In this document: positions 1 through 64,000 of the stretch, in pieces
Numbering within the stretch: the stretch's first letter is position 1
Layout of the letters: every line of letters begins with the position of its first letter
Virus record (IMG/VR): IMGVR_UViG_3300032328_000934
Location: 1-64,000 of that record
Length of the DNA: 64,000 nt
Source: a virus
Lineage: Duplodnaviria; Caudoviricetes
Reading direction: 5' to 3' (one strand)
The notes under the pieces: model-generated
Told to the model about the DNA's origin: nothing
Seen by the model: the letters and a program-made list of their open reading frames with translations, nothing else
Databases searched by the model: none
Translations under genes and position numbers: made by a program

Positions 1-55
1 CTACGTTTTCACAAAAATCGAAATGGAAGGCTCGGAACGAGTACGGTGATGTTCA

Positions 56-661
56 ATGGGAGTACGCAAAAGTTCAGTTACTAGTAAGCCGATTACCTCG
101 CCTGAGGAGTTTGAGCGATTAAAAGAGGAGCGCCGTGAGCGTAATCGTTTAAATCGCCAACGCTCGAAGGCAATGGAGCGGAGAATTGCAAAGTTTCTTG
201 GGGGAGATCGCACCCCTCAATCAGGAGCTGGGACTGTTAAAGGGGATGTAATAGTACCTTTTCTAAATCGTCCCGGCCGATTCTTGATTGAGTGCAAGCT
301 GACAGAACTTTGGCGATATGGTGAGCCCTGTATTGCAATTAGCAAAGCATGGCTGCGAAAGATACACGAAGAGGCCAAGCAGACTCGTGCATTGTTTGGG
401 GTACTGATCTTCCGCTACCACGGTCGCACAGATGACTACATGCTCATCAAGGCCGTGGATATGGGGGCGCTGACGATTATCGAGGAGAATACTGAAAAGA
501 TACTTAGATTCGATAATCTTAAGACGAAGACTGCAATCTTCCCGCTTAGTAAGGCGGCTGTTTGCAAAGAAGAACCCGGAATCACTTGCGTGTGGATTGA
601 CTTCGTATTATACTACCTTCTGACAGTAACACGCTTTAAGCAGATTTTGGAGGGGTCATGA
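56..661 (+). CDS. PD-(D/E)XK nuclease, Holliday-junction-resolvase-like
   Basis: MERRIAKFLGG...SGAG..KGDV...IECK pattern typical of phage resolvase-type nucleases. Confidence 0.6.
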   Translation: MGVRKSSVTSKPITSPEEFERLKEERRERNRLNRQRSKAMERRIAKFLGGDRTPQSGAGTVKGDVIVPFLNRPGRFLIECKLTELWRYGEPCIAISKAWLRKIHEEAKQTRALFGVLIFRYHGRTDDYMLIKAVDMGALTIIEENTEKILRFDNLKTKTAIFPLSKAAVCKEEPGITCVWIDFVLYYLLTVTRFKQILEGS

Positions 662-981
662 AGCCACCAAGTGCAGAGGTGCTCGCGCTATCTCAGTTAA
701 TTGGGAAGAGCGTGGTAATTTCTTTTAGTTGCCACGCGTTTCCCGCGGTACTTCAATCAGTTGAGTTGCAGAAGTTGACTGGGATGACAAATGCCCCAGA
801 GAAACGCGTTGGGCCTGATGGGAAGGGCTACACACCCAAGTGCCTACGACTGATGTTTGACGTAGGCGCTATTGTGGTTGTGTTGGAGGATTGTCAGCTG
901 GTAGCAGTAATGGGTGGTTTTTGTTTTGTGTTTCCGACCTACAGACTGGAGGTACGCTATGCAGACTCACATTGTGCGTAA
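658..981 (+). CDS. hypothetical protein (107 aa)
   Basis: ATGA overlap with upstream gene; fits + strand operon. Confidence 0.6.
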   Translation: MKPPSAEVLALSQLIGKSVVISFSCHAFPAVLQSVELQKLTGMTNAPEKRVGPDGKGYTPKCLRLMFDVGAIVVVLEDCQLVAVMGGFCFVFPTYRLEVRYADSHCA

Positions 982-2887
982 TGAATGCGATCTTGTTCGA
1001 ACGTTAGAGTTATTCGAGTTTGCTCCGGTGGTCTACCTAGACACCGAAACGACTGGACTTGACCCACGAGCTTCCCAGCTGTTAATGGTACAGCTAGGCA
1101 CAGCCGACGACATTTACGTGTACGACTTCACGCGGATCCCAGTTAAGGCTCTCCGTCATTTCGAGGGCGTACTTACATCGCCACAGACAGTCAAGGTTAT
1201 CCACAACGCTTCCTTTGATTTGAAGGTGTTCTTTCACTTTGGGGGGTACATGGTGGGTCCAGTCCATGACACACGTTTTGCTGAAGTTCTGACGCAAATT
1301 GGTCTACAGAATCGATTTGACTTGGCCAGCGTGGCCAATCGCCGATTGGGTGTTTCACTTGACAAGACTGTGCGGGACACATTTATAGGTCAAGCAATTA
1401 CCGACCTGTCGGACGAGCAGATTTTGTATGCCGCTACTGACGTTGCGGTCTTACCGGCAATCTACAAACAACAGCTGGATGAAATTGCGGACGCTAGTCT
1501 GGAACAGGTCTATCGTTTAGAGATGGACTTGGTACCGGTTGTGGCCAAGATGGAGTACGTGGGAATGCCCTTTAAGAAAGAGCATCTTCAAGAACTCGAA
1601 CCGGTGTTTGATCAATTGATTGCCGACGCAGAGCAGGGAATGCAGGACGCACTCATAGGGGCTGGGGTTGTTGATCAAATCGTGTTTACTAAAGACGGTT
1701 ACAACGCAGTCAACACCTCATCTAATCAACAAATGATAGCAATGTACAATGCGTTGGGCATTGATCTGTCAGACCTCAACGCACGCACTGTTACTGAGTG
1801 GGATTATAAGAATCGTAAGAGCGCCTCCAAGTTTTTACCCGAGTCCGAGTTACTGGAGGATGAGTTGCTTGAGTCTGTTGATGCGTATGGTCGATATGAT
1901 AACTTTTATCTTCGCATGCACGCCTATCTGGGTGGTGCACGTAAGCTTCAATCAACCTACGTGCGGGGGTTGCAGACGATGCAATCACCCATCACCGGTC
2001 GCATTCACGCTACGTTTACTCAAATTGGGGCGGCTACGGGGCGGTTCAGCAGTTCTCGACCGAACCTCCAGAACCTACCGTCCGATCAGAAGCTGAAGAA
2101 TCTTGGCCTTGAGCAAAGTATCCGGCATGCGTTTGCGGTTAATGCGGACACACACCGTATGGTTATCGCTGACTACTCAACCATTGAGTTAGTAATTATT
2201 GCGGATGCAAGCGGTGATGAAGTCTTGGACAGCCATCTTGAGGATTTACACACGTTTGTTGCTCAGCAGATTCTTGGCGTCAAGGACATTAACAACAAGA
2301 ATAAGAAAGAGAATCCCTACAAGATTTGGCGTGACGTTGCCAAGATGGTAAACTACTCGATCGCTTACTCAGTTGGCGGTGAGAGTCTGGCCAAGCAGAT
2401 GACAATTCAGCTCGCACCACTCAACGTTAAGTTTAATGCTAAACAAGCGGATGCAATTATCGAGGCATGGAAAGCCTTGTTTCCACAGGCAACTGCTTGG
2501 CTTAAAAAGAGCGCACGCAGTGCTGTGGTGTACGGCTGGGTTGCAGATTCTTTTGGTCGACGTCGCTATTGGAATCGCGATGAGTTCACTCAGAAGTGGA
2601 AGAAAGAGGCCGCCGAACGAGAGGGAATGAACTTCCCAATTCAAGCACTCTCGGCTTCTATGGTTAAGCTCGCTCTTGTGACTGCATACCGGCAGTTGGA
2701 CGACACACAAGCGTCGATTATCTCCACGGTGCATGACGAAATCATTCTGGAGAGTACGATTGCCTACGCAGAGACCGCCCGCGATATTCTAAAAGAAGCC
2801 ATGGAAAAGGCAGCACAGCAGGTGCTACCACGCTTAGGGTCTAGCGTAATTGTAGACCCAGCAATAAGTACGAGGTATGACAAATGA
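959..2887 (+). CDS. polA: DNA polymerase family A with 3'-5' exonuclease domain
   Basis: Exo motif LDTETTGL and HNASFDL; TGRFSSSRPNLQN; motif A DYSTIEL, motif B RDVAKMVNY, motif C VHDEI. Start moved to ATG 959. Confidence 0.95.
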   Translation: MQTHIVRNECDLVRTLELFEFAPVVYLDTETTGLDPRASQLLMVQLGTADDIYVYDFTRIPVKALRHFEGVLTSPQTVKVIHNASFDLKVFFHFGGYMVGPVHDTRFAEVLTQIGLQNRFDLASVANRRLGVSLDKTVRDTFIGQAITDLSDEQILYAATDVAVLPAIYKQQLDEIADASLEQVYRLEMDLVPVVAKMEYVGMPFKKEHLQELEPVFDQLIADAEQGMQDALIGAGVVDQIVFTKDGYNAVNTSSNQQMIAMYNALGIDLSDLNARTVTEWDYKNRKSASKFLPESELLEDELLESVDAYGRYDNFYLRMHAYLGGARKLQSTYVRGLQTMQSPITGRIHATFTQIGAATGRFSSSRPNLQNLPSDQKLKNLGLEQSIRHAFAVNADTHRMVIADYSTIELVIIADASGDEVLDSHLEDLHTFVAQQILGVKDINNKNKKENPYKIWRDVAKMVNYSIAYSVGGESLAKQMTIQLAPLNVKFNAKQADAIIEAWKALFPQATAWLKKSARSAVVYGWVADSFGRRRYWNRDEFTQKWKKEAAEREGMNFPIQALSASMVKLALVTAYRQLDDTQASIISTVHDEIILESTIAYAETARDILKEAMEKAAQQVLPRLGSSVIVDPAISTRYDK

Positions 2888-3834
2888 CACGTAAGTTTGA
2901 TTCAACCGGTCTTGACTTTGGGGACAATCCGCAAGAATTTGAGTATTATCCCAGCAGCATTATTTCACTTAACCAGCTGTTTGGTGGGGGCGGAGTCCGT
3001 GGTGGGTTGATTGTTCAGCTCCTCGCTGATGCAGGCCATGGTAAGACGACGCTGGCTCTAGACTATGTAGCTCAGGCCCAGAAAAGAGGGGTCAAAGAGT
3101 TGCAGATTACCATTGGTAAGACAACTCGTGGAATTAATGCGTTGTTTATAGATCTCGAACGCACTTATGACGCTGAGTACGCCGCTGCAATTGGGGTAGA
3201 CACTAGTAAATTGCTAGTGTACAAACCCGATTTTGCAGAGCAAGCACTACCGCAGGTGGAAGCTTTATTGTCTCAGGGACTTCAGGTGGTAGTATTTGAC
3301 AGCGTCCCCGCGATGATTACTAAAGACGAGTTTGAAAAAGACATGGATGACCCAGCGCGTATGGCCGGATCTGCTGGTGTACTCAGTCGTTGGTTAATTC
3401 GGCTTGTAGGCTTGGTCGACAATGCCAAGGCATTGATGATTTTTATTAATCAATATCGCGCCAACTTAAGCCCAATGGCACGCAGTAACAAGAAACCCTT
3501 TGGACCGTACTCGCTGCGGTATAATTCGGGAGTTATTATCGAGCTGGTTCGAATTAAAACCGAGAACGACTTGCTGACCATTCAAGCAACCGTTACTAAG
3601 TCAAAGCAGGGGGGCAATGGTACTCGTTGTGAGTACATCATGCGGCAGGCTAAAGGCCTTGCACCTGAATTTGACATACTAGCATTAGCCCTAGAATATG
3701 GTATAATACGTAAAGCCGGGGCGTGGTATGAATTTAAGGGCCAGAAAGTTCAAGGACTGGAGAATTGCGTTCAGCAATTTGATTTGGCAGAACTCCGTCG
3801 GTTAGTTTTAGAGAGGGGTACCAGCAATGAGTGA
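2884..3834 (+). CDS. recA: RecA/UvsX-like recombinase
   Basis: Walker A ADAGHGKTT, FIDLERTYD, Walker B VVVFDSV, FINQYR, C-terminal IIRKAGAWY. Confidence 0.85.
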   Translation: MTRKFDSTGLDFGDNPQEFEYYPSSIISLNQLFGGGGVRGGLIVQLLADAGHGKTTLALDYVAQAQKRGVKELQITIGKTTRGINALFIDLERTYDAEYAAAIGVDTSKLLVYKPDFAEQALPQVEALLSQGLQVVVFDSVPAMITKDEFEKDMDDPARMAGSAGVLSRWLIRLVGLVDNAKALMIFINQYRANLSPMARSNKKPFGPYSLRYNSGVIIELVRIKTENDLLTIQATVTKSKQGGNGTRCEYIMRQAKGLAPEFDILALALEYGIIRKAGAWYEFKGQKVQGLENCVQQFDLAELRRLVLERGTSNE

Positions 3835-4177
3835 GTTAGCAACGTGGGTTACAAATGCACCGGACTACTACGACATGACTCGTGCATACAAGTCGTTAGG
3901 TCGAATTAAGCAAATGGTTATCCTTAAAGAGCGGGAGATTGATCGAGCCGAGCAACAGATTGTTATTGAGGACGAGAAGCCCCGCAGTAATGCTGCACGG
4001 TCCAAACGGTTTCAGGTGACAGGTACTATGCTGGATGAGCTTGCTGATTTAAAGGGAGAGCTGGCTGTTCTTGAGGCTTACTGTAAGCAGCTCGAGTTTG
4101 CCAAGTCAATGTTTGCTTCAGCCGCTTACACAATTAAAATGCGCTTCGATGCACCAGTAGGAGAAGTAAGTGACTAA
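3827..4177 (+). CDS. hypothetical coiled-coil protein
   Basis: 116-aa helical ORF overlapping both neighbours. Confidence 0.65.
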   Translation: MSELATWVTNAPDYYDMTRAYKSLGRIKQMVILKEREIDRAEQQIVIEDEKPRSNAARSKRFQVTGTMLDELADLKGELAVLEAYCKQLEFAKSMFASAAYTIKMRFDAPVGEVSD

Positions 4178-4943
4178 TTTACCTGAGTTCAGCGCGTCGC
4201 GGTTTAACACTTATAAGACGTGCGCTCGAATGTTTCACTACCAGTACAACGAGCAGCAACCTAGAGGTGTGCATGCTTATACTGTGTTAGGTAGTGCGTT
4301 GCACTTAGCGATTGAGCATTTTTACAAGACAAAAGAGCAGCCAATGGTTATCTTCTCGACTAAATTTAACGAGCTTAGTCGAGCGGCTGCTTCCTCGGAG
4401 ACGGGCATTGTCGCGGGTAACTTGATTAGCAAGGCACGTCAGATTGGCCAAGATATTCTTCGAGAGTTTGATTGGGGAAGGTTGAACCCCGTTGAGATCG
4501 AACTTGGATTTCGGCTTGACTTTCCCACAGAAAACCCGCTGGTAATCATGCGTGGCTTTATGGACATGGTTACCGAAGAGGGATACATAATTGACCATAA
4601 GAGTGCGGGCAAGCGTCCTACAAAAGCAGAGCTCGCAGTCAACCCGCAGCTCATTCTTTACGTATGGGCCTATGAACGGCTGTACGGGAAGAAGCCAACG
4701 AAGGTTATCTGGCATCACCTCCGTACGGCAGAGCTAATTGAGGCGGATGTACTCACAGATTACGACGCTAAACTGCAAGCACTTGTAGAAACGCTTCGTA
4801 CTATCCTAGCTGACAAGGAATATCCGAAGCAACCGTACGGATATTTTTGTACAAACCTTTGCTCATTTCACGATCTTTGCTGGTCAAAACAAACAAATGA
4901 AAAGTCGGTTATTAGTTCGGGAGGAATTGAGGGACTATTTTAA
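4170..4943 (+). CDS. PD-(D/E)XK exonuclease, RecB/Cas4-like with 4-Cys staple
   Basis: SASRFNTYKTC, GSALH, GFMD...IIDHKS, QLILY, C-terminal CTNLCSFHDLC. Confidence 0.85.
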   Translation: MTNLPEFSASRFNTYKTCARMFHYQYNEQQPRGVHAYTVLGSALHLAIEHFYKTKEQPMVIFSTKFNELSRAAASSETGIVAGNLISKARQIGQDILREFDWGRLNPVEIELGFRLDFPTENPLVIMRGFMDMVTEEGYIIDHKSAGKRPTKAELAVNPQLILYVWAYERLYGKKPTKVIWHHLRTAELIEADVLTDYDAKLQALVETLRTILADKEYPKQPYGYFCTNLCSFHDLCWSKQTNEKSVISSGGIEGLF

Positions 4944-5286
4944 TAGTAAGTTGCCTATTGATGAGTCACTCTCTTACGGATGTGCAATTGAGCAAAACGC
5001 ACGGTTTATGGTAGACAACCACCCGCTTTCGCTGAGAATTCTACAGGAGTGGGGAGAGGGTTACACATTGTTTGAAATATCAATGCGTAACCAACTGCAT
5101 CTTGCAGTTACTCGCGATATTCTTATATTTTGTTTTGAGTTGTTAGGGCGCAAGTTGCAGGTAGATGACAATGTAGTACTACAGAGTATCTTGCCGCAAC
5201 TACGCCCAATGGCGATAAACGTGTTTCACGCGTATTACGATACGTTTACTGAATTACCTGAAAGGAATAGTATAGAAGTAGATTGA
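4897..5286 (+). CDS. hypothetical protein
   Basis: 129-aa ORF filling the operon; start uncertain. Confidence 0.55.
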   Translation: MKSRLLVREELRDYFNSKLPIDESLSYGCAIEQNARFMVDNHPLSLRILQEWGEGYTLFEISMRNQLHLAVTRDILIFCFELLGRKLQVDDNVVLQSILPQLRPMAINVFHAYYDTFTELPERNSIEVD

Positions 5287-5519
5287 TTAAACAAACTAAA
5301 AAGACGGTCGACTTGTCAAAAGACATTGTACGCATCATTCGATTGGAGTGCGAAGGCAACATCGCAGCAATCACCGCAACTCAGTCTTGGGGCACACAGG
5401 AACCTGTGACTCTGTTTGTAGAGGAACGGGAATCCCTCAGAGAATCTATCGCTGAGGTAGGATCCCAAATGGTAATTTTGGGAATGATTGTCACAGAGCT
5501 TGCTCGGGAGAAGGCCTAA
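5283..5519 (+). CDS. hypothetical protein
   Basis: 78-aa ORF, TTG start overlapping upstream stop. Confidence 0.5.
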   Translation: MIKQTKKTVDLSKDIVRIIRLECEGNIAAITATQSWGTQEPVTLFVEERESLRESIAEVGSQMVILGMIVTELAREKA

Positions 5520-6535
5520 TGAAAGGTGTTTATTTTTCAAATAATTCGTACGGTATTCGTTGGTGGGATAAAGAACAGAAAAAGTATATTCACGGGGGAC
5601 GTTTTGCTACATACGATGAGGCATGCAGTGCCCTCAGTCAGCGTACTCCTACGGTAGACACGCCTCAGATAAGCGGGGTCTCTGCCTCTACCGATACGCG
5701 TGAGTTCGAGGAGCTTGTTGCCATTGGCCAAAAAGCCTACAACATGGTAAAGCAGCAAGCAGTCGCAAAGAAATCACAGCAGATTGATTTAGGTAAGTTA
5801 CCTACAGGCATCGCATTTCTATCAGACCTGCACTTCGGTAACGCTGGTACAGACTACGAGTCAATTTTGACAGACACTAATCTGATCAACGACACTCCGG
5901 GAATGTATGCCGCTTTTCATGGGGACGGTATCGACAACTGGATTGTAGGTAAACTGCAGGCTATTCAACGCGGGCAGGCTTTTTCACATGCAGATGAAAT
6001 CAGTTTGTTTCGCAGTTGGTTACGCAAGATTCATCAAAAGTTGCTTCTCGTCGTGTCAGGAAACCATGACAACTGGACTAAGAAGATTTCCGGGTTGGAT
6101 TTGATACCGGAACTACTTGGCGATACGCACGTACTGTATGATCCGTTTGAAAGTCGTGTCACTGTTCGTTGTGGCACGGGTGCTTGGGATGTATTGATCC
6201 GACATCAGTGGAAGTACAGCAGTATTTTTAATCCAACACACGGGATTGAGGTCGGCCATGATCGTATGACTAACACATTTGACATCGGTGTTGGCGGTCA
6301 TACACATATTGGCACACTTATGCGACCCTTCTTTCGGCACGGTAAGACTAAATTAGCGGTACTTACCGGAGCCTACAAGCGATTCGACTCGTTTTCAAAA
6401 GAGATTGGGTACGCGGAGACGGTTAGCTCCGGCTGCGGTGCTATCATATTCTTCCCTGACGGGAGGCTGTGGTACTCGCCAGATCTAAAAGCCGCGTGTG
6501 ACTATCTTACCTACCTACGCAAGGAGCAATCATGA
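5519..6535 (+). CDS. calcineurin-like metallophosphoesterase with N-terminal AP2-like segment
   Basis: DLHFG, GDGID, GNHD, GHTH motifs; N-terminus KGVYF..YGIRWWD..KYIHGGRFATYDEA. Confidence 0.85.
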   Translation: MKGVYFSNNSYGIRWWDKEQKKYIHGGRFATYDEACSALSQRTPTVDTPQISGVSASTDTREFEELVAIGQKAYNMVKQQAVAKKSQQIDLGKLPTGIAFLSDLHFGNAGTDYESILTDTNLINDTPGMYAAFHGDGIDNWIVGKLQAIQRGQAFSHADEISLFRSWLRKIHQKLLLVVSGNHDNWTKKISGLDLIPELLGDTHVLYDPFESRVTVRCGTGAWDVLIRHQWKYSSIFNPTHGIEVGHDRMTNTFDIGVGGHTHIGTLMRPFFRHGKTKLAVLTGAYKRFDSFSKEIGYAETVSSGCGAIIFFPDGRLWYSPDLKAACDYLTYLRKEQS

Positions 6536-6654
6536 CCGGTACAGAAGTAAGTCCCGCCTACTGCAGCGTCTGCGGTACGGAGTTGGACGAGAACGATTTA
6601 AACGAGTTAGAGTGTCAGAGGTGTCGTCATCATGGCCAAACTCAATCGAGCTAG
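6532..6654 (+). CDS. 40-aa zinc-ribbon microprotein (below ORF-track cutoff)
   Basis: My translation MTGTEVSPAYCSVCGTELDENDLNELECQRCRHHGQTQSS; AAGGAG RBS; CxxC...CxxC. Confidence 0.5.
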   Translation: MTGTEVSPAYCSVCGTELDENDLNELECQRCRHHGQTQSS

Positions 6655-6841
6655 CGAACTGCTAAAGTATGAGATTGCCGCGACTGATACGAACCCTGAA
6701 GAGTTGGCCGAGTACGCTGGTATTACATTAGAGCGGTTAAACCTGATTCTGGGTGGGGAGGCCTCACCTACGGTAAGAGAACGAATATCTATTGCGGATT
6801 GGTTTTCACTCAATCCATTAGTACTATGGGGGACGCGTTGA
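6632..6841 (+). CDS. XRE-type helix-turn-helix protein
   Basis: PEELAEYAGITLERLNLILGGEASPT...IADWF pattern. Confidence 0.6.
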   Translation: MAKLNRASELLKYEIAATDTNPEELAEYAGITLERLNLILGGEASPTVRERISIADWFSLNPLVLWGTR

Positions 6842-7533
6842 TTTCAGTAGAATTAAAGGGTAAGACGGTACCGGTTGATCCGGAAGTTTCGGTAGAGGAC
6901 TTTGTTACTCATTTGGCCAGAATAAGTAATCCAAAGAATCAGTCTAACTACACAAGCAGCCGCAGATTGTGGCGGTACTTGCTCCGTAAGAAGCATTACT
7001 CGCCATTAGAGATGGTTAATCTTGTAATAGATGTGGTCGCTCCACGAGACATTACTCGTCAAATACTACGTCATCGCAGTTTTGCATTCCAAGAATTTAG
7101 TCAACGGTACGCCTCTCCACTGGAAATGGGTTTTTTGTCACGTGAGGCGCGCTTACAGGACACAACTAATCGACAAAATAGTCTAGAACTGGCCGAGACT
7201 GCGGAAAGTCAGTGGTTGAAAAGTGAGTGGGAACGACGGCAGCAAGTAGTTACCGATGTGGCCACTGAGCATTACCAATGGGCAACTGACAATGGTATTG
7301 CAAAAGAATTGGCCCGCGTAATACTCCCGGAAGGTAACACGCTTTCTCGAGTATACATGAACGGTACTCTGCGGTCGTGGTTACACTACTGTTATGTCCG
7401 CATGGGCCCAGAGACCCAGAAGGAACATCGGCAGGTCGCTACTGCGTGTTGGGAGATTGTAGTTGATGTGTTCCCTGTACTTGGCGAGCCAGAGTTTTAT
7501 CCACAAAATGTACATAATAAGGAGTCGATATGA
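6826..7533 (+). CDS. thyX: FAD-dependent thymidylate synthase
   Basis: HYSPLE, RHRSFAFQEFSQRY signature, ARVILP, GTLRSWLHY, TQKEHR; start uncertain (6826 or 6838). Confidence 0.95.
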   Translation: MGDALISVELKGKTVPVDPEVSVEDFVTHLARISNPKNQSNYTSSRRLWRYLLRKKHYSPLEMVNLVIDVVAPRDITRQILRHRSFAFQEFSQRYASPLEMGFLSREARLQDTTNRQNSLELAETAESQWLKSEWERRQQVVTDVATEHYQWATDNGIAKELARVILPEGNTLSRVYMNGTLRSWLHYCYVRMGPETQKEHRQVATACWEIVVDVFPVLGEPEFYPQNVHNKESI

Positions 7534-8225
7534 CACAACAATCAGAGCAGGCACCTATTCGATTGCCCGGTAATCGCCCGACCTATGGTCCGGGTAAGCC
7601 TTTTTACATTGACAAGACTGGGACTATTTACTACTTATGGGACGGGCGGGTTACTAATCCGGGACCGTGGGGTACACATGTGTACCGCGCTGCTGTCGGC
7701 CAATCCCCCGAGCTTCTGTTCTTTAAAGAGAACAGCGGTGGTACATTTGTCGTAGTCAACAAGGAATTGTGGTATACTTATTCAGACGGCAAGGGCATTC
7801 CTTGGAGATTGTTAATTGCAAGTTACATCGATCCGCAGGATACGCCATCGAGTACTGTTGTACAAGTAAACGAGTCTGCATTGAGCGCAGTAAAGCTAAG
7901 TGTAGCCACTGCCGCCAGCCTTGCAGGTACTGCGGATTACAAGGCCTCTCGTGCACAGATCGCAGCAAGCAACGCGCAATCTTCTGCCGACAACGTAAAG
8001 TCACAGATTGCCGGACTTCAAGCACAGTTGGCTGCACTTCAGGCGAGAGTTAGCGCTTTCCCGTCGCAGGGCGTAAGCACGCAGCAAGTAGCGGATTTGG
8101 TGTGGGCTAAATTGTGGGATGTCATTTATACGCTGCGTCTAGGCATGAACGCAGGACTTAGTAAGGATCCAAACATTCAAGGGTGGATTCACGACCTTAC
8201 TAGTTTTATTAAGAAGGTAAAGTAG
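7530..8225 (+). CDS. hypothetical protein with C-terminal coiled coil
   Basis: 231-aa ORF with good RBS, operonic. Confidence 0.7.
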   Translation: MTQQSEQAPIRLPGNRPTYGPGKPFYIDKTGTIYYLWDGRVTNPGPWGTHVYRAAVGQSPELLFFKENSGGTFVVVNKELWYTYSDGKGIPWRLLIASYIDPQDTPSSTVVQVNESALSAVKLSVATAASLAGTADYKASRAQIAASNAQSSADNVKSQIAGLQAQLAALQARVSAFPSQGVSTQQVADLVWAKLWDVIYTLRLGMNAGLSKDPNIQGWIHDLTSFIKKVK

Positions 8226-8228
8226 TTT

Positions 8229-8561
8229 ATGGAGCAGCGAAAACAAACGGCATACGGAACGCCGTATCCGGAACAGCACGCAGAGTTCGAGGCAGTCTTG
8301 CAACAACTGTTGCAAATCCATCGGGCAAAGACTGCGGACTACAGTCCGTGGAATGTACGGGGTGTTGGTGAAGTGGGTATTGCGGTTCGTTTGTGGGATA
8401 AGACAGCCCGCTTACTGAACTTACTAGGGTGGGATATTGAGACAGGAACACTGCGAGCAGCAAAGGAACCGAAGAATGAGCCACTGGAAGATACTCTTCT
8501 TGATCTGGCTAGTTACGCGATTATTATGCTAATTTATCGCCGCGGTAAATGGGGGAAATAG
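8229..8561 (+). CDS. DUF1599 / nucleotide-modification-associated domain 1-like protein
   Basis: K..DY...GIAVRLWDKTARL...EPLEDTLLDLASYAII pattern. Confidence 0.7.
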   Translation: MEQRKQTAYGTPYPEQHAEFEAVLQQLLQIHRAKTADYSPWNVRGVGEVGIAVRLWDKTARLLNLLGWDIETGTLRAAKEPKNEPLEDTLLDLASYAIIMLIYRRGKWGK

Positions 8562-8565
8562 AATA

Positions 8566-8901
8566 ATGGAAGAATCAATGCAACAGATGATTGTAAACGA
8601 AGTAGGTATTGTGGCTCCTCAGGCAAACGAAGCGGTTCCCTACGATGCCTCGGCAGATCCTCTACACCCGTATGGGAAGGACTGCAGCATCTGCTCCACG
8701 GAGTTTGATGACAATGAGTGGGGTATTATGGGTTGGCTTGGAATTGTCCCTGTTAGTTTCTGTGTTAACTGTATGACGGGTATCTACAACATGGTATTTC
8801 AAATGACCAGTGTTGAGGAACTTCAGTCGTTGATTGAAGAAAAGGAGGCGGATGACACCACTGTCGAGTCTCCCGCCAAGCCCCCCCGAGCTGACCGCTA
8901 A
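8566..8901 (+). CDS. hypothetical protein with CxxC...CxxC
   Basis: CSIC and CVNC pairs. Confidence 0.6.
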   Translation: MEESMQQMIVNEVGIVAPQANEAVPYDASADPLHPYGKDCSICSTEFDDNEWGIMGWLGIVPVSFCVNCMTGIYNMVFQMTSVEELQSLIEEKEADDTTVESPAKPPRADR

Positions 8902-8948
8902 CTAAATAACAAGGACAGTGACCCTCAGCAATGGGGGTCACTTTATAC

Positions 8949-9024
8949 GCCGACGTAGCTCAGTGGATAGAGCAACTGCCTTCTAAGCAGTCGGTCGTAG
9001 GTTCGAGTCCTATCGTCGGCACCA
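8949..9024 (+). tRNA. tRNA-Arg (anticodon TCT)
   Basis: GCCGACG/CGTCGGC acceptor stem, ACTGC-CTTCTAA-GCAGT anticodon arm, GTTCGAG T-loop, encoded CCA. Confidence 0.97.
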
Positions 9025-9051
9025 AAATTTAAAAACTGGGGGTTATAAGGG

Positions 9052-9663
9052 ATGGGCAGAGTCTTAGTCGCTTGTGAGGAATCGCAAGCGGTGACAAAGG
9101 AATTAAGGGCACTGGGTGTTGAAGCGTTTTCTTGTGACACAGAACCGTGTTCGGGTGGCCATCCAGAGTGGCATTTACAAGGAGACGTAACGCCGTTACT
9201 AAACCAAGAGTGGGATATGATTATTGCCTTCCCGCCGTGTACTCACTTGGCAGCTAGTGGGGCAGCGTGGTTTGAGCAGAAACGAAAAGATGGTAGGCAA
9301 CAACAGGGCATAGATTTTTTTATGCTGTTTGCTAATGCTAAATGTGAGCGGGTTGCAATTGAAAATCCGGTTGGGATAATGAGTTCAGTTTGGAGAAAAC
9401 CCGATCAGATAATACACCCGTATTACTTTGGCGAACCATTTCGTAAAAAAACCTGTCTATGGCTAAAAGGATTGCCGCCGCTTACCCCTACAGACATGGT
9501 CGAAAAAGGAGAGCAGGTTAAGTATGCAAGCGGGACGTCTTTGCCAAAGTGGTACGCGAACATGGGGAAAAGGGAAAGAGCCGCACTTCGGTCAAAAACT
9601 TTTATCGGTATAGCAAAAGCGATGGCTTCTCAATGGGGGTTATTAATTAAAGGAGAATTATGA
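9052..9663 (+). CDS. compact C5-cytosine DNA methyltransferase-like protein
   Basis: VLVACEESQ (motif I variant), FSCD, FPPCTHL (motif IV), IENP (motif VI), KKTCLW. Confidence 0.7.
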   Translation: MGRVLVACEESQAVTKELRALGVEAFSCDTEPCSGGHPEWHLQGDVTPLLNQEWDMIIAFPPCTHLAASGAAWFEQKRKDGRQQQGIDFFMLFANAKCERVAIENPVGIMSSVWRKPDQIIHPYYFGEPFRKKTCLWLKGLPPLTPTDMVEKGEQVKYASGTSLPKWYANMGKRERAALRSKTFIGIAKAMASQWGLLIKGEL

Positions 9664-10307
9664 TAAACAAACTTATTATTGACTCGTCTTCAAGCCGCAC
9701 ACCCCTGTGCGATCTAGGGGTAAAGTACCCTACGGATAAATCACCGTACAACATAGGCTCAAGTAGTGGCCATCGGCACGCATATACGGCTGTCTACGAT
9801 CTTTTGTTCTCATCCATTCGCCACAAGCCACTAATTGTAGGAGAAATTGGCATTGAAAGTAACCACTCCATGATGTGCTGGCGAGAATACTTTCCCGCAG
9901 CACAACTCACTGGTTGGGAATACCACCATGACAAGATGATTAAGGCTGTTGACGATATGCTCAGCAACACACGGTATATCTATATGGATGTGGGATCGGA
10001 GGCTTCTATTGCCGATGGATTTCGCCGTACCGTTAGTGAGTTTGACATTATCATTGATGACTCAACGCACAACTTCGACGATCAAATGCGGGTACTCAAA
10101 TATGTACACGAGTATTTAAAGCCCGGCGGCTACTTCATTATTGAGGACATTTTTAAAGCGCGGTCAGAGTCTGACTACGAGTCAGCATTGGCCCCGTACA
10201 TGCAGTACTACACCTCGGCTACATTTATCGAAGCTAATCATGCGAACAAAGATTCAGGTACATGGAACAATGACAAACTGCTTGTACTTGTGCGAGGTAC
10301 CAATTGA
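9660..10307 (+). CDS. class I SAM-dependent methyltransferase (glycan/small-molecule type)
   Basis: VGEIGI, W.EYFP, FDIIIDDSTH, LKPGGYFIIED. Confidence 0.8.
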   Translation: MINKLIIDSSSSRTPLCDLGVKYPTDKSPYNIGSSSGHRHAYTAVYDLLFSSIRHKPLIVGEIGIESNHSMMCWREYFPAAQLTGWEYHHDKMIKAVDDMLSNTRYIYMDVGSEASIADGFRRTVSEFDIIIDDSTHNFDDQMRVLKYVHEYLKPGGYFIIEDIFKARSESDYESALAPYMQYYTSATFIEANHANKDSGTWNNDKLLVLVRGTN

Positions 10308-10879
10308 TTCATATTATTACTCCCTGTACTCGACCGGAGAATCTTGCAGTGATGCAGCAGTCAATTCCGCCCGAATGTACGTGGACAATTGTACTAGACA
10401 GTTCTGTCTCTGAGATGCCGGAGGGGGGTGGGTTAAAAGCAACAATCTACCGCTCACCAAATACAGGTCATTGGGGTAACCCCAATCGCAATTTTGCACT
10501 TGAGCACATGTATTTTGACGATTTGGATTGGATTTATGTGTTGGATGACGACAACATCATTCACCCAGAATGGTACAAACATGTTAAAGATTTAAATAGT
10601 ACCGAGCTAACTATGGTAGGTTGGGGCCAAGTGTGGCAGAACGGCAGTGTGCGGCTACATCCGTCTTCAGTACCACGTGTTGGTGAGATTGATACATCCT
10701 GCTATATGGTTCGCGGCCGTGTAATGAAGCACGAGCGGTACGCTATGGATTACACAGCCGACGGTATGATGGCTGAGCGGGTTTTTACTTACGGCGGGTA
10801 CCACTGTTTAAATGAGTATCTTGGATATTATAATTACCTTCGCACTCCACCGGAGAAAGCATCTTGGGAGTCTAAATGA
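10304..10879 (+). CDS. GT-A fold glycosyltransferase (family 2-like)
   Basis: IITPCTRPENL, WIYVLDDDN (DxD), IDTSCY, ADG. Confidence 0.7.
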   Translation: MIHIITPCTRPENLAVMQQSIPPECTWTIVLDSSVSEMPEGGGLKATIYRSPNTGHWGNPNRNFALEHMYFDDLDWIYVLDDDNIIHPEWYKHVKDLNSTELTMVGWGQVWQNGSVRLHPSSVPRVGEIDTSCYMVRGRVMKHERYAMDYTADGMMAERVFTYGGYHCLNEYLGYYNYLRTPPEKASWESK

Positions 10880-12285
10880 ACACACAAGTTTTCCTTGTAA
10901 ATTGGGACGCAACATACGACAGAGTAGTGCGCGCAGAGAACCAATTACTGGCCGCTGGTATTAAGTATACAGTGCTTGATTCGGGCGGTGCAAAAGAACC
11001 TCGACCCAACTGGGTTAATATCGGGGATGTACGCTTCTACGGTCAACTGTACGAAGCTCTTAAACGGATGCAGGGTGAAGACTACTGTATCTTTGTACTA
11101 GGCGACGCGGGCTTTGATCAGATAGGGCCGTTTGTCAGCCGGGTAGTAGAGTGCGGTAGTATCTATAACATGGGTGTCTTTGCTCCGCACTACTCCCACT
11201 CTCCATGGGGGCCAGCTCAGACTACGCTAGAATCAATTCCGGGCAGTAACTCGTTAGTTATAGCTAGTCAGACAGATGGAATTGCGACGGCTTTTCATAA
11301 AGATGTCTATACCGTGTTGTTAAACTACATGGCCTACTTAGATAGTCAGGTAGGTATTGTTAACTTACGCACGGGTTGGGGCATGGATTACATATGGTGT
11401 GCGATCTCGGTGTTGCTAGGGAAGTATATTATTAGAGATACGCACATGATCGCGCAGCATCCTCAAGGGAGTAGTTACGATCATGGCGAGGCAGCACATG
11501 AGATGAACTTAGTCATGAGTACTTACTCTCAGTGGTCGGAGTTACCTGAGCAAGTGGGGTACATCTATAATCAAGCGCAGCGAAAAATGAGTCAAGACCC
11601 AGCAGTAACTACGAAAAGTCTTTATGGAAATGCAGACTTATTTATAAATACGAAAGAACTCGTCTATCACATTATTCGCATCAGTGACGATAGGTCTTAT
11701 TTAGTAGACAAAGCACTCTCTGTGCTGGGTAATAAATGGCTACCGATTACAGCAGTGAACGGGTATGACAAAACCTCACGTTCGGAGTTTGAGGCTTTGA
11801 ATCCAAATGTTAAAAGTTTACTTTTCAAGGATGGGGAGTTTGGATGTTTTGCCAGTCATTACATGTTTTGGAAGTATGTGGTAGACAACAACATCGAGCA
11901 GGCTGTCGTGCTTGAAGATGACGCGGATGTGCAAAACAATTTTCCTTTTATGTACCAGCAGGCGTTAAGTTTACTGCCGCCAACATATGAGGTATTTAGT
12001 ATGTATGTTGATAAGAACCAGTATGGACGATTCAATGAAAGTCTGCGTGTGAATAATTACATTGCACGCGGGTATCAGGATTGGTCAACGCTTAGCTACG
12101 TGGTCTCTTTAAAAGGGGCCAAAAAATTAATTGAAATTGTAGAGCGCAACGGCATGGATCAACCGGTGGATTGGTTTATCTTTAGAAATGGCCACGATGG
12201 TAACCTAGAGGTTTATACGTGGACGCCATCTGTTGTGCCCCCAGTCATCATTGACAACAGTACACCGCCACAAATCAAACGGTAG
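10876..12285 (+). CDS. two-domain glycosyltransferase with C-terminal GT25-like domain
   Basis: C-terminal GEFGCFASHY...AVVLEDDA...TLSYVVS.KGAKKL...PVDWF; N-terminal GT-A-like half with GWGMD. Confidence 0.75.
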   Translation: MNTQVFLVNWDATYDRVVRAENQLLAAGIKYTVLDSGGAKEPRPNWVNIGDVRFYGQLYEALKRMQGEDYCIFVLGDAGFDQIGPFVSRVVECGSIYNMGVFAPHYSHSPWGPAQTTLESIPGSNSLVIASQTDGIATAFHKDVYTVLLNYMAYLDSQVGIVNLRTGWGMDYIWCAISVLLGKYIIRDTHMIAQHPQGSSYDHGEAAHEMNLVMSTYSQWSELPEQVGYIYNQAQRKMSQDPAVTTKSLYGNADLFINTKELVYHIIRISDDRSYLVDKALSVLGNKWLPITAVNGYDKTSRSEFEALNPNVKSLLFKDGEFGCFASHYMFWKYVVDNNIEQAVVLEDDADVQNNFPFMYQQALSLLPPTYEVFSMYVDKNQYGRFNESLRVNNYIARGYQDWSTLSYVVSLKGAKKLIEIVERNGMDQPVDWFIFRNGHDGNLEVYTWTPSVVPPVIIDNSTPPQIKR

Positions 12286-12316
12286 TCGTGTATAATACAT
12301 GTAGCGAGTAAGCTCC

Positions 12317-12362
12317 AATAGTTTGTGGAGCGTAGAATTGATTTCACGCTCCACAAATTATT
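12317..12362 (+). other. 17-bp hairpin upstream of tRNA (terminator or processing signal)
   Basis: AATAGTTTGTGGAGCGT / ACGCTCCACAAATTATT inverted repeat, one G-U pair. Confidence 0.55.
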
Positions 12363-12389
12363 TTGTTGCAGATCCACACTCTACAAACT

Positions 12390-12464
12390 GGGCCAATAGC
12401 TCAAAGGCAGAGCACGTTGCTCATAACAATTTGGTTCTTGGTTCGAATCCAAGTTGGCCCACCA
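12390..12464 (+). tRNA. tRNA with CAT anticodon, probably Ile2 (lysidine type)
   Basis: GGGCCAA/TTGGCCC acceptor stem, CTCATAA loop, GTTCGAA T-loop, CCA end; C4-G69 and C5-G68 match known TilS determinants. Confidence 0.88.
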
Positions 12465-12489
12465 AGTAAATTTAACAAGGGGATTTATT

Positions 12490-12903
12490 TTGAAAAGTTT
12501 TACTATTAGACCGTTCTTTGACATGCGCGATAAAGATTGGCCTGTTGAAGCGTTGATTGACTTACCGCAGGGGGCGACGCTTACTGTAGAACAGTTCGCA
12601 AACTTTGTGTACTGGCACATACATTACGACCCTGACTATAAAACTGTAGTAAAGCGATCCGTAATACTCGCAACGACAGGTCAACAAGTACCGGATAACT
12701 ACGAGCACGTCGGTACACTTATGCCCTACACTGAGTCAGAAAGTGCTGAGGGCGAGACAATCGAGCAGACGGGGAGCGATTTTCAGGTTCCTTCGGAAGA
12801 GGAATTCTATGATAGTTATCGATTGATTAACGCCTACATCGCACCGGAGCCTACTGCCAAAGCACCACTAAAAAGCTGGTCTTTTGGGAAGGATAACAAA
12901 TGA
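12490..12903 (+). CDS. hypothetical protein
   Basis: TTG start at 12490 after AAGGGG; ORF-track start overlaps the tRNA. Confidence 0.6.
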   Translation: MKSFTIRPFFDMRDKDWPVEALIDLPQGATLTVEQFANFVYWHIHYDPDYKTVVKRSVILATTGQQVPDNYEHVGTLMPYTESESAEGETIEQTGSDFQVPSEEEFYDSYRLINAYIAPEPTAKAPLKSWSFGKDNK

Positions 12904-13205
12904 ACATTGACTTAGAGAACTTAGGCCGCTTAACTGACTTGATGGAAACTATTAGCGCCGCTACTAGAACTGATTTAATGAATACCGCATATGAGTACCC
13001 AGAACTCATAGAGCGACGAGATCTCTTCGAACGTATTGCAACAACTACCCGGATGACCCACAATTATCTTAGGTATGTAGTAGAGATATACGATCAGAGC
13101 GATCCACTTGCATTTTTAAAAGAGATCGACGCCCAGTTAGTTGGCACTACACCGACAGATGTATTGGCCAAGTATCGGGATTTGTTTGACTATAATGGAG
13201 ACTAA
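12900..13205 (+). CDS. hypothetical protein
   Basis: ATGA-coupled ORF. Confidence 0.6.
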   Translation: MNIDLENLGRLTDLMETISAATRTDLMNTAYEYPELIERRDLFERIATTTRMTHNYLRYVVEIYDQSDPLAFLKEIDAQLVGTTPTDVLAKYRDLFDYNGD

Positions 13206-13207
13206 TT

Positions 13208-13579
13208 ATGGACGACATGATTGAGGTATTGCACGCGCAGGACTTAAAGAACCCTGCATGGAGCAGTGCTATGATGAGCGTATTATCGCACTCGGTACCT
13301 AATGAGGTAGTAATGGCCATTCAGGACGTTGCATTTGATGAACTGCTGCGTCCTTATCTGGTAGATATTGCAGTAGAGGTAATCAACTCATGGAATGAAG
13401 AGCGGGGCATCAAAGATCGATGGGCGATCATTGACGGTAATCTTTGGAAGAGTGGGCCGGGGGATAGCATTGTACGACCTGAGCAATTAAAGGCCGCTGA
13501 TATTCCATCAGTAGACTATGACGAAGCGTACATTAAACGGCTGATCGAATCAGCTGAAGAAGAGGAAGGTATTGTATGA
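13208..13579 (+). CDS. hypothetical acidic protein
   Basis: GGAG RBS, operonic. Confidence 0.6.
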   Translation: MDDMIEVLHAQDLKNPAWSSAMMSVLSHSVPNEVVMAIQDVAFDELLRPYLVDIAVEVINSWNEERGIKDRWAIIDGNLWKSGPGDSIVRPEQLKAADIPSVDYDEAYIKRLIESAEEEEGIV

Positions 13580-13764
13580 AGGAACTACGCTGTGGGTGTA
13601 AGAAGTCCCGGGTGCAAACTATTCTTTGTGATAGACATGCAACACAAGAACTAGAAAGTGCTGCACGACGTCTCGAAGATAATCCCGGGCGGTATTACTT
13701 TCAGGAGAGTTTAATTAACAGATTATCTCTACAACAAGAGAAAGAAGAAGAAGGAGAAGACTAG
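13576..13764 (+). CDS. hypothetical protein
   Basis: ATGA-coupled ORF. Confidence 0.55.
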   Translation: MKELRCGCKKSRVQTILCDRHATQELESAARRLEDNPGRYYFQESLINRLSLQQEKEEEGED

Positions 13765-13947
13765 ATGAAATTCATTGTACTCATGGTCGCTGCAGCATTA
13801 ATTGTATCAGTTGCAATGGCCTTCCTAACCGTGTGGATGTTGCGTGTATTTGGTATGGACATCGACTACTCATGGCAAAGTCTTTTAGCAGTGTGGATCA
13901 CCTTGGCAGTAGTCAACGGAATCGCAATGCGTGCGAAGGAGCATTAA
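13765..13947 (+). CDS. small membrane protein (2 TM)
   Basis: Two hydrophobic segments in 60 aa. Confidence 0.6.
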   Translation: MKFIVLMVAAALIVSVAMAFLTVWMLRVFGMDIDYSWQSLLAVWITLAVVNGIAMRAKEH

Positions 13948-13949
13948 CT

Positions 13950-14222
13950 ATGGTAATAACTGAGCTTTTACAATGTCAAACAGAGAGAGAATTGATCACT
14001 GTAACTAAGATGCATAATGGTCTACTGACGTGCAATGAGAATACTCCGGACGCAGGCATCCCTACAGTCGGGTTTAACGACAAAGGGCACTTTGCGTTGG
14101 CCTTAAAGAAGGAACCGAAGACGCGCGTGTACCATGCAACCTTTGTTACGCACACGCTGCGAATACATTGTAGCTGTATTGGCGATCAACTCGTTGTTAC
14201 CGGCATCGACGAACTCGATTAA
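13950..14222 (+). CDS. hypothetical protein
   Basis: ATG 13950 after GGAG; last gene of the + block. Confidence 0.55.
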   Translation: MVITELLQCQTERELITVTKMHNGLLTCNENTPDAGIPTVGFNDKGHFALALKKEPKTRVYHATFVTHTLRIHCSCIGDQLVVTGIDELD

Positions 14223-14464
14223 TCCACATTTTGTCCACACGTTATCCACATTGTTACCCACTCTACATAAAAACTAGGGTGGGTTTCTATATGCACAACG
14301 TTGGCCTGTTCGTTACTTTGTTCACATATATGAACATTCGAATGTTCTAGCGTATGATATAATTGCCACTTTCTTTTTCATTGCGCTTTTTTCTAGCTGA
14401 AACAGCTATAAATGGGCTAATATTGTGAAAAAATGCACAAAAAGTTGACATAAAGTTATCCACA
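14220..14464 (+). promoter_or_regulatory. DnaA-box cluster
   Basis: TAATCCACA 14220, TTGTCCACA 14231, perfect TTATCCACA 14242 and 14456, TTGTTCACA 14318. Confidence 0.65.
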
Positions 14465-14785
14465 ATGCCAGTGACACTGCGATTTGGCCACCAAAAGTAT
14501 ACAAAACTGGCCAATGTGTATCGTGTAACGAGAAAAATTATAATAAAAGATGCGTGTAAGTGATTAGTGAGATTATGTCGACAGTGTTTTAGCGCATTGT
14601 GATGCGGAAATCGTCGATCGGCCGGGCGTCAAAGCAACATTAGAACCGTAATGTTGTTTTTAATATTTTTTACAGCTTTTTTCCCCCGAGCCCCCTTAGA
14701 GCTCGCCTCCCCCGAGCCCCCTCCTGAGTCGTTCGGTTACTTTCCCGAGGCTCCATCGAACGCAGTGAGATGAGCCGAGGTGTGT

Positions 14786-14978
14786 GGGGCTCTGGGCAGG
14801 GGCTCTGGGCGGGGACTTAGTACAGGGCCATCAAACAACCGCAGTTGTTTGGTGCCCTGTTGACAATACCATTCATCAATTCATGCGTGAATTGATGAAT
14901 GACCCGAGCGTGGGGGAGCTAATCGCATGCATAAAAAAAGGGAGACCAGACCCACGCGCACGTGGTGTCTGATCTCCC
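14786..14978. repeat. intergenic module E (G-tracts, hairpins H1 and H2, - strand terminator)
   Basis: G-tracts 14786-14814, H1 14823-14859, H2 14870-14901, terminator 14933-14978; homologous to modules at 25-27 kb. Confidence 0.9.
14933..14978 (-). terminator. intrinsic terminator of the early block
   Basis: GGGAGA..CAGAC..CACG/CGTG..GTCTG..TCTCCC stem followed by T7 on the - strand, just after stop at 14992. Confidence 0.8.
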
Positions 14979-14991
14979 CTCGGTTCCGAGA

Positions 14992-15807
14992 CTAGTTGTG
15001 GACGATGAACAGCACTGACCCTGCGAGGCCAATGATTTTATTCCGTTTGCGGTACACCATGTAGTCTTGGTACTTGTGCATGTGAATGCGTTCTGGGTCT
15101 AGGTGGGCGCACCACCCACACTGTGCACACGATGCTGACTTGCCAGTCTGCTCGGTACACCCGACTGTAACTTCGCCAAGGGAACGCAGGAAAGCGAGTG
15201 CTTCCTCGTACTCAGCGGTAACTACAGCCCACGCAACGTGCCAACCCATGCTCAGGGCCAACTGTGCGTCCTCTCGCGTCTGTACCGACGCAAGGAAGAT
15301 GTGCTTCAGTGGTTGAGCATCGGCCATCTGCCAACAGGCGGTAAAGCCAATCAACGGAACGCCAAGGTCCATGAACTTGACTGCGGTATCGCAGATAAGG
15401 TCCACGTGTTCCGACCACACTTCGCCAGTGTGTGGGTGAAGAATGTCTCCGCCTGTATGCCAGCGGAAGATGTCGATGATGCGGTCACCAGCAATGTGCA
15501 AGCCCAGCATTGCATCGATACGAGCACGCACGCGCAAGAGGCCAAAGTTGTCGAACGTAGCACCGACGTACGCTTTCTCTGTGGTTGAGAAGCGCACGTG
15601 ACCTTTGGTGGCGTAGCAGGACTTGAATCCTGCTGGCCGTTCACTCGCACGCTCACTGACTGGATGGAATAGGCAAGTGGTCGGACAGGTAGGGCCTACC
15701 GGACTGTAGGTTGTACCGCCGGTGAACTTACCCTTGATTGGGCCAACCAACTTGGTGTTCGCAGTGTCGATAACCAACTTGATTGGCGTGTTTGGCGCTT
15801 TTGCCAT
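14992..15807 (-). CDS. Gp88-like Cys-rich (putative Fe-S) phage protein
   Basis: TCPTTC, CYA, FRWHTGGD, C-terminal C...CAQCGWC; start ATG 15807 after GGGAG. Confidence 0.55.
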   Translation of the reverse strand: MAKAPNTPIKLVIDTANTKLVGPIKGKFTGGTTYSPVGPTCPTTCLFHPVSERASERPAGFKSCYATKGHVRFSTTEKAYVGATFDNFGLLRVRARIDAMLGLHIAGDRIIDIFRWHTGGDILHPHTGEVWSEHVDLICDTAVKFMDLGVPLIGFTACWQMADAQPLKHIFLASVQTREDAQLALSMGWHVAWAVVTAEYEEALAFLRSLGEVTVGCTEQTGKSASCAQCGWCAHLDPERIHMHKYQDYMVYRKRNKIIGLAGSVLFIVHN

Positions 15808-15860
15808 GCGAGTCTCCCAATATACGTAGAAAGTTGTTGTGGCCTCTACCCTCATCCTTC

Positions 15861-16202
15861 CTAATGGTCGTCTACGTTCAACAGTTCCTTGTATTGGGGC
15901 AAGTAGCCTCTTGATACGAAGTGCTTATACATCCTCTCCTGCGACTCGTCTATGATTGCCTGATACTCAGGATGCTTGTAGACGAGTTCACCGGCCCGCC
16001 ACTTTTCGAGGATGACTCGACCGTGGCCCGGACGCGTACGCGATTGGATAATTGCCTCGATCTCGGGACACTCAGCGGAACCGCTCTTACAGAAGTAGCG
16101 AATTACCGAGAGCCTGCTCGATGTTGTGTACCAGCTCCCGTAAATCTTCCGCGGGTACCAACACAGGAACTGAAGTAGCAAATAGGTTTGGTAGTCGGTC
16201 AC
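15861..16202 (-). CDS. hypothetical protein
   Basis: GTG start after AAAGGAG. Confidence 0.6.
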   Translation of the reverse strand: MTDYQTYLLLQFLCWYPRKIYGSWYTTSSRLSVIRYFCKSGSAECPEIEAIIQSRTRPGHGRVILEKWRAGELVYKHPEYQAIIDESQERMYKHFVSRGYLPQYKELLNVDDH

Positions 16203-16212
16203 GGGTTCTCCT

Positions 16213-17046
16213 TTACTTAAGAAAGTTAACTGCCTCATTGGCCAAACTCAATGCCCGCCGTATTGCCGTCTTGTCTTGCTTGAGGAGTTCATTCCAGTTG
16301 GCAAGGTAGGACAGGATGTTCGCATCTGACTCTGGTGTGATGCCGAACGTGGACGCTACGAACACACTACCCAACTCGGCTACCAGTTCCTCAAAGGCAT
16401 ACGCCTTGTCTTTGTGGTTACCGATATTGATTCGACCAAGACGGCTTGGATGGCCCGTCCAATGGATTGTCTCATGAGCAAGCACAGACCAGTAGTTGTC
16501 CTCTACTGGAAAGCTTTCGACAGGAGGCATGGTGATGTCGTCTGAGGCTGGACGATAGTACGCCTGAAACCCGGTGTTGACCCGGATATGGTGGCGTTCC
16601 AGCATTGCAGTAAACCGGTCTCGCACCGCGGTCTCGGACTCCTTTACTACTTCGACTGGTGGCTCCCAACCCTCCACTTGGGTTGAGTTGAAGACAACGA
16701 TGTGTCGCCAGTACACGTACTGGCCGATAACCTCCTCGTTTGCGTCTTTCTTGTCTACCATGGTTGGGTTCTTCACTAGCGTGATGCCCTTGGCACCAGC
16801 CTTGATTTTAGCACCCAACTTTTGCCACTGCGGGAATGTGGCATAGAACTGGGTGTGCTCCGTCTGAGCAAATGCCCGATACATTGCGAGGTAGACAGCG
16901 TTGTTACCGCTGTAGACATGGCCAGTCATGGCGTTTTGAGCGGAACCGCCTTTCCACGGTCGTACCCACTTCCCGGTTTTCATACCGCTCTCGATCGCAT
17001 TCACCAGCTTTTCGACAAGCATCTCTGCCGGTTTTTGATTGCTCAT
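16213..17046 (-). CDS. ardC: ArdC-like antirestriction / ssDNA-binding protein with zincin-like domain
   Basis: WVRPW, Y.G.N, YATF.QW..LG, VFN..QV, PP...F, HETIHWTGHPSRL, YAFEELVAELGS. Confidence 0.9.
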   Translation of the reverse strand: MSNQKPAEMLVEKLVNAIESGMKTGKWVRPWKGGSAQNAMTGHVYSGNNAVYLAMYRAFAQTEHTQFYATFPQWQKLGAKIKAGAKGITLVKNPTMVDKKDANEEVIGQYVYWRHIVVFNSTQVEGWEPPVEVVKESETAVRDRFTAMLERHHIRVNTGFQAYYRPASDDITMPPVESFPVEDNYWSVLAHETIHWTGHPSRLGRINIGNHKDKAYAFEELVAELGSVFVASTFGITPESDANILSYLANWNELLKQDKTAIRRALSLANEAVNFLK

Positions 17047-17061
17047 GGCAACCTCCATCTG

Positions 17062-17093
17062 TAATTGCCGGAAGTAACGTGGCCCCGGCACTC
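17062..17093 (-). repeat. conserved leader hairpin R1
   Basis: - strand GAGTGCCGGGG-CCACGTTAC-TTCCGGC-AATTA just upstream of the ardC RBS. Confidence 0.85.
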
Positions 17094-17099
17094 GACTAA

Positions 17100-17633
17100 C
17101 TACTTGAGGGTCGCGAATGGACCCCACTCAACCATATCCAACACGGTGATGTCGTCATTGGATATGTTGGACTCTTCGATACCACTGTACAGGTCGATGG
17201 GGGAGTCCATGCTCCCGTAGTGGCAGGATAGAAGCTCTCTGCCTTTCAGGAGCAAGCTAATTGCCTGCCCTGTGTCACAGATGTGTCTTGGATTGTACGC
17301 CTTAAAGACGACTTCCCGCAACTCACGTGGGTCTTTCATCCAGACCTCACGTTCTAAGAATGCAACGATCGCCGAGGGCGTCCGTTGCATACTCTTGCGC
17401 GTCCACTCTTCGAAGCGCATCACGACGGGTGCCCGCTTTAAGAACAGGATGCCAACTGCATCCTGCTGAACCATGTGGTCCAACAGGATGGTCGTTGTTG
17501 TGGTCGGGTCATACATCCACTGTTCGCTGTCGTTATCTTCCAATAAGGCATCCGCAAAGGTGAGCCACAGTCTCTTGTTCTCTGGCCGAGATAGCCACTG
17601 CTTTCGGATGGCAAGCGTGTCACGTTTAGTCAT
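17100..17633 (-). CDS. hypothetical protein
   Basis: 177-aa operonic ORF. Confidence 0.65.
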   Translation of the reverse strand: MTKRDTLAIRKQWLSRPENKRLWLTFADALLEDNDSEQWMYDPTTTTTILLDHMVQQDAVGILFLKRAPVVMRFEEWTRKSMQRTPSAIVAFLEREVWMKDPRELREVVFKAYNPRHICDTGQAISLLLKGRELLSCHYGSMDSPIDLYSGIEESNISNDDITVLDMVEWGPFATLK

Positions 17634-18094
17634 TAGATAAAATCCTTTAGGTTATACCACATTTCCCCTAATGAATATGCCGGGTCATTGAGCTTCCCGC
17701 TGACTGGGTACGTTTCGTTACGTACACAGGTTATGTACCCATCGGTACGCTCCTGCTCAATCATGCTTACTTCTCCCGCTGTAAACGGGGTAAAGGGCTT
17801 TATGCAGAAGCTGTGGGTGACGTGGTACTCTTCTTCCCCGTAGCGGTTTGGGCCATAGTGAACATCATCGAACTTTTGCACCCAAAATGGTACTGGCGTG
17901 CTACTGTCATTAATGTACATCTCCCAGAGGTAGTGAAAAGTGAAAGGCATGTAACCTAGCAAGGTATCCAATTCAACAAAGATTTTGTTCAAGTCCTCGG
18001 GCGTAGCCGAGTCCCTTTCGTACTCGATGGTTTGTTTAGCTTCATACGGTAGGTTCTCGTATGACAGCCAGAATACCAGTTTGATTTTTTGCAT
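17633..18094 (-). CDS. hypothetical protein
   Basis: 153 aa, AGGAG RBS. Confidence 0.65.
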   Translation of the reverse strand: MQKIKLVFWLSYENLPYEAKQTIEYERDSATPEDLNKIFVELDTLLGYMPFTFHYLWEMYINDSSTPVPFWVQKFDDVHYGPNRYGEEEYHVTHSFCIKPFTPFTAGEVSMIEQERTDGYITCVRNETYPVSGKLNDPAYSLGEMWYNLKDFI

Positions 18095-18099
18095 GCTAC

Positions 18100-18139
18100 T
18101 TCTCCTAGTTAAGTAAAGCTTGAATGGTTAGCTACTCCA
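18100..18139 (-). repeat. second leader repeat family, copy 1 (copy 2 at 18573-18611)
   Basis: GGAG(T)AGCTAACCA.T.AAGCTT.ACTTA..TAGGAGAA upstream of two consecutive genes. Confidence 0.7.
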
Positions 18140-18145
18140 TATTAA

Positions 18146-18568
18146 TTACGAAACGATTACGTAGAATCCATCACGTTCGTCGGCGTCATCGGGTATTGCG
18201 CCCCGTTTCACCTCCCAACCCTCGGGCATTAGCCACTTAAAATGGTTGAGTAACTTTGTTTCGCGGATTGCCCGCAACGTCCAGAACGCTTTGGTGAGGC
18301 CTCTGAATTGTTCACGTTCTTCCAGCCATTCCTCCCGTGCTTCAACTACTTCGTCCCACAATTCCTGCGGGTATGCCCAGCACTGGTTGGCCAACTGCTG
18401 TGCAAGTCCTTTGTCGTCGTCCTCAAGGACGTAATCGTACGTGAAGATGACGTGGATGCCAGAGGGGATAAGTTTCAACTCTGCGTAGGTGGCCAATTTC
18501 TTTTTGAGGAATCTCTTATCCTCCATCTTCATCCGACTCTTGTAGAGTATCTGCTGTAATCGTTCCAT
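18146..18568 (-). CDS. hypothetical protein
   Basis: 140 aa, AGGAG RBS. Confidence 0.65.
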   Translation of the reverse strand: MERLQQILYKSRMKMEDKRFLKKKLATYAELKLIPSGIHVIFTYDYVLEDDDKGLAQQLANQCWAYPQELWDEVVEAREEWLEEREQFRGLTKAFWTLRAIRETKLLNHFKWLMPEGWEVKRGAIPDDADERDGFYVIVS

Positions 18569-18617
18569 GGTATTCTCCTAACTAAGTGAAGCTTAAGTGG
18601 TTAGCTCTCCACATGTA

Positions 18618-18872
18618 TTACTCTTCTACGTTATGAACAACGTAGTCGAGGTCCCAGCAGTTGGCGTTGAGCGAGATTTGGGTTTTTAACCGCTCGCGAA
18701 GTCGCTCGCTTGCGTTGGCCAAGATGAGGTTGTTGAGCTCTTCACTTGGTTGTTCATTGTCCATGTCTTCCGGTACTTCGAATACGATTTGCTCGTCGAA
18801 AAACACCTGCACCTCAACACCGGAGTATGCGTCATAGTACGCATTACCCCACACATACACTTGCTTCTTCAT
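18618..18872 (-). CDS. hypothetical acidic protein
   Basis: 84 aa, GAGG RBS. Confidence 0.6.
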   Translation of the reverse strand: MKKQVYVWGNAYYDAYSGVEVQVFFDEQIVFEVPEDMDNEQPSEELNNLILANASERLRERLKTQISLNANCWDLDYVVHNVEE

Positions 18873-19321
18873 GCTTCACCTCGTTGACGCTTCAATTCCT
18901 CGTACTTTACCATGGACGTGTGCACCTCTTCAATGAACTCCGCTTCTCGGTTACTCCCGCCTGTAAGGCCATAGTGATTGTCGCGCATTTCTTTGCGAAT
19001 CTCCATCCATTTTTCAGGTGAGAGACCGAACGGGAATTCGTCTTTCAGTGCCTCATTGGCGTCCTCTTTCGAAATGCTGTGCACAAAGACATTGTACTCT
19101 AGCTCTAGTTGTTGGATGGCCTGCCATTTTTCACTCGACCACTCACCATCGGGGCAGTGGATGCTCTCGGCAGACCACATCATTACTCCGGGCCCGGCAC
19201 TCCGGATGCCTTTGAGTTTCAGAAGTCGGCGGACTTCGCTGTCTAGGTCCTCGAGTGAGGACTGGACGACGAACGTGATGGTCATTTCGGCCGGACCGTA
19301 TACTACTCTCCAAAATTCCAT
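18869..19321 (-). CDS. hypothetical protein
   Basis: ATG 19321 after GAGGAG. Confidence 0.6.
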   Translation of the reverse strand: MEFWRVVYGPAEMTITFVVQSSLEDLDSEVRRLLKLKGIRSAGPGVMMWSAESIHCPDGEWSSEKWQAIQQLELEYNVFVHSISKEDANEALKDEFPFGLSPEKWMEIRKEMRDNHYGLTGGSNREAEFIEEVHTSMVKYEELKRQRGEA

Positions 19322-19338
19322 TGCGGTCTCCTCTAAGT

Positions 19339-19370
19339 TGATTGCCGGAAGTAACGTGTCCCCGGTACTC
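19339..19370 (-). repeat. conserved leader hairpin R2
   Basis: Near-identical to R1, upstream of RBS. Confidence 0.85.
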
Positions 19371-19377
19371 GAAAAAA

Positions 19378-19890
19378 CTATTGAATAATTACCCAATCTC
19401 CGCCATCAAAGCCTGTGACGGCAATGTCTGGGGATAGTCCGTAGAAGAACGTAGCCTCGTCTTCTGGGTCTCCTTCTCGATAGTCGTCAAACCGGCAGAA
19501 CTGAACGTGGTTGATACTACCGTCATCTTTCCACTGAATAGTACGATGAAAGTACCGACTCTCTTGCTCGACTTCCTCGACGTGGGCAACGAATTCATCG
19601 TCGTCTTCGTCAAGGTCGTCGTCGTCCTGATTGAACTCCGCCTCGAACGCTGAGGCGATGTCGCGAGTACGGAACTGGAACCACTCGCGGGCCTTGTCTC
19701 GTGAGCCGTCGCCGTCGGGCTGGATGAACCGGTCCACGGCCTGCATGACCGTGAAGTGGCCCAAGTCGGGATACTTCTCGGTCAGCCGAGTGGCCAATTG
19801 GTAGGGCACACTCTCCAAGAATGTCTGGCACAAGTCTTCGAGGATGACCAAAACTTCCTCGCTGAACCCCTTGTTGAACTCTACTGACAT
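19378..19890 (-). CDS. hypothetical acidic protein
   Basis: 170 aa, AAGGAG RBS. Confidence 0.65.
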   Translation of the reverse strand: MSVEFNKGFSEEVLVILEDLCQTFLESVPYQLATRLTEKYPDLGHFTVMQAVDRFIQPDGDGSRDKAREWFQFRTRDIASAFEAEFNQDDDDLDEDDDEFVAHVEEVEQESRYFHRTIQWKDDGSINHVQFCRFDDYREGDPEDEATFFYGLSPDIAVTGFDGGDWVIIQ

Positions 19891-19906
19891 TACAGTCTCC
19901 TTACGT

Positions 19907-19938
19907 TAATTACCGGAAGTAACGTGTCCCCGGCACTC
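19907..19938 (-). repeat. conserved leader hairpin R3
   Basis: Near-identical to R1. Confidence 0.85.
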
Positions 19939-19947
19939 AAGAAATCT

Positions 19948-20136
19948 CTACCAGTCAGCCCGGTGGTTGCACAGGGCAACCCACACGTCCCAATTTTGGT
20001 CTCGTATCCAGCGTTCCGCGTCTTGGCGAGCTGTCTCGCCTTTGAAAAACTTCTTCTTGCCGTTCACTACGACCTTGTAGTCATAGCCACGGGTGTAAAT
20101 CGAAAACTTGTGTCTGCAGTAAACGAGTTCCCACAT
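19948..20136 (-). CDS. hypothetical protein
   Basis: 62 aa, GAGG RBS. Confidence 0.6.
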   Translation of the reverse strand: MWELVYCRHKFSIYTRGYDYKVVVNGKKKFFKGETARQDAERWIRDQNWDVWVALCNHRADW

Positions 20137-20154
20137 GGTACACCTCTTCTCAAC

Positions 20155-20186
20155 TAATTACCGGAAGTAACGTGGCCCCGGTGCTC
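20155..20186 (-). repeat. conserved leader hairpin R4
   Basis: Near-identical to R1; compensated terminal pair ACCGG/CCGGT. Confidence 0.85.
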
Positions 20187-20192
20187 TACTGA

Positions 20193-20561
20193 CTAGGAAG
20201 AAAACTTAACAAGGAACTCTAGGCCAGTCTCTTTGCTGACCTCTTCGCGCTTGGCCATGCAAGCGTCAAAGTCCATCTGCCGGTCTTTGCATTCCTTCCT
20301 AACTTCTTCCACGTCTAAACAGAAGTGTCGCCAACCGAACAAAGTGTCACCGCGTGGCGATACCACCATTGCGACAATGTTGGCGGTATAAAACCAATCC
20401 GCCGTCAGCCAGACATACTCGTACTTTTCGCGAAGACTCCTATCCTCGTCTTTGGCACACTGTATGGCTTCCCCCTTCGTGGGGAAATCGTAAAATGTCA
20501 TATGCACGACACTCCAGAAATTGCGTGATGCCGAGAACACCACCACTCTAAAGCATTGCAT
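20193..20561 (-). CDS. hypothetical protein
   Basis: 122 aa, overlaps upstream stop. Confidence 0.55.
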   Translation of the reverse strand: MQCFRVVVFSASRNFWSVVHMTFYDFPTKGEAIQCAKDEDRSLREKYEYVWLTADWFYTANIVAMVVSPRGDTLFGWRHFCLDVEEVRKECKDRQMDFDACMAKREEVSKETGLEFLVKFSS

Positions 20562-20841
20562 TTAGGCACCTCTTGCACAGACGGTAGCCTGTTGGTTGCA
20601 CCGCCTCTAGTGTTACACGCATACACGCGTAACAGTCGAACCCCAACTCGGCAAACGTTGCTTCAAAGGCCAAGAACAATTCACTCGTTTCCACCGGGTC
20701 GAGGCCAAAGAACGTTCGACCACCGATGTGGACGACGATTCCCGCATCAAAGGTGTTTACCACCTTGATGCCCATGCGGTTTGCTCTGTCTTGGATGTCT
20801 TCCCAGACTATGGGAATTGCTTGTTTGGGTTTGCGAATCAT
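20548..20841 (-). CDS. hypothetical protein with C-terminal CxxC...CxxC
   Basis: CYAC and CKRC pairs. Confidence 0.6.
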   Translation of the reverse strand: MIRKPKQAIPIVWEDIQDRANRMGIKVVNTFDAGIVVHIGGRTFFGLDPVETSELFLAFEATFAELGFDCYACMRVTLEAVQPTGYRLCKRCLNAML

Positions 20842-20855
20842 GTCAGTTTCCTCGA

Positions 20856-20892
20856 TAATTGCGGGAAGTTGTCCTGTGTCCCCCGCTACCTC
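20856..20892 (-). repeat. leader hairpin R5 (diverged)
   Basis: GCGGGGG/TTCCCGC stem plus AATTA, upstream of RBS. Confidence 0.7.
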
Positions 20893-20909
20893 AGTGTGTG
20901 AAAAAAAAA

Positions 20910-21470
20910 CTAATTAACCGTTACTACACCGTTACTAAAACTTACGTATTGCAAGTCTTCTCCTGCGTAGTAAAACACTCTGTTAAGCCAGCTCTCCAAT
21001 TCGGCTGGGTACTCCAGACACCACGTTGTACCGCTTGGAATCCCAAGTGTTTGTAGATACCCACAGAGCAGTTTCCATCGAATGCTGTCTGGGTTTAAGA
21101 GTTCTGGAACTTGCTGTCGCTGTCGACCAAGTTGCTCGAACTCTACGAGTTGAGTCAACAGGTGGGACAGGTGGTAACTTTGGCCAAGGAACACTCGAAA
21201 TGGGGTGTGCACATCTCCTACCGCGTCGGTGTACGACACGGCAAATGCATCGATCCACGCGCCAGAGACTGCGTTCTCGAAGAAATATTCCCAGTATGGG
21301 CAGTTCGCGTACACCACGGCATTGTCGTCGTTCACGATGACAACGTCTAGGCCTTCGGCAGTGAATTGCCGTGCATCCCGCATGGCTTCAAAGCGGTCGT
21401 ACCGAGTAAGTTCCTTGTTTAGGCTACGGTTCTCCATTGATTTGATACCCATAATTTTGAACTCTGACAT
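20910..21470 (-). CDS. hypothetical protein
   Basis: 186 aa, GGAGG RBS. Confidence 0.65.
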   Translation of the reverse strand: MSEFKIMGIKSMENRSLNKELTRYDRFEAMRDARQFTAEGLDVVIVNDDNAVVYANCPYWEYFFENAVSGAWIDAFAVSYTDAVGDVHTPFRVFLGQSYHLSHLLTQLVEFEQLGRQRQQVPELLNPDSIRWKLLCGYLQTLGIPSGTTWCLEYPAELESWLNRVFYYAGEDLQYVSFSNGVVTVN

Positions 21471-21484
21471 GGTATCCTCCTCGA

Positions 21485-21521
21485 TAATTGCGGAAAGTTG
21501 TACTGTATCCTCCGCCTACTC
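21485..21521 (-). repeat. leader hairpin R6 (diverged), just downstream of a TATAAT
   Basis: GCGGAGG/TTTCCGC stem plus AATTA; TATAAT at 21529-21534 on the - strand. Confidence 0.7.
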
Positions 21522-21529
21522 AGTTATAA

Positions 21530-21733
21530 TTATACTCCTTGTTTTACCCCGTGTACGAAGAAAAAACAAAAAGAATAATTATTATCTTCACACCCATACA
21601 CAAGAGCCCATCCTAACCGGATAGACGTCTCGATTGCGAGCGCTATCCCCTCTTCCCGAGACCCCACCGACTGAGTGTCGATGCAGGTCTCGAAAAATTT
21701 GTTAATTCCCGGGAAGTCTACACTGTATTCCAT
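21530..21733 (-). CDS. hypothetical protein
   Basis: GGAGG RBS; C-terminus runs into AT-rich DNA. Confidence 0.45.
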   Translation of the reverse strand: MEYSVDFPGINKFFETCIDTQSVGSREEGIALAIETSIRLGWALVYGCEDNNYSFCFFFVHGVKQGV

Positions 21734-21742
21734 GATGGCCTC

Positions 21743-22150
21743 CTAGAAGAAGTACATCTTGGCACCATCATGGTGCGCGAGGTACATCGCAATCCACACT
21801 CGCTTATTACCCCGACCGGGTTCCTTGACTAACCGGTACTTGAGACTGTACTGCCCGTGACGAGGGGCCAATTGAGTCAGGATGTCTTCCGGTTTTCGAA
21901 AGTCAAACGTTGCTGGTTGAAGTCCATGCCATGTTGGCCAGTAACTGTCCCGCCGACCCGGACGGAAGTAAGGACTCACGGCATCGAGGAAGTCCTCGCG
22001 ACGCCAATCTCCGCAGTCACCGAAACATACCTCACTTTGGATGTCCTCGTCCTTTTCCTCGTCGTACTTTGTGCAAGTGCACTCACCATCGGTGAGGTCC
22101 CACAAGTCCGATACCGTTACCCACGTTTTGCTCTTAATCAAAATACCCAT
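21743..22150 (-). CDS. hypothetical protein
   Basis: 135 aa, GGAGG RBS. Confidence 0.65.
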   Translation of the reverse strand: MGILIKSKTWVTVSDLWDLTDGECTCTKYDEEKDEDIQSEVCFGDCGDWRREDFLDAVSPYFRPGRRDSYWPTWHGLQPATFDFRKPEDILTQLAPRHGQYSLKYRLVKEPGRGNKRVWIAMYLAHHDGAKMYFF

Positions 22151-22203
22151 GATGACCTCCTAGTAAAATTGCGAGGTTGTAGCGGTTACCTGCTCCGCAG
22201 AGA

Positions 22204-22389
22204 TTACGCCTGTTGCTTGCCGTTTACGAAACGGCCCCAGTATTGGCCAGTGCCAATCTCACGGATTGACACCGAGCCTTTGGTCTCTCGAGACAGTTTG
22301 ACTGCCCCGATGACCGCCTGCTTATAGTTGGGGAACTCACCTGAGTGAGTCCCCGGTTTGTCGTCCCATCGGATGATTACGAATCTCAT
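22204..22389 (-). CDS. hypothetical protein
   Basis: 61 aa, coupled to upstream stop. Confidence 0.55.
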   Translation of the reverse strand: MRFVIIRWDDKPGTHSGEFPNYKQAVIGAVKLSRETKGSVSIREIGTGQYWGRFVNGKQQA

Positions 22390-23153
22390 TTAGTACTCCA
22401 AAAGTATACCACGTCATCTGACGTGATGCCAACACCGCATTGGTGCCCTATGGCAACATCCATCCAATCCTCACGGATTGGCATGAACTTACGTTGGTAC
22501 TTGCCCTCCGTCAGGGCTGGATTGAAGCTGACGAATCCCTCGTACTGCGATACGAGATAGTCTCCAAACACCCCAAGGGATTCACCCCGAGTGTCTTCAC
22601 ACTCAATCCAGTCTGTTTCAACTTCGGGTTGATACGGCAGGAGAATGGATTTCCAACCTTGCGAATATACCCAACCCCCGCCCACCAAAATCGGTGAGCT
22701 GGCCACGGTCCACAGGCGAGGTGACTTAACCCCGATGAACCACGTGCCACTGGTTGGGTAAAATGACCCATCCCCCGTGGAAACGAGCAGATCGGATATT
22801 TTTGACTCATGGGGTAAACCGTCGTACCCCACGACTACCAAACGGTAACCGTACTGTGTTAGACCGATTGCCCCGATGGCACGGTCCGAAACACTTACGG
22901 ACTGGATTACGTACCAATCCATAACCATTTCGTTGAACTTGGCTACCATGGCCTCGAGCTGTGGGTGCGGACGGCGAATGAACGCGGTTAACCCGTTTTC
23001 GTGGGCAACCACACCAACGGAGCCTGCCCACACTCCGGTGGGCTTCTGGAAGGTGGGAACGGTAATGTTGTACCCGAGTACAACACCGTACCGAATGGCG
23101 AGGCCGAAGCCTACGCCAGCCCCGATTTGGGGCATGGACTCATTGAAGCGCAT
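22386..23153 (-). CDS. hypothetical beta-rich protein
   Basis: 255 aa, AAGGA RBS. Confidence 0.6.
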   Translation of the reverse strand: MRFNESMPQIGAGVGFGLAIRYGVVLGYNITVPTFQKPTGVWAGSVGVVAHENGLTAFIRRPHPQLEAMVAKFNEMVMDWYVIQSVSVSDRAIGAIGLTQYGYRLVVVGYDGLPHESKISDLLVSTGDGSFYPTSGTWFIGVKSPRLWTVASSPILVGGGWVYSQGWKSILLPYQPEVETDWIECEDTRGESLGVFGDYLVSQYEGFVSFNPALTEGKYQRKFMPIREDWMDVAIGHQCGVGITSDDVVYFWSTK

Positions 23154-23241
23154 GTTATTTCCTTTCAGCGCTATCGACGATACTTGCCTGCATGCTTACC
23201 CACGCAGGAGTAGGGAGAAAAAAAGAAAAAAAATTACAAAA

Positions 23242-23526
23242 TTACCAAATAACCATGTTGCCTTCAGAGTTCCACCGGACGTACCAATGAAACACGTCGC
23301 TGAGCCGGTTTTGCTCTTCCTCAGAGAAGTCACGGTAATTACTTGGGTATATCTCTCCCCCATGCTTCTCGTCCAGCATGCGGAAGAATCCTGAATCCAC
23401 GATGATGTCGCGGATTTTCCCCGTGTCTTTCCGGTGGGCCACGACGGCAATTGCCATGAGGCGGGTAATGGTTCCCGCCACCTCACTGAAAGCAATTGCT
23501 TTTTGAATCTCTTCCCTCGAAATCAT
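23242..23526 (-). CDS. hypothetical protein
   Basis: ATGA-coupled start at 23526. Confidence 0.6.
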   Translation of the reverse strand: MISREEIQKAIAFSEVAGTITRLMAIAVVAHRKDTGKIRDIIVDSGFFRMLDEKHGGEIYPSNYRDFSEEEQNRLSDVFHWYVRWNSEGNMVIW

Positions 23527-23996
23527 AATATCCGTCCTTTCTTCCACATTTCATACAGCGTATCTGACTTCACAATGCGGGTGATTTCGCCCCGCTTCTT
23601 GTTTATATTTCTTATTTGTCGTAGTGAGAGACTCCACTCCATTGTGTCGTCCCATGTCCAAGAGCCGTCCCCCTCTTGGAGGAGGAGAGCCCTGATGTCT
23701 AAAGGTTCAAGCTTCAAAACCGAGGCAGCCATAAGTCGAGACCGACGGGACCACGCAACGAATTGCTCCTGCCGTGGTGTCAGGTAGCACCACGATAGGT
23801 GATAGATCGGCCACTCCGGATTGTCCTTAACAACCCAACAAATGCGAGTTACCTTGTCGTCACCGGTGATGACTTCCTGCCGGACACGGTCTTTTCGCCA
23901 AGAGTTATTCTCGGCGATCGCCTTGATGACTTTCCCCAGCTGTTGTGGGGTGGTGGTAACGAGCTCTCGGGTGGTTGTGTAGTATGCAATCTTCAC
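23523..23996 (-). CDS. hypothetical protein
   Basis: 157 aa, AAGGAG RBS. Confidence 0.6.
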   Translation of the reverse strand: MKIAYYTTTRELVTTTPQQLGKVIKAIAENNSWRKDRVRQEVITGDDKVTRICWVVKDNPEWPIYHLSWCYLTPRQEQFVAWSRRSRLMAASVLKLEPLDIRALLLQEGDGSWTWDDTMEWSLSLRQIRNINKKRGEITRIVKSDTLYEMWKKGRIL

Positions 23997-24007
23997 GATA
24001 CTCTCCT

Positions 24008-24199
24008 TTATGCTTGCCGAATTTCGGCCAACACGACTACGTTAGCCTTCTCGAACTTTTCCTTGACCTCCTGCCGACGGGGGTGTGGGGGTAACACCAC
24101 ATACCATACCCCGTTGCCCTTACGGGCCTGCACCTTTGCTCCGGTGCCAAGGTACACCGACGTTGCGAATAACGATGCTTTGACAATTTCCTCTGTCAT
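24008..24199 (-). CDS. hypothetical protein
   Basis: 63 aa, AGGAGG RBS. Confidence 0.6.
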   Translation of the reverse strand: MTEEIVKASLFATSVYLGTGAKVQARKGNGVWYVVLPPHPRRQEVKEKFEKANVVVLAEIRQA

Positions 24200-24276
24200 T
24201 ACAACCTCCTAAATAAAAGAAAAGAAAACCATAATACCCATCTATTTATATACCGCGGATGGGTACGCGGGTGAAC

Positions 24277-24582
24277 CTATTTGACCAACTTATCGAAGTT
24301 GGCCAAGGCTATTTGCGAAGCTGACCGAGCCACCGCACGGCGGGCTGTGGCCTTGCCATCGGCGAACCCCGATTGATAGCCGTCATGCAGACCACGCAAA
24401 CGAGTAGCGTTTACTATCTCGTCTACTTTCGAGGCCAATGGACGGGCGGTCAACTCCCGCCGGAGCTCAATTCGCTCCTTGAGGAGCTTGTCGACGACCT
24501 CGACTGCGTTGCGGTTTGAGAACCACCACGCGCCAAGGGTGAGGACGTTAGCGAGGATGAGAGCGATTAGTACGTACTCCAT
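24277..24582 (-). CDS. hypothetical protein with N-terminal TM helix
   Basis: MEYVLIALILANVLTLGAWWF; ATG 24582 after GGAG. Confidence 0.65.
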   Translation of the reverse strand: MEYVLIALILANVLTLGAWWFSNRNAVEVVDKLLKERIELRRELTARPLASKVDEIVNATRLRGLHDGYQSGFADGKATARRAVARSASQIALANFDKLVK

Positions 24583-24614
24583 GATGTTCTCCAATATACT
24601 AAACGAATAATACC

Positions 24615-24645
24615 AAAATCCCCCACACAAATACATGTGTGAGGG
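24615..24645 (-). promoter_or_regulatory. CACATGT promoter/operator box (variant copy)
   Basis: CCCTCACACATGTATTTGTGTGGGGG followed by TATTAT. Confidence 0.55.
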
Positions 24646-24658
24646 ATGGACTAATGAC

Positions 24659-25057
24659 CTACAGACAATAATCGAAATGTTTGACTATCGTTTGTAGTCC
24701 TGCGGGAGACGCAGGTACGACGAAGCTGGGTGCCCCGTCCCAACGTCCTAGTGGGAAGTCCCACACCCAGCACTGACCGTTGGTTAACTCAAAGCCGACT
24801 GCCCGACCCGAGTATCCGGCGTGTTTCTCGATGAACTTAATTAGTCCATCGTTGTCGCCGAGTAACTCTTCGAGCGTAAAACCCTCGGTGGCCACCCGAT
24901 TTGCGGTGCAGTCGTTGCACTCGCACTCTGGGTCGAACTCACAGCGTTTGGGTGTAGCGGACTGCTTTGCCGTGTGTTCGAGGAAGGTTGCCCAGCCGAC
25001 CTTGCACTCCTCACACAGGCATTGGGCCATACCAACTTCTTCGTAAGTGCATTCCAT
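24659..25057 (-). CDS. hypothetical Cys-rich protein
   Basis: CxCxxC twice; ATG 25057 after AAGGAG. Confidence 0.65.
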   Translation of the reverse strand: MECTYEEVGMAQCLCEECKVGWATFLEHTAKQSATPKRCEFDPECECNDCTANRVATEGFTLEELLGDNDGLIKFIEKHAGYSGRAVGFELTNGQCWVWDFPLGRWDGAPSFVVPASPAGLQTIVKHFDYCL

Positions 25058-25087
25058 GTTAGTCTCCTTAATTAAACGAATAATACC

Positions 25088-25599
25088 ATAATACCCCAAA
25101 CAAACACATGTGGGGAAACTTGATTTCTCCGAACCTCACGGTATTCGAAATCTCCGAGCCTCTGGGATGAACCGTTAGCCAAGCCTGACATTATTCGAAA
25201 CCTCCGAGCCTCCGGGATGAATCGTTCTACACATGGTGAGCAGACATTAATCGTGCAAGGGAGGGGGCTTAATGCAGGGCCATCAACCAACCGCAGTTGG
25301 TTGGTGCCCTGCTGACAACACCATTCAGTAATTCGCGCACGAATTACTGAATGACCCGAGCGTGGAACACCACGGCGAAGCCGGGGTTGTGCGATGTCTG
25401 TTCGCCGCTAGGCGATCAGACAGAGCAGGGACCAGGGCAGGGGCTTTGGGCAGGGACCAGGGCAGGGGCTTTGGGCAGGGGCTTTGGGCAGGGACCAGGG
25501 TTGGCGATGGCCGTGCGCTCGCAAGCGCGCAGCCATCGCGGGGAAGCTAATCGCAAGCATAAAAAAAGGAGACACACAACCCGAGGGTTGTGTGTCTCC
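25088..25599. repeat. intergenic module D (box, 35-bp direct repeat, H1, H2, H4, 12 G-tracts, H5, terminator)
   Basis: Box 25088-25118, H1 25275-25311, H2 25322-25353, H4 25396-25421, G-tracts 25428-25500, H5 25504-25539, terminator 25561-25599. Confidence 0.92.
25561..25599 (-). terminator. intrinsic terminator, module D
   Basis: 14-bp stem GGAGACACACAACC/GGTTGTGTGTCTCC plus T7 on the - strand. Confidence 0.9.
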
Positions 25600-25606
25600 G
25601 GTCGCA

Positions 25607-25828
25607 CTACAGGTAGTGCGCGAAGTGGCGAGCGAGGCTCTCCACCGATTCGGCGGTGTTTGGCCCGGACCAGACCGGCGAGTCGTCGACGCCCGGGACC
25701 GCGTCCCAGACGACGACGGTCCCGCCCCACGCGGTGTCCCAAGTCACCTCACGCCCCACACGGGACGCGTTGAGAGCGATGACGACCAAGAGGACGGTGA
25801 TTGAGTGGCGAGTTGCTGAGTTGTTCAC
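25607..25828 (-). CDS. hypothetical cassette gene
   Basis: GTG start after GGAG; flanked by modules C and D. Confidence 0.55.
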   Translation of the reverse strand: MNNSATRHSITVLLVVIALNASRVGREVTWDTAWGGTVVVWDAVPGVDDSPVWSGPNTAESVESLARHFAHYL

Positions 25829-25858
25829 TGTAGTCTCCAAACACTAATGCAGAATTGC

Positions 25859-25996
25859 ATAATACCCCAAACAAATACATGTGGGGAAATGCAAGTAACG
25901 AGTGAGTTAACATTAATCGGATAACCCAGGGTGCGTGGAGGAGCTAATCACAAGGATAAAAAAAGGAGATACACAACCCTCGGGTTGTGTATCTCC
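25859..25996. repeat. intergenic module C (box plus terminator, minimal form)
   Basis: Box 25859-25889, terminator 25958-25996; joined at CCAGGG. Confidence 0.92.
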
Positions 25997-26002
25997 GTGT
26001 GG

Positions 26003-26380
26003 TTAACGACCCTGAAGCCAAGGGTCGTTGGCTTCAGACTCGGGGTCGAAGTCCCCGTTGGATTCGGCCTCGGGGTCGAACCGCTCGATGCCGGTCGGGC
26101 CGTCCCCGTTCCATCCCGGGACCCCACCCTCCGGGTCGTGTTGCCAGTACTCCACTGGCACCGCCGGTTTCTCTTCCCATGGCGCGCGGGGGAAGGGTGT
26201 CGGCGGGTACGGCCGTGGGGCTGGCTCGTCATCCTCGTCGTCGAGGATGGACCGGTCCGGTGCGGGTGGGGTGTGGATGGTGAGGCGCGCCTCACCGTAG
26301 ACCATTTCGACGACCACGCGTGTGGCGCCGAGTACGGTGACCGTGGAGTCGGACGGGACGGTAATTGTGAATTTAGGCAT
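26003..26380 (-). CDS. hypothetical acidic, Pro-rich cassette gene
   Basis: 125 aa, AAGGA RBS; flanked by modules B and C. Confidence 0.6.
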   Translation of the reverse strand: MPKFTITVPSDSTVTVLGATRVVVEMVYGEARLTIHTPPAPDRSILDDEDDEPAPRPYPPTPFPRAPWEEKPAVPVEYWQHDPEGGVPGWNGDGPTGIERFDPEAESNGDFDPESEANDPWLQGR

Positions 26381-26417
26381 CGGTGTTTCCTTTCTGGGAA
26401 ACTATGCAAGAATTTGC

Positions 26418-26695
26418 AAAATACTCCAAACATATACATGTGGGGAATAGTGTATACGGAGTGAGTTAACATTAATCGTGCAAGGGGAGGGGCTTAATGC
26501 AGGGCCATCAACTAACCGCAGTTAGTTGGTGCCCTGCTGACAACACCATTCACTAATTCGCGCACGAATTAGTGAATGACCCGAGCGTGGATGTATGGAC
26601 CAGGGCAGGGGCTTTGGGCAGGGACCAGGGTGCGTGGAGGAGCTAATTGCAAGCATAAAAAAAGGAGATACACAACCCTCGGGTTGTGTATCTCC
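26418..26695. repeat. intergenic module B (box, H1, H2, G-tracts, terminator)
   Basis: Box 26418-26448, H1 26500-26536, H2 26547-26578, G-tracts 26603-26630, terminator 26657-26695. Confidence 0.92.
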
Positions 26696-26701
26696 GGTCG
26701 G

Positions 26702-27028
26702 TTAATTGGCCAACATGACTTCGTAGTCAGCGGCCGTATATACCTGCAAGGTGAACTCTGCCTCGAACCGACGGCGTCCCTTGCCAATCCACCGAGTCCC
26801 TAAGCTCATCCACGTCCAGCCCCACAGCCGGTATTGGGAAGACTCCACGGTGTGGTACCACCCAGCCACAACACGGTCCGAGATGGCTTTCGCGGACTGC
26901 GGACATGCTAAGAGCATGGCCGAAACGGGGTCGGTGGCGACGCGACGCCAGACGACCTCGCGTAGGACCTGATTCGGATGGACACGGCTGAGAGATGCTC
27001 GCACTGAGCCGACGATGACGTATTCCAC
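26702..27028 (-). CDS. hypothetical cassette gene
   Basis: 108 aa, GTG start after AGGAGG; flanked by modules A and B. Confidence 0.6.
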   Translation of the reverse strand: MEYVIVGSVRASLSRVHPNQVLREVVWRRVATDPVSAMLLACPQSAKAISDRVVAGWYHTVESSQYRLWGWTWMSLGTRWIGKGRRRFEAEFTLQVYTAADYEVMLAN

Positions 27029-27057
27029 AGGAACCTCCTAACTAAAGAAAAGAATTC

Positions 27058-27301
27058 AAAATCTCTCAAACACCTACATGTGGGGAAATGCAAGTAACGA
27101 GTGAGCAGACATTAATCGGATAACCCAGGGTTGGGGGCTTCATCGAGGCCTTGGCCGAGATGCGCGAGTGACCTAGGGCAGGGGCTTTGGGCAGGGACCA
27201 GGGTTGGCGATGTCTGTTCGCCGCTAGGCGATCAGACAGAGCGGGGAGCTAATTGTAAGCATAAAAAAAGGAGATACACAACCCTCGGGTTGTGTATCTC
27301 C
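27058..27301. repeat. intergenic module A (box, G-tracts, H4, terminator)
   Basis: Box 27058-27088, G-tracts 27176-27203, H4 27212-27237, terminator 27263-27301. Confidence 0.92.
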
Positions 27302-27308
27302 GTGTGTG

Positions 27309-27752
27309 CTACCAACGGCAGGCATTTTCCTGCTTCGTTGCGTAATTGGCGTCTGACTCGGCTGAGTCGATGGCGGCTTGCATGTGCCAAGCCGTCCATG
27401 CCTTAGTGCCGAAATTCATCGCTTCAAGAGCGTGTTGCTCTGCGCGATGGGCACGGTAGGCGTCACTCCAACCGTTACGGGTTCCGCGACGGTGAGCTGC
27501 GGCCAAGGCTGATTTGGCTTTGTTGCTCAAGCGGATTGCCCAGACGAATTCGACGAGCATTTCACAGGCGGTGAGGACCAAACCCACGACTGCGCCGATG
27601 GCAAGGCCGTACTCGGAGGCGGCGTACGAGTAGAGATACCACACCGCACCGCCGAACAAGGTCGCGCACACCAGTGCAAGGACGAATGACCGAAACACCA
27701 ACGCGCGAACGATTACGAACAACATGTTGCCGAGATTGAGAATGAGTGACAT
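27309..27752 (-). CDS. membrane protein (2 TM) cassette gene
   Basis: ATG 27752 after AAGGA; two hydrophobic helices. Confidence 0.65.
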   Translation of the reverse strand: MSLILNLGNMLFVIVRALVFRSFVLALVCATLFGGAVWYLYSYAASEYGLAIGAVVGLVLTACEMLVEFVWAIRLSNKAKSALAAAHRRGTRNGWSDAYRAHRAEQHALEAMNFGTKAWTAWHMQAAIDSAESDANYATKQENACRW

Positions 27753-27790
27753 GGTTGTTTCCTTTCTAAGAAAACTATTGCAAAAATTGC

Positions 27791-27821
27791 ATAATACCTC
27801 AAACATATACATGTGGGGAAA
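27791..27821 (-). promoter_or_regulatory. CACATGT promoter/operator box (outermost copy)
   Basis: TTTCCCCACATGTATATGTTTGAGGTATTAT. Confidence 0.6.
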
Positions 27822-28030
27822 GCGCAAATGACGGATAAGGTAGCATTGATCGTGTGAGATACAGCATGACGAGTGAGAAGACACTGATCGTAACTGACGC
27901 GCACATGAAGGATAGCTCGCGTACATGGGGGGTAGACACAAAGGCCACCACTCAGACTTCGCCCCACTCCCCTGTCATACTCAAATTTTTAAAAAACACT
28001 ACGACCTGTTTTGCGTTCCTGCCGCTGAAC

Positions 28031-28057
28031 AAAAAAAAACACCCCCTTTCGGGGGTG
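28031..28057 (-). terminator. intrinsic terminator ending the DUF2828 operon
   Basis: CACCCCC-GAAA-GGGGGTG hairpin plus T9 on the - strand. Confidence 0.9.
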
Positions 28058-28080
28058 AACAGGACGAACCGGCCAATTCC

Positions 28081-28130
28081 TAGCGTACTGCCATTAGCGT
28101 ACTGCTATTAGCGTACTGCTATTAGCGTAC
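28081..28130. repeat. 14-bp tandem repeat, 3 units plus a partial
   Basis: TAGCGTACTGC(C/T)AT units at 28081, 28095, 28109 and 28123. Confidence 0.85.
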
Positions 28131-28307
28131 GGCCAACGTGTCGGCAAACTTCATTGCTGCGAGATCTCCGTCTTCGATTGAATCAAAAAACTCAACCCAA
28201 TGTGAATCCCCGTCGCGACTTTCCACAGAGAACACGTATTTATCGTTGCGTGTGCTCCATTGGTAGACGATGTATACTTTGCCGTACTTGCGTCGTTTCG
28301 GTTTCAT
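28122..28307 (-). CDS. hypothetical protein
   Basis: 61 aa, AGGA RBS. Confidence 0.55.
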   Translation of the reverse strand: MKPKRRKYGKVYIVYQWSTRNDKYVFSVESRDGDSHWVEFFDSIEDGDLAAMKFADTLAVR

Positions 28308-28316
28308 GGCCGCTTC

Positions 28317-28673
28317 CTAATAAATGACTAATCCCCGAACAGCCTTGATGTTACCATCGGCATCACGGATCGCGGTAGGGCCAGTATCGAGTGCATACAC
28401 GTCTTCACGTTCTTTGCCTTCGGGGCTGTTGGCCACAATCATGCTCGTAATGTATATTACACCGTCTTCAGGATCTGGCAGATTCTCTATCTCGGTGAAC
28501 AGCGGTACGTGTACCGGAATCTCTATGTTGTTCTCCGTCCATACACTCGCAACTCGGTAGGATTTCTGGCCAACACGAGCGGCAGGTAAGGTCGGTTCAA
28601 TAATAATGTCGGCCTCATCGACGCGAATGGTGATCGCGTGAGGGGTTAGGTTAATCAGTTTCGTCATATTCAC
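28317..28673 (-). CDS. NLTPH-motif small protein (possible Crn4-type ring nuclease family)
   Basis: LINLTPHAITI...LPDPEDGVIYITS.IVA...REDVY...AIRDADGNIKAVRGL; family link is from memory and unverified. Confidence 0.5.
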   Translation of the reverse strand: MNMTKLINLTPHAITIRVDEADIIIEPTLPAARVGQKSYRVASVWTENNIEIPVHVPLFTEIENLPDPEDGVIYITSMIVANSPEGKEREDVYALDTGPTAIRDADGNIKAVRGLVIY

Positions 28674-28855
28674 TGTGTGTGTCCTTTAACAGTAGTGTGT
28701 TCTGCAACTTTGTAATGCATCAAGCGGGTAAGGTACTCTAGCTGATCGAGCAACATGTCCATACGTGCTGCGGCAGCATTACTTACATCTGGGCTTTGCA
28801 CTTCGTCATCAATCTTTTGACGAAGTGCAGCAAACTCCTGCTCAAGTGCGGCCAT
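28670..28855 (-). CDS. hypothetical helical protein
   Basis: 61 aa, operonic. Confidence 0.55.
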   Translation of the reverse strand: MAALEQEFAALRQKIDDEVQSPDVSNAAAARMDMLLDQLEYLTRLMHYKVAEHTTVKGHTQ

Positions 28856-28866
28856 AAGACGCCCTT

Positions 28867-30318
28867 CTACTGCGTTAGTGCAGTTAGTGCAGCGGATGGA
28901 TCGTAGCGATCATCCATAATTGTGGACAACATGACAGACTCTGCGGTGATGCTGTCAAGATTGCCTGACAGCACACTCTTCAGGATTGCCGGGGAAAAGC
29001 CACTGACCATCGCAGTATTGCGGTCGTGTTGCGTGACGCTCTTATCAAGGTCACGTACCTCGGCTTGGTTGAGGTTCCAGAATATGACTGTTGGGGCAGT
29101 GTATCCTTCGGCCTCATACTTGCGACGAATCATTTCGATTGCGCGATCGTCGTGTTTCACACAGGCATTAAACTGCATGTCCGACAGGATCAGCAACACT
29201 TGTGGCATTTCCTCTTGCGATACCTTGCCTTCCTTGGCCACGCGTAAAATCTCTTCAAGTGCGGCGTTCAAATCGGTACTTGTTTCCCAATGTGCACGAG
29301 ACAGTTGATTAAATTTCTCCACAATGTTTCCCTTAAGAACTTGCAGTCGCGGTTTTGACGAAAAAGTCAAAAACGTGTCCTTAAACGGGCCAAGGTTTTT
29401 GTCAGCGACGTACATACCCAACGAAAGAGCGACGCTCAACGCGGTCAGGCCACTCTTTGAAAGCGACACTGAACCCATTGATCCTGAGACGTCAACGAGG
29501 GCGAGTACTCGTGCGTCCCCGACATAGTTGGGAAGCGAATTCCACTGCTGTGCAATGAAGCTCGTCTCAACCTGCCCCAAGCGATGGAAGTTTTGGCTAA
29601 GCAAAGAGACAATCACATCGTGAGGAAAGATTGCCCCAGCGTTTACTTTAACCCCTTCCTTATTGCTCTGCAAATCGCTCACATATTGGGTGTACGCCTG
29701 CTCTGCATTGCGATAAAACGCTTTGCGGTAGCGAGCTGCGGCGACTGACGGGACGTGTGAGAAGTTAATGGAATCCCAATCCTTCGCACACATCTTCGTC
29801 TCAACCACGTTGGTGAGCGAGACCAACATGGTACGGTATTGCTTCCAGCTCATTAACAAGTAGCAACGCAACTTGTCTGCAACAGGCCCTTTGCGGGGCA
29901 TCCACTTCGCGCATAACGGATTCTTCTGCTCGAGTCCTTCGGCGATTAGGCTGAATGCGAACCGTTGGCAGCGTTCAGTCTCGAACACGAGGAGATCATC
30001 CCAGCGACCAAGTTCGGAAACGCGAGTGGCCAAACCCATTGCAAGCAACGGGCGTGAGACCTCGAGTAACCGCAAAATCTTGCGGAAAAACTCACGCTCT
30101 CCAGCTCCCTTACGCACATCACGGCCCCACAACGCAATGCGAAGTGCGTACATTGGGTTTTCAACCAATGCGGCGGTGAACGGGGCAGTAATGTCGGCGT
30201 CACGGTACTCGCTTACACTTGAAAAAAGATCAAGGCAGCGACTACCACTTGAAACAAGGCTCTTCATGCCATTCTCAGTCCGGGTTGTCTGGGCCATCAC
30301 GGCCTGTGCAAAGGTCAT
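28867..30318 (-). CDS. DUF2828-family TROVE-like/vWA (Ro60-related) protein
   Basis: TENG, LDLF, RDVRKGAGERE, GRWDDL, AKWMPR, MIDAS DVSGSM, LILSDMQF, IFWNL. Confidence 0.85.
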   Translation of the reverse strand: MTFAQAVMAQTTRTENGMKSLVSSGSRCLDLFSSVSEYRDADITAPFTAALVENPMYALRIALWGRDVRKGAGEREFFRKILRLLEVSRPLLAMGLATRVSELGRWDDLLVFETERCQRFAFSLIAEGLEQKNPLCAKWMPRKGPVADKLRCYLLMSWKQYRTMLVSLTNVVETKMCAKDWDSINFSHVPSVAAARYRKAFYRNAEQAYTQYVSDLQSNKEGVKVNAGAIFPHDVIVSLLSQNFHRLGQVETSFIAQQWNSLPNYVGDARVLALVDVSGSMGSVSLSKSGLTALSVALSLGMYVADKNLGPFKDTFLTFSSKPRLQVLKGNIVEKFNQLSRAHWETSTDLNAALEEILRVAKEGKVSQEEMPQVLLILSDMQFNACVKHDDRAIEMIRRKYEAEGYTAPTVIFWNLNQAEVRDLDKSVTQHDRNTAMVSGFSPAILKSVLSGNLDSITAESVMLSTIMDDRYDPSAALTALTQ

Positions 30319-30331
30319 TGCGTACTCCTTC

Positions 30332-30529
30332 AGGTTAACGATCTGTCATGCTGTTTGTAACCTAGTAGTCAGGATGAGTTCGAGTTATCACGCTCGAAGT
30401 TTGTTATTGAAGTAATGTTTGGTGTGCAGTACTCATCCAATCGCCCTCTCGGGTGTGTATTAACTTTTCGGGCTACCTAAGAAGTCTGTAGTTTGCAATA
30501 CTATTCTTAAGTTTTGCTGCGGGTAGCCC
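30332..30529 (-). ncRNA. three tandem stem-closed elements upstream of DUF2828 (candidate ncRNA or leader)
   Basis: GGGCTACC/GGTAGCCC (30470-30529), GGATGAGT/ACTCATCC (30372-30438), AGGTTA/TAACCT (30332-30363). Confidence 0.5.
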
Positions 30530-30622
30530 ATTTGTAAGAATCGGATGCGGTTGGTGCTTCAAACCCATATTGTTGCTTTTGTCTTGCGGTACGCATCCAT
30601 CTGTATAATAACCGAATTCGCG

Positions 30623-30829
30623 CTAGCTGTCAAGTGGATTACGCGACGAGTTTGCCTCGATCCGCAAGTACCCGTGACGAGGGCGCATCTCCTGCAAAAC
30701 ACGCTCGATAAACTCGCGTGTTCCGATCACCTCAGTGATAAATTCACTGCGACTGTTAACAATGTTGAATGAACGAATTTCATCCTTCTGCCAATCGATG
30801 GACCGATCTCTAGTCTGTAAGGTCGACAA
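30623..30829 (-). CDS. hypothetical protein
   Basis: 68 aa, operonic. Confidence 0.5.
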   Translation of the reverse strand: MSTLQTRDRSIDWQKDEIRSFNIVNSRSEFITEVIGTREFIERVLQEMRPRHGYLRIEANSSRNPLDS

Positions 30830-31130
30830 GACGTTCTCCTACTCTACGAAAAAACTGCGCTATTGGGTTGCGGTTGGCCTGTAAATGACTTGCCCGATGT
30901 ATCTCAGAGGCACGGAGCCAGCGACGAAGCGAGAAGGTCAAGCAGTAGTGCGCTAAGTCCCATGCTTGGACGAAACTGTCTGACGGGTATACTGACTCGA
31001 CAATCGGGGGGAAGGCCTCTTCTACGGGGCCGTGAGTGATCTGCCAGCGATACTTACCGGTGTCGTTCTCTTGGATCACCTCGATCGCGAATGGAGTCTC
31101 AGGAACTAGATACCGTTCGTGTCTGCCCAT
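30810..31130 (-). CDS. hypothetical protein
   Basis: ATG 31130, AAGGAG RBS. Confidence 0.6.
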   Translation of the reverse strand: MGRHERYLVPETPFAIEVIQENDTGKYRWQITHGPVEEAFPPIVESVYPSDSFVQAWDLAHYCLTFSLRRWLRASEIHRASHLQANRNPIAQFFRRVGERLVDLTD

Positions 31131-31272
31131 TGGCATTCTCCTTTGTGGCTAGTTGCACCATGAGGGCAACCGCTGCTTCTCGTGTGTTTGCGTGTGCTAC
31201 TGTGTGGCTGAACATCCACACTCGGTGAACCACTTCCCACGAACCATTGCGAAATTGTACGAAGTAACGCAT
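31099..31272 (-). CDS. hypothetical protein
   Basis: ATG 31272 after GGAG, first gene after promoter. Confidence 0.6.
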   Translation of the reverse strand: MRYFVQFRNGSWEVVHRVWMFSHTVAHANTREAAVALMVQLATKENANGQTRTVSSS

Positions 31273-31295
31273 ACATTCTCCATAAATAAAAATAG

Positions 31296-31335
31296 AACCC
31301 TTTCTCATTATAGAGAAAGGGTTGCTACTTGTCAA
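31296..31335 (-). promoter_or_regulatory. consensus sigma70 promoter with -10 in a hairpin loop
   Basis: TTGACA-17-TATAAT; TATAAT is exactly the loop of an 11-bp inverted repeat. Confidence 0.9.
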
Positions 31336-31599
31336 CTACCAAATTCGATCGAGTTGCTGTACGTATAACTCAAACTCGTTACCGTTACACACACGCTCCC
31401 AATACGGCCGATCCATTGCGTTCACGTAGAGCTGCCAGATCATCTCATTGCCCGACATCGCGCTAAATCCAATCGCCCCGTGATGTCGCTCAATGCCTCG
31501 AAGAAGCGCTTGAAGCGCAGTCATGTTCCAGCGTGACACATCTATCTTAAGCGTCACGAGCCACTTATTAACGGCTAAGCGGAGTTCTGTAGGTTTCAT
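31336..31599 (-). CDS. hypothetical protein
   Basis: Likely ATG 31599 after GGAGG; longer ORF-track start overlaps the GT gene. Confidence 0.5.
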   Translation of the reverse strand: MKPTELRLAVNKWLVTLKIDVSRWNMTALQALLRGIERHHGAIGFSAMSGNEMIWQLYVNAMDRPYWERVCNGNEFELYVQQLDRIW

Positions 31600-32257
31600 A
31601 TCCCGGTAATCCTCCCCATTTTTGCACATAGTACTCGGCATTTTTTCGAAAGTTATGATGATAGATTGCCTGCTCCACATTGTCATACTTGTCTGACGGT
31701 GCGTAATCACCACTAAAAAACGATACACCGTTGAACACGTGCAGTGGTATTCCCATCAGTTTCATACGATACAGATAGTCACTATCTTCAAAACCCTCGG
31801 GCCAAAATTGAGTGTCGAACTCCCCAATTTCTTGGTACAGCCCGCGTGTTAGGGCGAAAAACGAGAGGGGCCTGTAGTTAGCAGCGCTATAATGCACAAA
31901 CCGTTGGTTTCCTAGAGCCTTGATTGTTTCTGTGATAGTCGGCTGGTCAAGGGTAAGCCAATCCCGTGCAATGATAATTGCATCGCAATCGCTGTCAAAC
32001 GCGTTGCGGCAGAGTAGGTTCCAACTCCGTGCCAGTCCGTGATTGGCGGGGAAGTCGGTTATAATTAACGACTTCAATGGGTTAAGCGTAGTGAGCACGT
32101 CCCACCAAGACTGCTGTACTCCATGATACTCAAGCCCAAGTGAGTTATTTAGGTGAAGGTGAATCGCATCGACTTGAGACTCATCCACACTTGGAATATG
32201 CTTGTCTACTACCCAATCAAACTGGTTAACCGTAGTAATTCCGTAGCGCACTTTCAT
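31568..32257 (-). CDS. glycosyltransferase family 2-like
   Basis: NHGLARSWN, IGEFDTQFWPEGFEDSDYLYRMK, YYVQKWGG; DxD position degenerate (ARDW). Confidence 0.7.
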   Translation of the reverse strand: MKVRYGITTVNQFDWVVDKHIPSVDESQVDAIHLHLNNSLGLEYHGVQQSWWDVLTTLNPLKSLIITDFPANHGLARSWNLLCRNAFDSDCDAIIIARDWLTLDQPTITETIKALGNQRFVHYSAANYRPLSFFALTRGLYQEIGEFDTQFWPEGFEDSDYLYRMKLMGIPLHVFNGVSFFSGDYAPSDKYDNVEQAIYHHNFRKNAEYYVQKWGGLPGYETYRTPLSR

Positions 32258-32265
32258 ACATACTC

Positions 32266-32691
32266 CTATTTAAAAACTGCCCGATCTTCTTGGACAGTCA
32301 TCCATTTAGACCAGCAAGGGCGACTTGATGCCCAGTGACGCCAACCGTAACCATCTTCCCAAAGTGTTTGAAAAAGTTGATATTGTGTATAAGCCGGAGC
32401 TTTATCAGCACTAGGATAGAGAGTGACTACCTCTTTCCAATCAGATTCAAACGCTTGACGCATTATCCAACCGTCGTTCGGATTCCACACCCAGTAGTTG
32501 TTGAACTGAAAAGCACCGCCATCTCGAGTACCGTCTTTGTTTATGTTAACGGCATTCCATTTGTATGATCCGAGTGTTTGAGTATCCCCCGATTCACATG
32601 CCATAATAGCCAGTGCTTCCCGGGATAAATCTACCTGTTCACAGCCTACTGGACTGCAGTACAAAATAAACGTAACTAGTAAGCTAATCAT
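32266..32691 (-). CDS. lysozyme-like/lytic transglycosylase with hydrophobic N-terminus
   Basis: AIMACESG catalytic Glu, N.DGTRDGGAFQFN, GWRHW; start ATG 32691. Confidence 0.7.
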   Translation of the reverse strand: MISLLVTFILYCSPVGCEQVDLSREALAIMACESGDTQTLGSYKWNAVNINKDGTRDGGAFQFNNYWVWNPNDGWIMRQAFESDWKEVVTLYPSADKAPAYTQYQLFQTLWEDGYGWRHWASSRPCWSKWMTVQEDRAVFK

Positions 32692-32872
32692 CCTTCTCCT
32701 TTTTAACTCGTTTTTGTGTGGGTTTGGGCAAACTAACCTTAACCTTGGGGTCAAGCAGTTTTGCGAGCGAACCATCCGCGTTGTAAATCTCTGCACTCTT
32801 GGTGTAGGTTTCAACGATTTGTGTGTTGCCGTCAGCGTTTGTGACAAGCCATTTTTTGTAGTTCTGTTCCAT
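32684..32872 (-). CDS. hypothetical basic protein
   Basis: 62 aa, AGGAGG RBS, first gene after promoter. Confidence 0.6.
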   Translation of the reverse strand: MEQNYKKWLVTNADGNTQIVETYTKSAEIYNADGSLAKLLDPKVKVSLPKPTQKRVKKEKDD

Positions 32873-32894
32873 AAATCCTCTATAAATAAAAAAC

Positions 32895-32931
32895 CTCCCC
32901 CATTATAGTGGGGGAGATTCTCGTTTGTCAA
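32895..32931 (-). promoter_or_regulatory. consensus sigma70 promoter with -10 in a hairpin loop
   Basis: TTGACA-18-TATAAT; CTCCCCC/GGGGGAG arms flank the -10. Confidence 0.85.
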
Positions 32932-32934
32932 GGG

Positions 32935-33372
32935 CTATTCGGGTTTATGTGCGTCTTCTCGGCTAATTGACACAATTACTGTCTGTTGGCTTGTAGGATC
33001 AAGCAGGTCGTTTGCGGTCTGTTTGTCCATATCCTGCAGAAATGCGCTTACTTGGTCTTTTACTAAGCTAAGCAGAGCTGATTGCGGATTAATCGTCTGC
33101 TCCCACGCAAGCGGTTTGACTGCGGCTCGGTATATTACCTGCGAGGTAGTGAAGATGATAGTCAGGGACTGAAAGAAGAATTCGGCATCAAACTCTTTCC
33201 CTGAAGTAAGGCTGGCGGCCGGTATAATTGCAGCGGCCAGAAACGACAGGCCGAATACGAGCGCAAACTTCTGCACACTTGGCCAGTGTGCTTGTTTTAA
33301 GCTACTTGCGACCAAAGGAATGATGATACCTACCAACAACTGATATATAAGTTCCATAGTTTTAAGATCCAT
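32935..33372 (-). CDS. putative holin
   Basis: 2-3 TM segments (GIIIPLVASSLKQAHWP...FALVFGLSFLAAAII); in lysis cassette. Confidence 0.65.
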   Translation of the reverse strand: MDLKTMELIYQLLVGIIIPLVASSLKQAHWPSVQKFALVFGLSFLAAAIIPAASLTSGKEFDAEFFFQSLTIIFTTSQVIYRAAVKPLAWEQTINPQSALLSLVKDQVSAFLQDMDKQTANDLLDPTSQQTVIVSISREDAHKPE

Positions 33373-33706
33373 TTGATTTCTCCATACTGTTAATTTTGTT
33401 ACTCATCTCGGCTACGAATTGTTCTAGATCTTGGATGCGATCAAGCATGCGGAGTTTATCCGACTCCAACTGAATAATTTTTTGCTCAAGTTCCATTTGC
33501 TTTTGCTTTTCGGCTAGATTATCGCTGAGCAATTGCTCGTTCTTAGTTCTAAGCGTTTCATTGTCCGACTCGAGGGATTCGATACGTAAAAGCAAACTGT
33601 CCTGAAACTTTGCCGTGGCGTCGCTACCACTCTTTTTAAAAGATAGCCATGCTAATGCAAACGACACCACGCCGGTGATCAGTGCATACAGCGTTTGGTC
33701 GCTCAT
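33362..33706 (-). CDS. membrane-anchored coiled-coil lysis-cassette protein
   Basis: N-terminal TM plus long coiled coil, between endolysin and holin. Confidence 0.55.
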   Translation of the reverse strand: MSDQTLYALITGVVSFALAWLSFKKSGSDATAKFQDSLLLRIESLESDNETLRTKNEQLLSDNLAEKQKQMELEQKIIQLESDKLRMLDRIQDLEQFVAEMSNKINSMEKSNGS

Positions 33707-34428
33707 AACTCACCTCCAAAGTCAATTAGTGATGCATGCACAAACCCCAACCAATTACAATAATACCACAAGTTGCTGTTATTATACACGTCACCCGCAA
33801 CTGGTTTTTGACTGAGTGCAACAGTCAATTTAGCGGGTAATACCGCAACAATGTTTAGGTCAAATTTTGGACTACTTCGTAAATTACTGTTTACCCGTAA
33901 TCGACCTAGGATAGGTGTGTCGTTAACCTGATTAGACCAGTTAACAAATTGATCGTCAATTACACCCGATGGGTCTATTTTTCGGCCAATAGGGCGAGCA
34001 ATCTGTCGATGCATTACACGCGTTAATCCGCCGTAGCACTGTGCTAGTCTTGTTAACGCGTGCCACATCTCACCTGTCCAGTACAGCTCTTTTGGGGTAA
34101 AGTGCATCTCTACCCCAATAGCGTAGTAGTTACTGTACGCATCTCTGCTCACCTCTCCTGCGTGCCACGCTACGTACTTCTCGGGGTCTAATACCTGATA
34201 GATAACTCCGGACTTGTTTATAAAATAATGAGCAGAGACATTAGGCGAATTAACGAGATAATTTAACTCGGCACTCCCCTTAGACCCAACGTTACCGTTG
34301 GTTGTGTGCACTACAAACGTTTTATACGGGTCACTGCCCTTGCGGAGGCTGTACCCTTGGCCCGGTGGGAGTACTAGGTTCTTCTGGTGCGCTGTCTCCA
34401 TTGGGAGGTGGCTGAGTAGTTGGTTCAT
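33703..34428 (-). CDS. endolysin, N-acetylmuramoyl-L-alanine amidase (Amidase_2) with C-terminal SH3-like domain
   Basis: VVHTT, SAHYFI, AWHAG, IGVEM, HRQIA...KIDP; C-terminal NLRSSP...WY. Confidence 0.9.
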   Translation of the reverse strand: MNQLLSHLPMETAHQKNLVLPPGQGYSLRKGSDPYKTFVVHTTNGNVGSKGSAELNYLVNSPNVSAHYFINKSGVIYQVLDPEKYVAWHAGEVSRDAYSNYYAIGVEMHFTPKELYWTGEMWHALTRLAQCYGGLTRVMHRQIARPIGRKIDPSGVIDDQFVNWSNQVNDTPILGRLRVNSNLRSSPKFDLNIVAVLPAKLTVALSQKPVAGDVYNNSNLWYYCNWLGFVHASLIDFGGEL

Positions 34429-35764
34429 TCTGTACCTCTGTTTTTATTTTTACCTGCTCTTCCTCATAAGTGGTATTGTACAGTTGAGCAATCGTGTCCT
34501 TGGATATGGCACCTACCTGTTGCGCTTGAATTGCAAACTGAGTAAGTGTCGTCATATCTTGAAATTGAATTGGTGAGAAATAGGGCTGCGGCCACTCTGA
34601 AAAATTGTTGCGGGTTGCCAAGTCTTCATACAACCATTCAATCCACTGAATAATACGCTCGCGTAATTCTGCAAGCGTCGCTGTAGGACCAAGAGTTGCA
34701 ATACGACTATCAGAAGAATTACTACGCAATGATTCGCCAACGGTGAGAATTCGCGGAAAACCTAATGCAAGAAACACATCTGCGTTTGGTTCCGCGTATT
34801 TTGCCTCGTTCAGGAGTGCATCCAACGGCGGGAGAACCCACTTAATCTCGACCGTGTGGTTTGTAAAGAGATTAAACACACGATCACCAGAAGTAGCTGC
34901 GTCGGTAATAGCACGCTGCGTTGCCTCAATGTCATCCTGTGTTGCGGGGAATTGATCGCTACCCACTTTAATTTGACGCAATAACTCAATTGATCGAGAC
35001 ACAATCGTCTGGTCCATAAGCTTCAAATATTCTTTATGCTGCATTGCCCGAAGCGCATTCTGCAAAAATGGGAGCGGGTAATCACTATACGAGACTAGAT
35101 CGGCGTATAGCGCCCTCTCTTCAATGGGGAATAACCTTTGGCCTGCCACGACTGCGCGTACGTAGGCAGGGTTAGTGCGTAATAATTCTTTGTAGGCTGC
35201 CGAATCATCAGTACCGTCGTTGCGCTTTCCTTTCTGCGTAATAAACGTTACTTCATCCATAGGAACTTCGAGGAACACGGCGCGATCCATTCCGTTCGGT
35301 TTTTTACGCAATTTTATGTTTGTTGGATTACGTATCCACATTGAATCGGGGATCTCAACACGCCGTCGTCCAAGCGTCGGATCTAAACGGTTCAGCATTA
35401 TCTGTTTGTACGTGATTCCGGGTACGGCTAACCCATGAATAAAATACTCCGTTGCCATATGCTTTAAGAACGGTTGCAGTTTTTTAGCCACTGCGTCAAA
35501 GAACTTTAGGGTAGACTCGTCATAGTCACCCTTACGGTTGCGTAATCTGGTAATAGCCAGATTTACCATACGGTTGACAACGGTGCGAGCAATTGTGTCA
35601 CGTTCATAAAAGTGACGACAAAAGACAATTAGCTCATGGTACGTGTACTTCCGAGAGTTATCGAAAGGTACTTGAGTCGGATCGTAATACCCCACCGTAT
35701 TTAAGTTATACATAAAAATTGGATTTGGGGTAAAACTTGCGACCGTTTTTGTTAAATTAGACAT
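34331..35764 (-). CDS. putative portal protein
   Basis: 477 aa directly after terminase; FYERDTIARTVVNRM and helical profile; low-complexity C-tail. Confidence 0.7.
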   Translation of the reverse strand: MSNLTKTVASFTPNPIFMYNLNTVGYYDPTQVPFDNSRKYTYHELIVFCRHFYERDTIARTVVNRMVNLAITRLRNRKGDYDESTLKFFDAVAKKLQPFLKHMATEYFIHGLAVPGITYKQIMLNRLDPTLGRRRVEIPDSMWIRNPTNIKLRKKPNGMDRAVFLEVPMDEVTFITQKGKRNDGTDDSAAYKELLRTNPAYVRAVVAGQRLFPIEERALYADLVSYSDYPLPFLQNALRAMQHKEYLKLMDQTIVSRSIELLRQIKVGSDQFPATQDDIEATQRAITDAATSGDRVFNLFTNHTVEIKWVLPPLDALLNEAKYAEPNADVFLALGFPRILTVGESLRSNSSDSRIATLGPTATLAELRERIIQWIEWLYEDLATRNNFSEWPQPYFSPIQFQDMTTLTQFAIQAQQVGAISKDTIAQLYNTTYEEEQVKIKTEVQNEPTTQPPPNGDSAPEEPSTPTGPRVQPPQGQ

Positions 35765-35766
35765 AC

Positions 35767-38361
35767 TTACCTCACTGTACTTGATGTAGTTGCTCTGGCC
35801 AGCCCCGCGGGAGCGACTACGTCGATACGCTCGCGTAATGCGGCAATAAAACATAGGTAGCTGGCATAAATATGATCGTCTGTGCTTTCTCCATGACCTC
35901 TCGGCGACACAACAAAGTAATGGACATGTCCGCTAGTACGTCGTTGGCGTGCCACACGTTCAAGTTGAGAGACGCCCTCGGCGTCAACCTCAGAGAAACC
36001 TATAGTTTTTCTTTGTATGTGTTTAACAAGTTCACTGGTGGCCCACGCCTTGAACGACTCGGTAATCTGAGTTCCGTCGTGGATAGTTCCTACAAGAATC
36101 TTTTCGTTAAACTGTACGGGGATAATTCGCTTCGAGTACATGCTCGCTGCGTACTCAGAACGCGAAGTTAAGCTCTGTACGATACCTGCACCACCCCCAC
36201 CGGCTCCGACGTCTATGGCGATCTTATTGGCACCATAGCTGCGTGCAAGATAGTCAATTGCTCGCTCTTGTTCCGGGAAGTCAATACGCTGCATTTTATA
36301 ACGAACGTGGCATTTCCACATGTCGTTGACTAATGCAAATACCTGAATGATCGTAGGGTCGGAGAAACCGGTATCGATTGCAAATACAATCCCGTCGTTC
36401 TTAGGTAAAGTTACAATTGGAAGCGCTTCCGATATAGAACGGCCAGTCTCTTTTTCTTTAGCCGTGTATTGATACGAGAAAAAGTCGTACGGCTGAATAC
36501 TCATTTGATCCCGGGAGATTACTTGGAACGTCGGTGAACCATGCTTACCAAGAACCAACTGTTGAAAAATATCCTCGTTCTCTCCCCCGTAACGACGGAT
36601 CGCATCGTCCCAGTCTGCTTTAGTAAAGTATGGATTGTTTGGAGCCGGGATGCGGTACTTTTTAAACTTTGGTGTTTTGACATCAAGCACGTAAAGTGCC
36701 GTGTTTCTCATACCGTTCGGCACACCACAATAAATTTCCTGCACTCTTGGTTCCCACGTATTAATTGTAGGTTGTAGTTGATAGAACGCAGTCATAGGAA
36801 ACAACTGAAACTCGTCTCCGGTAACCTTAGGAATGTGCAGACCGACCAAGTTGTTTGCCTCCTTACTACCTGCGATACGGGCGTAAAGGCGGTGCTTTCG
36901 CGTACCCATCTGAAAGTCTAACGTGCCCTTGGATCGATTTATGTTGTTATTTAAAAAATCCTTGAGTAAAGGACTTGTAGTAAACTTTAGAATTACCCGG
37001 TCAAGAATCGGTGTGAGCTGATTGGTGTTCGGTGTTACCAAAAGCTGCTCAGGAGTCTTTGGAAACTCAATGGTTGAGTTAACTATTTGGTAAGTCAGTA
37101 AATCCTCAAGAATTACCGAGTTGTGTACAATTATATTTTCTGAGATGTACGTCTCATCTTGATACACATGCACCGAGTACGTCTGCGCCCTTGATCCCTT
37201 GATTTTAGCGGTAACACGATCCCACTCGACTGTTTGAACTGGCGGCACGTTCTCTCGAGTTATTGAAACACTGACTCCGGGTAGCGTAAACTCACTCCAG
37301 AACCGCCGTGCATTAACACGATCGAGTGTCTCAACTTCCCACACCGAATCGTCAATATCAAAGATATGATGCTCGGACGCATGGTCAGTTATCTTCATAG
37401 CTCGAGTCCTTACTCCAAAGTAAAGCAACAACTCTTGCCAATCTTTTACGTACTGCTCATTAAGTAACTTGATCTTTACTGACTCTAAAGTAAGGTGCCC
37501 GTATTGAGCGTAGGCTGCTTCCATAAACGTGCGGATATTGTCTAGCCTTTGATTTTTAATCCAATCTAGACGAAATACTTGGCGAGCATCCTTGGCCAAT
37601 AAATTTAACTCTTGCTTAAGTTGATTCATGTAGTGACGTACCCCACCCGCTTTAATGCGTTCTAAGAAGACACGACCCTGCTCATCTTTGCGGTAAGTTA
37701 GGTACAGGTGGTGGGCAATATCTCGCAGCTCCGCATCGATCTTTTTAAAACGCGGGGTAATACCGACGGAGGCTTTATGAAAGACCGAGCCTGAGGCAAG
37801 GTACCCAAGTGCACGCAACTCGTGCCACGACAGCGTATCGTAAGTGCAGTGGTCTGTAGGTAACTTACCTGCGGCCGCAACTAGGTCACCAATTACTAAA
37901 TCCCCCATAAGGATAAATCCTTTGGGGGTAAGAATAGGATGCAGGTCAGTCGCTTTTATTTGGTTACCGCTCGAGGTCATCAACGTCCACACCGGTTTCC
38001 ACTGATCTCTTCGAATAAATCCCCGACGAAGTGTGAACTCTCCGGATGTGGAGTATCCGTAGGTCACGAAAGACTTTCTTTTTAAAAGTTTGGTTATTGT
38101 CTCATAACCCCTGTCGGTAAGAATACGCGCCGAGGCTGGTTGACACTTTCCGATTGCACGTCCACCGGTTACTACAATGTGTGCCGATTGATCACTGAGA
38201 ATTTCTCGTTGAAACGGGCGGAAAAAGAATTCCTCGGCGGGCCAGTTGGATTTGTTCATGTCAGCTGTGTTAGTAGAGCGAAGAAACTCATTCAACCAAA
38301 CGGGATCCTCTATTATCTCAAGTAGTGCGAGATCCGCGTCATCTAGCTTAGTTTTCAGCAT
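35767..38361 (-). CDS. terL: terminase large subunit containing an intein
   Basis: Walker A GGRAIGK|S, GDEFQ Walker B, GVPNG coupling motif, AIDTG nuclease, DDHIYA. Confidence 0.9.
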   Translation of the reverse strand: MLKTKLDDADLALLEIIEDPVWLNEFLRSTNTADMNKSNWPAEEFFFRPFQREILSDQSAHIVVTGGRAIGKCQPASARILTDRGYETITKLLKRKSFVTYGYSTSGEFTLRRGFIRRDQWKPVWTLMTSSGNQIKATDLHPILTPKGFILMGDLVIGDLVAAAGKLPTDHCTYDTLSWHELRALGYLASGSVFHKASVGITPRFKKIDAELRDIAHHLYLTYRKDEQGRVFLERIKAGGVRHYMNQLKQELNLLAKDARQVFRLDWIKNQRLDNIRTFMEAAYAQYGHLTLESVKIKLLNEQYVKDWQELLLYFGVRTRAMKITDHASEHHIFDIDDSVWEVETLDRVNARRFWSEFTLPGVSVSITRENVPPVQTVEWDRVTAKIKGSRAQTYSVHVYQDETYISENIIVHNSVILEDLLTYQIVNSTIEFPKTPEQLLVTPNTNQLTPILDRVILKFTTSPLLKDFLNNNINRSKGTLDFQMGTRKHRLYARIAGSKEANNLVGLHIPKVTGDEFQLFPMTAFYQLQPTINTWEPRVQEIYCGVPNGMRNTALYVLDVKTPKFKKYRIPAPNNPYFTKADWDDAIRRYGGENEDIFQQLVLGKHGSPTFQVISRDQMSIQPYDFFSYQYTAKEKETGRSISEALPIVTLPKNDGIVFAIDTGFSDPTIIQVFALVNDMWKCHVRYKMQRIDFPEQERAIDYLARSYGANKIAIDVGAGGGGAGIVQSLTSRSEYAASMYSKRIIPVQFNEKILVGTIHDGTQITESFKAWATSELVKHIQRKTIGFSEVDAEGVSQLERVARQRRTSGHVHYFVVSPRGHGESTDDHIYASYLCFIAALRERIDVVAPAGLARATTSSTVR
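37120..38145 (-). mobile_element. intein (342 aa) with degenerate LAGLIDADG endonuclease
   Basis: Begins CQPASARILT after the Walker A Lys; ends ENIIVHN followed by Ser. Confidence 0.92.
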
Positions 38362-38992
38362 CGAATGCCTCCTGACTGAAATCATCTGACAGCACTAAGT
38401 CATCTTCCTCTACATCAGCCGAACTGCCGGATTGTTTAGAGTTAACTACAGTATATCGATGTTTTTTACGCCAGCTGGAATCAGCAATGTCGAAGAAAAT
38501 ATCCCTCTCCTCGCGAGAAGCTGAAACTGCTTTGTTACACTGATTACAGTTAACTTTTAGTGTAAATCGAGAATGATCGTGCATAATAGAAAACCGTCCC
38601 AAGAGAATTTTACAATCTGGGCAGTAGAGTTTAACTAGGCGGCGTTCAAGAAAGTCTTGGGCAGTAGCCTTGAGATTAACGATATACTCAGCTATTGAAT
38701 CTGACTTGTCGTTCGTTCTGGTTTTTCTATCTAGTGCGAGTGCCCGCTCCAACTGTAGATTACGTTCAATGATGTCTTTAAGAGACGATCCCAAACGTTG
38801 AATCATATCAATATTATCTACGGGGTCGTCAGCGGTTAAGTCCTGAAGCTTTGCTTGAAGAGTTTCAATAATAACTTGATTATTAATGAGCATTTCAAGG
38901 TTCGCTCGGTCGTTCGGAGAAGATAACGTAACTAAGTCGTATTTGTCCGAATAGTCTTTTAAAATCTCACTAAACCTACGATTCTTTGTCAT
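38348..38992 (-). CDS. hypothetical protein with Zn ribbon, possible terminase small subunit
   Basis: Immediately upstream of terL; helical N-terminus, CPDC and CNQC. Confidence 0.5.
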   Translation of the reverse strand: MTKNRRFSEILKDYSDKYDLVTLSSPNDRANLEMLINNQVIIETLQAKLQDLTADDPVDNIDMIQRLGSSLKDIIERNLQLERALALDRKTRTNDKSDSIAEYIVNLKATAQDFLERRLVKLYCPDCKILLGRFSIMHDHSRFTLKVNCNQCNKAVSASREERDIFFDIADSSWRKKHRYTVVNSKQSGSSADVEEDDLVLSDDFSQEAFDAEN

Positions 38993-39005
38993 TTATTCCC
39001 CTTAC

Positions 39006-39045
39006 GATAAAGGATACACAACGAAACTCGTTGGTATCCTTTATC
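39006..39045. other. 18-bp intergenic hairpin without U-tract
   Basis: GATAAAGGATAC-A-CAACGA-AAC-TCGTTG-GTATCCTTTATC. Confidence 0.6.
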
Positions 39046-39066
39046 AATGTCATTATTATCTTGTCA

Positions 39067-41232
39067 CTAGCGAATTGGGCAGGCCCCACCTTCGCAGTCA
39101 CTACCGAGGTCATCGTCTACTTCTATGTTCTCATACTGAGTTAACAACGTAATAATTGAATCGCCCGTGATTGCCGAGACAGCCGCTGAACGCTGCAAGT
39201 ACTCTTCTTCCGTAATCTCCTCGTAGGGCATCAAAGGGTAAGCTGACGTAAATTTCGGAAGGAATGACACCCCGATGTAATCGTCCCAACGTTCGAGCAA
39301 GAGCGCAATAATTGCCGCTATTTCTGAAGGCTCGAACGAGATTGTGATAGACGTATTATGATCACTCCAGTTCTCTTGCAAAATGAAGTACCGATGTAAT
39401 TGATCAACGGCGGACTCAGCAGAAGCCGAGTGTTTTGCCGAGGTTTTAATCGGAAACTCAACAACCCACGTATGAGCATGGCGCAACGTGTTCTCGCGTT
39501 CCTCAGGAGACTGCGCTCGATACGCATCAGGCATGCAGGACGTGGCTTCCGGATAGATTGGGTACCCTGCTGCTTTCATGGCCATAGCCAAGGGATCTTG
39601 GCTAGAGATACGTACACGACGCACGTAGAGAGGCGCATACGAGGCATGGGCACCACTAGACACGGTAGGGAGCTGTGCGAGCGTCCCAGAGGGCTTGACG
39701 CAGGTAACCAGCAATGGCGGCGGGATTCTCAAAAGTTCTGCATAGCCGTGAGCGGAATTCTGAGCAACACGGTTAAGTGCAAAAAGCAGTCGTCTGACTG
39801 TCCAAAACTCAGCTTCTTCGGCACCGCCTACACGAATTGGATCTGCAGCTGATTTAGTTGTGTCGACACCAAGTGCATCCATAGCCTCGACGTACCCCGT
39901 AATCGACACACCGGTGAGACGGTCTCGGGCCTGTACTCTGTTCCAGTGCGGGAGTTCCAACTCCAGCGTGGCCATACGCACACCAATAGAAGTGGCAAGC
40001 TCAACTGCTGTAGAAAGACCCTCGTAATCTAACCAAGGTTTTGCCGTTTCGGCATCACGCACGAACGCCCGCATATTTACTTCTGAAAGATTGCAAACCC
40101 CGTTGTCCGCGAGTAGAATCTCCGCACACGGATTAGTGCCTGCATAGTTAGGCCGTCTTTCAGCAGCAGCAGTTGCATTGATAAATCCCGGCTCCCCATT
40201 AGTCACAATCCGTGAGAAAATGTTTTTTAGTTGCTCCTCAGTTGGTTTTTCAGTAAAAAACACCGAGTTGTTACTCATTGAGCGGAATCGTTTATCTGCT
40301 TTCGCAGGATCCGTCCAAAGATCTAATTTAGCGTCAAGAATTGAAGTATCGTTAATATCAAAAAGAGTAATCTCGCTAGAGCGGCGTACACCACCGACAA
40401 CTACAGCCTCTCCGATTAGATTCATAATGTCCATAGCCTGCACAGTAGTAATGTTCCAATCGCGTGTTTGGCCTACTACATAACCTTCGTTAAGAACATC
40501 TACAATCTTTGAATACATGTTGGATAGTGCACTTGGACCTGAGGCACGACCGCCAAAAGTCTTAAGCTGCTCTCCCGCAGGACGAACCCAGTTGTACACA
40601 ACATTAAGTTTTGTAGTACCTGCGGAGAAGGCGTCAAGCAAATAGCGTAACCCGTCAACCCAACCCTCTTTACTGTCCCCAATCCAAAGAGTTGCTTCTC
40701 CGTATGAATCGTGCTCAACCATAAGTTCTGTACGATCCTGTCGACCAATTGCCGGTACCGGTACGTAATCAACATTGTTAATTGAAAGACCGCGTTTAAT
40801 TCTTGGAAGACTTTTTACATCCTCAGGAAGAACACGAAATCCTACACCAGTACCCAGCATCATAAGGTAAAAAGCATCGTAGAATGCTTGAAAGTCATCA
40901 ACAATCATGAAAGAGCAGTTAAAGTTACTAAGCGGGTATTTCTTTGCGGCCTCAGTACCACCCGTCCACAAAGTACGACCAGCGGGGAATACCTTGAGGT
41001 TGAACATGTAATCAAAAAGAAGTTCCGCTTGTTCTTTAAGATCAGTAACACCTGACTTGTCGAGTGAAATACTATATTCGACAACACGCTTAACCGTGTC
41101 CTTCCAAGTCTCACGGCGTTTAAGATGGGGAATGAATCGACTGTAAGTACGGAGATAAACAAACTGACCCATTAGACTGGGCCAGTTTGGATTTTCATTG
41201 TACTGCGCTAAAAATTCTGGGGTAAGGTACAT
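39067..41232 (-). CDS. nrdJ: class II (adenosylcobalamin-dependent) ribonucleotide reductase, monomeric type
   Basis: RTYSR, PAGRTLW, NCSF, GGRASGP, GGVRRS, TNPCAEI, CNLSE, KPSGT, C-terminal CEGGACPIR. Confidence 0.95.
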   Translation of the reverse strand: MYLTPEFLAQYNENPNWPSLMGQFVYLRTYSRFIPHLKRRETWKDTVKRVVEYSISLDKSGVTDLKEQAELLFDYMFNLKVFPAGRTLWTGGTEAAKKYPLSNFNCSFMIVDDFQAFYDAFYLMMLGTGVGFRVLPEDVKSLPRIKRGLSINNVDYVPVPAIGRQDRTELMVEHDSYGEATLWIGDSKEGWVDGLRYLLDAFSAGTTKLNVVYNWVRPAGEQLKTFGGRASGPSALSNMYSKIVDVLNEGYVVGQTRDWNITTVQAMDIMNLIGEAVVVGGVRRSSEITLFDINDTSILDAKLDLWTDPAKADKRFRSMSNNSVFFTEKPTEEQLKNIFSRIVTNGEPGFINATAAAERRPNYAGTNPCAEILLADNGVCNLSEVNMRAFVRDAETAKPWLDYEGLSTAVELATSIGVRMATLELELPHWNRVQARDRLTGVSITGYVEAMDALGVDTTKSAADPIRVGGAEEAEFWTVRRLLFALNRVAQNSAHGYAELLRIPPPLLVTCVKPSGTLAQLPTVSSGAHASYAPLYVRRVRISSQDPLAMAMKAAGYPIYPEATSCMPDAYRAQSPEERENTLRHAHTWVVEFPIKTSAKHSASAESAVDQLHRYFILQENWSDHNTSITISFEPSEIAAIIALLLERWDDYIGVSFLPKFTSAYPLMPYEEITEEEYLQRSAAVSAITGDSIITLLTQYENIEVDDDLGSDCEGGACPIR

Positions 41233-41234
41233 CG

Positions 41235-41501
41235 TTAATCTCCTAAAGTAAAATTAATAGTTGGGTCAGTAAACGAAAAGTTTTGCATACACTTCAAAAT
41301 ACTTCGTTTATTCCGTTCAAATGCAACCTGAGCAACCATAAAATTACGAAGCTTGCTCAAAAATACCTGTGACTCTTCACCACTGTAGGGTATGTATACT
41401 TGATGAAATTCAAGACTTTCTTCGGATCCTGTAACTGTATAGCGTACACAGATTGTGCCGTCTCCAATCTCTGTGTACTCTACAACTGCGTATCTTGCCA
41501 T
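41235..41501 (-). CDS. hypothetical protein
   Basis: Operonic between mazG and nrdJ. Confidence 0.55.
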   Translation of the reverse strand: MARYAVVEYTEIGDGTICVRYTVTGSEESLEFHQVYIPYSGEESQVFLSKLRNFMVAQVAFERNKRSILKCMQNFSFTDPTINFTLGD

Positions 41502-41503
41502 TG

Positions 41504-41824
41504 TCAACGCTCATCTCCGCTACCTTGAATAGTGTTTCGTTCTACGCGGCCTAACAACTTTGCTTGATTGCGTTCAAGGACCTCTTCGAGAGTAAATCCA
41601 AGATCATCCACAATACAAGTCGCATACCAGATAACATCACCCAGTTCATCAATAATTTTGTTTGCTTGCTCAAGATCCAACTTACCGGCGGAATCTCTCA
41701 AGACTTTCTTTACTTTACCTGCTACCTCTCCTGCTTCTGATGCTAAACCTAGAGCGGGGTAAATTACTGCGAACTGACGGTCGTAGCGCTTAGTAGACAC
41801 TACAAATTTTTGATACTCGTTCAT
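41504..41824 (-). CDS. mazG: MazG-like nucleoside triphosphate pyrophosphohydrolase
   Basis: LGLASEAGEVAGKVKK, DELGDVIWY, N..KL..R..R..IQGSGDER. Confidence 0.9.
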   Translation of the reverse strand: MNEYQKFVVSTKRYDRQFAVIYPALGLASEAGEVAGKVKKVLRDSAGKLDLEQANKIIDELGDVIWYATCIVDDLGFTLEEVLERNQAKLLGRVERNTIQGSGDER

Positions 41825-41854
41825 ACATCCTCCAAAAATTTGAAAAAAAAATCG

Positions 41855-41899
41855 CTAACTTATTAATAATAATATTAATAAGTTAGTTATTATAATAAC
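41855..41899. promoter_or_regulatory. AT-rich palindromes in the divergent control region
   Basis: 14-bp arms 41855-41868 and 41873-41886, then perfect palindrome GTTATTATAATAAC 41886-41899. Confidence 0.55.
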
Positions 41900-42161
41900 A
41901 TATATAAGTATAATAAACAAGTTAGTATATATCTCTTTTATTTATATACTAGTATTTTTTTTTATTTTTGATCTGTTAGTAGTTTCCTATTCCCCACACA
42001 ATTATAACAATCGTGTCAAATAGTTTTATTAGAATTAGATAAGAATTAGATGAGTGTTGTATGAGTAGAGAATGCCGCTTAGTAAATGATCAGACTAATT
42101 AGCAAATTTGTGCTAAACTTAAGTAGGTGTATATACACTAAATTTTTGGTCAGGTGGTTTT

Positions 42162-42563
42162 ATGAGATACATTCGGTGCCTTTTTTGTGATAACGGTAAA
42201 CAAAGATTTGATTTTTTATGTAGGGACTGCCGCTTACTATATGGTCCATACGAGAAAGAACTTTGGTTTACCGAGCTAGTAGCCATGGAAAGAAAGCAGA
42301 CTAAAATTACTCGACAAGAGTCGACTAATTACGATGTCTCTTATCTGTCAAAAGAAATTCGCCCTCACTTGGGTTCATCCCGTGCTAGAGGAAGACCTAA
42401 AACAACAAGTTTAGTTGAGTCCTACGTACGCTCAACGTATGAACCTACGGCTTCTGTACGTCAGGTAACAGCTCGCTGTTTAGAAGCTGGTTTAGTTGTC
42501 TCTCGTGAGAGTATACGAACAATTCTAAACAAAATCAAGGTGACAAAAAATAAACATGATTAA
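42162..42563 (+). CDS. Zn-finger plus HTH-like protein, possible regulator
   Basis: CLFC/CRDC, RGRP, C-terminal SVRQV...VSRESIRTIL. Confidence 0.55.
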   Translation: MRYIRCLFCDNGKQRFDFLCRDCRLLYGPYEKELWFTELVAMERKQTKITRQESTNYDVSYLSKEIRPHLGSSRARGRPKTTSLVESYVRSTYEPTASVRQVTARCLEAGLVVSRESIRTILNKIKVTKNKHD

Positions 42564-42578
42564 TAGACAGGAGGATTT

Positions 42579-43343
42579 ATGCCATTAAACGTTCCTTCGG
42601 CAGTTACAGTAACTGTCGGCACTATAGAGATAGTAGAGAATGCCGCTACTACCCACTACCAACAATTTGTACTAACCTCACCTGAGGGAGTTGCGCTCGG
42701 TAGTACCGCTAACCCAATTCCCATGTACACCGCTGTTTCAGGAAACTACGTATCAAATTTCAATATAGGAGAGACAGTAGTCCCCGTAGGCGGGGCATTT
42801 TACGAGGAATCCTTAAACAATACTCTCCTTGAATTACAGACTAGCGAACTCTCCGTTAATCGACTGACGGTTCGCGGTAGTTTAAAGACTGCGGGCGATG
42901 GTCGCGTTAACGAACTTGTCGGATCTTCTAACAGCGGTTACGACGACATTTACGTTGCGTCCGGAGTATACGCCGCAAATAACTTAAACATACTTAATGC
43001 AAACGGTTCGTTCTTCACTCTTAACTCAACAACGTCTCGTCACTTTTATATACCAATGATACGATCTGGCTGGCGTGCACTTAGCTTTAGCTTTTTGGCC
43101 CCTGTGTCAGGGAGTCTTTCAATTCACGCTGACTTTGGGTCGCTTACACGAGATATACTGGTTACCGGACTTTTAGTTCTTCCTAATATTCGTTACGGCC
43201 TGCTTGGTTCTAATGTTACTACGTCAGGATCGTTGATTGGTATTCCCGCATTATCGGCACCTGTCAATGGGTTTATTATCTCCTTTGACCCAGCTGCAAC
43301 AGACGTGGGTTCTTTTGAAATTCACATTACACGAGGTGCTTAA
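42579..43343 (+). CDS. putative virion structural protein
   Basis: Beta-rich, Ser/Gly/Thr-rich, GGAGG RBS, start of the morphogenesis block. Confidence 0.55.
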   Translation: MPLNVPSAVTVTVGTIEIVENAATTHYQQFVLTSPEGVALGSTANPIPMYTAVSGNYVSNFNIGETVVPVGGAFYEESLNNTLLELQTSELSVNRLTVRGSLKTAGDGRVNELVGSSNSGYDDIYVASGVYAANNLNILNANGSFFTLNSTTSRHFYIPMIRSGWRALSFSFLAPVSGSLSIHADFGSLTRDILVTGLLVLPNIRYGLLGSNVTTSGSLIGIPALSAPVNGFIISFDPAATDVGSFEIHITRGA

Positions 43344-44893
43344 TGACAGATGTTTATAAAGAAGAAGAGCTCTCCCCTAGGCAAGAAGAACTGGTCACTG
43401 ACTTAATAGAACTTACTGATCGATTTGGTAAGTTTGGCCAAGGCGTTGACAGCGAGGGATCACACTACACTCCCGCAGAAAACAACCCATTCAAATCAGA
43501 GGGTTTAATCTGTGCTAACTGTGCGTTCTTTAGTCCAGATAGTAATGCTTGCTCAATTGTTATGGGTGTCATTGAACCAGAGGCAATTTGTAAGTTTTGG
43601 GTTATTGAGAATGCCGAGCTAGGTTCAGAACCGGAGGACATGCTTCAAGAAGAGGAATCGGCTATGGCCGCTCGTTACAGCGGTATTGACTTCTCGCCCC
43701 CAGCGGGTGTAAAAGCCGCCGCTAAACGTGGTCTTGCTTTGCACGACAAAGGACTCAGCGGTGACGGTCTTGAATCGGCTACTGTGCTATGGGCACGAAA
43801 GTATACACAGGGTAAACCTGTAAGCCCAGAGCGCGCTCGAATGGGTAATCGATTCTACGGAAGAAACGCTCGATTTGCGACCGCACCAAAAGACTCGCCT
43901 GCGTGGGTTTCGTGGTTGTTGTGGGGTGGGAGTTCTGGTCAAGGCTGGTTTGCAAAATTGGTCAAACAGATGGATGCAGCTGACAAAAAAAGTTCGGCAT
44001 CAGTGAGCGGTGCAATTTGTCTTGCAGAGGAGGCAATTGCAAACCCCTTCCTTAAGGAAATTTTTCTTATTCTTACGGATTTTGAGCCGAACGCAAATGG
44101 GGAAGGAATTCCACGTAGCGAGGCTGAAAATATTATAAAAACTTCTCGGTTGACGCCGATTAAGATAGCCGCAGACGAGAAGTCTTACGGTGGCCATACG
44201 GGAGCACACCCTGTAGGTGCGATCATCGAGTCATTTATGGATAACCATAATGGTAAAGATGTTATAAAAGCTCGCGCTTTTATTTGGAAAGACGAGTATC
44301 CCGCTATTTATGACCTTGTAAAGAGTCAAGCGTCCGAAGGTAATTTTATCGGTACTTCTTGGGAAGTTTACTACACTCATGCTGAGGAGGAGAAAGGTGT
44401 CCGCTGGCTTCGGGATGTAACGTTTGCAGGTACTTGTATTGTTGACAACCCTGCGTATGGAGATCGCACCCCGCTGCTTAGTGTCGCTGAAAAACAAACT
44501 ATGGATTTAAAAGAATTAGAAGACAAAGTAACAGAGCTGACTGCACTGATTACACAAAAGGAGATTACAATTAATGAGCTCGAGTCGAAAATCAATGTAT
44601 ACCAAGAAACCGACCGGCAAGCCCAAGCCGAGCGGCGGAAAGCGCAAGTAGCACAACAGTTAAGTGCTGTTTTTTCAGAAGCTGAAGTTTTGGAAAAACT
44701 TGCGTTTTACCTTGCCCTTGACGATGCTGTTATTCAGCAAGTACTTACCGATCTTACTAAGACGGTAAAGTCGACGTCGTCTGAAAAGAAAGAACCGGTC
44801 TTTGTTCCCGAGCCCACCGGTGCCCCGTCAAATCCGACTGATCCAAAAACTCTTGCGGCGGCAATCAAACAGAGCCTTAAGGATTCAAAGTAG
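43343..44893 (+). CDS. capsid maturation protease/scaffold fusion with N-terminal accessory domains
   Basis: CANC..C..C-W segment, PP.GVKAAAKRGL...WLLWGG domain, protease-like NANGE...GTSWE...PAY, C-terminal coiled coil. Confidence 0.7.
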   Translation: MTDVYKEEELSPRQEELVTDLIELTDRFGKFGQGVDSEGSHYTPAENNPFKSEGLICANCAFFSPDSNACSIVMGVIEPEAICKFWVIENAELGSEPEDMLQEEESAMAARYSGIDFSPPAGVKAAAKRGLALHDKGLSGDGLESATVLWARKYTQGKPVSPERARMGNRFYGRNARFATAPKDSPAWVSWLLWGGSSGQGWFAKLVKQMDAADKKSSASVSGAICLAEEAIANPFLKEIFLILTDFEPNANGEGIPRSEAENIIKTSRLTPIKIAADEKSYGGHTGAHPVGAIIESFMDNHNGKDVIKARAFIWKDEYPAIYDLVKSQASEGNFIGTSWEVYYTHAEEEKGVRWLRDVTFAGTCIVDNPAYGDRTPLLSVAEKQTMDLKELEDKVTELTALITQKEITINELESKINVYQETDRQAQAERRKAQVAQQLSAVFSEAEVLEKLAFYLALDDAVIQQVLTDLTKTVKSTSSEKKEPVFVPEPTGAPSNPTDPKTLAAAIKQSLKDSK

Positions 44894-45108
44894 TGTCGTA
44901 TGACATTCGTGAAGAACAACGAGTGTTCAATTTCTGTGTCTATCGTCAAGGAGACGAAAAGCCAATGCAGTGCTTTGAAACCGCCGATGAAGCGCAGGCA
45001 TATTGGATGGCTTTGAACGTGGCCGATGTAACTCAGGCGTCAGCTGAGTCTAAATCAGCTGTTTCAGCTTTAGCTACAGAGTTCAAAAAATTACTAAAAA
45101 GAGGTTAA
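44893..45108 (+). CDS. small head-region protein
   Basis: GTG overlaps upstream TAG; FCVYRQG...CFET..EA. Confidence 0.5.
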   Translation: MSYDIREEQRVFNFCVYRQGDEKPMQCFETADEAQAYWMALNVADVTQASAESKSAVSALATEFKKLLKRG

Positions 45109-45112
45109 ATAA

Positions 45113-45646
45113 ATGGCTGTAATTGTAACTACTCAAAACAGCACTCAAGGTGTGGCCGCTACTACCATTATGGAAGGTCGAGCCGTCACCCTGACTGCTT
45201 CGGGCGTCAGAAATGACTTGCCCAATGTCACTTACGCGTCTGTGAATCAGGAACGCGGCGTATTTATTGCGTTTTTCCCACCTGATAATTTCCCACGCCC
45301 CACTTACGAGGATCTGTACACGGTGCCGTCAACGCGCGTTTATGATCTTACTGACAGCACTTTGTATGGCGATCCAACGTTCTACAAGAAGCAATATCTT
45401 ATTCCTCGTAGCATGTGGGCTGAACCGCTTGCATACAGCGGTGAGTTAGTTGCATTGCATCGAGGTCGAATTGGTATTACCTCTAGTTGTTTTGTCGATG
45501 ACGCCAATATTCGCGTCCCCGGTGCCCGCGTGGCAGTCGGCGGTTCTGGTATGCTGGTCTACACTACTAATAACTTGTACACAATTGCCGTTGTTGAGCG
45601 TTTCGCTCCTGATACCGGCGTCTTGTACATTAGCATGGGAGTATAA
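45113..45646 (+). CDS. putative capsid decoration/cement protein
   Basis: 177-aa beta-rich protein between scaffold and major capsid. Confidence 0.55.
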   Translation: MAVIVTTQNSTQGVAATTIMEGRAVTLTASGVRNDLPNVTYASVNQERGVFIAFFPPDNFPRPTYEDLYTVPSTRVYDLTDSTLYGDPTFYKKQYLIPRSMWAEPLAYSGELVALHRGRIGITSSCFVDDANIRVPGARVAVGGSGMLVYTTNNLYTIAVVERFAPDTGVLYISMGV

Positions 45647-45649
45647 CGA

Positions 45650-46594
45650 ATGAATAAAGAAGCTTTAATGAAGTCTGTTGCCGAAGTAGCAAAGACGGCC
45701 GGTACCTCACAGTCAGGTAAATCGGCATTTGCCGAGTTGCTTATTCAACTTGTAGAGCCCAATCACTTGTCTCTTGACTTGTTCTCGACTTTTATGCCGA
45801 GCCGACAAGCGAGCCTGAATGACGTTGCCATCAAGCGCGTACGCCGCGGTAAATACTCGGTTCAATCAATGGTACCGGGTACTTCCCATCTTGTGTCACA
45901 GCCAACGACTGTGCACGATTATCATAGCTACGTCTTCGATCGTTTGATCGGCGGTGTGCGTGAAAGTCTCTGGAATGTGCAAAACGGCGCGGTTCAAACT
46001 GTCGATCAAATGCGTCAGCAACTGCAATTCGATCTGACCGACAACCTTGTTGCCCGTGTGTTTAACTTGTTGACCTCAACTTGGAATTCGACGGACACCC
46101 CCAGTCACTACGCCCAAACCGCCGCAATCACTGCTGCCGGTATGGACACGATGATTGAAAACGTTATGTACACGGCCGGTACCGTCAAAGCTATTATCGG
46201 TACTCGTCGATCGCTTTTGCCTATGTACAAGTTTGCGGGTTTTAAAGAATACGCTTACGCTGATGGCAACGGTCGTATTGCTTACCCAATAAACGACAAG
46301 TTGATGGAATACCTCAACACCAGCCGTGTGGCTGTGTACATGGGTGTACCCATTATTGAACTGCCGCAAGTATTCCGCAATCAATTGCCTAACTTGCGTG
46401 AGCCACTCATTCCCGAAGATAAGATCATCGTGGTGGGTGACAACGCCGGTGAAATTTTGATGTACGGTGGTACTGAATACTACGAATCAACTGATGCATC
46501 AATCCAACCACCCGACTACGTGCTCCATGCGTGGATGCAGTACGGTATGGTTGTGGACATGCCTGAAAATATCGGTGTAATTAAGATCGTCTAA
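45650..46594 (+). CDS. major capsid protein (HK97-fold, inferred)
   Basis: 314 aa, position after scaffold/decoration genes, C-terminal ...YGMVVDMPENIGVIKI. Confidence 0.75.
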   Translation: MNKEALMKSVAEVAKTAGTSQSGKSAFAELLIQLVEPNHLSLDLFSTFMPSRQASLNDVAIKRVRRGKYSVQSMVPGTSHLVSQPTTVHDYHSYVFDRLIGGVRESLWNVQNGAVQTVDQMRQQLQFDLTDNLVARVFNLLTSTWNSTDTPSHYAQTAAITAAGMDTMIENVMYTAGTVKAIIGTRRSLLPMYKFAGFKEYAYADGNGRIAYPINDKLMEYLNTSRVAVYMGVPIIELPQVFRNQLPNLREPLIPEDKIIVVGDNAGEILMYGGTEYYESTDASIQPPDYVLHAWMQYGMVVDMPENIGVIKIV

Positions 46595-46605
46595 GGAGCA
46601 TAACA

Positions 46606-47118
46606 ATGGCAATGAACAACATATATCACATGATGCAGGGTAGCGCTTATAAGCGATACACTAAAGTTCCCATCAACTTGGTTGGCGGCCTTCGTGTTGA
46701 CCCGACTGACACTCGATTGCAGATTGGATGGATACTACACACGGATGAAACTGACTTTGATTTCGCCACCAAGAAACGTATGCGGTTCGTGTATGAAAAT
46801 GAGGTTATTGAAATCTACTCAGAATCTGAAGATAAGTTATTTCGAAAATTAAACTCGGGGTTGTTTCGTGCAGGTTTGTTAAAAGAATTTTTCGAAACTG
46901 ATGAAATAGTTAATTCTCCAAATTTTGTAGATGACTCTGAAATTAGTCGAATAGTAGAGATTCGGTCGCTGACTGAATTTCAGGCAACGATTGCCAAGTT
47001 TGACGCTCTCGCTACTCTTGAGCGAATCAAACAACAACTTATAGATCAAGGTAAATCCGTTAAAAAAGTACAGCTTTTAGAAAATAGAATAAAAGAGGTA
47101 AGTGATGTCGTGGACTGA
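46606..47118 (+). CDS. hypothetical head-associated protein
   Basis: AAGGAG RBS, follows major capsid. Confidence 0.6.
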   Translation: MAMNNIYHMMQGSAYKRYTKVPINLVGGLRVDPTDTRLQIGWILHTDETDFDFATKKRMRFVYENEVIEIYSESEDKLFRKLNSGLFRAGLLKEFFETDEIVNSPNFVDDSEISRIVEIRSLTEFQATIAKFDALATLERIKQQLIDQGKSVKKVQLLENRIKEVSDVVD

Positions 47119-47479
47119 CCAAGCCCTTACAGTACGGGCAGCTTCTGAGTCTTTTTTAGTTGACACTTGTACCGTTCGTACGTTTAATGGCTACAGTACT
47201 ATTGACGGTGAATACACAGAATCCTTTACAAATGTAAACAACATTCCCTGCCGGTTAATAAATCGGCAGGGAAGTGTTGTACAACAACCTGATTCGCAGG
47301 AACGTGCTATGCAACTTCTGACGTCAGTAAATACTATTAGAATACAACTTCCATATGCAGTGGCTCTTACCGAAAAAGATAAAATTATTTATAACAACGT
47401 TACCTACGATGTAACGTATGTACCAGTAAAGCACAGTCTTATGGGAGCGTTTGTAGTACAAATTGAAAAAAGAAAATGA
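47102..47479 (+). CDS. head-closure/adaptor-like protein
   Basis: DTCTV...IPCRL...LPY...D.I.Y....Y.V pattern and synteny. Confidence 0.6.
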   Translation: MMSWTDQALTVRAASESFLVDTCTVRTFNGYSTIDGEYTESFTNVNNIPCRLINRQGSVVQQPDSQERAMQLLTSVNTIRIQLPYAVALTEKDKIIYNNVTYDVTYVPVKHSLMGAFVVQIEKRK

Positions 47480-48003
47480 ACTCCGCCGAAAAAATAGAAA
47501 GATTTATTGCCTATTACGAGCGTCTTCCAGAGAACGTAACGTTAGTCATAAAAAGACAATTAGAGTCAAGTATCGTTGAGTATTTAAACTCGCTAACTCC
47601 TGATGAAACGTATCGAGCACTGGCAGATCTTAACGGCGGTGTAGTTCCGGACACGTTACCTGCGCTACCATCACACCGAGTTCACGTTTCTGAACGAGTG
47701 CCTGACGAGATAGTTGACCGATTAGAGTCGCACATATATACAAACGCTATTATGGACTTATATAAACTCGGCCACGAACTCACGTTAGCGATTACTAGTG
47801 AAAGAATAAACGTGAACTCGGTTAGTAAAATGGTAGATCAGGCGGTGGCTACTGCCGCGGAAGATAGCAACCCAGTACTAAACGCGAGCTTAAATAGCTT
47901 TATTGCTTCTATTTGTACCCCGATCTACGATAAGTTTGCCGCGGACATTGTAGTAGATGTTAATAAAGAAGTAGCAGCCCGCGTTAATTCACTATTCAAA
48001 TAG
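47476..48003 (+). CDS. hypothetical neck-region protein
   Basis: Synteny. Confidence 0.55.
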   Translation: MNSAEKIERFIAYYERLPENVTLVIKRQLESSIVEYLNSLTPDETYRALADLNGGVVPDTLPALPSHRVHVSERVPDEIVDRLESHIYTNAIMDLYKLGHELTLAITSERINVNSVSKMVDQAVATAAEDSNPVLNASLNSFIASICTPIYDKFAADIVVDVNKEVAARVNSLFK

Positions 48004-48010
48004 GAAACAC

Positions 48011-48445
48011 ATGATAGTAAATGCTCTTTTTCCCAATGTCTGGCGTATAGTAGCCCGTGCAATCACGCAAATCTCCGGCCAGTATGGAGGGAGGGTTTAC
48101 TATAATGTCGCACCTTCTGATACTTTATACCCATATTTAATATACCAACATGACTCAAGTCTCGGTGGTATTTATGGGATGTTGAACACAACCGCATGGA
48201 AAGGAATTATAACATTTCGATCGCTATCTTCCAGCCTTGCGGGTGCGTCGGATAGTTTAGGGGATCTGCTTAATAAGCTTGATCGCCCACTTGTGGTGAG
48301 CGGGATCCCTAATATTACGATTCCATTTGACGTGCAGTTTCATCCATACAAAAGTTATTCGTTCCCTGTGGAACGTTTAAATAACTCGGCAGTCTACACG
48401 TCTGCCGTTGGAGTTGAGACATACATCACTCCAAAATTAACGTGA
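48011..48445 (+). CDS. tail completion/terminator-like protein
   Basis: GRVYYNVAP....YPYLIYQ pattern; precedes tail tube. Confidence 0.65.
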   Translation: MIVNALFPNVWRIVARAITQISGQYGGRVYYNVAPSDTLYPYLIYQHDSSLGGIYGMLNTTAWKGIITFRSLSSSLAGASDSLGDLLNKLDRPLVVSGIPNITIPFDVQFHPYKSYSFPVERLNNSAVYTSAVGVETYITPKLT

Positions 48446-48467
48446 TACTAATTAGGAGAAAATACAA

Positions 48468-48899
48468 ATGTCACTTGTAAGAGGAATCGAGGGTTTTTTA
48501 AAGATCTACAACTCCGCCACGTCCAGCTACGATAACGTTGACTTCGTTTCGCAATGGCAGGCTTCACTTCGTACCAACCAAGTCGATGCCGGTCCTTTCT
48601 TGAACGACGGCGGTAAAATGTACACGTTCACTACGACCAAGCGTATTAATGGTAGCTTTCAAATCACGCTGCCACTTGACAATCGTGCAACTCACACGCG
48701 CTTGATCAACGTCTCAAACTCGGGGGAATATATTGCAATTAAGCTGGTAGCTAAAGCAGGTTACACGATGACTGTTCCTTCGGCCATCCTGACCGGTTAT
48801 CAAATTACTAACGCCGCAAACAATGAAGTCACTATGAGTTTTGACTTCATGGATAACGGTGGGTTCTCAGTGGCACCCGCAATTAGCGGAGATTACTAA
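48468..48899 (+). CDS. tail tube (major tail) protein
   Basis: 143-aa beta-rich protein, W......VD...., followed by strong terminator. Confidence 0.7.
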   Translation: MSLVRGIEGFLKIYNSATSSYDNVDFVSQWQASLRTNQVDAGPFLNDGGKMYTFTTTKRINGSFQITLPLDNRATHTRLINVSNSGEYIAIKLVAKAGYTMTVPSAILTGYQITNAANNEVTMSFDFMDNGGFSVAPAISGDY

Positions 48900-48904
48900 A
48901 TAGT

Positions 48905-48949
48905 AAACAGCCTCCTCCAAATAAAAACTGGAGGAGGCTGTTTTTTTTT
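48905..48949 (+). terminator. intrinsic terminator after tail tube gene
   Basis: AAACAGCCTCCTCCA/TGGAGGAGGCTGTTT stem plus long T run. Confidence 0.92.
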
Positions 48950-48968
48950 ATATTAAAAGGAGTATTAC

Positions 48969-49370
48969 ATGATTGATTATGCATTTGGTTCGGGAGAGTA
49001 CTACGAAAGCGTAGACGATTTATTACGAGATGACTCAATTCTCGAGGTCGATATTACTATAAAAGGTTTATCGAAGCGGGTGCGTATTCGCGCACTGTCG
49101 TTCTTGCAGATGGAAAAGATTAATCAACAGTCGTCAAAAAACGGCGAGATTGATAACATTGAATTTACGGTTAACACTTTGGCAGAGGGCCTCGTTCGCC
49201 CTAAGATGAACCCAGCACAGGCGCGTAAGCTTTTAGAGGCTAATGGGGAGGTCGTACGTGAAGTCGCAGAAAATATTTGGACGCTTGGAAAAATTAGCAA
49301 AGACATGTTCGACAAGTACATCCAGACACTACAAAAAGACGCCGACTTATCGACCGACAAGTCGGAATAA
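48969..49370 (+). CDS. tail assembly chaperone (gpG-like)
   Basis: VRIRALS...L..GLVRPKM pattern; lies between tube and tape measure. Confidence 0.7.
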   Translation: MIDYAFGSGEYYESVDDLLRDDSILEVDITIKGLSKRVRIRALSFLQMEKINQQSSKNGEIDNIEFTVNTLAEGLVRPKMNPAQARKLLEANGEVVREVAENIWTLGKISKDMFDKYIQTLQKDADLSTDKSE

Positions 49371-49632
49371 CGGTATACACTTATTTCTTCGTACTGCCGA
49401 ATCGACTCGGGAGGAACTGGGCATGTGGGTAGATCATTTTCTTCTACCTACTCAGTTCAATGCGTTACACGCTAAGAGTCTATCAGCGCTTACCTACGCA
49501 CATTTGGCAGTCGTTATTGTAGCAAGACTGAGGTCACTCGAAGGTAGTGTGAGACGAAAGGAGAAACAGGCTATTGAGAAAGAAAGAATTGAATTACGGA
49601 AAGAGGCCGATCTATTAGAACAATTTTTATAG
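49336..49632 (+). CDS. gpT-like extension (frameshift product or separate ATG at 49423)
   Basis: Open +1 frame overlapping the gpG end; ELGMWV...QF pattern. Confidence 0.5.
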   Translation, partial: KTPTYRPTSRNNGIHLFLRTAESTREELGMWVDHFLLPTQFNALHAKSLSALTYAHLAVVIVARLRSLEGSVRRKEKQAIEKERIELRKEADLLEQFL

Positions 49633-49642
49633 GAGGTAAATA

Positions 49643-52600
49643 ATGGCCGATGAGATACAGAAAGCAACAGAAGATTTAAAACTACTGTTGCAGGCTTTGG
49701 AGGCTGTCAACGCAACTGAAAAGGGAGCAGCGCAGATTAAACCAGTGCTGGCAGAAATAGGCGGTAAAGAAGGTTTAGACGCATATAAAAGTGTAGCTGA
49801 TTCAGCTGAAGCAGGAGTTTACCTGAGTCAATTGAACTCAATGATCAAGGCGCACGAGCAAATAAATAGACTTATTCAGGAACAGATTCAACTAACTAAA
49901 ACAGCAACCGAGTCAATGTCATCAAAACCAGCTCAAGGGGCAGATCAGTCTTGGTGGAATACAGTTGAACCCGCCCAAGTCTCAGTTCAAGCTCCAGCTC
50001 CAGCAGTCCCTGCTCAAGCCCCAGCAGCTCCGAGCAGGCCTGCCCCCGTGCGTGTGTCGAGATCTTCAAGTGAACCGGTTGTTCTTCCCGTAGATCACAG
50101 AGATTCTACACAATACGCTTTGGTAAGCAGCAACACGGCACCGCCGTTAAGAAGTAGTGTCGGAAACCGCCCGCAAGGAGTTTCTGATACAGAATCAATT
50201 ATTAAATACATTTCGGAAAATCCACATTTGCTTGCAACTCCTGCGGGTACCTACGACGAGGCAACAACTAAGAAAATAGTATATCTTCAACAATTAGTTG
50301 AAAGGGCATTGAAAGGGAAATCGAATAAAAATGCAGAAGCACTAATAGTCAATCAATTCAGAAGTTTATTTCCTGTAACAAAGGACTCTACTTTTCGTCA
50401 ATTACAGGGCAGTGTAGGAGATCGTCCTGCTGGAATGGACTCACTTGAAAAAATTGTACAGTATGTCTCACAAAATCCCGAGCAATTGGCGGCTGTTTCT
50501 GAAAATACACATACTGAAGAGACTGTTGAAAGATTAAATTCTTTTTTACAAGGGATTGCAAAAACTCGTTCGGGACGTGCTGACTCTGCAACTAGAGTTC
50601 AAACTGTACTTGATTTTAGAAAACTTTTTCCTAAAGATTCTTCCAAAGTTGCAACCCAAGATTCACGCGCCGTACTTATCGATACAATAAAAAGCGTGTT
50701 TAGTCATATAGGCATGGCTGATATGCCAGCCATTCAAAATTTACCTGAAGCAAACGACCAGTATATAATGGATCTTTTAAAGGATTCGATTGCGCGAGTC
50801 GGGGTAGTTAATCCGGATACAGGTCGGGTGAACGTAGCCAACTTAGAAGTCACACCTACGCCCTCAAGACTGGTTCGCATTATACGTGGATTAGGGAGAG
50901 TTGTTAAACAAGCAATTACGCGCCGTTCAGTCAGCACATCTGAGGTAGACGCGAGTGATCTATCTGCAGAAGTAATAACACAAGTAGAAGATTTTAGAGA
51001 ATCTGACCCTATTGAAGAACAGGTGCTGGCTGATGAAATAGGCGGAAAAATTTTTAAACCAATAGGTAATAGTGGCGGTGGCACAGTCTATGCGAGATCA
51101 AGCAGGTTTACAAATAATAAAGCGCAAGAGTCGTTGCGAAATTCAATACGAGGTAATAAAGATTATAAAGAAAATGTAGAAGAAATTCAGGATAAAGTGG
51201 CTAATGCTCAAGGTACTGATGTAACTGGCTATGATGCTTCGTCCGTATTTCCAATATCTAGTGTTCAATCAATATCCCAAAGTATTAAGGCCCAACGCGA
51301 GCAAGTAAACGAAGAAATTGTTGCCGGTAAGTTTAAAGAAGTTGAAATTGGCGGCAGAATTTACAGATTACCTGAAACTTTAGCAAACAAACAAGTGGCT
51401 ATTGCTCGCGCCGCTCACTCGATGAGTAAAGATACTAGTCTTGTAGGTAGACGCGCTCGAAGTGATAGAAAAGGTGGCATAGGTATTTACGGTGCCGCTT
51501 CTATACAGGATGAGACAATCAACTTACACGCCGCGGCAATGCTCGAGCATTATCTTAGCAACCCAGAAGAACCAATAGAATCTAGTTTAGATTCTCAGTT
51601 TATGCGCGAGGTTGTAACTCAAGAATTAGATATAGATCAGCCTAGAGATGCTAATACTCAAAATGCTTTGCGCTTGTATGCACAACGTTCTATAGAATCT
51701 TTGCAATCAACAGCTGACTTTGCGTATGAGAATGTGGCCGCAGCTACAAACCCGGCAGGCAGGACTGCACAAGTAAACTTTGCAGAACGGACATTGCAGC
51801 AAAAAGCATTTATAGAAAAAATTCTTTCAGCCAAGACTTCCAGAGAAGAGCGCGGCAGGATGTTAGATATACCTAAGCGTGTTTTGACCCCAGAATTGCA
51901 AGAACAACGAAATCAAATACAAAAGAAAGCAATTCAAAATTTACTAGATCAAGGTCATAGTGCAGATAAAATAAAAGAACTTGCAGAAAGTTATGCTGAG
52001 GGTACATTAACTCCTGAACAGCGACGTCCACTTCAGGAGTTAATCGACTTTGATACACATAATGAAAGAACCGTAGAAGTAGAGGGTGAGTATGAACCTT
52101 TAACAATTGATCAGGCATTAACGTATATCTACGGTGCTGATATTGCAGCAGTACCTAAGTTTGAGGACGCCTCCATAGGTATACGAAGATATGCTACTAA
52201 AGTCAGCAAAGGGCTTGCTAAAAAGGGAGTCGCCCGTCCGGCAAGGCCTTACCGAACTAAAACTACTTTCGGTAAAATTATGGGTACTGCAACAAATGAG
52301 GGAATGTACGAATCGCTGGATGATAAACTTAAAAAAGAATCTAGTTTTGAAGATCAGCTGAGCTCAGTTGGGCTTAGAGGTACAGAGCGTGATTACCGAG
52401 ATGCAGAAAGACCGGGTGTTGCTCCAGATACTGCACTAACCGGTCCTAATATGACTCGACCGTTAATGATGCGGCAAGAAATATATGATTTAGTAGACGA
52501 TTTTTTTGGGCTCTCTACTGATAAAAACGCTGGCCTACTGAGCACCGTCAACTACGCGAGTCAACTCACAGATGGAAAAAGTGCAATAAATACTCCAGAG

Positions 52601-55600
52601 GAGATAAAACACACATACGATTATTACGCAGATCCAGAGGGACTAACCCCTAAGGATGCGTTAGGTTCTTTATTTGCTGGTGCTGAGGATTTTCGTAGTT
52701 TAGCCGACACAAGTCTACCTATAATTGACTATGCAAAACTAGCTACAAAAGAGTCGAGGTCTGAGTATGAACAGAGTGCATTAGATACAATTCAAAAACG
52801 AAACCCGGCATTTGCTCAATTTGACGAAGATCAGTTAAAGCGATTAGCCGCCGTAGATGTGACCAAGTCGCCTAAACAAATCGTAAGGCAAATAATTGAG
52901 ATTATTGGTAAACAAGTACAAGAAGCAATTATAAGAGCCAGCACTAGAATACTAACAAGGCAAATGCAAGACAAGGCGTTAACTGACGCAGCCCAAAATG
53001 AAGATGGAATTCCGGGAATTGCTGGATTTACATTAGATCAGATAAAAGCGTTGGCCAACGCTGATACCTCAGAATTACCATACGATCCAGCATTAGATAG
53101 TAGCGACGAAAATACGCGATCTGAAGCCATGCAACGACGCGATGAGCGGGCGTATGAAATAGATGTAATAAATCAAGTTAGAAGAACAGCGGCAGATGCA
53201 GCAAATCAAGCAGAATCACAAATTCAATCCATGCTCAATGATTACGCGACAAACGGAAATCGACCAAGAGATAAAGCGCAGGCGGAGCTTTTTGATGCTC
53301 TTGATTTTTTTGAGTTAGATACTTTTGATAACGACCTTGGTATAAACAGCGCATTTGGCCTAATTGATCGAGTGATTGAAGATCAAACTGGTGGCATGAG
53401 TCAGCTTGACTTTTTCTCAAGTACGATGGGAAATGCTGTACCAAACTCTTCGGTAGCGGTTGACTCGAGTGAAGACACGAGAAAGGCTGTGTTAGAAATC
53501 GGCCGAACTACTGCTCAAGAAGAAGCCGGAAGAACAACTGGTGTCACTGCTGTTCGGCGTAAAAAAGATTACGGTGAAGAGTATGACAGTAATCAACAAT
53601 ATGCTGAAGGTTTAATACAAAAATCGAAAAGTGCCGATGAATCCAAACGCAAAGAAGCTTTGCAAACTATTGCAATGCATCGAGCAGTTGCTAAGCAAAG
53701 GGGTGGCGATCCAGCAATGTGGGCGTCTGAGGGCTTGATCGGGCAGGAAGAGGGGTTTAGTGGAGACCATGTATCAAGAGCCATTCAGTTCTTAAATTAC
53801 ACCGCTCTGCAAAAAAAAGCTGCGGCAGGTGACACAGATGCACGGGAGGAAGCTGCTCGTATTGATGAGCAACGTGCTCTAGTTCGAGAACGCGCTTTGA
53901 ACGTGGACGAGACCGCAAGGTTTCAATATAACCCCATACTTGGCGAAAGAGCCTATATTACAGTAAGCCCGTCGGGTCGAGAACTGTTACAAGGAACTCC
54001 TTACTCAGGTCAAGTTAAAACAGCAAATATGCAGGACGAATTTGGGGAGGATGTATACGAGACTGGAACTGACATGAATCCGTTAATTGATTCGATTGAG
54101 AAGGCTAGTCTCCCTACGTTCCGTGAATCAGGAAATCCGGAATTGTACCGAGAGATGGTTTTGCTACGAAATCCAGACTTGCGAGCAATAGTTGCACAGA
54201 CCAATCGGCAACTTAATCAAATAGGAAACGAGGACATAGATTCCGATTTTTTTCCCAGTGACTTAAATGATACCAGCCCGGGCGGACAGGCTGATCAAAT
54301 AGACGATATGATATTGCAATTATTGAAGCGCAGAGAAGAAATCAAAAAGAAAGATAATAGAGACATGGGGCAGACCGACTCGCCTATTCTCTCCTACTCT
54401 GCGGAAAGGTTGGTTGGTGAGCAATTAGGTGAAATGTCTACCGACGCGTACAATCGATTACATATAAACTCCGCTGCTTCATTACTTAGTGAACAAGAAC
54501 GCGAAAGTTTAACGCAGGAGAGAGAAAATCTTATAAGAGACACTGGCTCAGTAAGGAAGTTTAAGCCAAGTTCAGCAAAAGAGAAAAATCGTTTACATGA
54601 AATAAACAAAAAACTTGCACAAGATTCTGCTACGAGAATGGCAATGGATCCACGCTTTGCGACACCGACCGGTATTGGAACACCTCAGTTACTTGAGGCT
54701 ATTGCACTAACTGCGGAAAACCCTGACAGAAGCGGTGTAGCAAACAAGGCAATTGAAATGTTGGCTGAGCTAACGCCCGAAGAAATAGATTTTTTAAATA
54801 CACTTGACTTAAGTGACAAAAAGAAGCGCGAGGAAGCTATCAAAAACGGTCCTACATCTGTTGTAAACTTACTTAAAAAAATAAATTTTAGAGACCCCGC
54901 TATTAAAAAGCTTTTAGCTAGCAATTATACCTTAAATATTGGAGAAGAGTCGACGCGTCGAGGAGATAGAACTTCACCAAGAAACCCAAGGCAAGCAGCT
55001 AAAAGAAGTCGGCTTCAATTAGCCAGCGATGCACTTGCAGTAAAAGAAACGGATGATTTAGGAGCATTTGTAGAACCCGCAGAACCTAAAAGTAGTTTTA
55101 AAGTAACAACCAATGAAGATTTAATTAAGCAGATTAGGGCGTTAGATCTCGATACCGAGGAAGGTTTAGCGGAAGCCGAAAAGGTGGTAAGAGCTTCAGA
55201 GTCAGAAACGCCACTTCCCGAAGATCCAACTTTAAGAAAAGACATAGTAAAGTATTTAGTAGCTAGGTACGTAAAAAATCTTAGCAGGCCACAATCTGCA
55301 CCGACGCAGTCGAGGGCTGGAGCAGTCGTTAAAAATCTGAAAGGTGTAAACGCGGTTGTTGCAGCGGAGCGTAGAGGTGAAGGTGTTAGTACACTTCGTA
55401 AACAGGGTGTAGGTGATGCACACTACGGTAACCCGTTCACACTGCAAAAACCACAAGCCGGTGAAGTACCAGTAACTTCAGTTAAAGAAGCGGTCGATCG
55501 GTATAAAGCGTGGTTGGCAGGAACCGCCGATCAAGATGTCAAACCGGAACAGCGCGACTGGATTCTTTCACAGATTGACGCGGGTGCTCTTGATGACCAA

Positions 55601-58600
55601 GATCTTCTGTATTACACTCAATTGAACGAGCCGTCACATGCCGATGCATTGGCTGAATTTGTAAATAATCGTAAGAGATCCGTACCAGAGCCTGAGGTTG
55701 CAACTGCGCCCGCAGTCTCTGCGCCTATGCCAGCACCAGCACCCAAAGCAGAAAAACCAAAAAGAACTAGAACAAAACGGGAGAAACCAGTTAAAGAAGT
55801 TACTCCCCCACCTGCTGAAATTGTAAAAGCTCCTGAACCGGAACCAATCGTAGTAGCTCCTGAACCAGAACCGGCCGTAGTAGCTCCTCCGCCTATATCA
55901 ACTGAGACCCCTAAGCCTTCTAGCACTACCAGAGAAAGAATGACTTTGCAAGAAAGAAGGTCACGTTTGGTAGCATTACGGTTAAAGCAAAGACATTTAC
56001 CGGCAAACTCGGAATTGAATAAAAAGTACCTAACACTTCAAAAACGCAAGCCTGTTTGGTATGATGAGGATGATACAAATCTTGAAGCGGTAGAAGAGAA
56101 AATGAGGGAGGACTCGATTGAGCTTGGACCTCGCCACAATAGAAGCGCAAGAATAAAAGCGGCTAATAAATATATAGATTCAATAGGAGCCCAAGTAGAT
56201 GACTCCGCTGATAGCCCGCAATATGACGCTATTAGTAAGGTAAGCATGGCGAGTGACCTCGAGACAGTTGAAAGATTAGAGTCGCGTCTTGGCTTAAGCC
56301 CGTACAAAGAAAGTCCTGTTGTACCTAGTGTAGCAACAACTCCAACACCTACTACACCTCCAGTAGCACCTTCTGAATCTACAGCTTTAGCTAGAGTTCC
56401 TAGTACGGCATTAGCTAGAGTATTGACTGCCGCCCTAGCTACAGTTCCACCCTCTACAGCATTAGCTACAGTCCCAAGCTCTACAGCATTGGCTAGAGTA
56501 GTAACTACAGCGTTGGCTACGGTTCCCGCCTCTACGGCGTTAGCTACAGTTCCAAGTTCCACAGCGTTAGCTAAAGTTATAACTACAGCGTTAGCTACAG
56601 TTCCTAGAATTGCAACTCCTGCACCCACAACCGTCACAGCTCCTACAACGCCGCTTCTTACTGGCCCGACAACTACAGCATTAGCCACAGTGCCTAAAAC
56701 TCCAGCTCCTGCAACACCTGCAACTACAGCTCCACCGGCAACAACTACAGCCTTAGCTGTGGTTCCTAAGACTCCGGCCCCTTCAACTGCGGCAACACCT
56801 GCAACTCCGACTGTACCTCCTGCAACTACAGCATTAGCAGTTGTTCCTAAAACTCCGACTCCTGCAACTCCTGCTCCTAAAGCTCCAATTATAACTCCAC
56901 CTCCTGCAGCTGCTACGGCTTCGACAGTACCACTTCTTACTGGCCCTACAGCACCAGCACCTCTAATTACTTTTAGTGGAGAACCAACTGCTCCATTACC
57001 AACTATTACTGTTCCACCTGTAGCTCCTGCAACTGGACCTGCTGGGACTTCACCAAGAACTCCAAGAGCTCCAAGAGCTCCTAAACCAGCACCAGCACCA
57101 GCACCTCTAATTACCTTTAGTGGAGCTCCGACTGCTCCAATTGTTTTACCGACTGTTCCGCCTGTAACTGTAACTCCAAGAGCTCCTAGAGCTCCAAGAG
57201 CTCCTAAACCACCACCGGCACCAATTGTTCCTTTTAGTGGAGCTCCGACTGCTCCATTACCAACTATCACTGTTCCACCTGTAGCTCCTGCAACTGGACC
57301 TGCTGGGACTTCACCGTCCACGGCTCCGTCTGGTGGTGGTATTACTGCACCGGGTGCAACTATTACAGTTACCGGCGGTACAGTTACCATTACCGGATCA
57401 ACAGTTACTGGTGGAACGGGTGGCACTGGCGGTGCGGGCGGAAGCGGAACGGGTGGCACTGGCGGCACTGGTGGCGGTGGTGGCGGTGGATTCCGCAGAA
57501 GTAACCTAACTGACATGATTTTTGGTCAGATGGACGTACTAAGTGACAGAACTAAAGATGTTATACGCGCGGCTCCTGATGAACCAGCTCGAATAGCGCT
57601 TGTACAGGCAGCACGGGATCGATATGCAAAGTTACAACAAAAAGCATTGCAAACTCAAATAGACTACGGATCGCCGAGCATGATACTTAATCCTACGGTG
57701 CCCGGGCTTGTAGCGGGCTTAGATACTAGCAAAAATCCATTGCAAGACTTAAATACTATGACAGAGGCCGTGCTTCAGGATCAAATAGCTAGTGCTGTAG
57801 AAAGAGATCGAATTGAAAATGATCCAACTTTATCAGCCGCGGACAGAAAACTTGAACTCGCCGCCTTAGACGCATCCGATCGAGAACTTAATGATTTTGC
57901 GGCCGTACTAAAAAAAGTTACAGAAGATCTCAATCGATTTCAGCAAGCGGTCCGAGTACCCAATACGGCATTTGGTAATACTTCTGGTAGGGGTGGTGGT
58001 GGTGGTGGCGGTCCAACAATTCGTACAGCTTCAGGTAAAGTATTGTCAGAGGCCGACGTACTGGCATTATCTGATCTAGAAAGTAAACGAAATTTATACG
58101 CCTCCTTTCAAGGAAACCTGCCAAACTTAGGTTCTCGTTTTGATTCGCAATTAGATTTGACACGGAGAACTCGTAGATTTGCTGATGCAACACTTTCACA
58201 ACTACCCGCCGTTGATTTAACAGGCGTTGACTTTATGGGCGACGTTGCAAAAGAGACTGCAGCAAATGCGGCAGCTGCTGAACTGCAAGATGCAATAGCA
58301 CAGATAAAACCGAACACACTTGAAACTAGGCCTATTGAGGAACTTGCAGTTGATTTGTCGAGAGTTAACGAAGCGGCAATAAAACTTAACGACGTTATAG
58401 AAGGTGCTGGTAATGTAGATGCTGCACAAAGTGGTATACAAAACGTAGTAACAGCAACTGGATTTGCGGAAAGACAGCAAGCAAGATCTGGTGCCGAGAT
58501 TGATAAACAATCGGCATCAAATGCAAGAAACTTGGAAGAGAATATGCAGGCAATTGTCAGTCAGCCCGGATTGATTCGCCGTCTAACCGGTGGTGTACAA

Positions 58601-61600
58601 AGAGAGGGCGCCCAGCATGTGCGTGAATATCTCAGAGGAATCTTCGGCGACTCTGCTGAAGGACGCAAGGCAACTGACACTATGTTTTACAAAGATCAGA
58701 TGGTTGCGTATGATGATCGAGGACGACGCCGTAATATTGTAGGTGCAAGTACACAAGAATTGCAGAACCTGCAGGCGCGAGTGAAAGCCGAAAGTGGCAT
58801 GGACGTATCAATGGATGACCTCCAGCGTACTCAGCGTGCAATGGCTCGTGTTCAACAAGCCCGCAATCAATCACCGTTTAATGACGTACTGTCGTACGGT
58901 ATGTCGAAAATGCGGGATCTTGACTCACTTGGTCAAACTGTGATGGGTGTTATGAATGCACCCCAAACTATTGCATCTACAATCAGTCAAATTGGCGACC
59001 CTCAACTTCGTACCGATCGCATAATGACCACAGCCAGAGCGTTGTCATTAAGTCCAGAAACGTACACCAAAGCGCTTGCCGCCGCTACGCAACAACAATC
59101 AAGATTTGGTGGTACACTGTCAAAAAACTTGGAGGACATGACCTCATTTATTCCTATATCGAATACGTACGGAGTGGATGTCGGCAAGTCAGTTCAAGTA
59201 GCAAGAAAGCTGGCCGCGTTTGACCCAGCACAAGGAATGCAAGGTGCAAGTATTGCGCTTAAAGAATTTTTATCGGGTAACGTGTCTTCATTGAGCCGTC
59301 GTTTCGAAATTAATCGTAGCGATTTGTCAAAGATCAACACCGGCGATGCGAACGAAATGTTGGATTCACTCGACACCCTTCTAGGTAAAATGGGTGTTAC
59401 CGATAAACTTATTGACGATCAAGCGAACTCGTTAGCAACTAAGTACGACCGCATGACAGGTCGTCTTGAAACAATGCAAGTGGGCTTTAGTGCATTCGCT
59501 GTTAATGCCATGACGCCAATACTTGAGCCAATACTTGGAGACAAGTCTTTCCTTGCAAAAGGTGCATTAGATCAAAATTTGCAAAAAGTTGTTACGGAGC
59601 GGTTAAAGTCCTATGGGGACTCAGTGCTAAGCGATCCCAAGACTGGATTAAAAACAGTAGATGTTTTTTCTTCGGATTTTGTTAAAAAACTGGATCCACT
59701 GTTAGGTGCAGCAAACGACTCAACTTCTACCGCTGCGTTAGATTTTACAGGTATGACTGGGAACGTGTCCAACGTTGAGTTGTACAGACGAATGGGTAAT
59801 ATGAGCGATAGCGATCGACGCCGTATTCAACAGAGTGCTCAAATGAGTGTACTGATGGGTATGAATCAAGAACCCGCAATACTTAAAGCTATGCGCGATG
59901 TGGGCGGGGACTTTTTTAGCGGCGAGGAATTTCAAGCACAAAGAAGACCGTTAGGATTCTACGGTCAAGCTATGGATGCACCGTTAAAAAGACAAATGCT
60001 GGATCAAGCAGAAAAGGGAATGAAATTGGGTCAGGAGGGTCAGCAGGTTGAAATTCTCCATCAAGTCGATGCGGACACATATGACGTTAGAATGCCCGAC
60101 GGTAAAAGAGAACGAGTTCGTCTTGCAGGGGTAGATGCTCCTGAAAAAAATACTAAGGAAGGTCAGCAAGCCAGTGCCTATGCTCGTTATCTGATTGGTA
60201 CTGACCCTAATAACCCAAAAAATAAGAAAAAAACCGCTACTTTGTACTCAAAAGGTGACCGCGATGCTTACGGTAGACTTATGGGTAGTGTAGCAGTCGG
60301 TGGTCGTGATCTCGGTACTGCGTTGGTTGCTAGCGGTAGCGCGGCAGTCTATAACTTTGAAGGTAAATACGGTGAAGATCTTATTGCACCGTTGTCAGCA
60401 CTAGAAAGAAATGCCGCAAACACAGGAATGGGCCCAATAAATGAGCAAGCCGCTCGATTAGGTTTGGGCGCTAACTCGGAAATTTCACAAACAGTCAGAG
60501 ATAAGTATTTTCGAGATAAATACATGAGTGTAGGAGGTCTCTACGGGGCTGTGGGTGGTGCTATTGGCGGCACTATTCTCGGCGGTGTAAATGCCTTCAC
60601 CGCACTTGGTGCAGCAGGTGGCGTAGCCGGAGCTGCAGGCGTAGCTAGTATACCGGTACTCCCGATTGCAGCGGGTATAGCTGCCCTCACCGCCGCAGGC
60701 ACTATCGGTTACTCCGCGTATACAGATAGTAAAGATACTAGTGCCCCAAAAATGCGTGAACTGTACCGATTGCAAAGTGAGGAGGATTTACAAAAACAAT
60801 CGGAAAACGTCGGTAATCAACTGTACAGACAAGCGGCGAGAGACAATCAAGCAAGAGCTTCTTTTGAACAAAATGCAAAAAATCCTTTTCAGCAATTGTA
60901 TGCCAAATCGTTTAATTATTTTAGTCCGACTGAGTCACAGAAAGCACGCGAGGCATTTGTAAGTCAGTACACTGAATCAGGCAAAGAGTTATCTAAGTAT
61001 TATAATGGCTTAGCATCAGACCAAAAGAAAGTGTACGAACTGGTTGTTAATGATCCCGCAACAAAACAACGCACAAGTGTATTTAAAGCAATTCAAATGT
61101 ATCAATCGCTAATTTATCGCGATGCAGAAAAAACTGATATAGTTGCTCATACATTACTTGAGCAGAACGAAAGTAATTATAATGACTTTGCAAGTCGAGT
61201 GTACGACACCATGCAGGCATCAAAATTAATCGAAACTGCCCAAGAATACGGAATTCGAACTACGTATGAAACACCGTATAAAGGAACTGGACCAATGGAG
61301 GCTCAACGTACCATGGGTACGGTAAGCAGTGTGATGGATCTGCAGCAGTTCTATGATCTAAGCAAAGAGCAGCGCGACTCTGTAGCAAAGCAGCTAGATG
61401 AGGCAATCAACACTCCAAGTTGGAAACGGTTTGCAACGGAATATACAGATCAAGCGATGGAAAAGCAATTTGCAATGTCACAGCAGAGATTTACAACGTT
61501 TGTCGACAATACTGCATTGAACTCGTTGGCAGGTATGAATCCGGGTCAACTAAGTTCCTCCGTCTTTGGTTTTCGATCAACCGGTACTGGGAGAGCACTT

Positions 61601-63640
61601 GAGGATCCGTTAGACTCTGAAGGGAATCCAGTCAGTGCGTTAGTCGCACCGTCGCTGCGTGCAATGAGTCGTACTATTTTTAACGAAGGCGTAGACTACG
61701 ATGAATCTGGCAAAGAGAAGCTAAAAACTGCACAAGAGCAGGCGGTCAAGTCACTTGAACAACAGATAGTAGCGTACAGAGAACAAGAGGATTTAACGCG
61801 GCCGTTTAATTTAGCACTAAAAAGCACTTACAGTAATTTTATACAAACACTGCAAAAATCCGCGGGTGGGTATAGCGACATTATGACGTACCTTTCTCAA
61901 GGTAATCCACGTGGGTTTCTTGACGTCAGCCAGCAAATGAGCGGTTTTAATATGCAATCAATTATGCAGAACCGGATTACTACACAAAATCAAGGTGTAA
62001 TGGGTATAGGTAGCGTTGCTGCAGGAACATCGGGGCCAATTGCAACCGGTAGGTCATTTAACTATGGATACACAACTGGTCCTCAGGGTACGATTCAATA
62101 TGCGAGAGACTTTATGAGGGCACCTGAGCGATCGTTGTTTAACCCGGCCGCAATTGAATCAGTTATAATGCAGGGAGTTCAGGCCAATACAGAAATCGTA
62201 CAACGCAATCTTGACTTTAGCCGCAAACTCCGCGATGCTGAGTTAGCCAACAGACGCGCTATTGAAGATATTAATCTAAACGGTATGCGTAGTTTGGAGG
62301 ATATTCACCGCACATATACAAGAAATATGATACAATTAGCACAGCAATCCGAAACGTCGAAACGTTTAGGAACAGCGCAGTTTTACACCGGTGCAGTAGC
62401 AGCAAATATAGATCCAAATGAAAAAGCAAGAATCACCGCTTCGCGCGAACAAGGTCAACAAAAAGCGTCGCACATCGAGCAGGCAGATGTAGGCACGTAT
62501 CTTAAATCAAGTGACGGTATGCAAGATACAGAATTACAGAAAGCTTATGCAGAATACCAAGCGACCCCCTTTACAAATGCTACCGTAAAAGAAGCGTCTT
62601 GGAAAAAAGTGATGGATATAGTGCAGGTTCGAAGAAGTCAGACCAAGGCCAGAATGGAGAACGCCACTGAAGTTCCGGAGCGATCTGCTGCAGAAGCGCA
62701 ATTCGGTTTACTTTCTGATAATTATGATCGTGGTCAACAATATCGAAAATACGTAGATGATATGTATAACCAACAGATGGAATTTGCAGGAAGAAGAAAG
62801 CAGTTGGGGATCAATCGCGTTGACTTAGAACGTGAGGGGGGACGTCTTCGAGAAAAAACTCCCGAGTTAGCAATGCAGCTAGGTAAGGCACGGACTCCCG
62901 AGGAAATTAGGGCTGCTAGAAATGCGATAGAGGATAACAACGTTGCTATTCAGAAGAACAGCGAGGCACTAGCGCAGAATGCCCGTGAGTTAGAGTCAGT
63001 AACTATCACTGCCCCACTCTGGGCTGATAATTGGCGTGAGGCTGGAAAACAAATTTTAGAAAGTTCTACAAGCACTATTTCAGGTTTGTTAAACAACTTG
63101 GAAGATTTTAATATAAATTATGCACGGCAACTAGAGGATGCTTATAAAGGCTTTAATAATGCAAAGAAAGATATGATTAAGCAATTCACAGATGCCGCAA
63201 TTGAAATTTCTCAAGCAGTTCCTGCTGAATTTGCAGGAGCGCTTAGCGCGATAACTGCGTACCAACGAATGTCTCTTAAGGCCGAAGCTTACTACAACTC
63301 GGGTAATGTTGAAGCAGCCCGATCAGTACAAAAATTAGCAAATTATAGTCTAGCTGGCTCATTGTATCCAAAGGGTAGCGTAGAGTATGACGCAATGGTA
63401 AATCAGCTTGACTCAAACGTAACAAGCATGACCGCAGAAGGAATGCGAAAAGACGATTCTACTTTAGGGCCATCCGGTTTAGGCGCGTACGGTGAAATGG
63501 GTCCTGACGGTAAGTACGTTTTGCGGGTTGTAATTAGGGGAGAAACTAAAACAACCAATACCCCTCCTCCGGGTGGTAGTCAAGGAGGAGACGGGCAAAC
63601 AGGTAATGGCAGTTCAACAGTAACAGGAACCTTACAATAA
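49643..63640 (+). CDS. giant tape-measure-type protein (4665 aa) with DUF4326-like, mucin-like, thermonuclease and TM segments
   Basis: Synteny after chaperones; TMP-like DPAQGMQGASIALKEFLSG region at about 59.0-59.5 kb; Gly/Ala TM segment 60530-60720. Confidence 0.8.
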   Translation: MADEIQKATEDLKLLLQALEAVNATEKGAAQIKPVLAEIGGKEGLDAYKSVADSAEAGVYLSQLNSMIKAHEQINRLIQEQIQLTKTATESMSSKPAQGADQSWWNTVEPAQVSVQAPAPAVPAQAPAAPSRPAPVRVSRSSSEPVVLPVDHRDSTQYALVSSNTAPPLRSSVGNRPQGVSDTESIIKYISENPHLLATPAGTYDEATTKKIVYLQQLVERALKGKSNKNAEALIVNQFRSLFPVTKDSTFRQLQGSVGDRPAGMDSLEKIVQYVSQNPEQLAAVSENTHTEETVERLNSFLQGIAKTRSGRADSATRVQTVLDFRKLFPKDSSKVATQDSRAVLIDTIKSVFSHIGMADMPAIQNLPEANDQYIMDLLKDSIARVGVVNPDTGRVNVANLEVTPTPSRLVRIIRGLGRVVKQAITRRSVSTSEVDASDLSAEVITQVEDFRESDPIEEQVLADEIGGKIFKPIGNSGGGTVYARSSRFTNNKAQESLRNSIRGNKDYKENVEEIQDKVANAQGTDVTGYDASSVFPISSVQSISQSIKAQREQVNEEIVAGKFKEVEIGGRIYRLPETLANKQVAIARAAHSMSKDTSLVGRRARSDRKGGIGIYGAASIQDETINLHAAAMLEHYLSNPEEPIESSLDSQFMREVVTQELDIDQPRDANTQNALRLYAQRSIESLQSTADFAYENVAAATNPAGRTAQVNFAERTLQQKAFIEKILSAKTSREERGRMLDIPKRVLTPELQEQRNQIQKKAIQNLLDQGHSADKIKELAESYAEGTLTPEQRRPLQELIDFDTHNERTVEVEGEYEPLTIDQALTYIYGADIAAVPKFEDASIGIRRYATKVSKGLAKKGVARPARPYRTKTTFGKIMGTATNEGMYESLDDKLKKESSFEDQLSSVGLRGTERDYRDAERPGVAPDTALTGPNMTRPLMMRQEIYDLVDDFFGLSTDKNAGLLSTVNYASQLTDGKSAINTPEEIKHTYDYYADPEGLTPKDALGSLFAGAEDFRSLADTSLPIIDYAKLATKESRSEYEQSALDTIQKRNPAFAQFDEDQLKRLAAVDVTKSPKQIVRQIIEIIGKQVQEAIIRASTRILTRQMQDKALTDAAQNEDGIPGIAGFTLDQIKALANADTSELPYDPALDSSDENTRSEAMQRRDERAYEIDVINQVRRTAADAANQAESQIQSMLNDYATNGNRPRDKAQAELFDALDFFELDTFDNDLGINSAFGLIDRVIEDQTGGMSQLDFFSSTMGNAVPNSSVAVDSSEDTRKAVLEIGRTTAQEEAGRTTGVTAVRRKKDYGEEYDSNQQYAEGLIQKSKSADESKRKEALQTIAMHRAVAKQRGGDPAMWASEGLIGQEEGFSGDHVSRAIQFLNYTALQKKAAAGDTDAREEAARIDEQRALVRERALNVDETARFQYNPILGERAYITVSPSGRELLQGTPYSGQVKTANMQDEFGEDVYETGTDMNPLIDSIEKASLPTFRESGNPELYREMVLLRNPDLRAIVAQTNRQLNQIGNEDIDSDFFPSDLNDTSPGGQADQIDDMILQLLKRREEIKKKDNRDMGQTDSPILSYSAERLVGEQLGEMSTDAYNRLHINSAASLLSEQERESLTQERENLIRDTGSVRKFKPSSAKEKNRLHEINKKLAQDSATRMAMDPRFATPTGIGTPQLLEAIALTAENPDRSGVANKAIEMLAELTPEEIDFLNTLDLSDKKKREEAIKNGPTSVVNLLKKINFRDPAIKKLLASNYTLNIGEESTRRGDRTSPRNPRQAAKRSRLQLASDALAVKETDDLGAFVEPAEPKSSFKVTTNEDLIKQIRALDLDTEEGLAEAEKVVRASESETPLPEDPTLRKDIVKYLVARYVKNLSRPQSAPTQSRAGAVVKNLKGVNAVVAAERRGEGVSTLRKQGVGDAHYGNPFTLQKPQAGEVPVTSVKEAVDRYKAWLAGTADQDVKPEQRDWILSQIDAGALDDQDLLYYTQLNEPSHADALAEFVNNRKRSVPEPEVATAPAVSAPMPAPAPKAEKPKRTRTKREKPVKEVTPPPAEIVKAPEPEPIVVAPEPEPAVVAPPPISTETPKPSSTTRERMTLQERRSRLVALRLKQRHLPANSELNKKYLTLQKRKPVWYDEDDTNLEAVEEKMREDSIELGPRHNRSARIKAANKYIDSIGAQVDDSADSPQYDAISKVSMASDLETVERLESRLGLSPYKESPVVPSVATTPTPTTPPVAPSESTALARVPSTALARVLTAALATVPPSTALATVPSSTALARVVTTALATVPASTALATVPSSTALAKVITTALATVPRIATPAPTTVTAPTTPLLTGPTTTALATVPKTPAPATPATTAPPATTTALAVVPKTPAPSTAATPATPTVPPATTALAVVPKTPTPATPAPKAPIITPPPAAATASTVPLLTGPTAPAPLITFSGEPTAPLPTITVPPVAPATGPAGTSPRTPRAPRAPKPAPAPAPLITFSGAPTAPIVLPTVPPVTVTPRAPRAPRAPKPPPAPIVPFSGAPTAPLPTITVPPVAPATGPAGTSPSTAPSGGGITAPGATITVTGGTVTITGSTVTGGTGGTGGAGGSGTGGTGGTGGGGGGGFRRSNLTDMIFGQMDVLSDRTKDVIRAAPDEPARIALVQAARDRYAKLQQKALQTQIDYGSPSMILNPTVPGLVAGLDTSKNPLQDLNTMTEAVLQDQIASAVERDRIENDPTLSAADRKLELAALDASDRELNDFAAVLKKVTEDLNRFQQAVRVPNTAFGNTSGRGGGGGGGPTIRTASGKVLSEADVLALSDLESKRNLYASFQGNLPNLGSRFDSQLDLTRRTRRFADATLSQLPAVDLTGVDFMGDVAKETAANAAAAELQDAIAQIKPNTLETRPIEELAVDLSRVNEAAIKLNDVIEGAGNVDAAQSGIQNVVTATGFAERQQARSGAEIDKQSASNARNLEENMQAIVSQPGLIRRLTGGVQREGAQHVREYLRGIFGDSAEGRKATDTMFYKDQMVAYDDRGRRRNIVGASTQELQNLQARVKAESGMDVSMDDLQRTQRAMARVQQARNQSPFNDVLSYGMSKMRDLDSLGQTVMGVMNAPQTIASTISQIGDPQLRTDRIMTTARALSLSPETYTKALAAATQQQSRFGGTLSKNLEDMTSFIPISNTYGVDVGKSVQVARKLAAFDPAQGMQGASIALKEFLSGNVSSLSRRFEINRSDLSKINTGDANEMLDSLDTLLGKMGVTDKLIDDQANSLATKYDRMTGRLETMQVGFSAFAVNAMTPILEPILGDKSFLAKGALDQNLQKVVTERLKSYGDSVLSDPKTGLKTVDVFSSDFVKKLDPLLGAANDSTSTAALDFTGMTGNVSNVELYRRMGNMSDSDRRRIQQSAQMSVLMGMNQEPAILKAMRDVGGDFFSGEEFQAQRRPLGFYGQAMDAPLKRQMLDQAEKGMKLGQEGQQVEILHQVDADTYDVRMPDGKRERVRLAGVDAPEKNTKEGQQASAYARYLIGTDPNNPKNKKKTATLYSKGDRDAYGRLMGSVAVGGRDLGTALVASGSAAVYNFEGKYGEDLIAPLSALERNAANTGMGPINEQAARLGLGANSEISQTVRDKYFRDKYMSVGGLYGAVGGAIGGTILGGVNAFTALGAAGGVAGAAGVASIPVLPIAAGIAALTAAGTIGYSAYTDSKDTSAPKMRELYRLQSEEDLQKQSENVGNQLYRQAARDNQARASFEQNAKNPFQQLYAKSFNYFSPTESQKAREAFVSQYTESGKELSKYYNGLASDQKKVYELVVNDPATKQRTSVFKAIQMYQSLIYRDAEKTDIVAHTLLEQNESNYNDFASRVYDTMQASKLIETAQEYGIRTTYETPYKGTGPMEAQRTMGTVSSVMDLQQFYDLSKEQRDSVAKQLDEAINTPSWKRFATEYTDQAMEKQFAMSQQRFTTFVDNTALNSLAGMNPGQLSSSVFGFRSTGTGRALEDPLDSEGNPVSALVAPSLRAMSRTIFNEGVDYDESGKEKLKTAQEQAVKSLEQQIVAYREQEDLTRPFNLALKSTYSNFIQTLQKSAGGYSDIMTYLSQGNPRGFLDVSQQMSGFNMQSIMQNRITTQNQGVMGIGSVAAGTSGPIATGRSFNYGYTTGPQGTIQYARDFMRAPERSLFNPAAIESVIMQGVQANTEIVQRNLDFSRKLRDAELANRRAIEDINLNGMRSLEDIHRTYTRNMIQLAQQSETSKRLGTAQFYTGAVAANIDPNEKARITASREQGQQKASHIEQADVGTYLKSSDGMQDTELQKAYAEYQATPFTNATVKEASWKKVMDIVQVRRSQTKARMENATEVPERSAAEAQFGLLSDNYDRGQQYRKYVDDMYNQQMEFAGRRKQLGINRVDLEREGGRLREKTPELAMQLGKARTPEEIRAARNAIEDNNVAIQKNSEALAQNARELESVTITAPLWADNWREAGKQILESSTSTISGLLNNLEDFNINYARQLEDAYKGFNNAKKDMIKQFTDAAIEISQAVPAEFAGALSAITAYQRMSLKAEAYYNSGNVEAARSVQKLANYSLAGSLYPKGSVEYDAMVNQLDSNVTSMTAEGMRKDDSTLGPSGLGAYGEMGPDGKYVLRVVIRGETKTTNTPPPGGSQGGDGQTGNGSSTVTGTLQ

Positions 63641-63655
63641 ATCTTTAAAGCAAAA

Positions 63656-63683
63656 TGCTGCGAGAGTACAGACTCTCGCAGCA
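63656..63683 (+). other. 12-bp hairpin abutting the next RBS
   Basis: TGCTGCGAGAGT-ACAG-ACTCTCGCAGCA then AAGGAGG. Confidence 0.6.
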
Positions 63684-63693
63684 AAGGAGGAAA

Positions 63694-64000
63694 ATGTCAT
63701 ACGAACTTAGTCCCATATATTTTAGTGGATACATCGGCACTAGCGGTTTTTACATGGATGCAAAAGCTAGTATTATTTCTAAAAATACCGTAACCTTTGG
63801 GGATAAAATTGAGGCTGTAGATGGCTCTGTGCATTATTTACACAGGTCTTTTAAAGACCAGTGGAATGTAACATGGTCGTTAATTCGTTACAACGCTCCA
63901 GTTAATTACCCGCTGGCCACAGTAGAAAAGTTAAAAACATTGTATCGTTCTGTAGCATTGTCAGGAACAAGTATTGTAATGGGTATTGAAGGTCAGCAGT
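63694..64000 (+). CDS. distal tail/baseplate-like protein, partial (runs off window)
   Basis: AAGGAGG RBS; MSYELSPIYFSG...DGSVHYLHRSFKDQWNVTW open to window end; function from synteny only. Confidence 0.6.
   Translation, partial: MSYELSPIYFSGYIGTSGFYMDAKASIISKNTVTFGDKIEAVDGSVHYLHRSFKDQWNVTWSLIRYNAPVNYPLATVEKLKTLYRSVALSGTSIVMGIEGQQ

Follow-up and report, generated by a model that had tools for sequence, protein, structure and literature searches.

The row of small ORFan genes at 24.2-27.9 kb of an uncultured tailed phage of about 79 kb (78,974 bp) is best read as a hyperplastic region of accessory genes, and its contents are probably rearranged by ordinary homologous recombination between the repeated regulatory modules around these genes, as with the promoter-early stem-loops (PeSLs) of T4-type phages. 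Positions are those of the window, that is, the whole stretch of 64,000 nucleotides that was analysed. All of the array genes lie on the minus strand, and they include six ORFan cassettes, each with a promoter-like box:

27309..27752, minus strand: c1, ORFan of 147 aa, predicted membrane protein, with a GGAAAC Shine-Dalgarno-like site
26702..27028, minus strand: c2, ORFan of 108 aa, carried by only some relatives
26003..26380, minus strand: c3, Pro/Asp-rich ORFan of 125 aa
25607..25831, minus strand: c4, ORFan of 74 aa with a GTG start
24659..25057, minus strand: c5, 132 aa, without a canonical terminator
24277..24582, minus strand: c6, 101 aa, with a hydrophobic N-terminal segment
24008-24199, minus strand: g63, the first conserved gene past the array

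Searches of the Pfam and PHROG families matched neither c1 nor c2, a family search found nothing for c4, and family searches including Pfam and PHROG gave no match for c5, in which eight cysteines are invariant in the alignment of homologues; AF2 gave a poor model of it (pLDDT 59), with which a fold search found no match. The GC content of the cassette ORFs is 55-66%, against 46.5% for the genome, as would be expected of acquired genes.

Cassette content and order vary among relatives. The comparison covered thirteen related contigs (L numbers), all metagenomic, and the orders were read from assemblies, many of which end inside the array, so that some arrangements could be assembly errors:

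Window: c1-c2-c3-c4-c5-c6
L101 (contig covers the entire array): methylase-c1*-c5-c4-c6
L100: methylase-c1-c2-c3*-c5-c6-x5
L098: c2-c3-c4-c5-c6
L088: c3*-c5-c4-c6-x5
L090: c1-c3-c5-c6-x5
L005: c1*-c3*

The cassettes that come and go are c2, c4, x5 and an EcoRI-like methylase. For instance, c4 stands before c5 in the window and L098 and after it in L088, L101 and L102, and it is missing from L090, L093 and L100. The sequence-only reading had named a fixed arrangement across relatives as the result that would speak against shuffling, and such an arrangement was not seen. It is very improbable that metagenome assembly over repeats in mixed strain populations created the appearance of shuffling. 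Contigs of most relatives do stop inside the array, repeats of 30-130 nt at more than 90% identity are present, and one contig contains an odd join of the block's last gene to c5-c6-x5, but the array of the window is matched base for base by a second, independently assembled contig (L103, 13.6 kb, 100% identical across 28900-23500), each alternative order recurs in two or more separate lineages, whose contigs come from different samples and assemblers, and mis-joining cannot create alleles that have diverged to 23-60% identity.

Each small gene would be its own transcription unit, with a promoter-like box, a ribosome-binding site and an ORF, followed for c1-c4 by a strong intrinsic terminator. 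This layout had been proposed for four ORFs, and it stands, but the count does not, as the boxes precede six cassettes and only the near-identical terminators are limited to four. The boxes form a repeat family (D1) of six copies with a conserved -10-like core, GGGTATTATGG, while ACATGTGGGGAAA occurs five times in the window at no more than one mismatch, every time inside the array. A simple sigma-70 scan did not detect the boxes, and they have no recognisable -35 element; their promoter function is predicted from the repeat family and the alignment of upstream regions:

27763..27821, minus strand: putative promoter box of c1, CCCCACATGT ... TTTGAGGTATTATG
27030..27088, minus strand: putative promoter box of c2
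26390..26448, minus strand: putative promoter box of c3
25832..25889, minus strand: putative promoter box of c4
25060..25118, minus strand: putative promoter box of c5
24587..24645, minus strand: putative promoter box of c6
24213..24276, minus strand: putative promoter box of g63, a CCCATC..GATGGG hairpin plus TATTATGG

The c6 box contains a 12-pair stem-loop with a T-rich tail, which the scan for terminators also picked up as a candidate for c5. The left half of the g63 box is the 22-nt repeat that flanks x5 in relatives. The predicted terminators of c1-c4 (GGAGAYACACAACC-N4-GGTTGTGTRTCTCC followed by T7, with a 14-bp stem) are the best-scoring terminator-like sites of the region, and their palindrome has no copy outside these four sites in the 78,974-bp genome. 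Each is coupled to an A box (ATGCTTACAATTAGCTCC):

27243..27301, minus strand: c1 terminator plus A box, terminator itself 27270-27301
26637..26695, minus strand: c2 terminator plus A box, terminator itself 26664-26695
25938..25996, minus strand: c3 terminator plus A box, terminator itself 25965-25996
25541..25599, minus strand: c4 terminator plus A box, terminator itself 25568-25599

The stem of the c4 terminator carries a compensatory change from T-A to C-G. The 58-nt unit of terminator and A box has 20 copies in 8 genomes, which share about 92% identity overall; similarity within genomes is not above that between genomes (permutation p = 0.24), so concerted evolution is seen only in the promoter/leader dialect, described below, and at one A-box position. 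Such strong conservation of the sequence of the terminator stem goes beyond structural need, and our best explanation does not account for it.

The spacers are indeed different combinations of the same blocks. They are ordered subsets of one template, which runs from the terminator through the A box, the hairpins Hc/Hd, 13-nt repeats (C-rich on the gene strand and G-rich on the plus strand), the twin hairpin Ha-Hb, the K box and the E boxes to the promoter, and this grammar is the same in all 13 arrays compared. The spacers would be deletion and duplication derivatives of this template, and they most likely insulate adjacent units by acting as fail-safe terminators and by giving the RNA structured 3' ends. 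The main parts are the following:

27866..27890, minus strand: K-like box CGATCAGTGTCTTCTCACTCGTCAT, the upstream array boundary, where the identity of L005 (95-98%) stops
27170..27247, minus strand: spacer A, with Hd at 27207-27247 and C-rich repeats at 27170-27203 (families D4, D8)
26597..26630, minus strand: C-rich repeats of spacer B (family D4)
26500..26581, minus strand: twin hairpin Ha-Hb of spacer B, 82 nt
25391..25544, minus strand: middle of spacer D, with Hc at 25504-25544, C-rich 13-nt repeats at 25425-25500 and Hd at 25391-25431 (families D4, D7, D8)
25275..25356, minus strand: twin hairpin Ha-Hb of spacer D, 82 nt
25129..25226, minus strand: two E boxes (CATCCCRGAGGCTCGGAGRTTTCGAATA) upstream of the c5 promoter box (family D11); relatives have 1-3 copies
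14786..14980, minus strand: fifth module, with a distinct terminator stem, an A box, the twin hairpin (14823-14904) and C-rich repeats (14786-14814)

The fifth module, expected at 14.8 kb and present there (14786-14941), immediately follows the gene that closes the minus-strand block, a position conserved in relatives.

The modules are also mosaic. The core ACATTAATCG has exactly four copies in the window, all within the array, and all four flank combinations that had suggested recombination are found around it (GCAG+GATAACC at 27105, GTTA+GATAACC at 25906, GTTA+TGCAAGG at 26465 and GCAG+TGCAAGG at 25240). Module C proved to be the chimera that had been suspected: its 75 nt on the promoter side match A at 88% identity, its 81 nt on the terminator side match B at 93%, and the two stretches overlap at CCAGGGT (families D3, D2). 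The spacer of L090 is likewise a composite, left-hand A sequence followed by right-hand B sequence.

Identity among relatives jumps at these modules, with cassette proteins falling to 23-60% and flanking proteins holding at 72-100%. In L005, 98.4% identity over 9.3 kb upstream gives way to divergence exactly at the K-like box (27866), and in L101 the flank proteins are 98-100% identical, while c1 is only 26% identical. The homologues of c1 (L005, L090, L100, L101) range from 23 to 88%, and the c3 alleles from 67 to 125 aa, with strong divergence. The c2 protein is 100% identical in L100, compared with 75% for g157, and 54% in L098, and no c2 separates c1 from c3 in L005 or L090; c6 is kept in all relatives at 78-90%. 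For c3 and L100, promoter and leader agree at 39/40 positions and the proteins at 35%, and module D is 97% identical to that of L101, with surrounding genes at about 77%. Two promoter/leader dialects exist, each uniform across an array whatever the gene family.

An RNA-level explanation, in which the modules are conserved only for regulation and the cassettes vary incidentally, through illegitimate or microhomology-mediated events that do not use the modules as substrate, seems unlikely. The modules might then provide fail-safe (e.g., Rho-dependent) termination on the C-rich tract, which is G-poor and presumably rut-like, be processed by RNases, or shield 3' ends with UNCG-type hairpins. Consistent with this, they come after a terminator without exception, all pointing the same way, also at the end of the whole transcription block; the twin hairpin is invariant in length, with compensatory changes at 5 pairs and 99.5% of cells paired; there is a single U.G wobble on the gene strand, where the loops are mostly UGCG or UUCG; and the ends of x5 in L088 have just 7 nt in common. 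However, such an explanation leaves aside the block-wise chimeras, the allele swaps that stop at leader and terminator, and the array-wide dialects, which demand exchange between module copies, while loop flips indicate that the UNCG reading is not strictly maintained. RNA-level regulation and a role as recombination substrate are not exclusive.

The breakpoints fall on repeated boxes or on direct repeats of 10-22 nt. The ends of indels are plain direct repeats of 22 nt for x5, which sits between copies of the g63 promoter-box repeat, and of 10 nt for the methylase, which sits between GGGTGTTTTT repeats belonging to two terminators, whereas c2 is bounded by whole modules. These ends are ordinary repeats at varied positions, with no fixed crossover site, which argues against the idea that the structured parts actively drive turnover as a self-promoting hot spot, or as a capture system with an unrecognised enzyme. 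The 32-bp perfect-palindrome terminators, the twin hairpins or the G-rich strand of the 13-nt repeats could, in that case, fold out as cruciforms or G-quadruplexes, hold up forks or become targets of the phage Holliday-junction resolvase or of an unrecognised nuclease, and another module copy would serve as template for repair of the breaks. Several features are in keeping with this. Terminator stem and A box stay near 92% while the cassette proteins diverge; the loops have flipped several times (CGAG/CTCG and TGCG/CGCA in the terminators, TGCG/CGCA in Ha), an event that takes place in DNA and is typical of palindromes; nearly all pairs in the hairpin stems are Watson-Crick, so that the stems do not differ in stability between the two strands or when formed in DNA; the C-rich repeat varies from 1 to 12 copies; and a resolvase-like gene is encoded. 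The contig that joins the block's last gene straight to c5-c6-x5 resembles a circle or duplication junction, but it may be a repeat-induced misassembly. Moreover, no module-specific enzyme was identified, and spacer C, which is short and has neither hairpins nor G-tracts, still flanks swapped cassettes. We regard this possibility, too, as unlikely.

The absence of an integrase was borne out in the complete genome, where PF00589, PF00239 and PF01797 (integrase, resolvase-type recombinase and Y1 transposase) had no match. An integron- or transposon-like system moving the cassettes, with attC-like hairpins or REP/RAYT-like or MITE-like elements, is largely refuted and very unlikely. As in integron arrays (IntI, attI, attC), single unrelated small ORFan genes stand in a row of variable content between structured, hairpin-rich repeats, but here each cassette has its own promoter, with a terminator as well in the usual unit, the hairpins are perfect and without the extrahelical bases of attC, other blocks accompany them, and there is no single crossover point. 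Terminal inverted repeats and target duplications are also missing, the modules are all alike in orientation and internal order, and the twin-hairpin pattern occurs in none of 185,579 GTDB species genomes and, in IMG/VR, in a close relative only. The genome does encode general recombination functions, including the RecA-like and Cas4-like genes noted previously:

56..661, plus strand: Holliday-junction resolvase-like gene (phrog_2002, E 1.3e-15), a candidate recombination function outside the array
2884..3834, plus strand: UvsX/RecA-like recombinase gene (phrog_97, E 1.6e-43)
4170..4943, plus strand: Cas4-like PD-(D/E)XK exonuclease gene (phrog_1218, phrog_69, phrog_1706)
5519..6535, plus strand: SbcD/Mre11-like DNA repair exonuclease gene (phrog_7339, E 2.1e-34)

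Blocks of 30-250 nt recur at 80-100% identity in a single orientation and would, thus, provide the stretches of homology on which general homologous recombination acts. The phage UvsX/RecA-like, Cas4-like, SbcD-like and resolvase proteins, or a host system, might carry out the exchange, inside one genome or between co-infecting relatives, and whole cassettes would be deleted, inserted, re-ordered or replaced by other alleles, with regulatory parts homogenised across the array. Apart from the conservation of the terminator stem mentioned above, such recombination explains everything seen, and the proposal of an undescribed, dedicated capture and shuffling system is unsupported, given the plain direct repeats at indel ends and the moron-like methylase.

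Morons, attributed to Juhala et al. (2000) and Hendrix et al., are reportedly autonomous promoter-gene-terminator units between genes of lambdoid and other tailed phages, and they are usually single unrelated insertions with their own signals. The cassettes resemble them in being self-contained units of unknown or accessory function whose base composition departs from that of the genome, but here at least six consecutive cassettes have promoter, terminator and spacer parts in common. The methylase cassette of L100 and L101, the newest acquisition in relatives, is AT-rich with its own foreign promoter and terminator, and offers a textbook example of a moron, having inserted at a terminator.

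Intergenic repeat families with promoters are also described for halovirus HF2 in excerpts of PMC8707807, which contain no report of cassette shuffling at them; HF2, however, is an archaeal virus, whose AT-rich repeats measure only 29 and 58 bp. The resemblance to PeSLs that had been proposed is apt. According to the portions consulted of Arbiol et al. 2010 (PMC2839356) and Comeau et al. 2014 (PMC4122927), PeSLs of RB49/phi1, T4/PST and KVP40/nt-1 are repeated composite terminator/promoter motifs between small ORFan genes of a hyperplastic region, close relatives differ through gene insertions, deletions and replacements ending at the motifs, and homologous recombination is proposed, with no site-specific recombinase. 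The c5/c6 junction, where a stem-loop overlaps the promoter box, has the classic PeSL layout. In contrast, the phage studied here is not T4-like (its PolA-type polymerase is less than 30% identical to that of any cultured phage), its array has no sequence similarity to any PeSL, its promoter has no sigma-70 -35 element, and up to 450 nt of ordered structured parts separate terminator and promoter, whereas the PeSLs described in those portions have no A box, Hc/Hd, C-rich 13-nt repeats, twin hairpin, or K and E boxes. The array would, thus, represent PeSL-like shuffling in an unrelated phage lineage, with much longer modules.

The array lies in a 78,974-bp IMG/VR phage record that is rated complete, the first 64 kb of which make up the window, and it belongs to a long block of minus-strand genes between about 41.8 and 15.0 kb. 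In the region from 27.9 to 24.2 kb, six small genes follow one another on the minus strand, preceded in gene-strand direction by the conserved genes f118 and f61 and followed by the conserved genes g63 and g157:

27309-27752, minus strand, cassette gene c1
26702-27028, minus strand, cassette gene c2
26003-26380, minus strand, cassette gene c3
25607-25831, minus strand, cassette gene c4
24659-25057, minus strand, cassette gene c5
24277-24582, minus strand, cassette gene c6

None of the six proteins has a family in Pfam or PHROGs, which makes them all ORFans, and the ESM Atlas gave nothing usable for the cassette proteins. The GC content of the cassette ORFs is 55-66% (GC3 62-84%), compared with a genome value of 46.5% and with 47-51% in the flanking genes f61, f118, and g157, as expected for acquired accessory genes. 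Across eight homologues, the c5 protein keeps eight invariant cysteines in its first 50 residues, in CxC/CxxC patterns that suggest two metal-binding sites. Its AF2 model (pLDDT 59), in which the C-terminal half forms a small alpha/beta domain, had no Foldseek match at E<=0.001.

Upstream of every cassette gene lie a ribosome-binding site and a promoter-like box, roughly 59 nt long and present in six copies (family D1), whose best-conserved stretch is TTTGGGGTATTATG. Within a few bases 3' of c1 to c4 stands a near-identical predicted terminator (14-bp stem, 4-nt loop, T7), a palindrome that is found genome-wide in the array alone; c5 has no terminator of this type, and the c6 box holds instead a 12-pair stem-loop with a T-rich tail, which overlaps the box. 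The boxes have no -35 element, a sigma-70 scan reported none of them, and all they have in common is a -10-like TATTAT with an upstream GGG. We infer the promoter and terminator functions from the sequence, as we do the polymerase, the host, and the time of expression.

Each terminator is followed by the A box (ATGCTTGCGATTAGCTCC), after which the optional parts of the spacers keep a constant order: Hc or Hd, 13-nt repeats that are C-rich on the gene strand and hence G-rich on the plus strand, the 82-nt twin hairpin Ha-Hb, the K box (CGATTAATGT...), one to three E boxes, and the promoter box. The same grammar is found in all arrays, with differences in the subset of parts and in their copy numbers (1-12 C-rich units, 1-3 E boxes). 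Modules of very different content are listed here:

25058-25606, spacer D (after c4), nearly all parts present
25832-26002, spacer C (after c3), terminator, A box, K box, and promoter only
14786-14980, fifth module, at the end of the whole minus-strand block, with another terminator stem and the same A box, twin hairpin, and C-rich repeats

The sequence-only reading had described a four-gamete pattern of flanks around a core, ACATTAATCG, which is contained in the K box, and had taken module C for a chimera in which the left part of A is joined to the right part of B; the pattern is correct on a check of the sequence, the comparison of repeats likewise places the join at CCAGGG(T), and the fifth module that it had placed at 14.8 kb is present. 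Neither the core nor the promoter motifs have exact copies outside the array, and a match to GGGGTATTATGG at 8720, inside coding sequence, was discarded as a chance one. Adjoining the distal module, at 14280-14780, where the plus- and minus-strand blocks converge, are a hairpin with a T-run (CAACATTA..TAATGTTG) and GGGGGCTCGGGGGA repeats. Between 17.6 and 21.5 kb, three further pairs of repeated intergenic hairpin-plus-box leaders (for instance, GCGGRGGA..TYCCGCAATTATCGAGGA, CCGGGGNCACGTTACTTCCGGTAATTA, and GGAGWAGCTAACCAYTYAAGCTTYACTTA) stand just ahead of ribosome-binding sites, upstream of the genes starting at 21470, 20841, 20136, 19890, 18568, and 18094, and constitute a second layer of repeated regulatory modules.

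The twin hairpin occurs in 13 distinct versions in the window and its relatives, each of exactly 82 nt. Standard pairs occupy 99.5% of the pair cells, compensatory double changes are seen in 5 of 28 pairs, and shifting the 3' partner as a control abolishes the pairing; together, these three observations show that the structure is under selection. The hairpin stems are almost all Watson-Crick and equally stable on both strands, and their sense and antisense folding energies and G.U counts gave no clear strand preference. On the gene strand, most loops of the twin hairpin are UGCG, although in two Ha copies the loop has flipped to its complement, CGCA; the terminator loops are found as CGAG/CTCG and TGCG/CGCA. 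Palindromes with loops in both orientations, among terminators and Ha hairpins, lie at 14823-14904 and 25568-25599 of the window and in the metagenomic contigs L093 and L102; both orientations within perfect palindromes indicate repeated inversion of the spacer at the DNA level. At gathering score, Rfam 15 found just two tRNAs in the window, and at E<=1 there was no match for any spacer element, and no ribozyme, in 24000-30800. The twin-hairpin pattern, sought in GTDB genomes as a clue to host or origin, was found in none.

Such structures might make the array an active, structure-driven recombination hot spot, which we consider unlikely. In one version of this reading, the long spacers would be more than passive homology: perfectly palindromic terminators, twin hairpins, and G-rich repeats would adopt non-B DNA forms that stall replication or are cut, perhaps by the phage junction resolvase, and the array would provoke its own recombination and gene conversion. 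To this we give only a slim chance; if true, it would amount to a built-in, enzyme-sparing device for cassette exchange and would account for a terminator stem that is about 92% identical across diverged phages. The 58-nt unit of terminator plus A box does show about 92% identity among the 20 copies examined, and since these copies do not cluster by genome (p = 0.24), we make no claim of concerted evolution for it.

A Megablast search of 50,697 phage records with the array gave no DNA match, and the DNA polymerase of the phage is less than 30% identical to that of any cultured phage, the best cultured match not being T4-like. The relatives are metagenomic contigs throughout, many of which end within the array. 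One (L005, 98.4% identity over 9.3 kb) was found via the neighbouring DUF2828 gene, two (L087/L088) via the A-box pattern in metagenomes, and L090 to L103 via homologues of g157, a conserved 157-aa gene that follows shortly after the array. The other two of the four A-box pattern matches (L086 and L089) were AT-rich chance matches and were rejected. Protein patterns of g157 had no match in IMG/VR, and the relatives were recovered via the protein database; the first terminator pattern also had no match in IMG/VR, because the loop differs in the relatives. The DUF2828 gene itself (28867-30318, minus strand; phrog_850 'RNA-binding protein', Ro/TROVE-like by annotation) sits immediately upstream of the array, with a predicted near-consensus TTGACA-17-TATTAT promoter at 30633-30605 and a leader of about 300 nt (30319-30633) of ordinary folding energy (z = -0.8).

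An assembly artefact could in principle imitate shuffling among repeats. One contig, L103, is 100% identical to the window across the entire array and therefore supports the window assembly, and we regard an artefact as very improbable. Naive ORF clustering was set aside, since shared leaders and ORFs encoded by the repeats made it merge families, and the gene orders were taken from curated genes.

Gene orders of the array in the window and in relatives, in gene-strand direction (semicolons separate conserved flanking genes from cassettes; x5 and methylase, cassettes of relatives only)
Window: f118 f61; c1 c2 c3 c4 c5 c6; g63 g157
L101: f118 f61; methylase, divergent c1, c5 c4 c6; g63
L100: methylase, c1 c2, divergent c3, c5 c6 x5; g63
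L098: c2 c3 c4 c5 c6; g63
L088: divergent c3, c5 c4 c6 x5; g63
L090: c1 c3 c5 c6 x5; g63
L093: divergent c3, c5 c6 x5; g63
L102: divergent c3, c5 c4 c6; g63
L005: f118 f61; divergent c1, divergent c3 ...

Cassette content varies among the 13 relatives: c2, c4, x5, and an EcoRI-like methylase are each found in some arrays and missing from others. Two groups of arrays also differ in whether c4 precedes or follows c5, and at least two distinct lineages show each order. Identity to the window is 72-100% for the flanking proteins and 23-100% for the cassette proteins, in a pattern independent of the flanks. For instance, L101 has f118 and f61 at 98-100%, yet its c1 is at 26%, and L100 has c2 at 100%, yet its g157 is at 75%. 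The x5 gene (L088:2439-2795; homologues in L090-L095 and L100) encodes a 118-aa ORFan between c6 and g63 in most relatives and is not in the window. The AT-rich cassette for the EcoRI-like DNA methyltransferase (PF13651; L101:706-1629 and L100:3-269) is missing from the window and L005. In a further contig (jCCzsDiq; ENA ERZ21844627 / JGI), the 271-aa last gene of the minus-strand block lies about 450 bp upstream of c5-c6-x5-g63, the join that recombination of the distal 14.8-kb module with an array module would give, as a circle or a duplication, but that a misassembly could also give.

The ends of these exchanges can be placed on the motifs. L005 and L101 track the window to a K-like box at 27866-27890 and then change to another promoter type. 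The c3 promoter and leader of L100 match those of the window at 39/40 positions, and the terminator is conserved too, but the ORF that they enclose is an allele with 35% identity. Module D shares 97% identity with its L101 counterpart and lies between genes at about 77%. In L090, c1 and c3 are separated by a single spacer, which fuses the left part of A to the right part of B. In L100, x5 lies between 22-nt direct repeats that equal the left half of the g63 promoter box, of which the window has one copy. The methylase cassette is inserted in the f61 terminator, between two GGGTGTTTTT terminator ends, bringing its own signals. Overlapping the 3' end of f61 in the window (28081-28135) is a 14-nt tandem repeat, TAGCGTACTGCYAT, in 3.9 copies, of which L101 has two only. 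The modules might be purely regulatory, with recombination that is incidental and illegitimate; given where the exchanges end, we find this improbable.

The arrays also split into two promoter/leader types. Type I (the window, L090, L094, L098, and L100) has CCCCACATGT...TTTGGGGTATTATG boxes, whereas in type II (L005, L088, L093, L101, and L102) the boxes are CGATTRATGCTT...TTTTGGGTATTATGG, and the leader after them is rich in pyrimidines and contains a CCCCGCATTCGGGG hairpin; the upstream halves of the boxes differ between the two types. Each array uses one type for all of its cassettes, including c6, the protein of which is 81-89% identical across types, and a single A-box position (T vs A) splits along the same line. 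Such uniformity across an array suggests that module copies exchange sequence with one another or that arrays are replaced as a whole. In T4 middle promoters the MotA box stands 11-13 nt from the -10 element, and the reading of TGCTT in type II promoters as such a box was rejected, as its spacing is about 6 nt. One report (PMC4122927) places the MotA box at an 'appropriate distance' from the -10 element.

Profile searches of the complete 78,974-bp genome, in which the controls were positive, found no tyrosine integrase (PF00589), no serine recombinase, and no Y1 transposase (PF01797), in agreement with the earlier remark that no integrase is visible. The replication module does encode a Holliday-junction resolvase-like protein, a UvsX/RecA-like recombinase, a Cas4-like exonuclease, and an SbcD-like nuclease; the RecA-like and Cas4-like genes that had been named as possible sources of the activity are thus both present. 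Gain and loss of cassettes might recall integron- or transposon-like mobility. Integrons, however, have an IntI tyrosine recombinase beside the array, and their cassettes are promoterless with imperfect attC hairpins, whereas the cassettes here have their own promoter-like boxes and perfect or near-perfect hairpins and PF00589 is absent. REP/REPIN sequences with RAYT, or IS200/IS605-type elements, depend on a Y1 HUH transposase (RAYT/TnpA), whereas PF01797 is absent here, and we think mobility of either kind most unlikely. The cassettes do resemble phage morons, which are also autonomous promoter-gene-terminator units of atypical composition between conserved genes, as the cassettes appear to be.

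The simplest account is that of the promoter-early stem-loops (PeSLs) of T4-type phages. Two reports describe PeSLs as repeated terminator/promoter motifs in hyperplastic regions that provide portable homology for general recombination, the ORFans that they flank being deleted, inserted, and swapped along with their own signals (PMC2839356, PMC4122927). Judged by its sequence, the array shows those functional PeSL hallmarks that we examined: a repeated intergenic composite of terminator/stem-loop and promoter-like box (four terminators and six boxes), a hyperplastic location beside ORFans, and indels and replacements between close relatives that stop at motifs (the K-like box at 27866, the c3 leader and terminator, the x5 repeats, and the methylase T-runs). 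It differs in that PeSL promoters are near the sigma-70 consensus (-35, N17, -10) whereas the boxes here lack a -35 element, in that PeSLs belong to T4-type myoviruses whereas this phage is unrelated to T4, and in its far longer spacers with extra conserved structures; PeSLs and the motifs here have no sequence in common. Excised mini-circles with one chimeric motif are a further mark of PeSLs; in the present group, the contig jCCzsDiq has a circle-like join. We consider it probable that the array is a case of the PeSL type, in which the repeated terminator/promoter modules would act as portable homology tracts for general recombination and the cassette ORFans would be lost, inserted, and exchanged as units that include their own signals.

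The PeSL-type account reveals neither a new recombination enzyme nor a new principle. With it, modular shuffling mediated by promoters and terminators, which has been published for T4-type phages, would extend to a phage lineage that is unrelated and uncultured, with an unusually clear comparative record of cassette gain, loss, re-ordering, and allele replacement and with two array-wide dialects. It also provides defined, testable conserved non-coding parts, namely the 82-nt twin hairpin, the variable 13-nt C-rich repeat, and the A, K, and E boxes, and the array may illustrate how accessory genes in nature come to be set in portable promoter-terminator frames.
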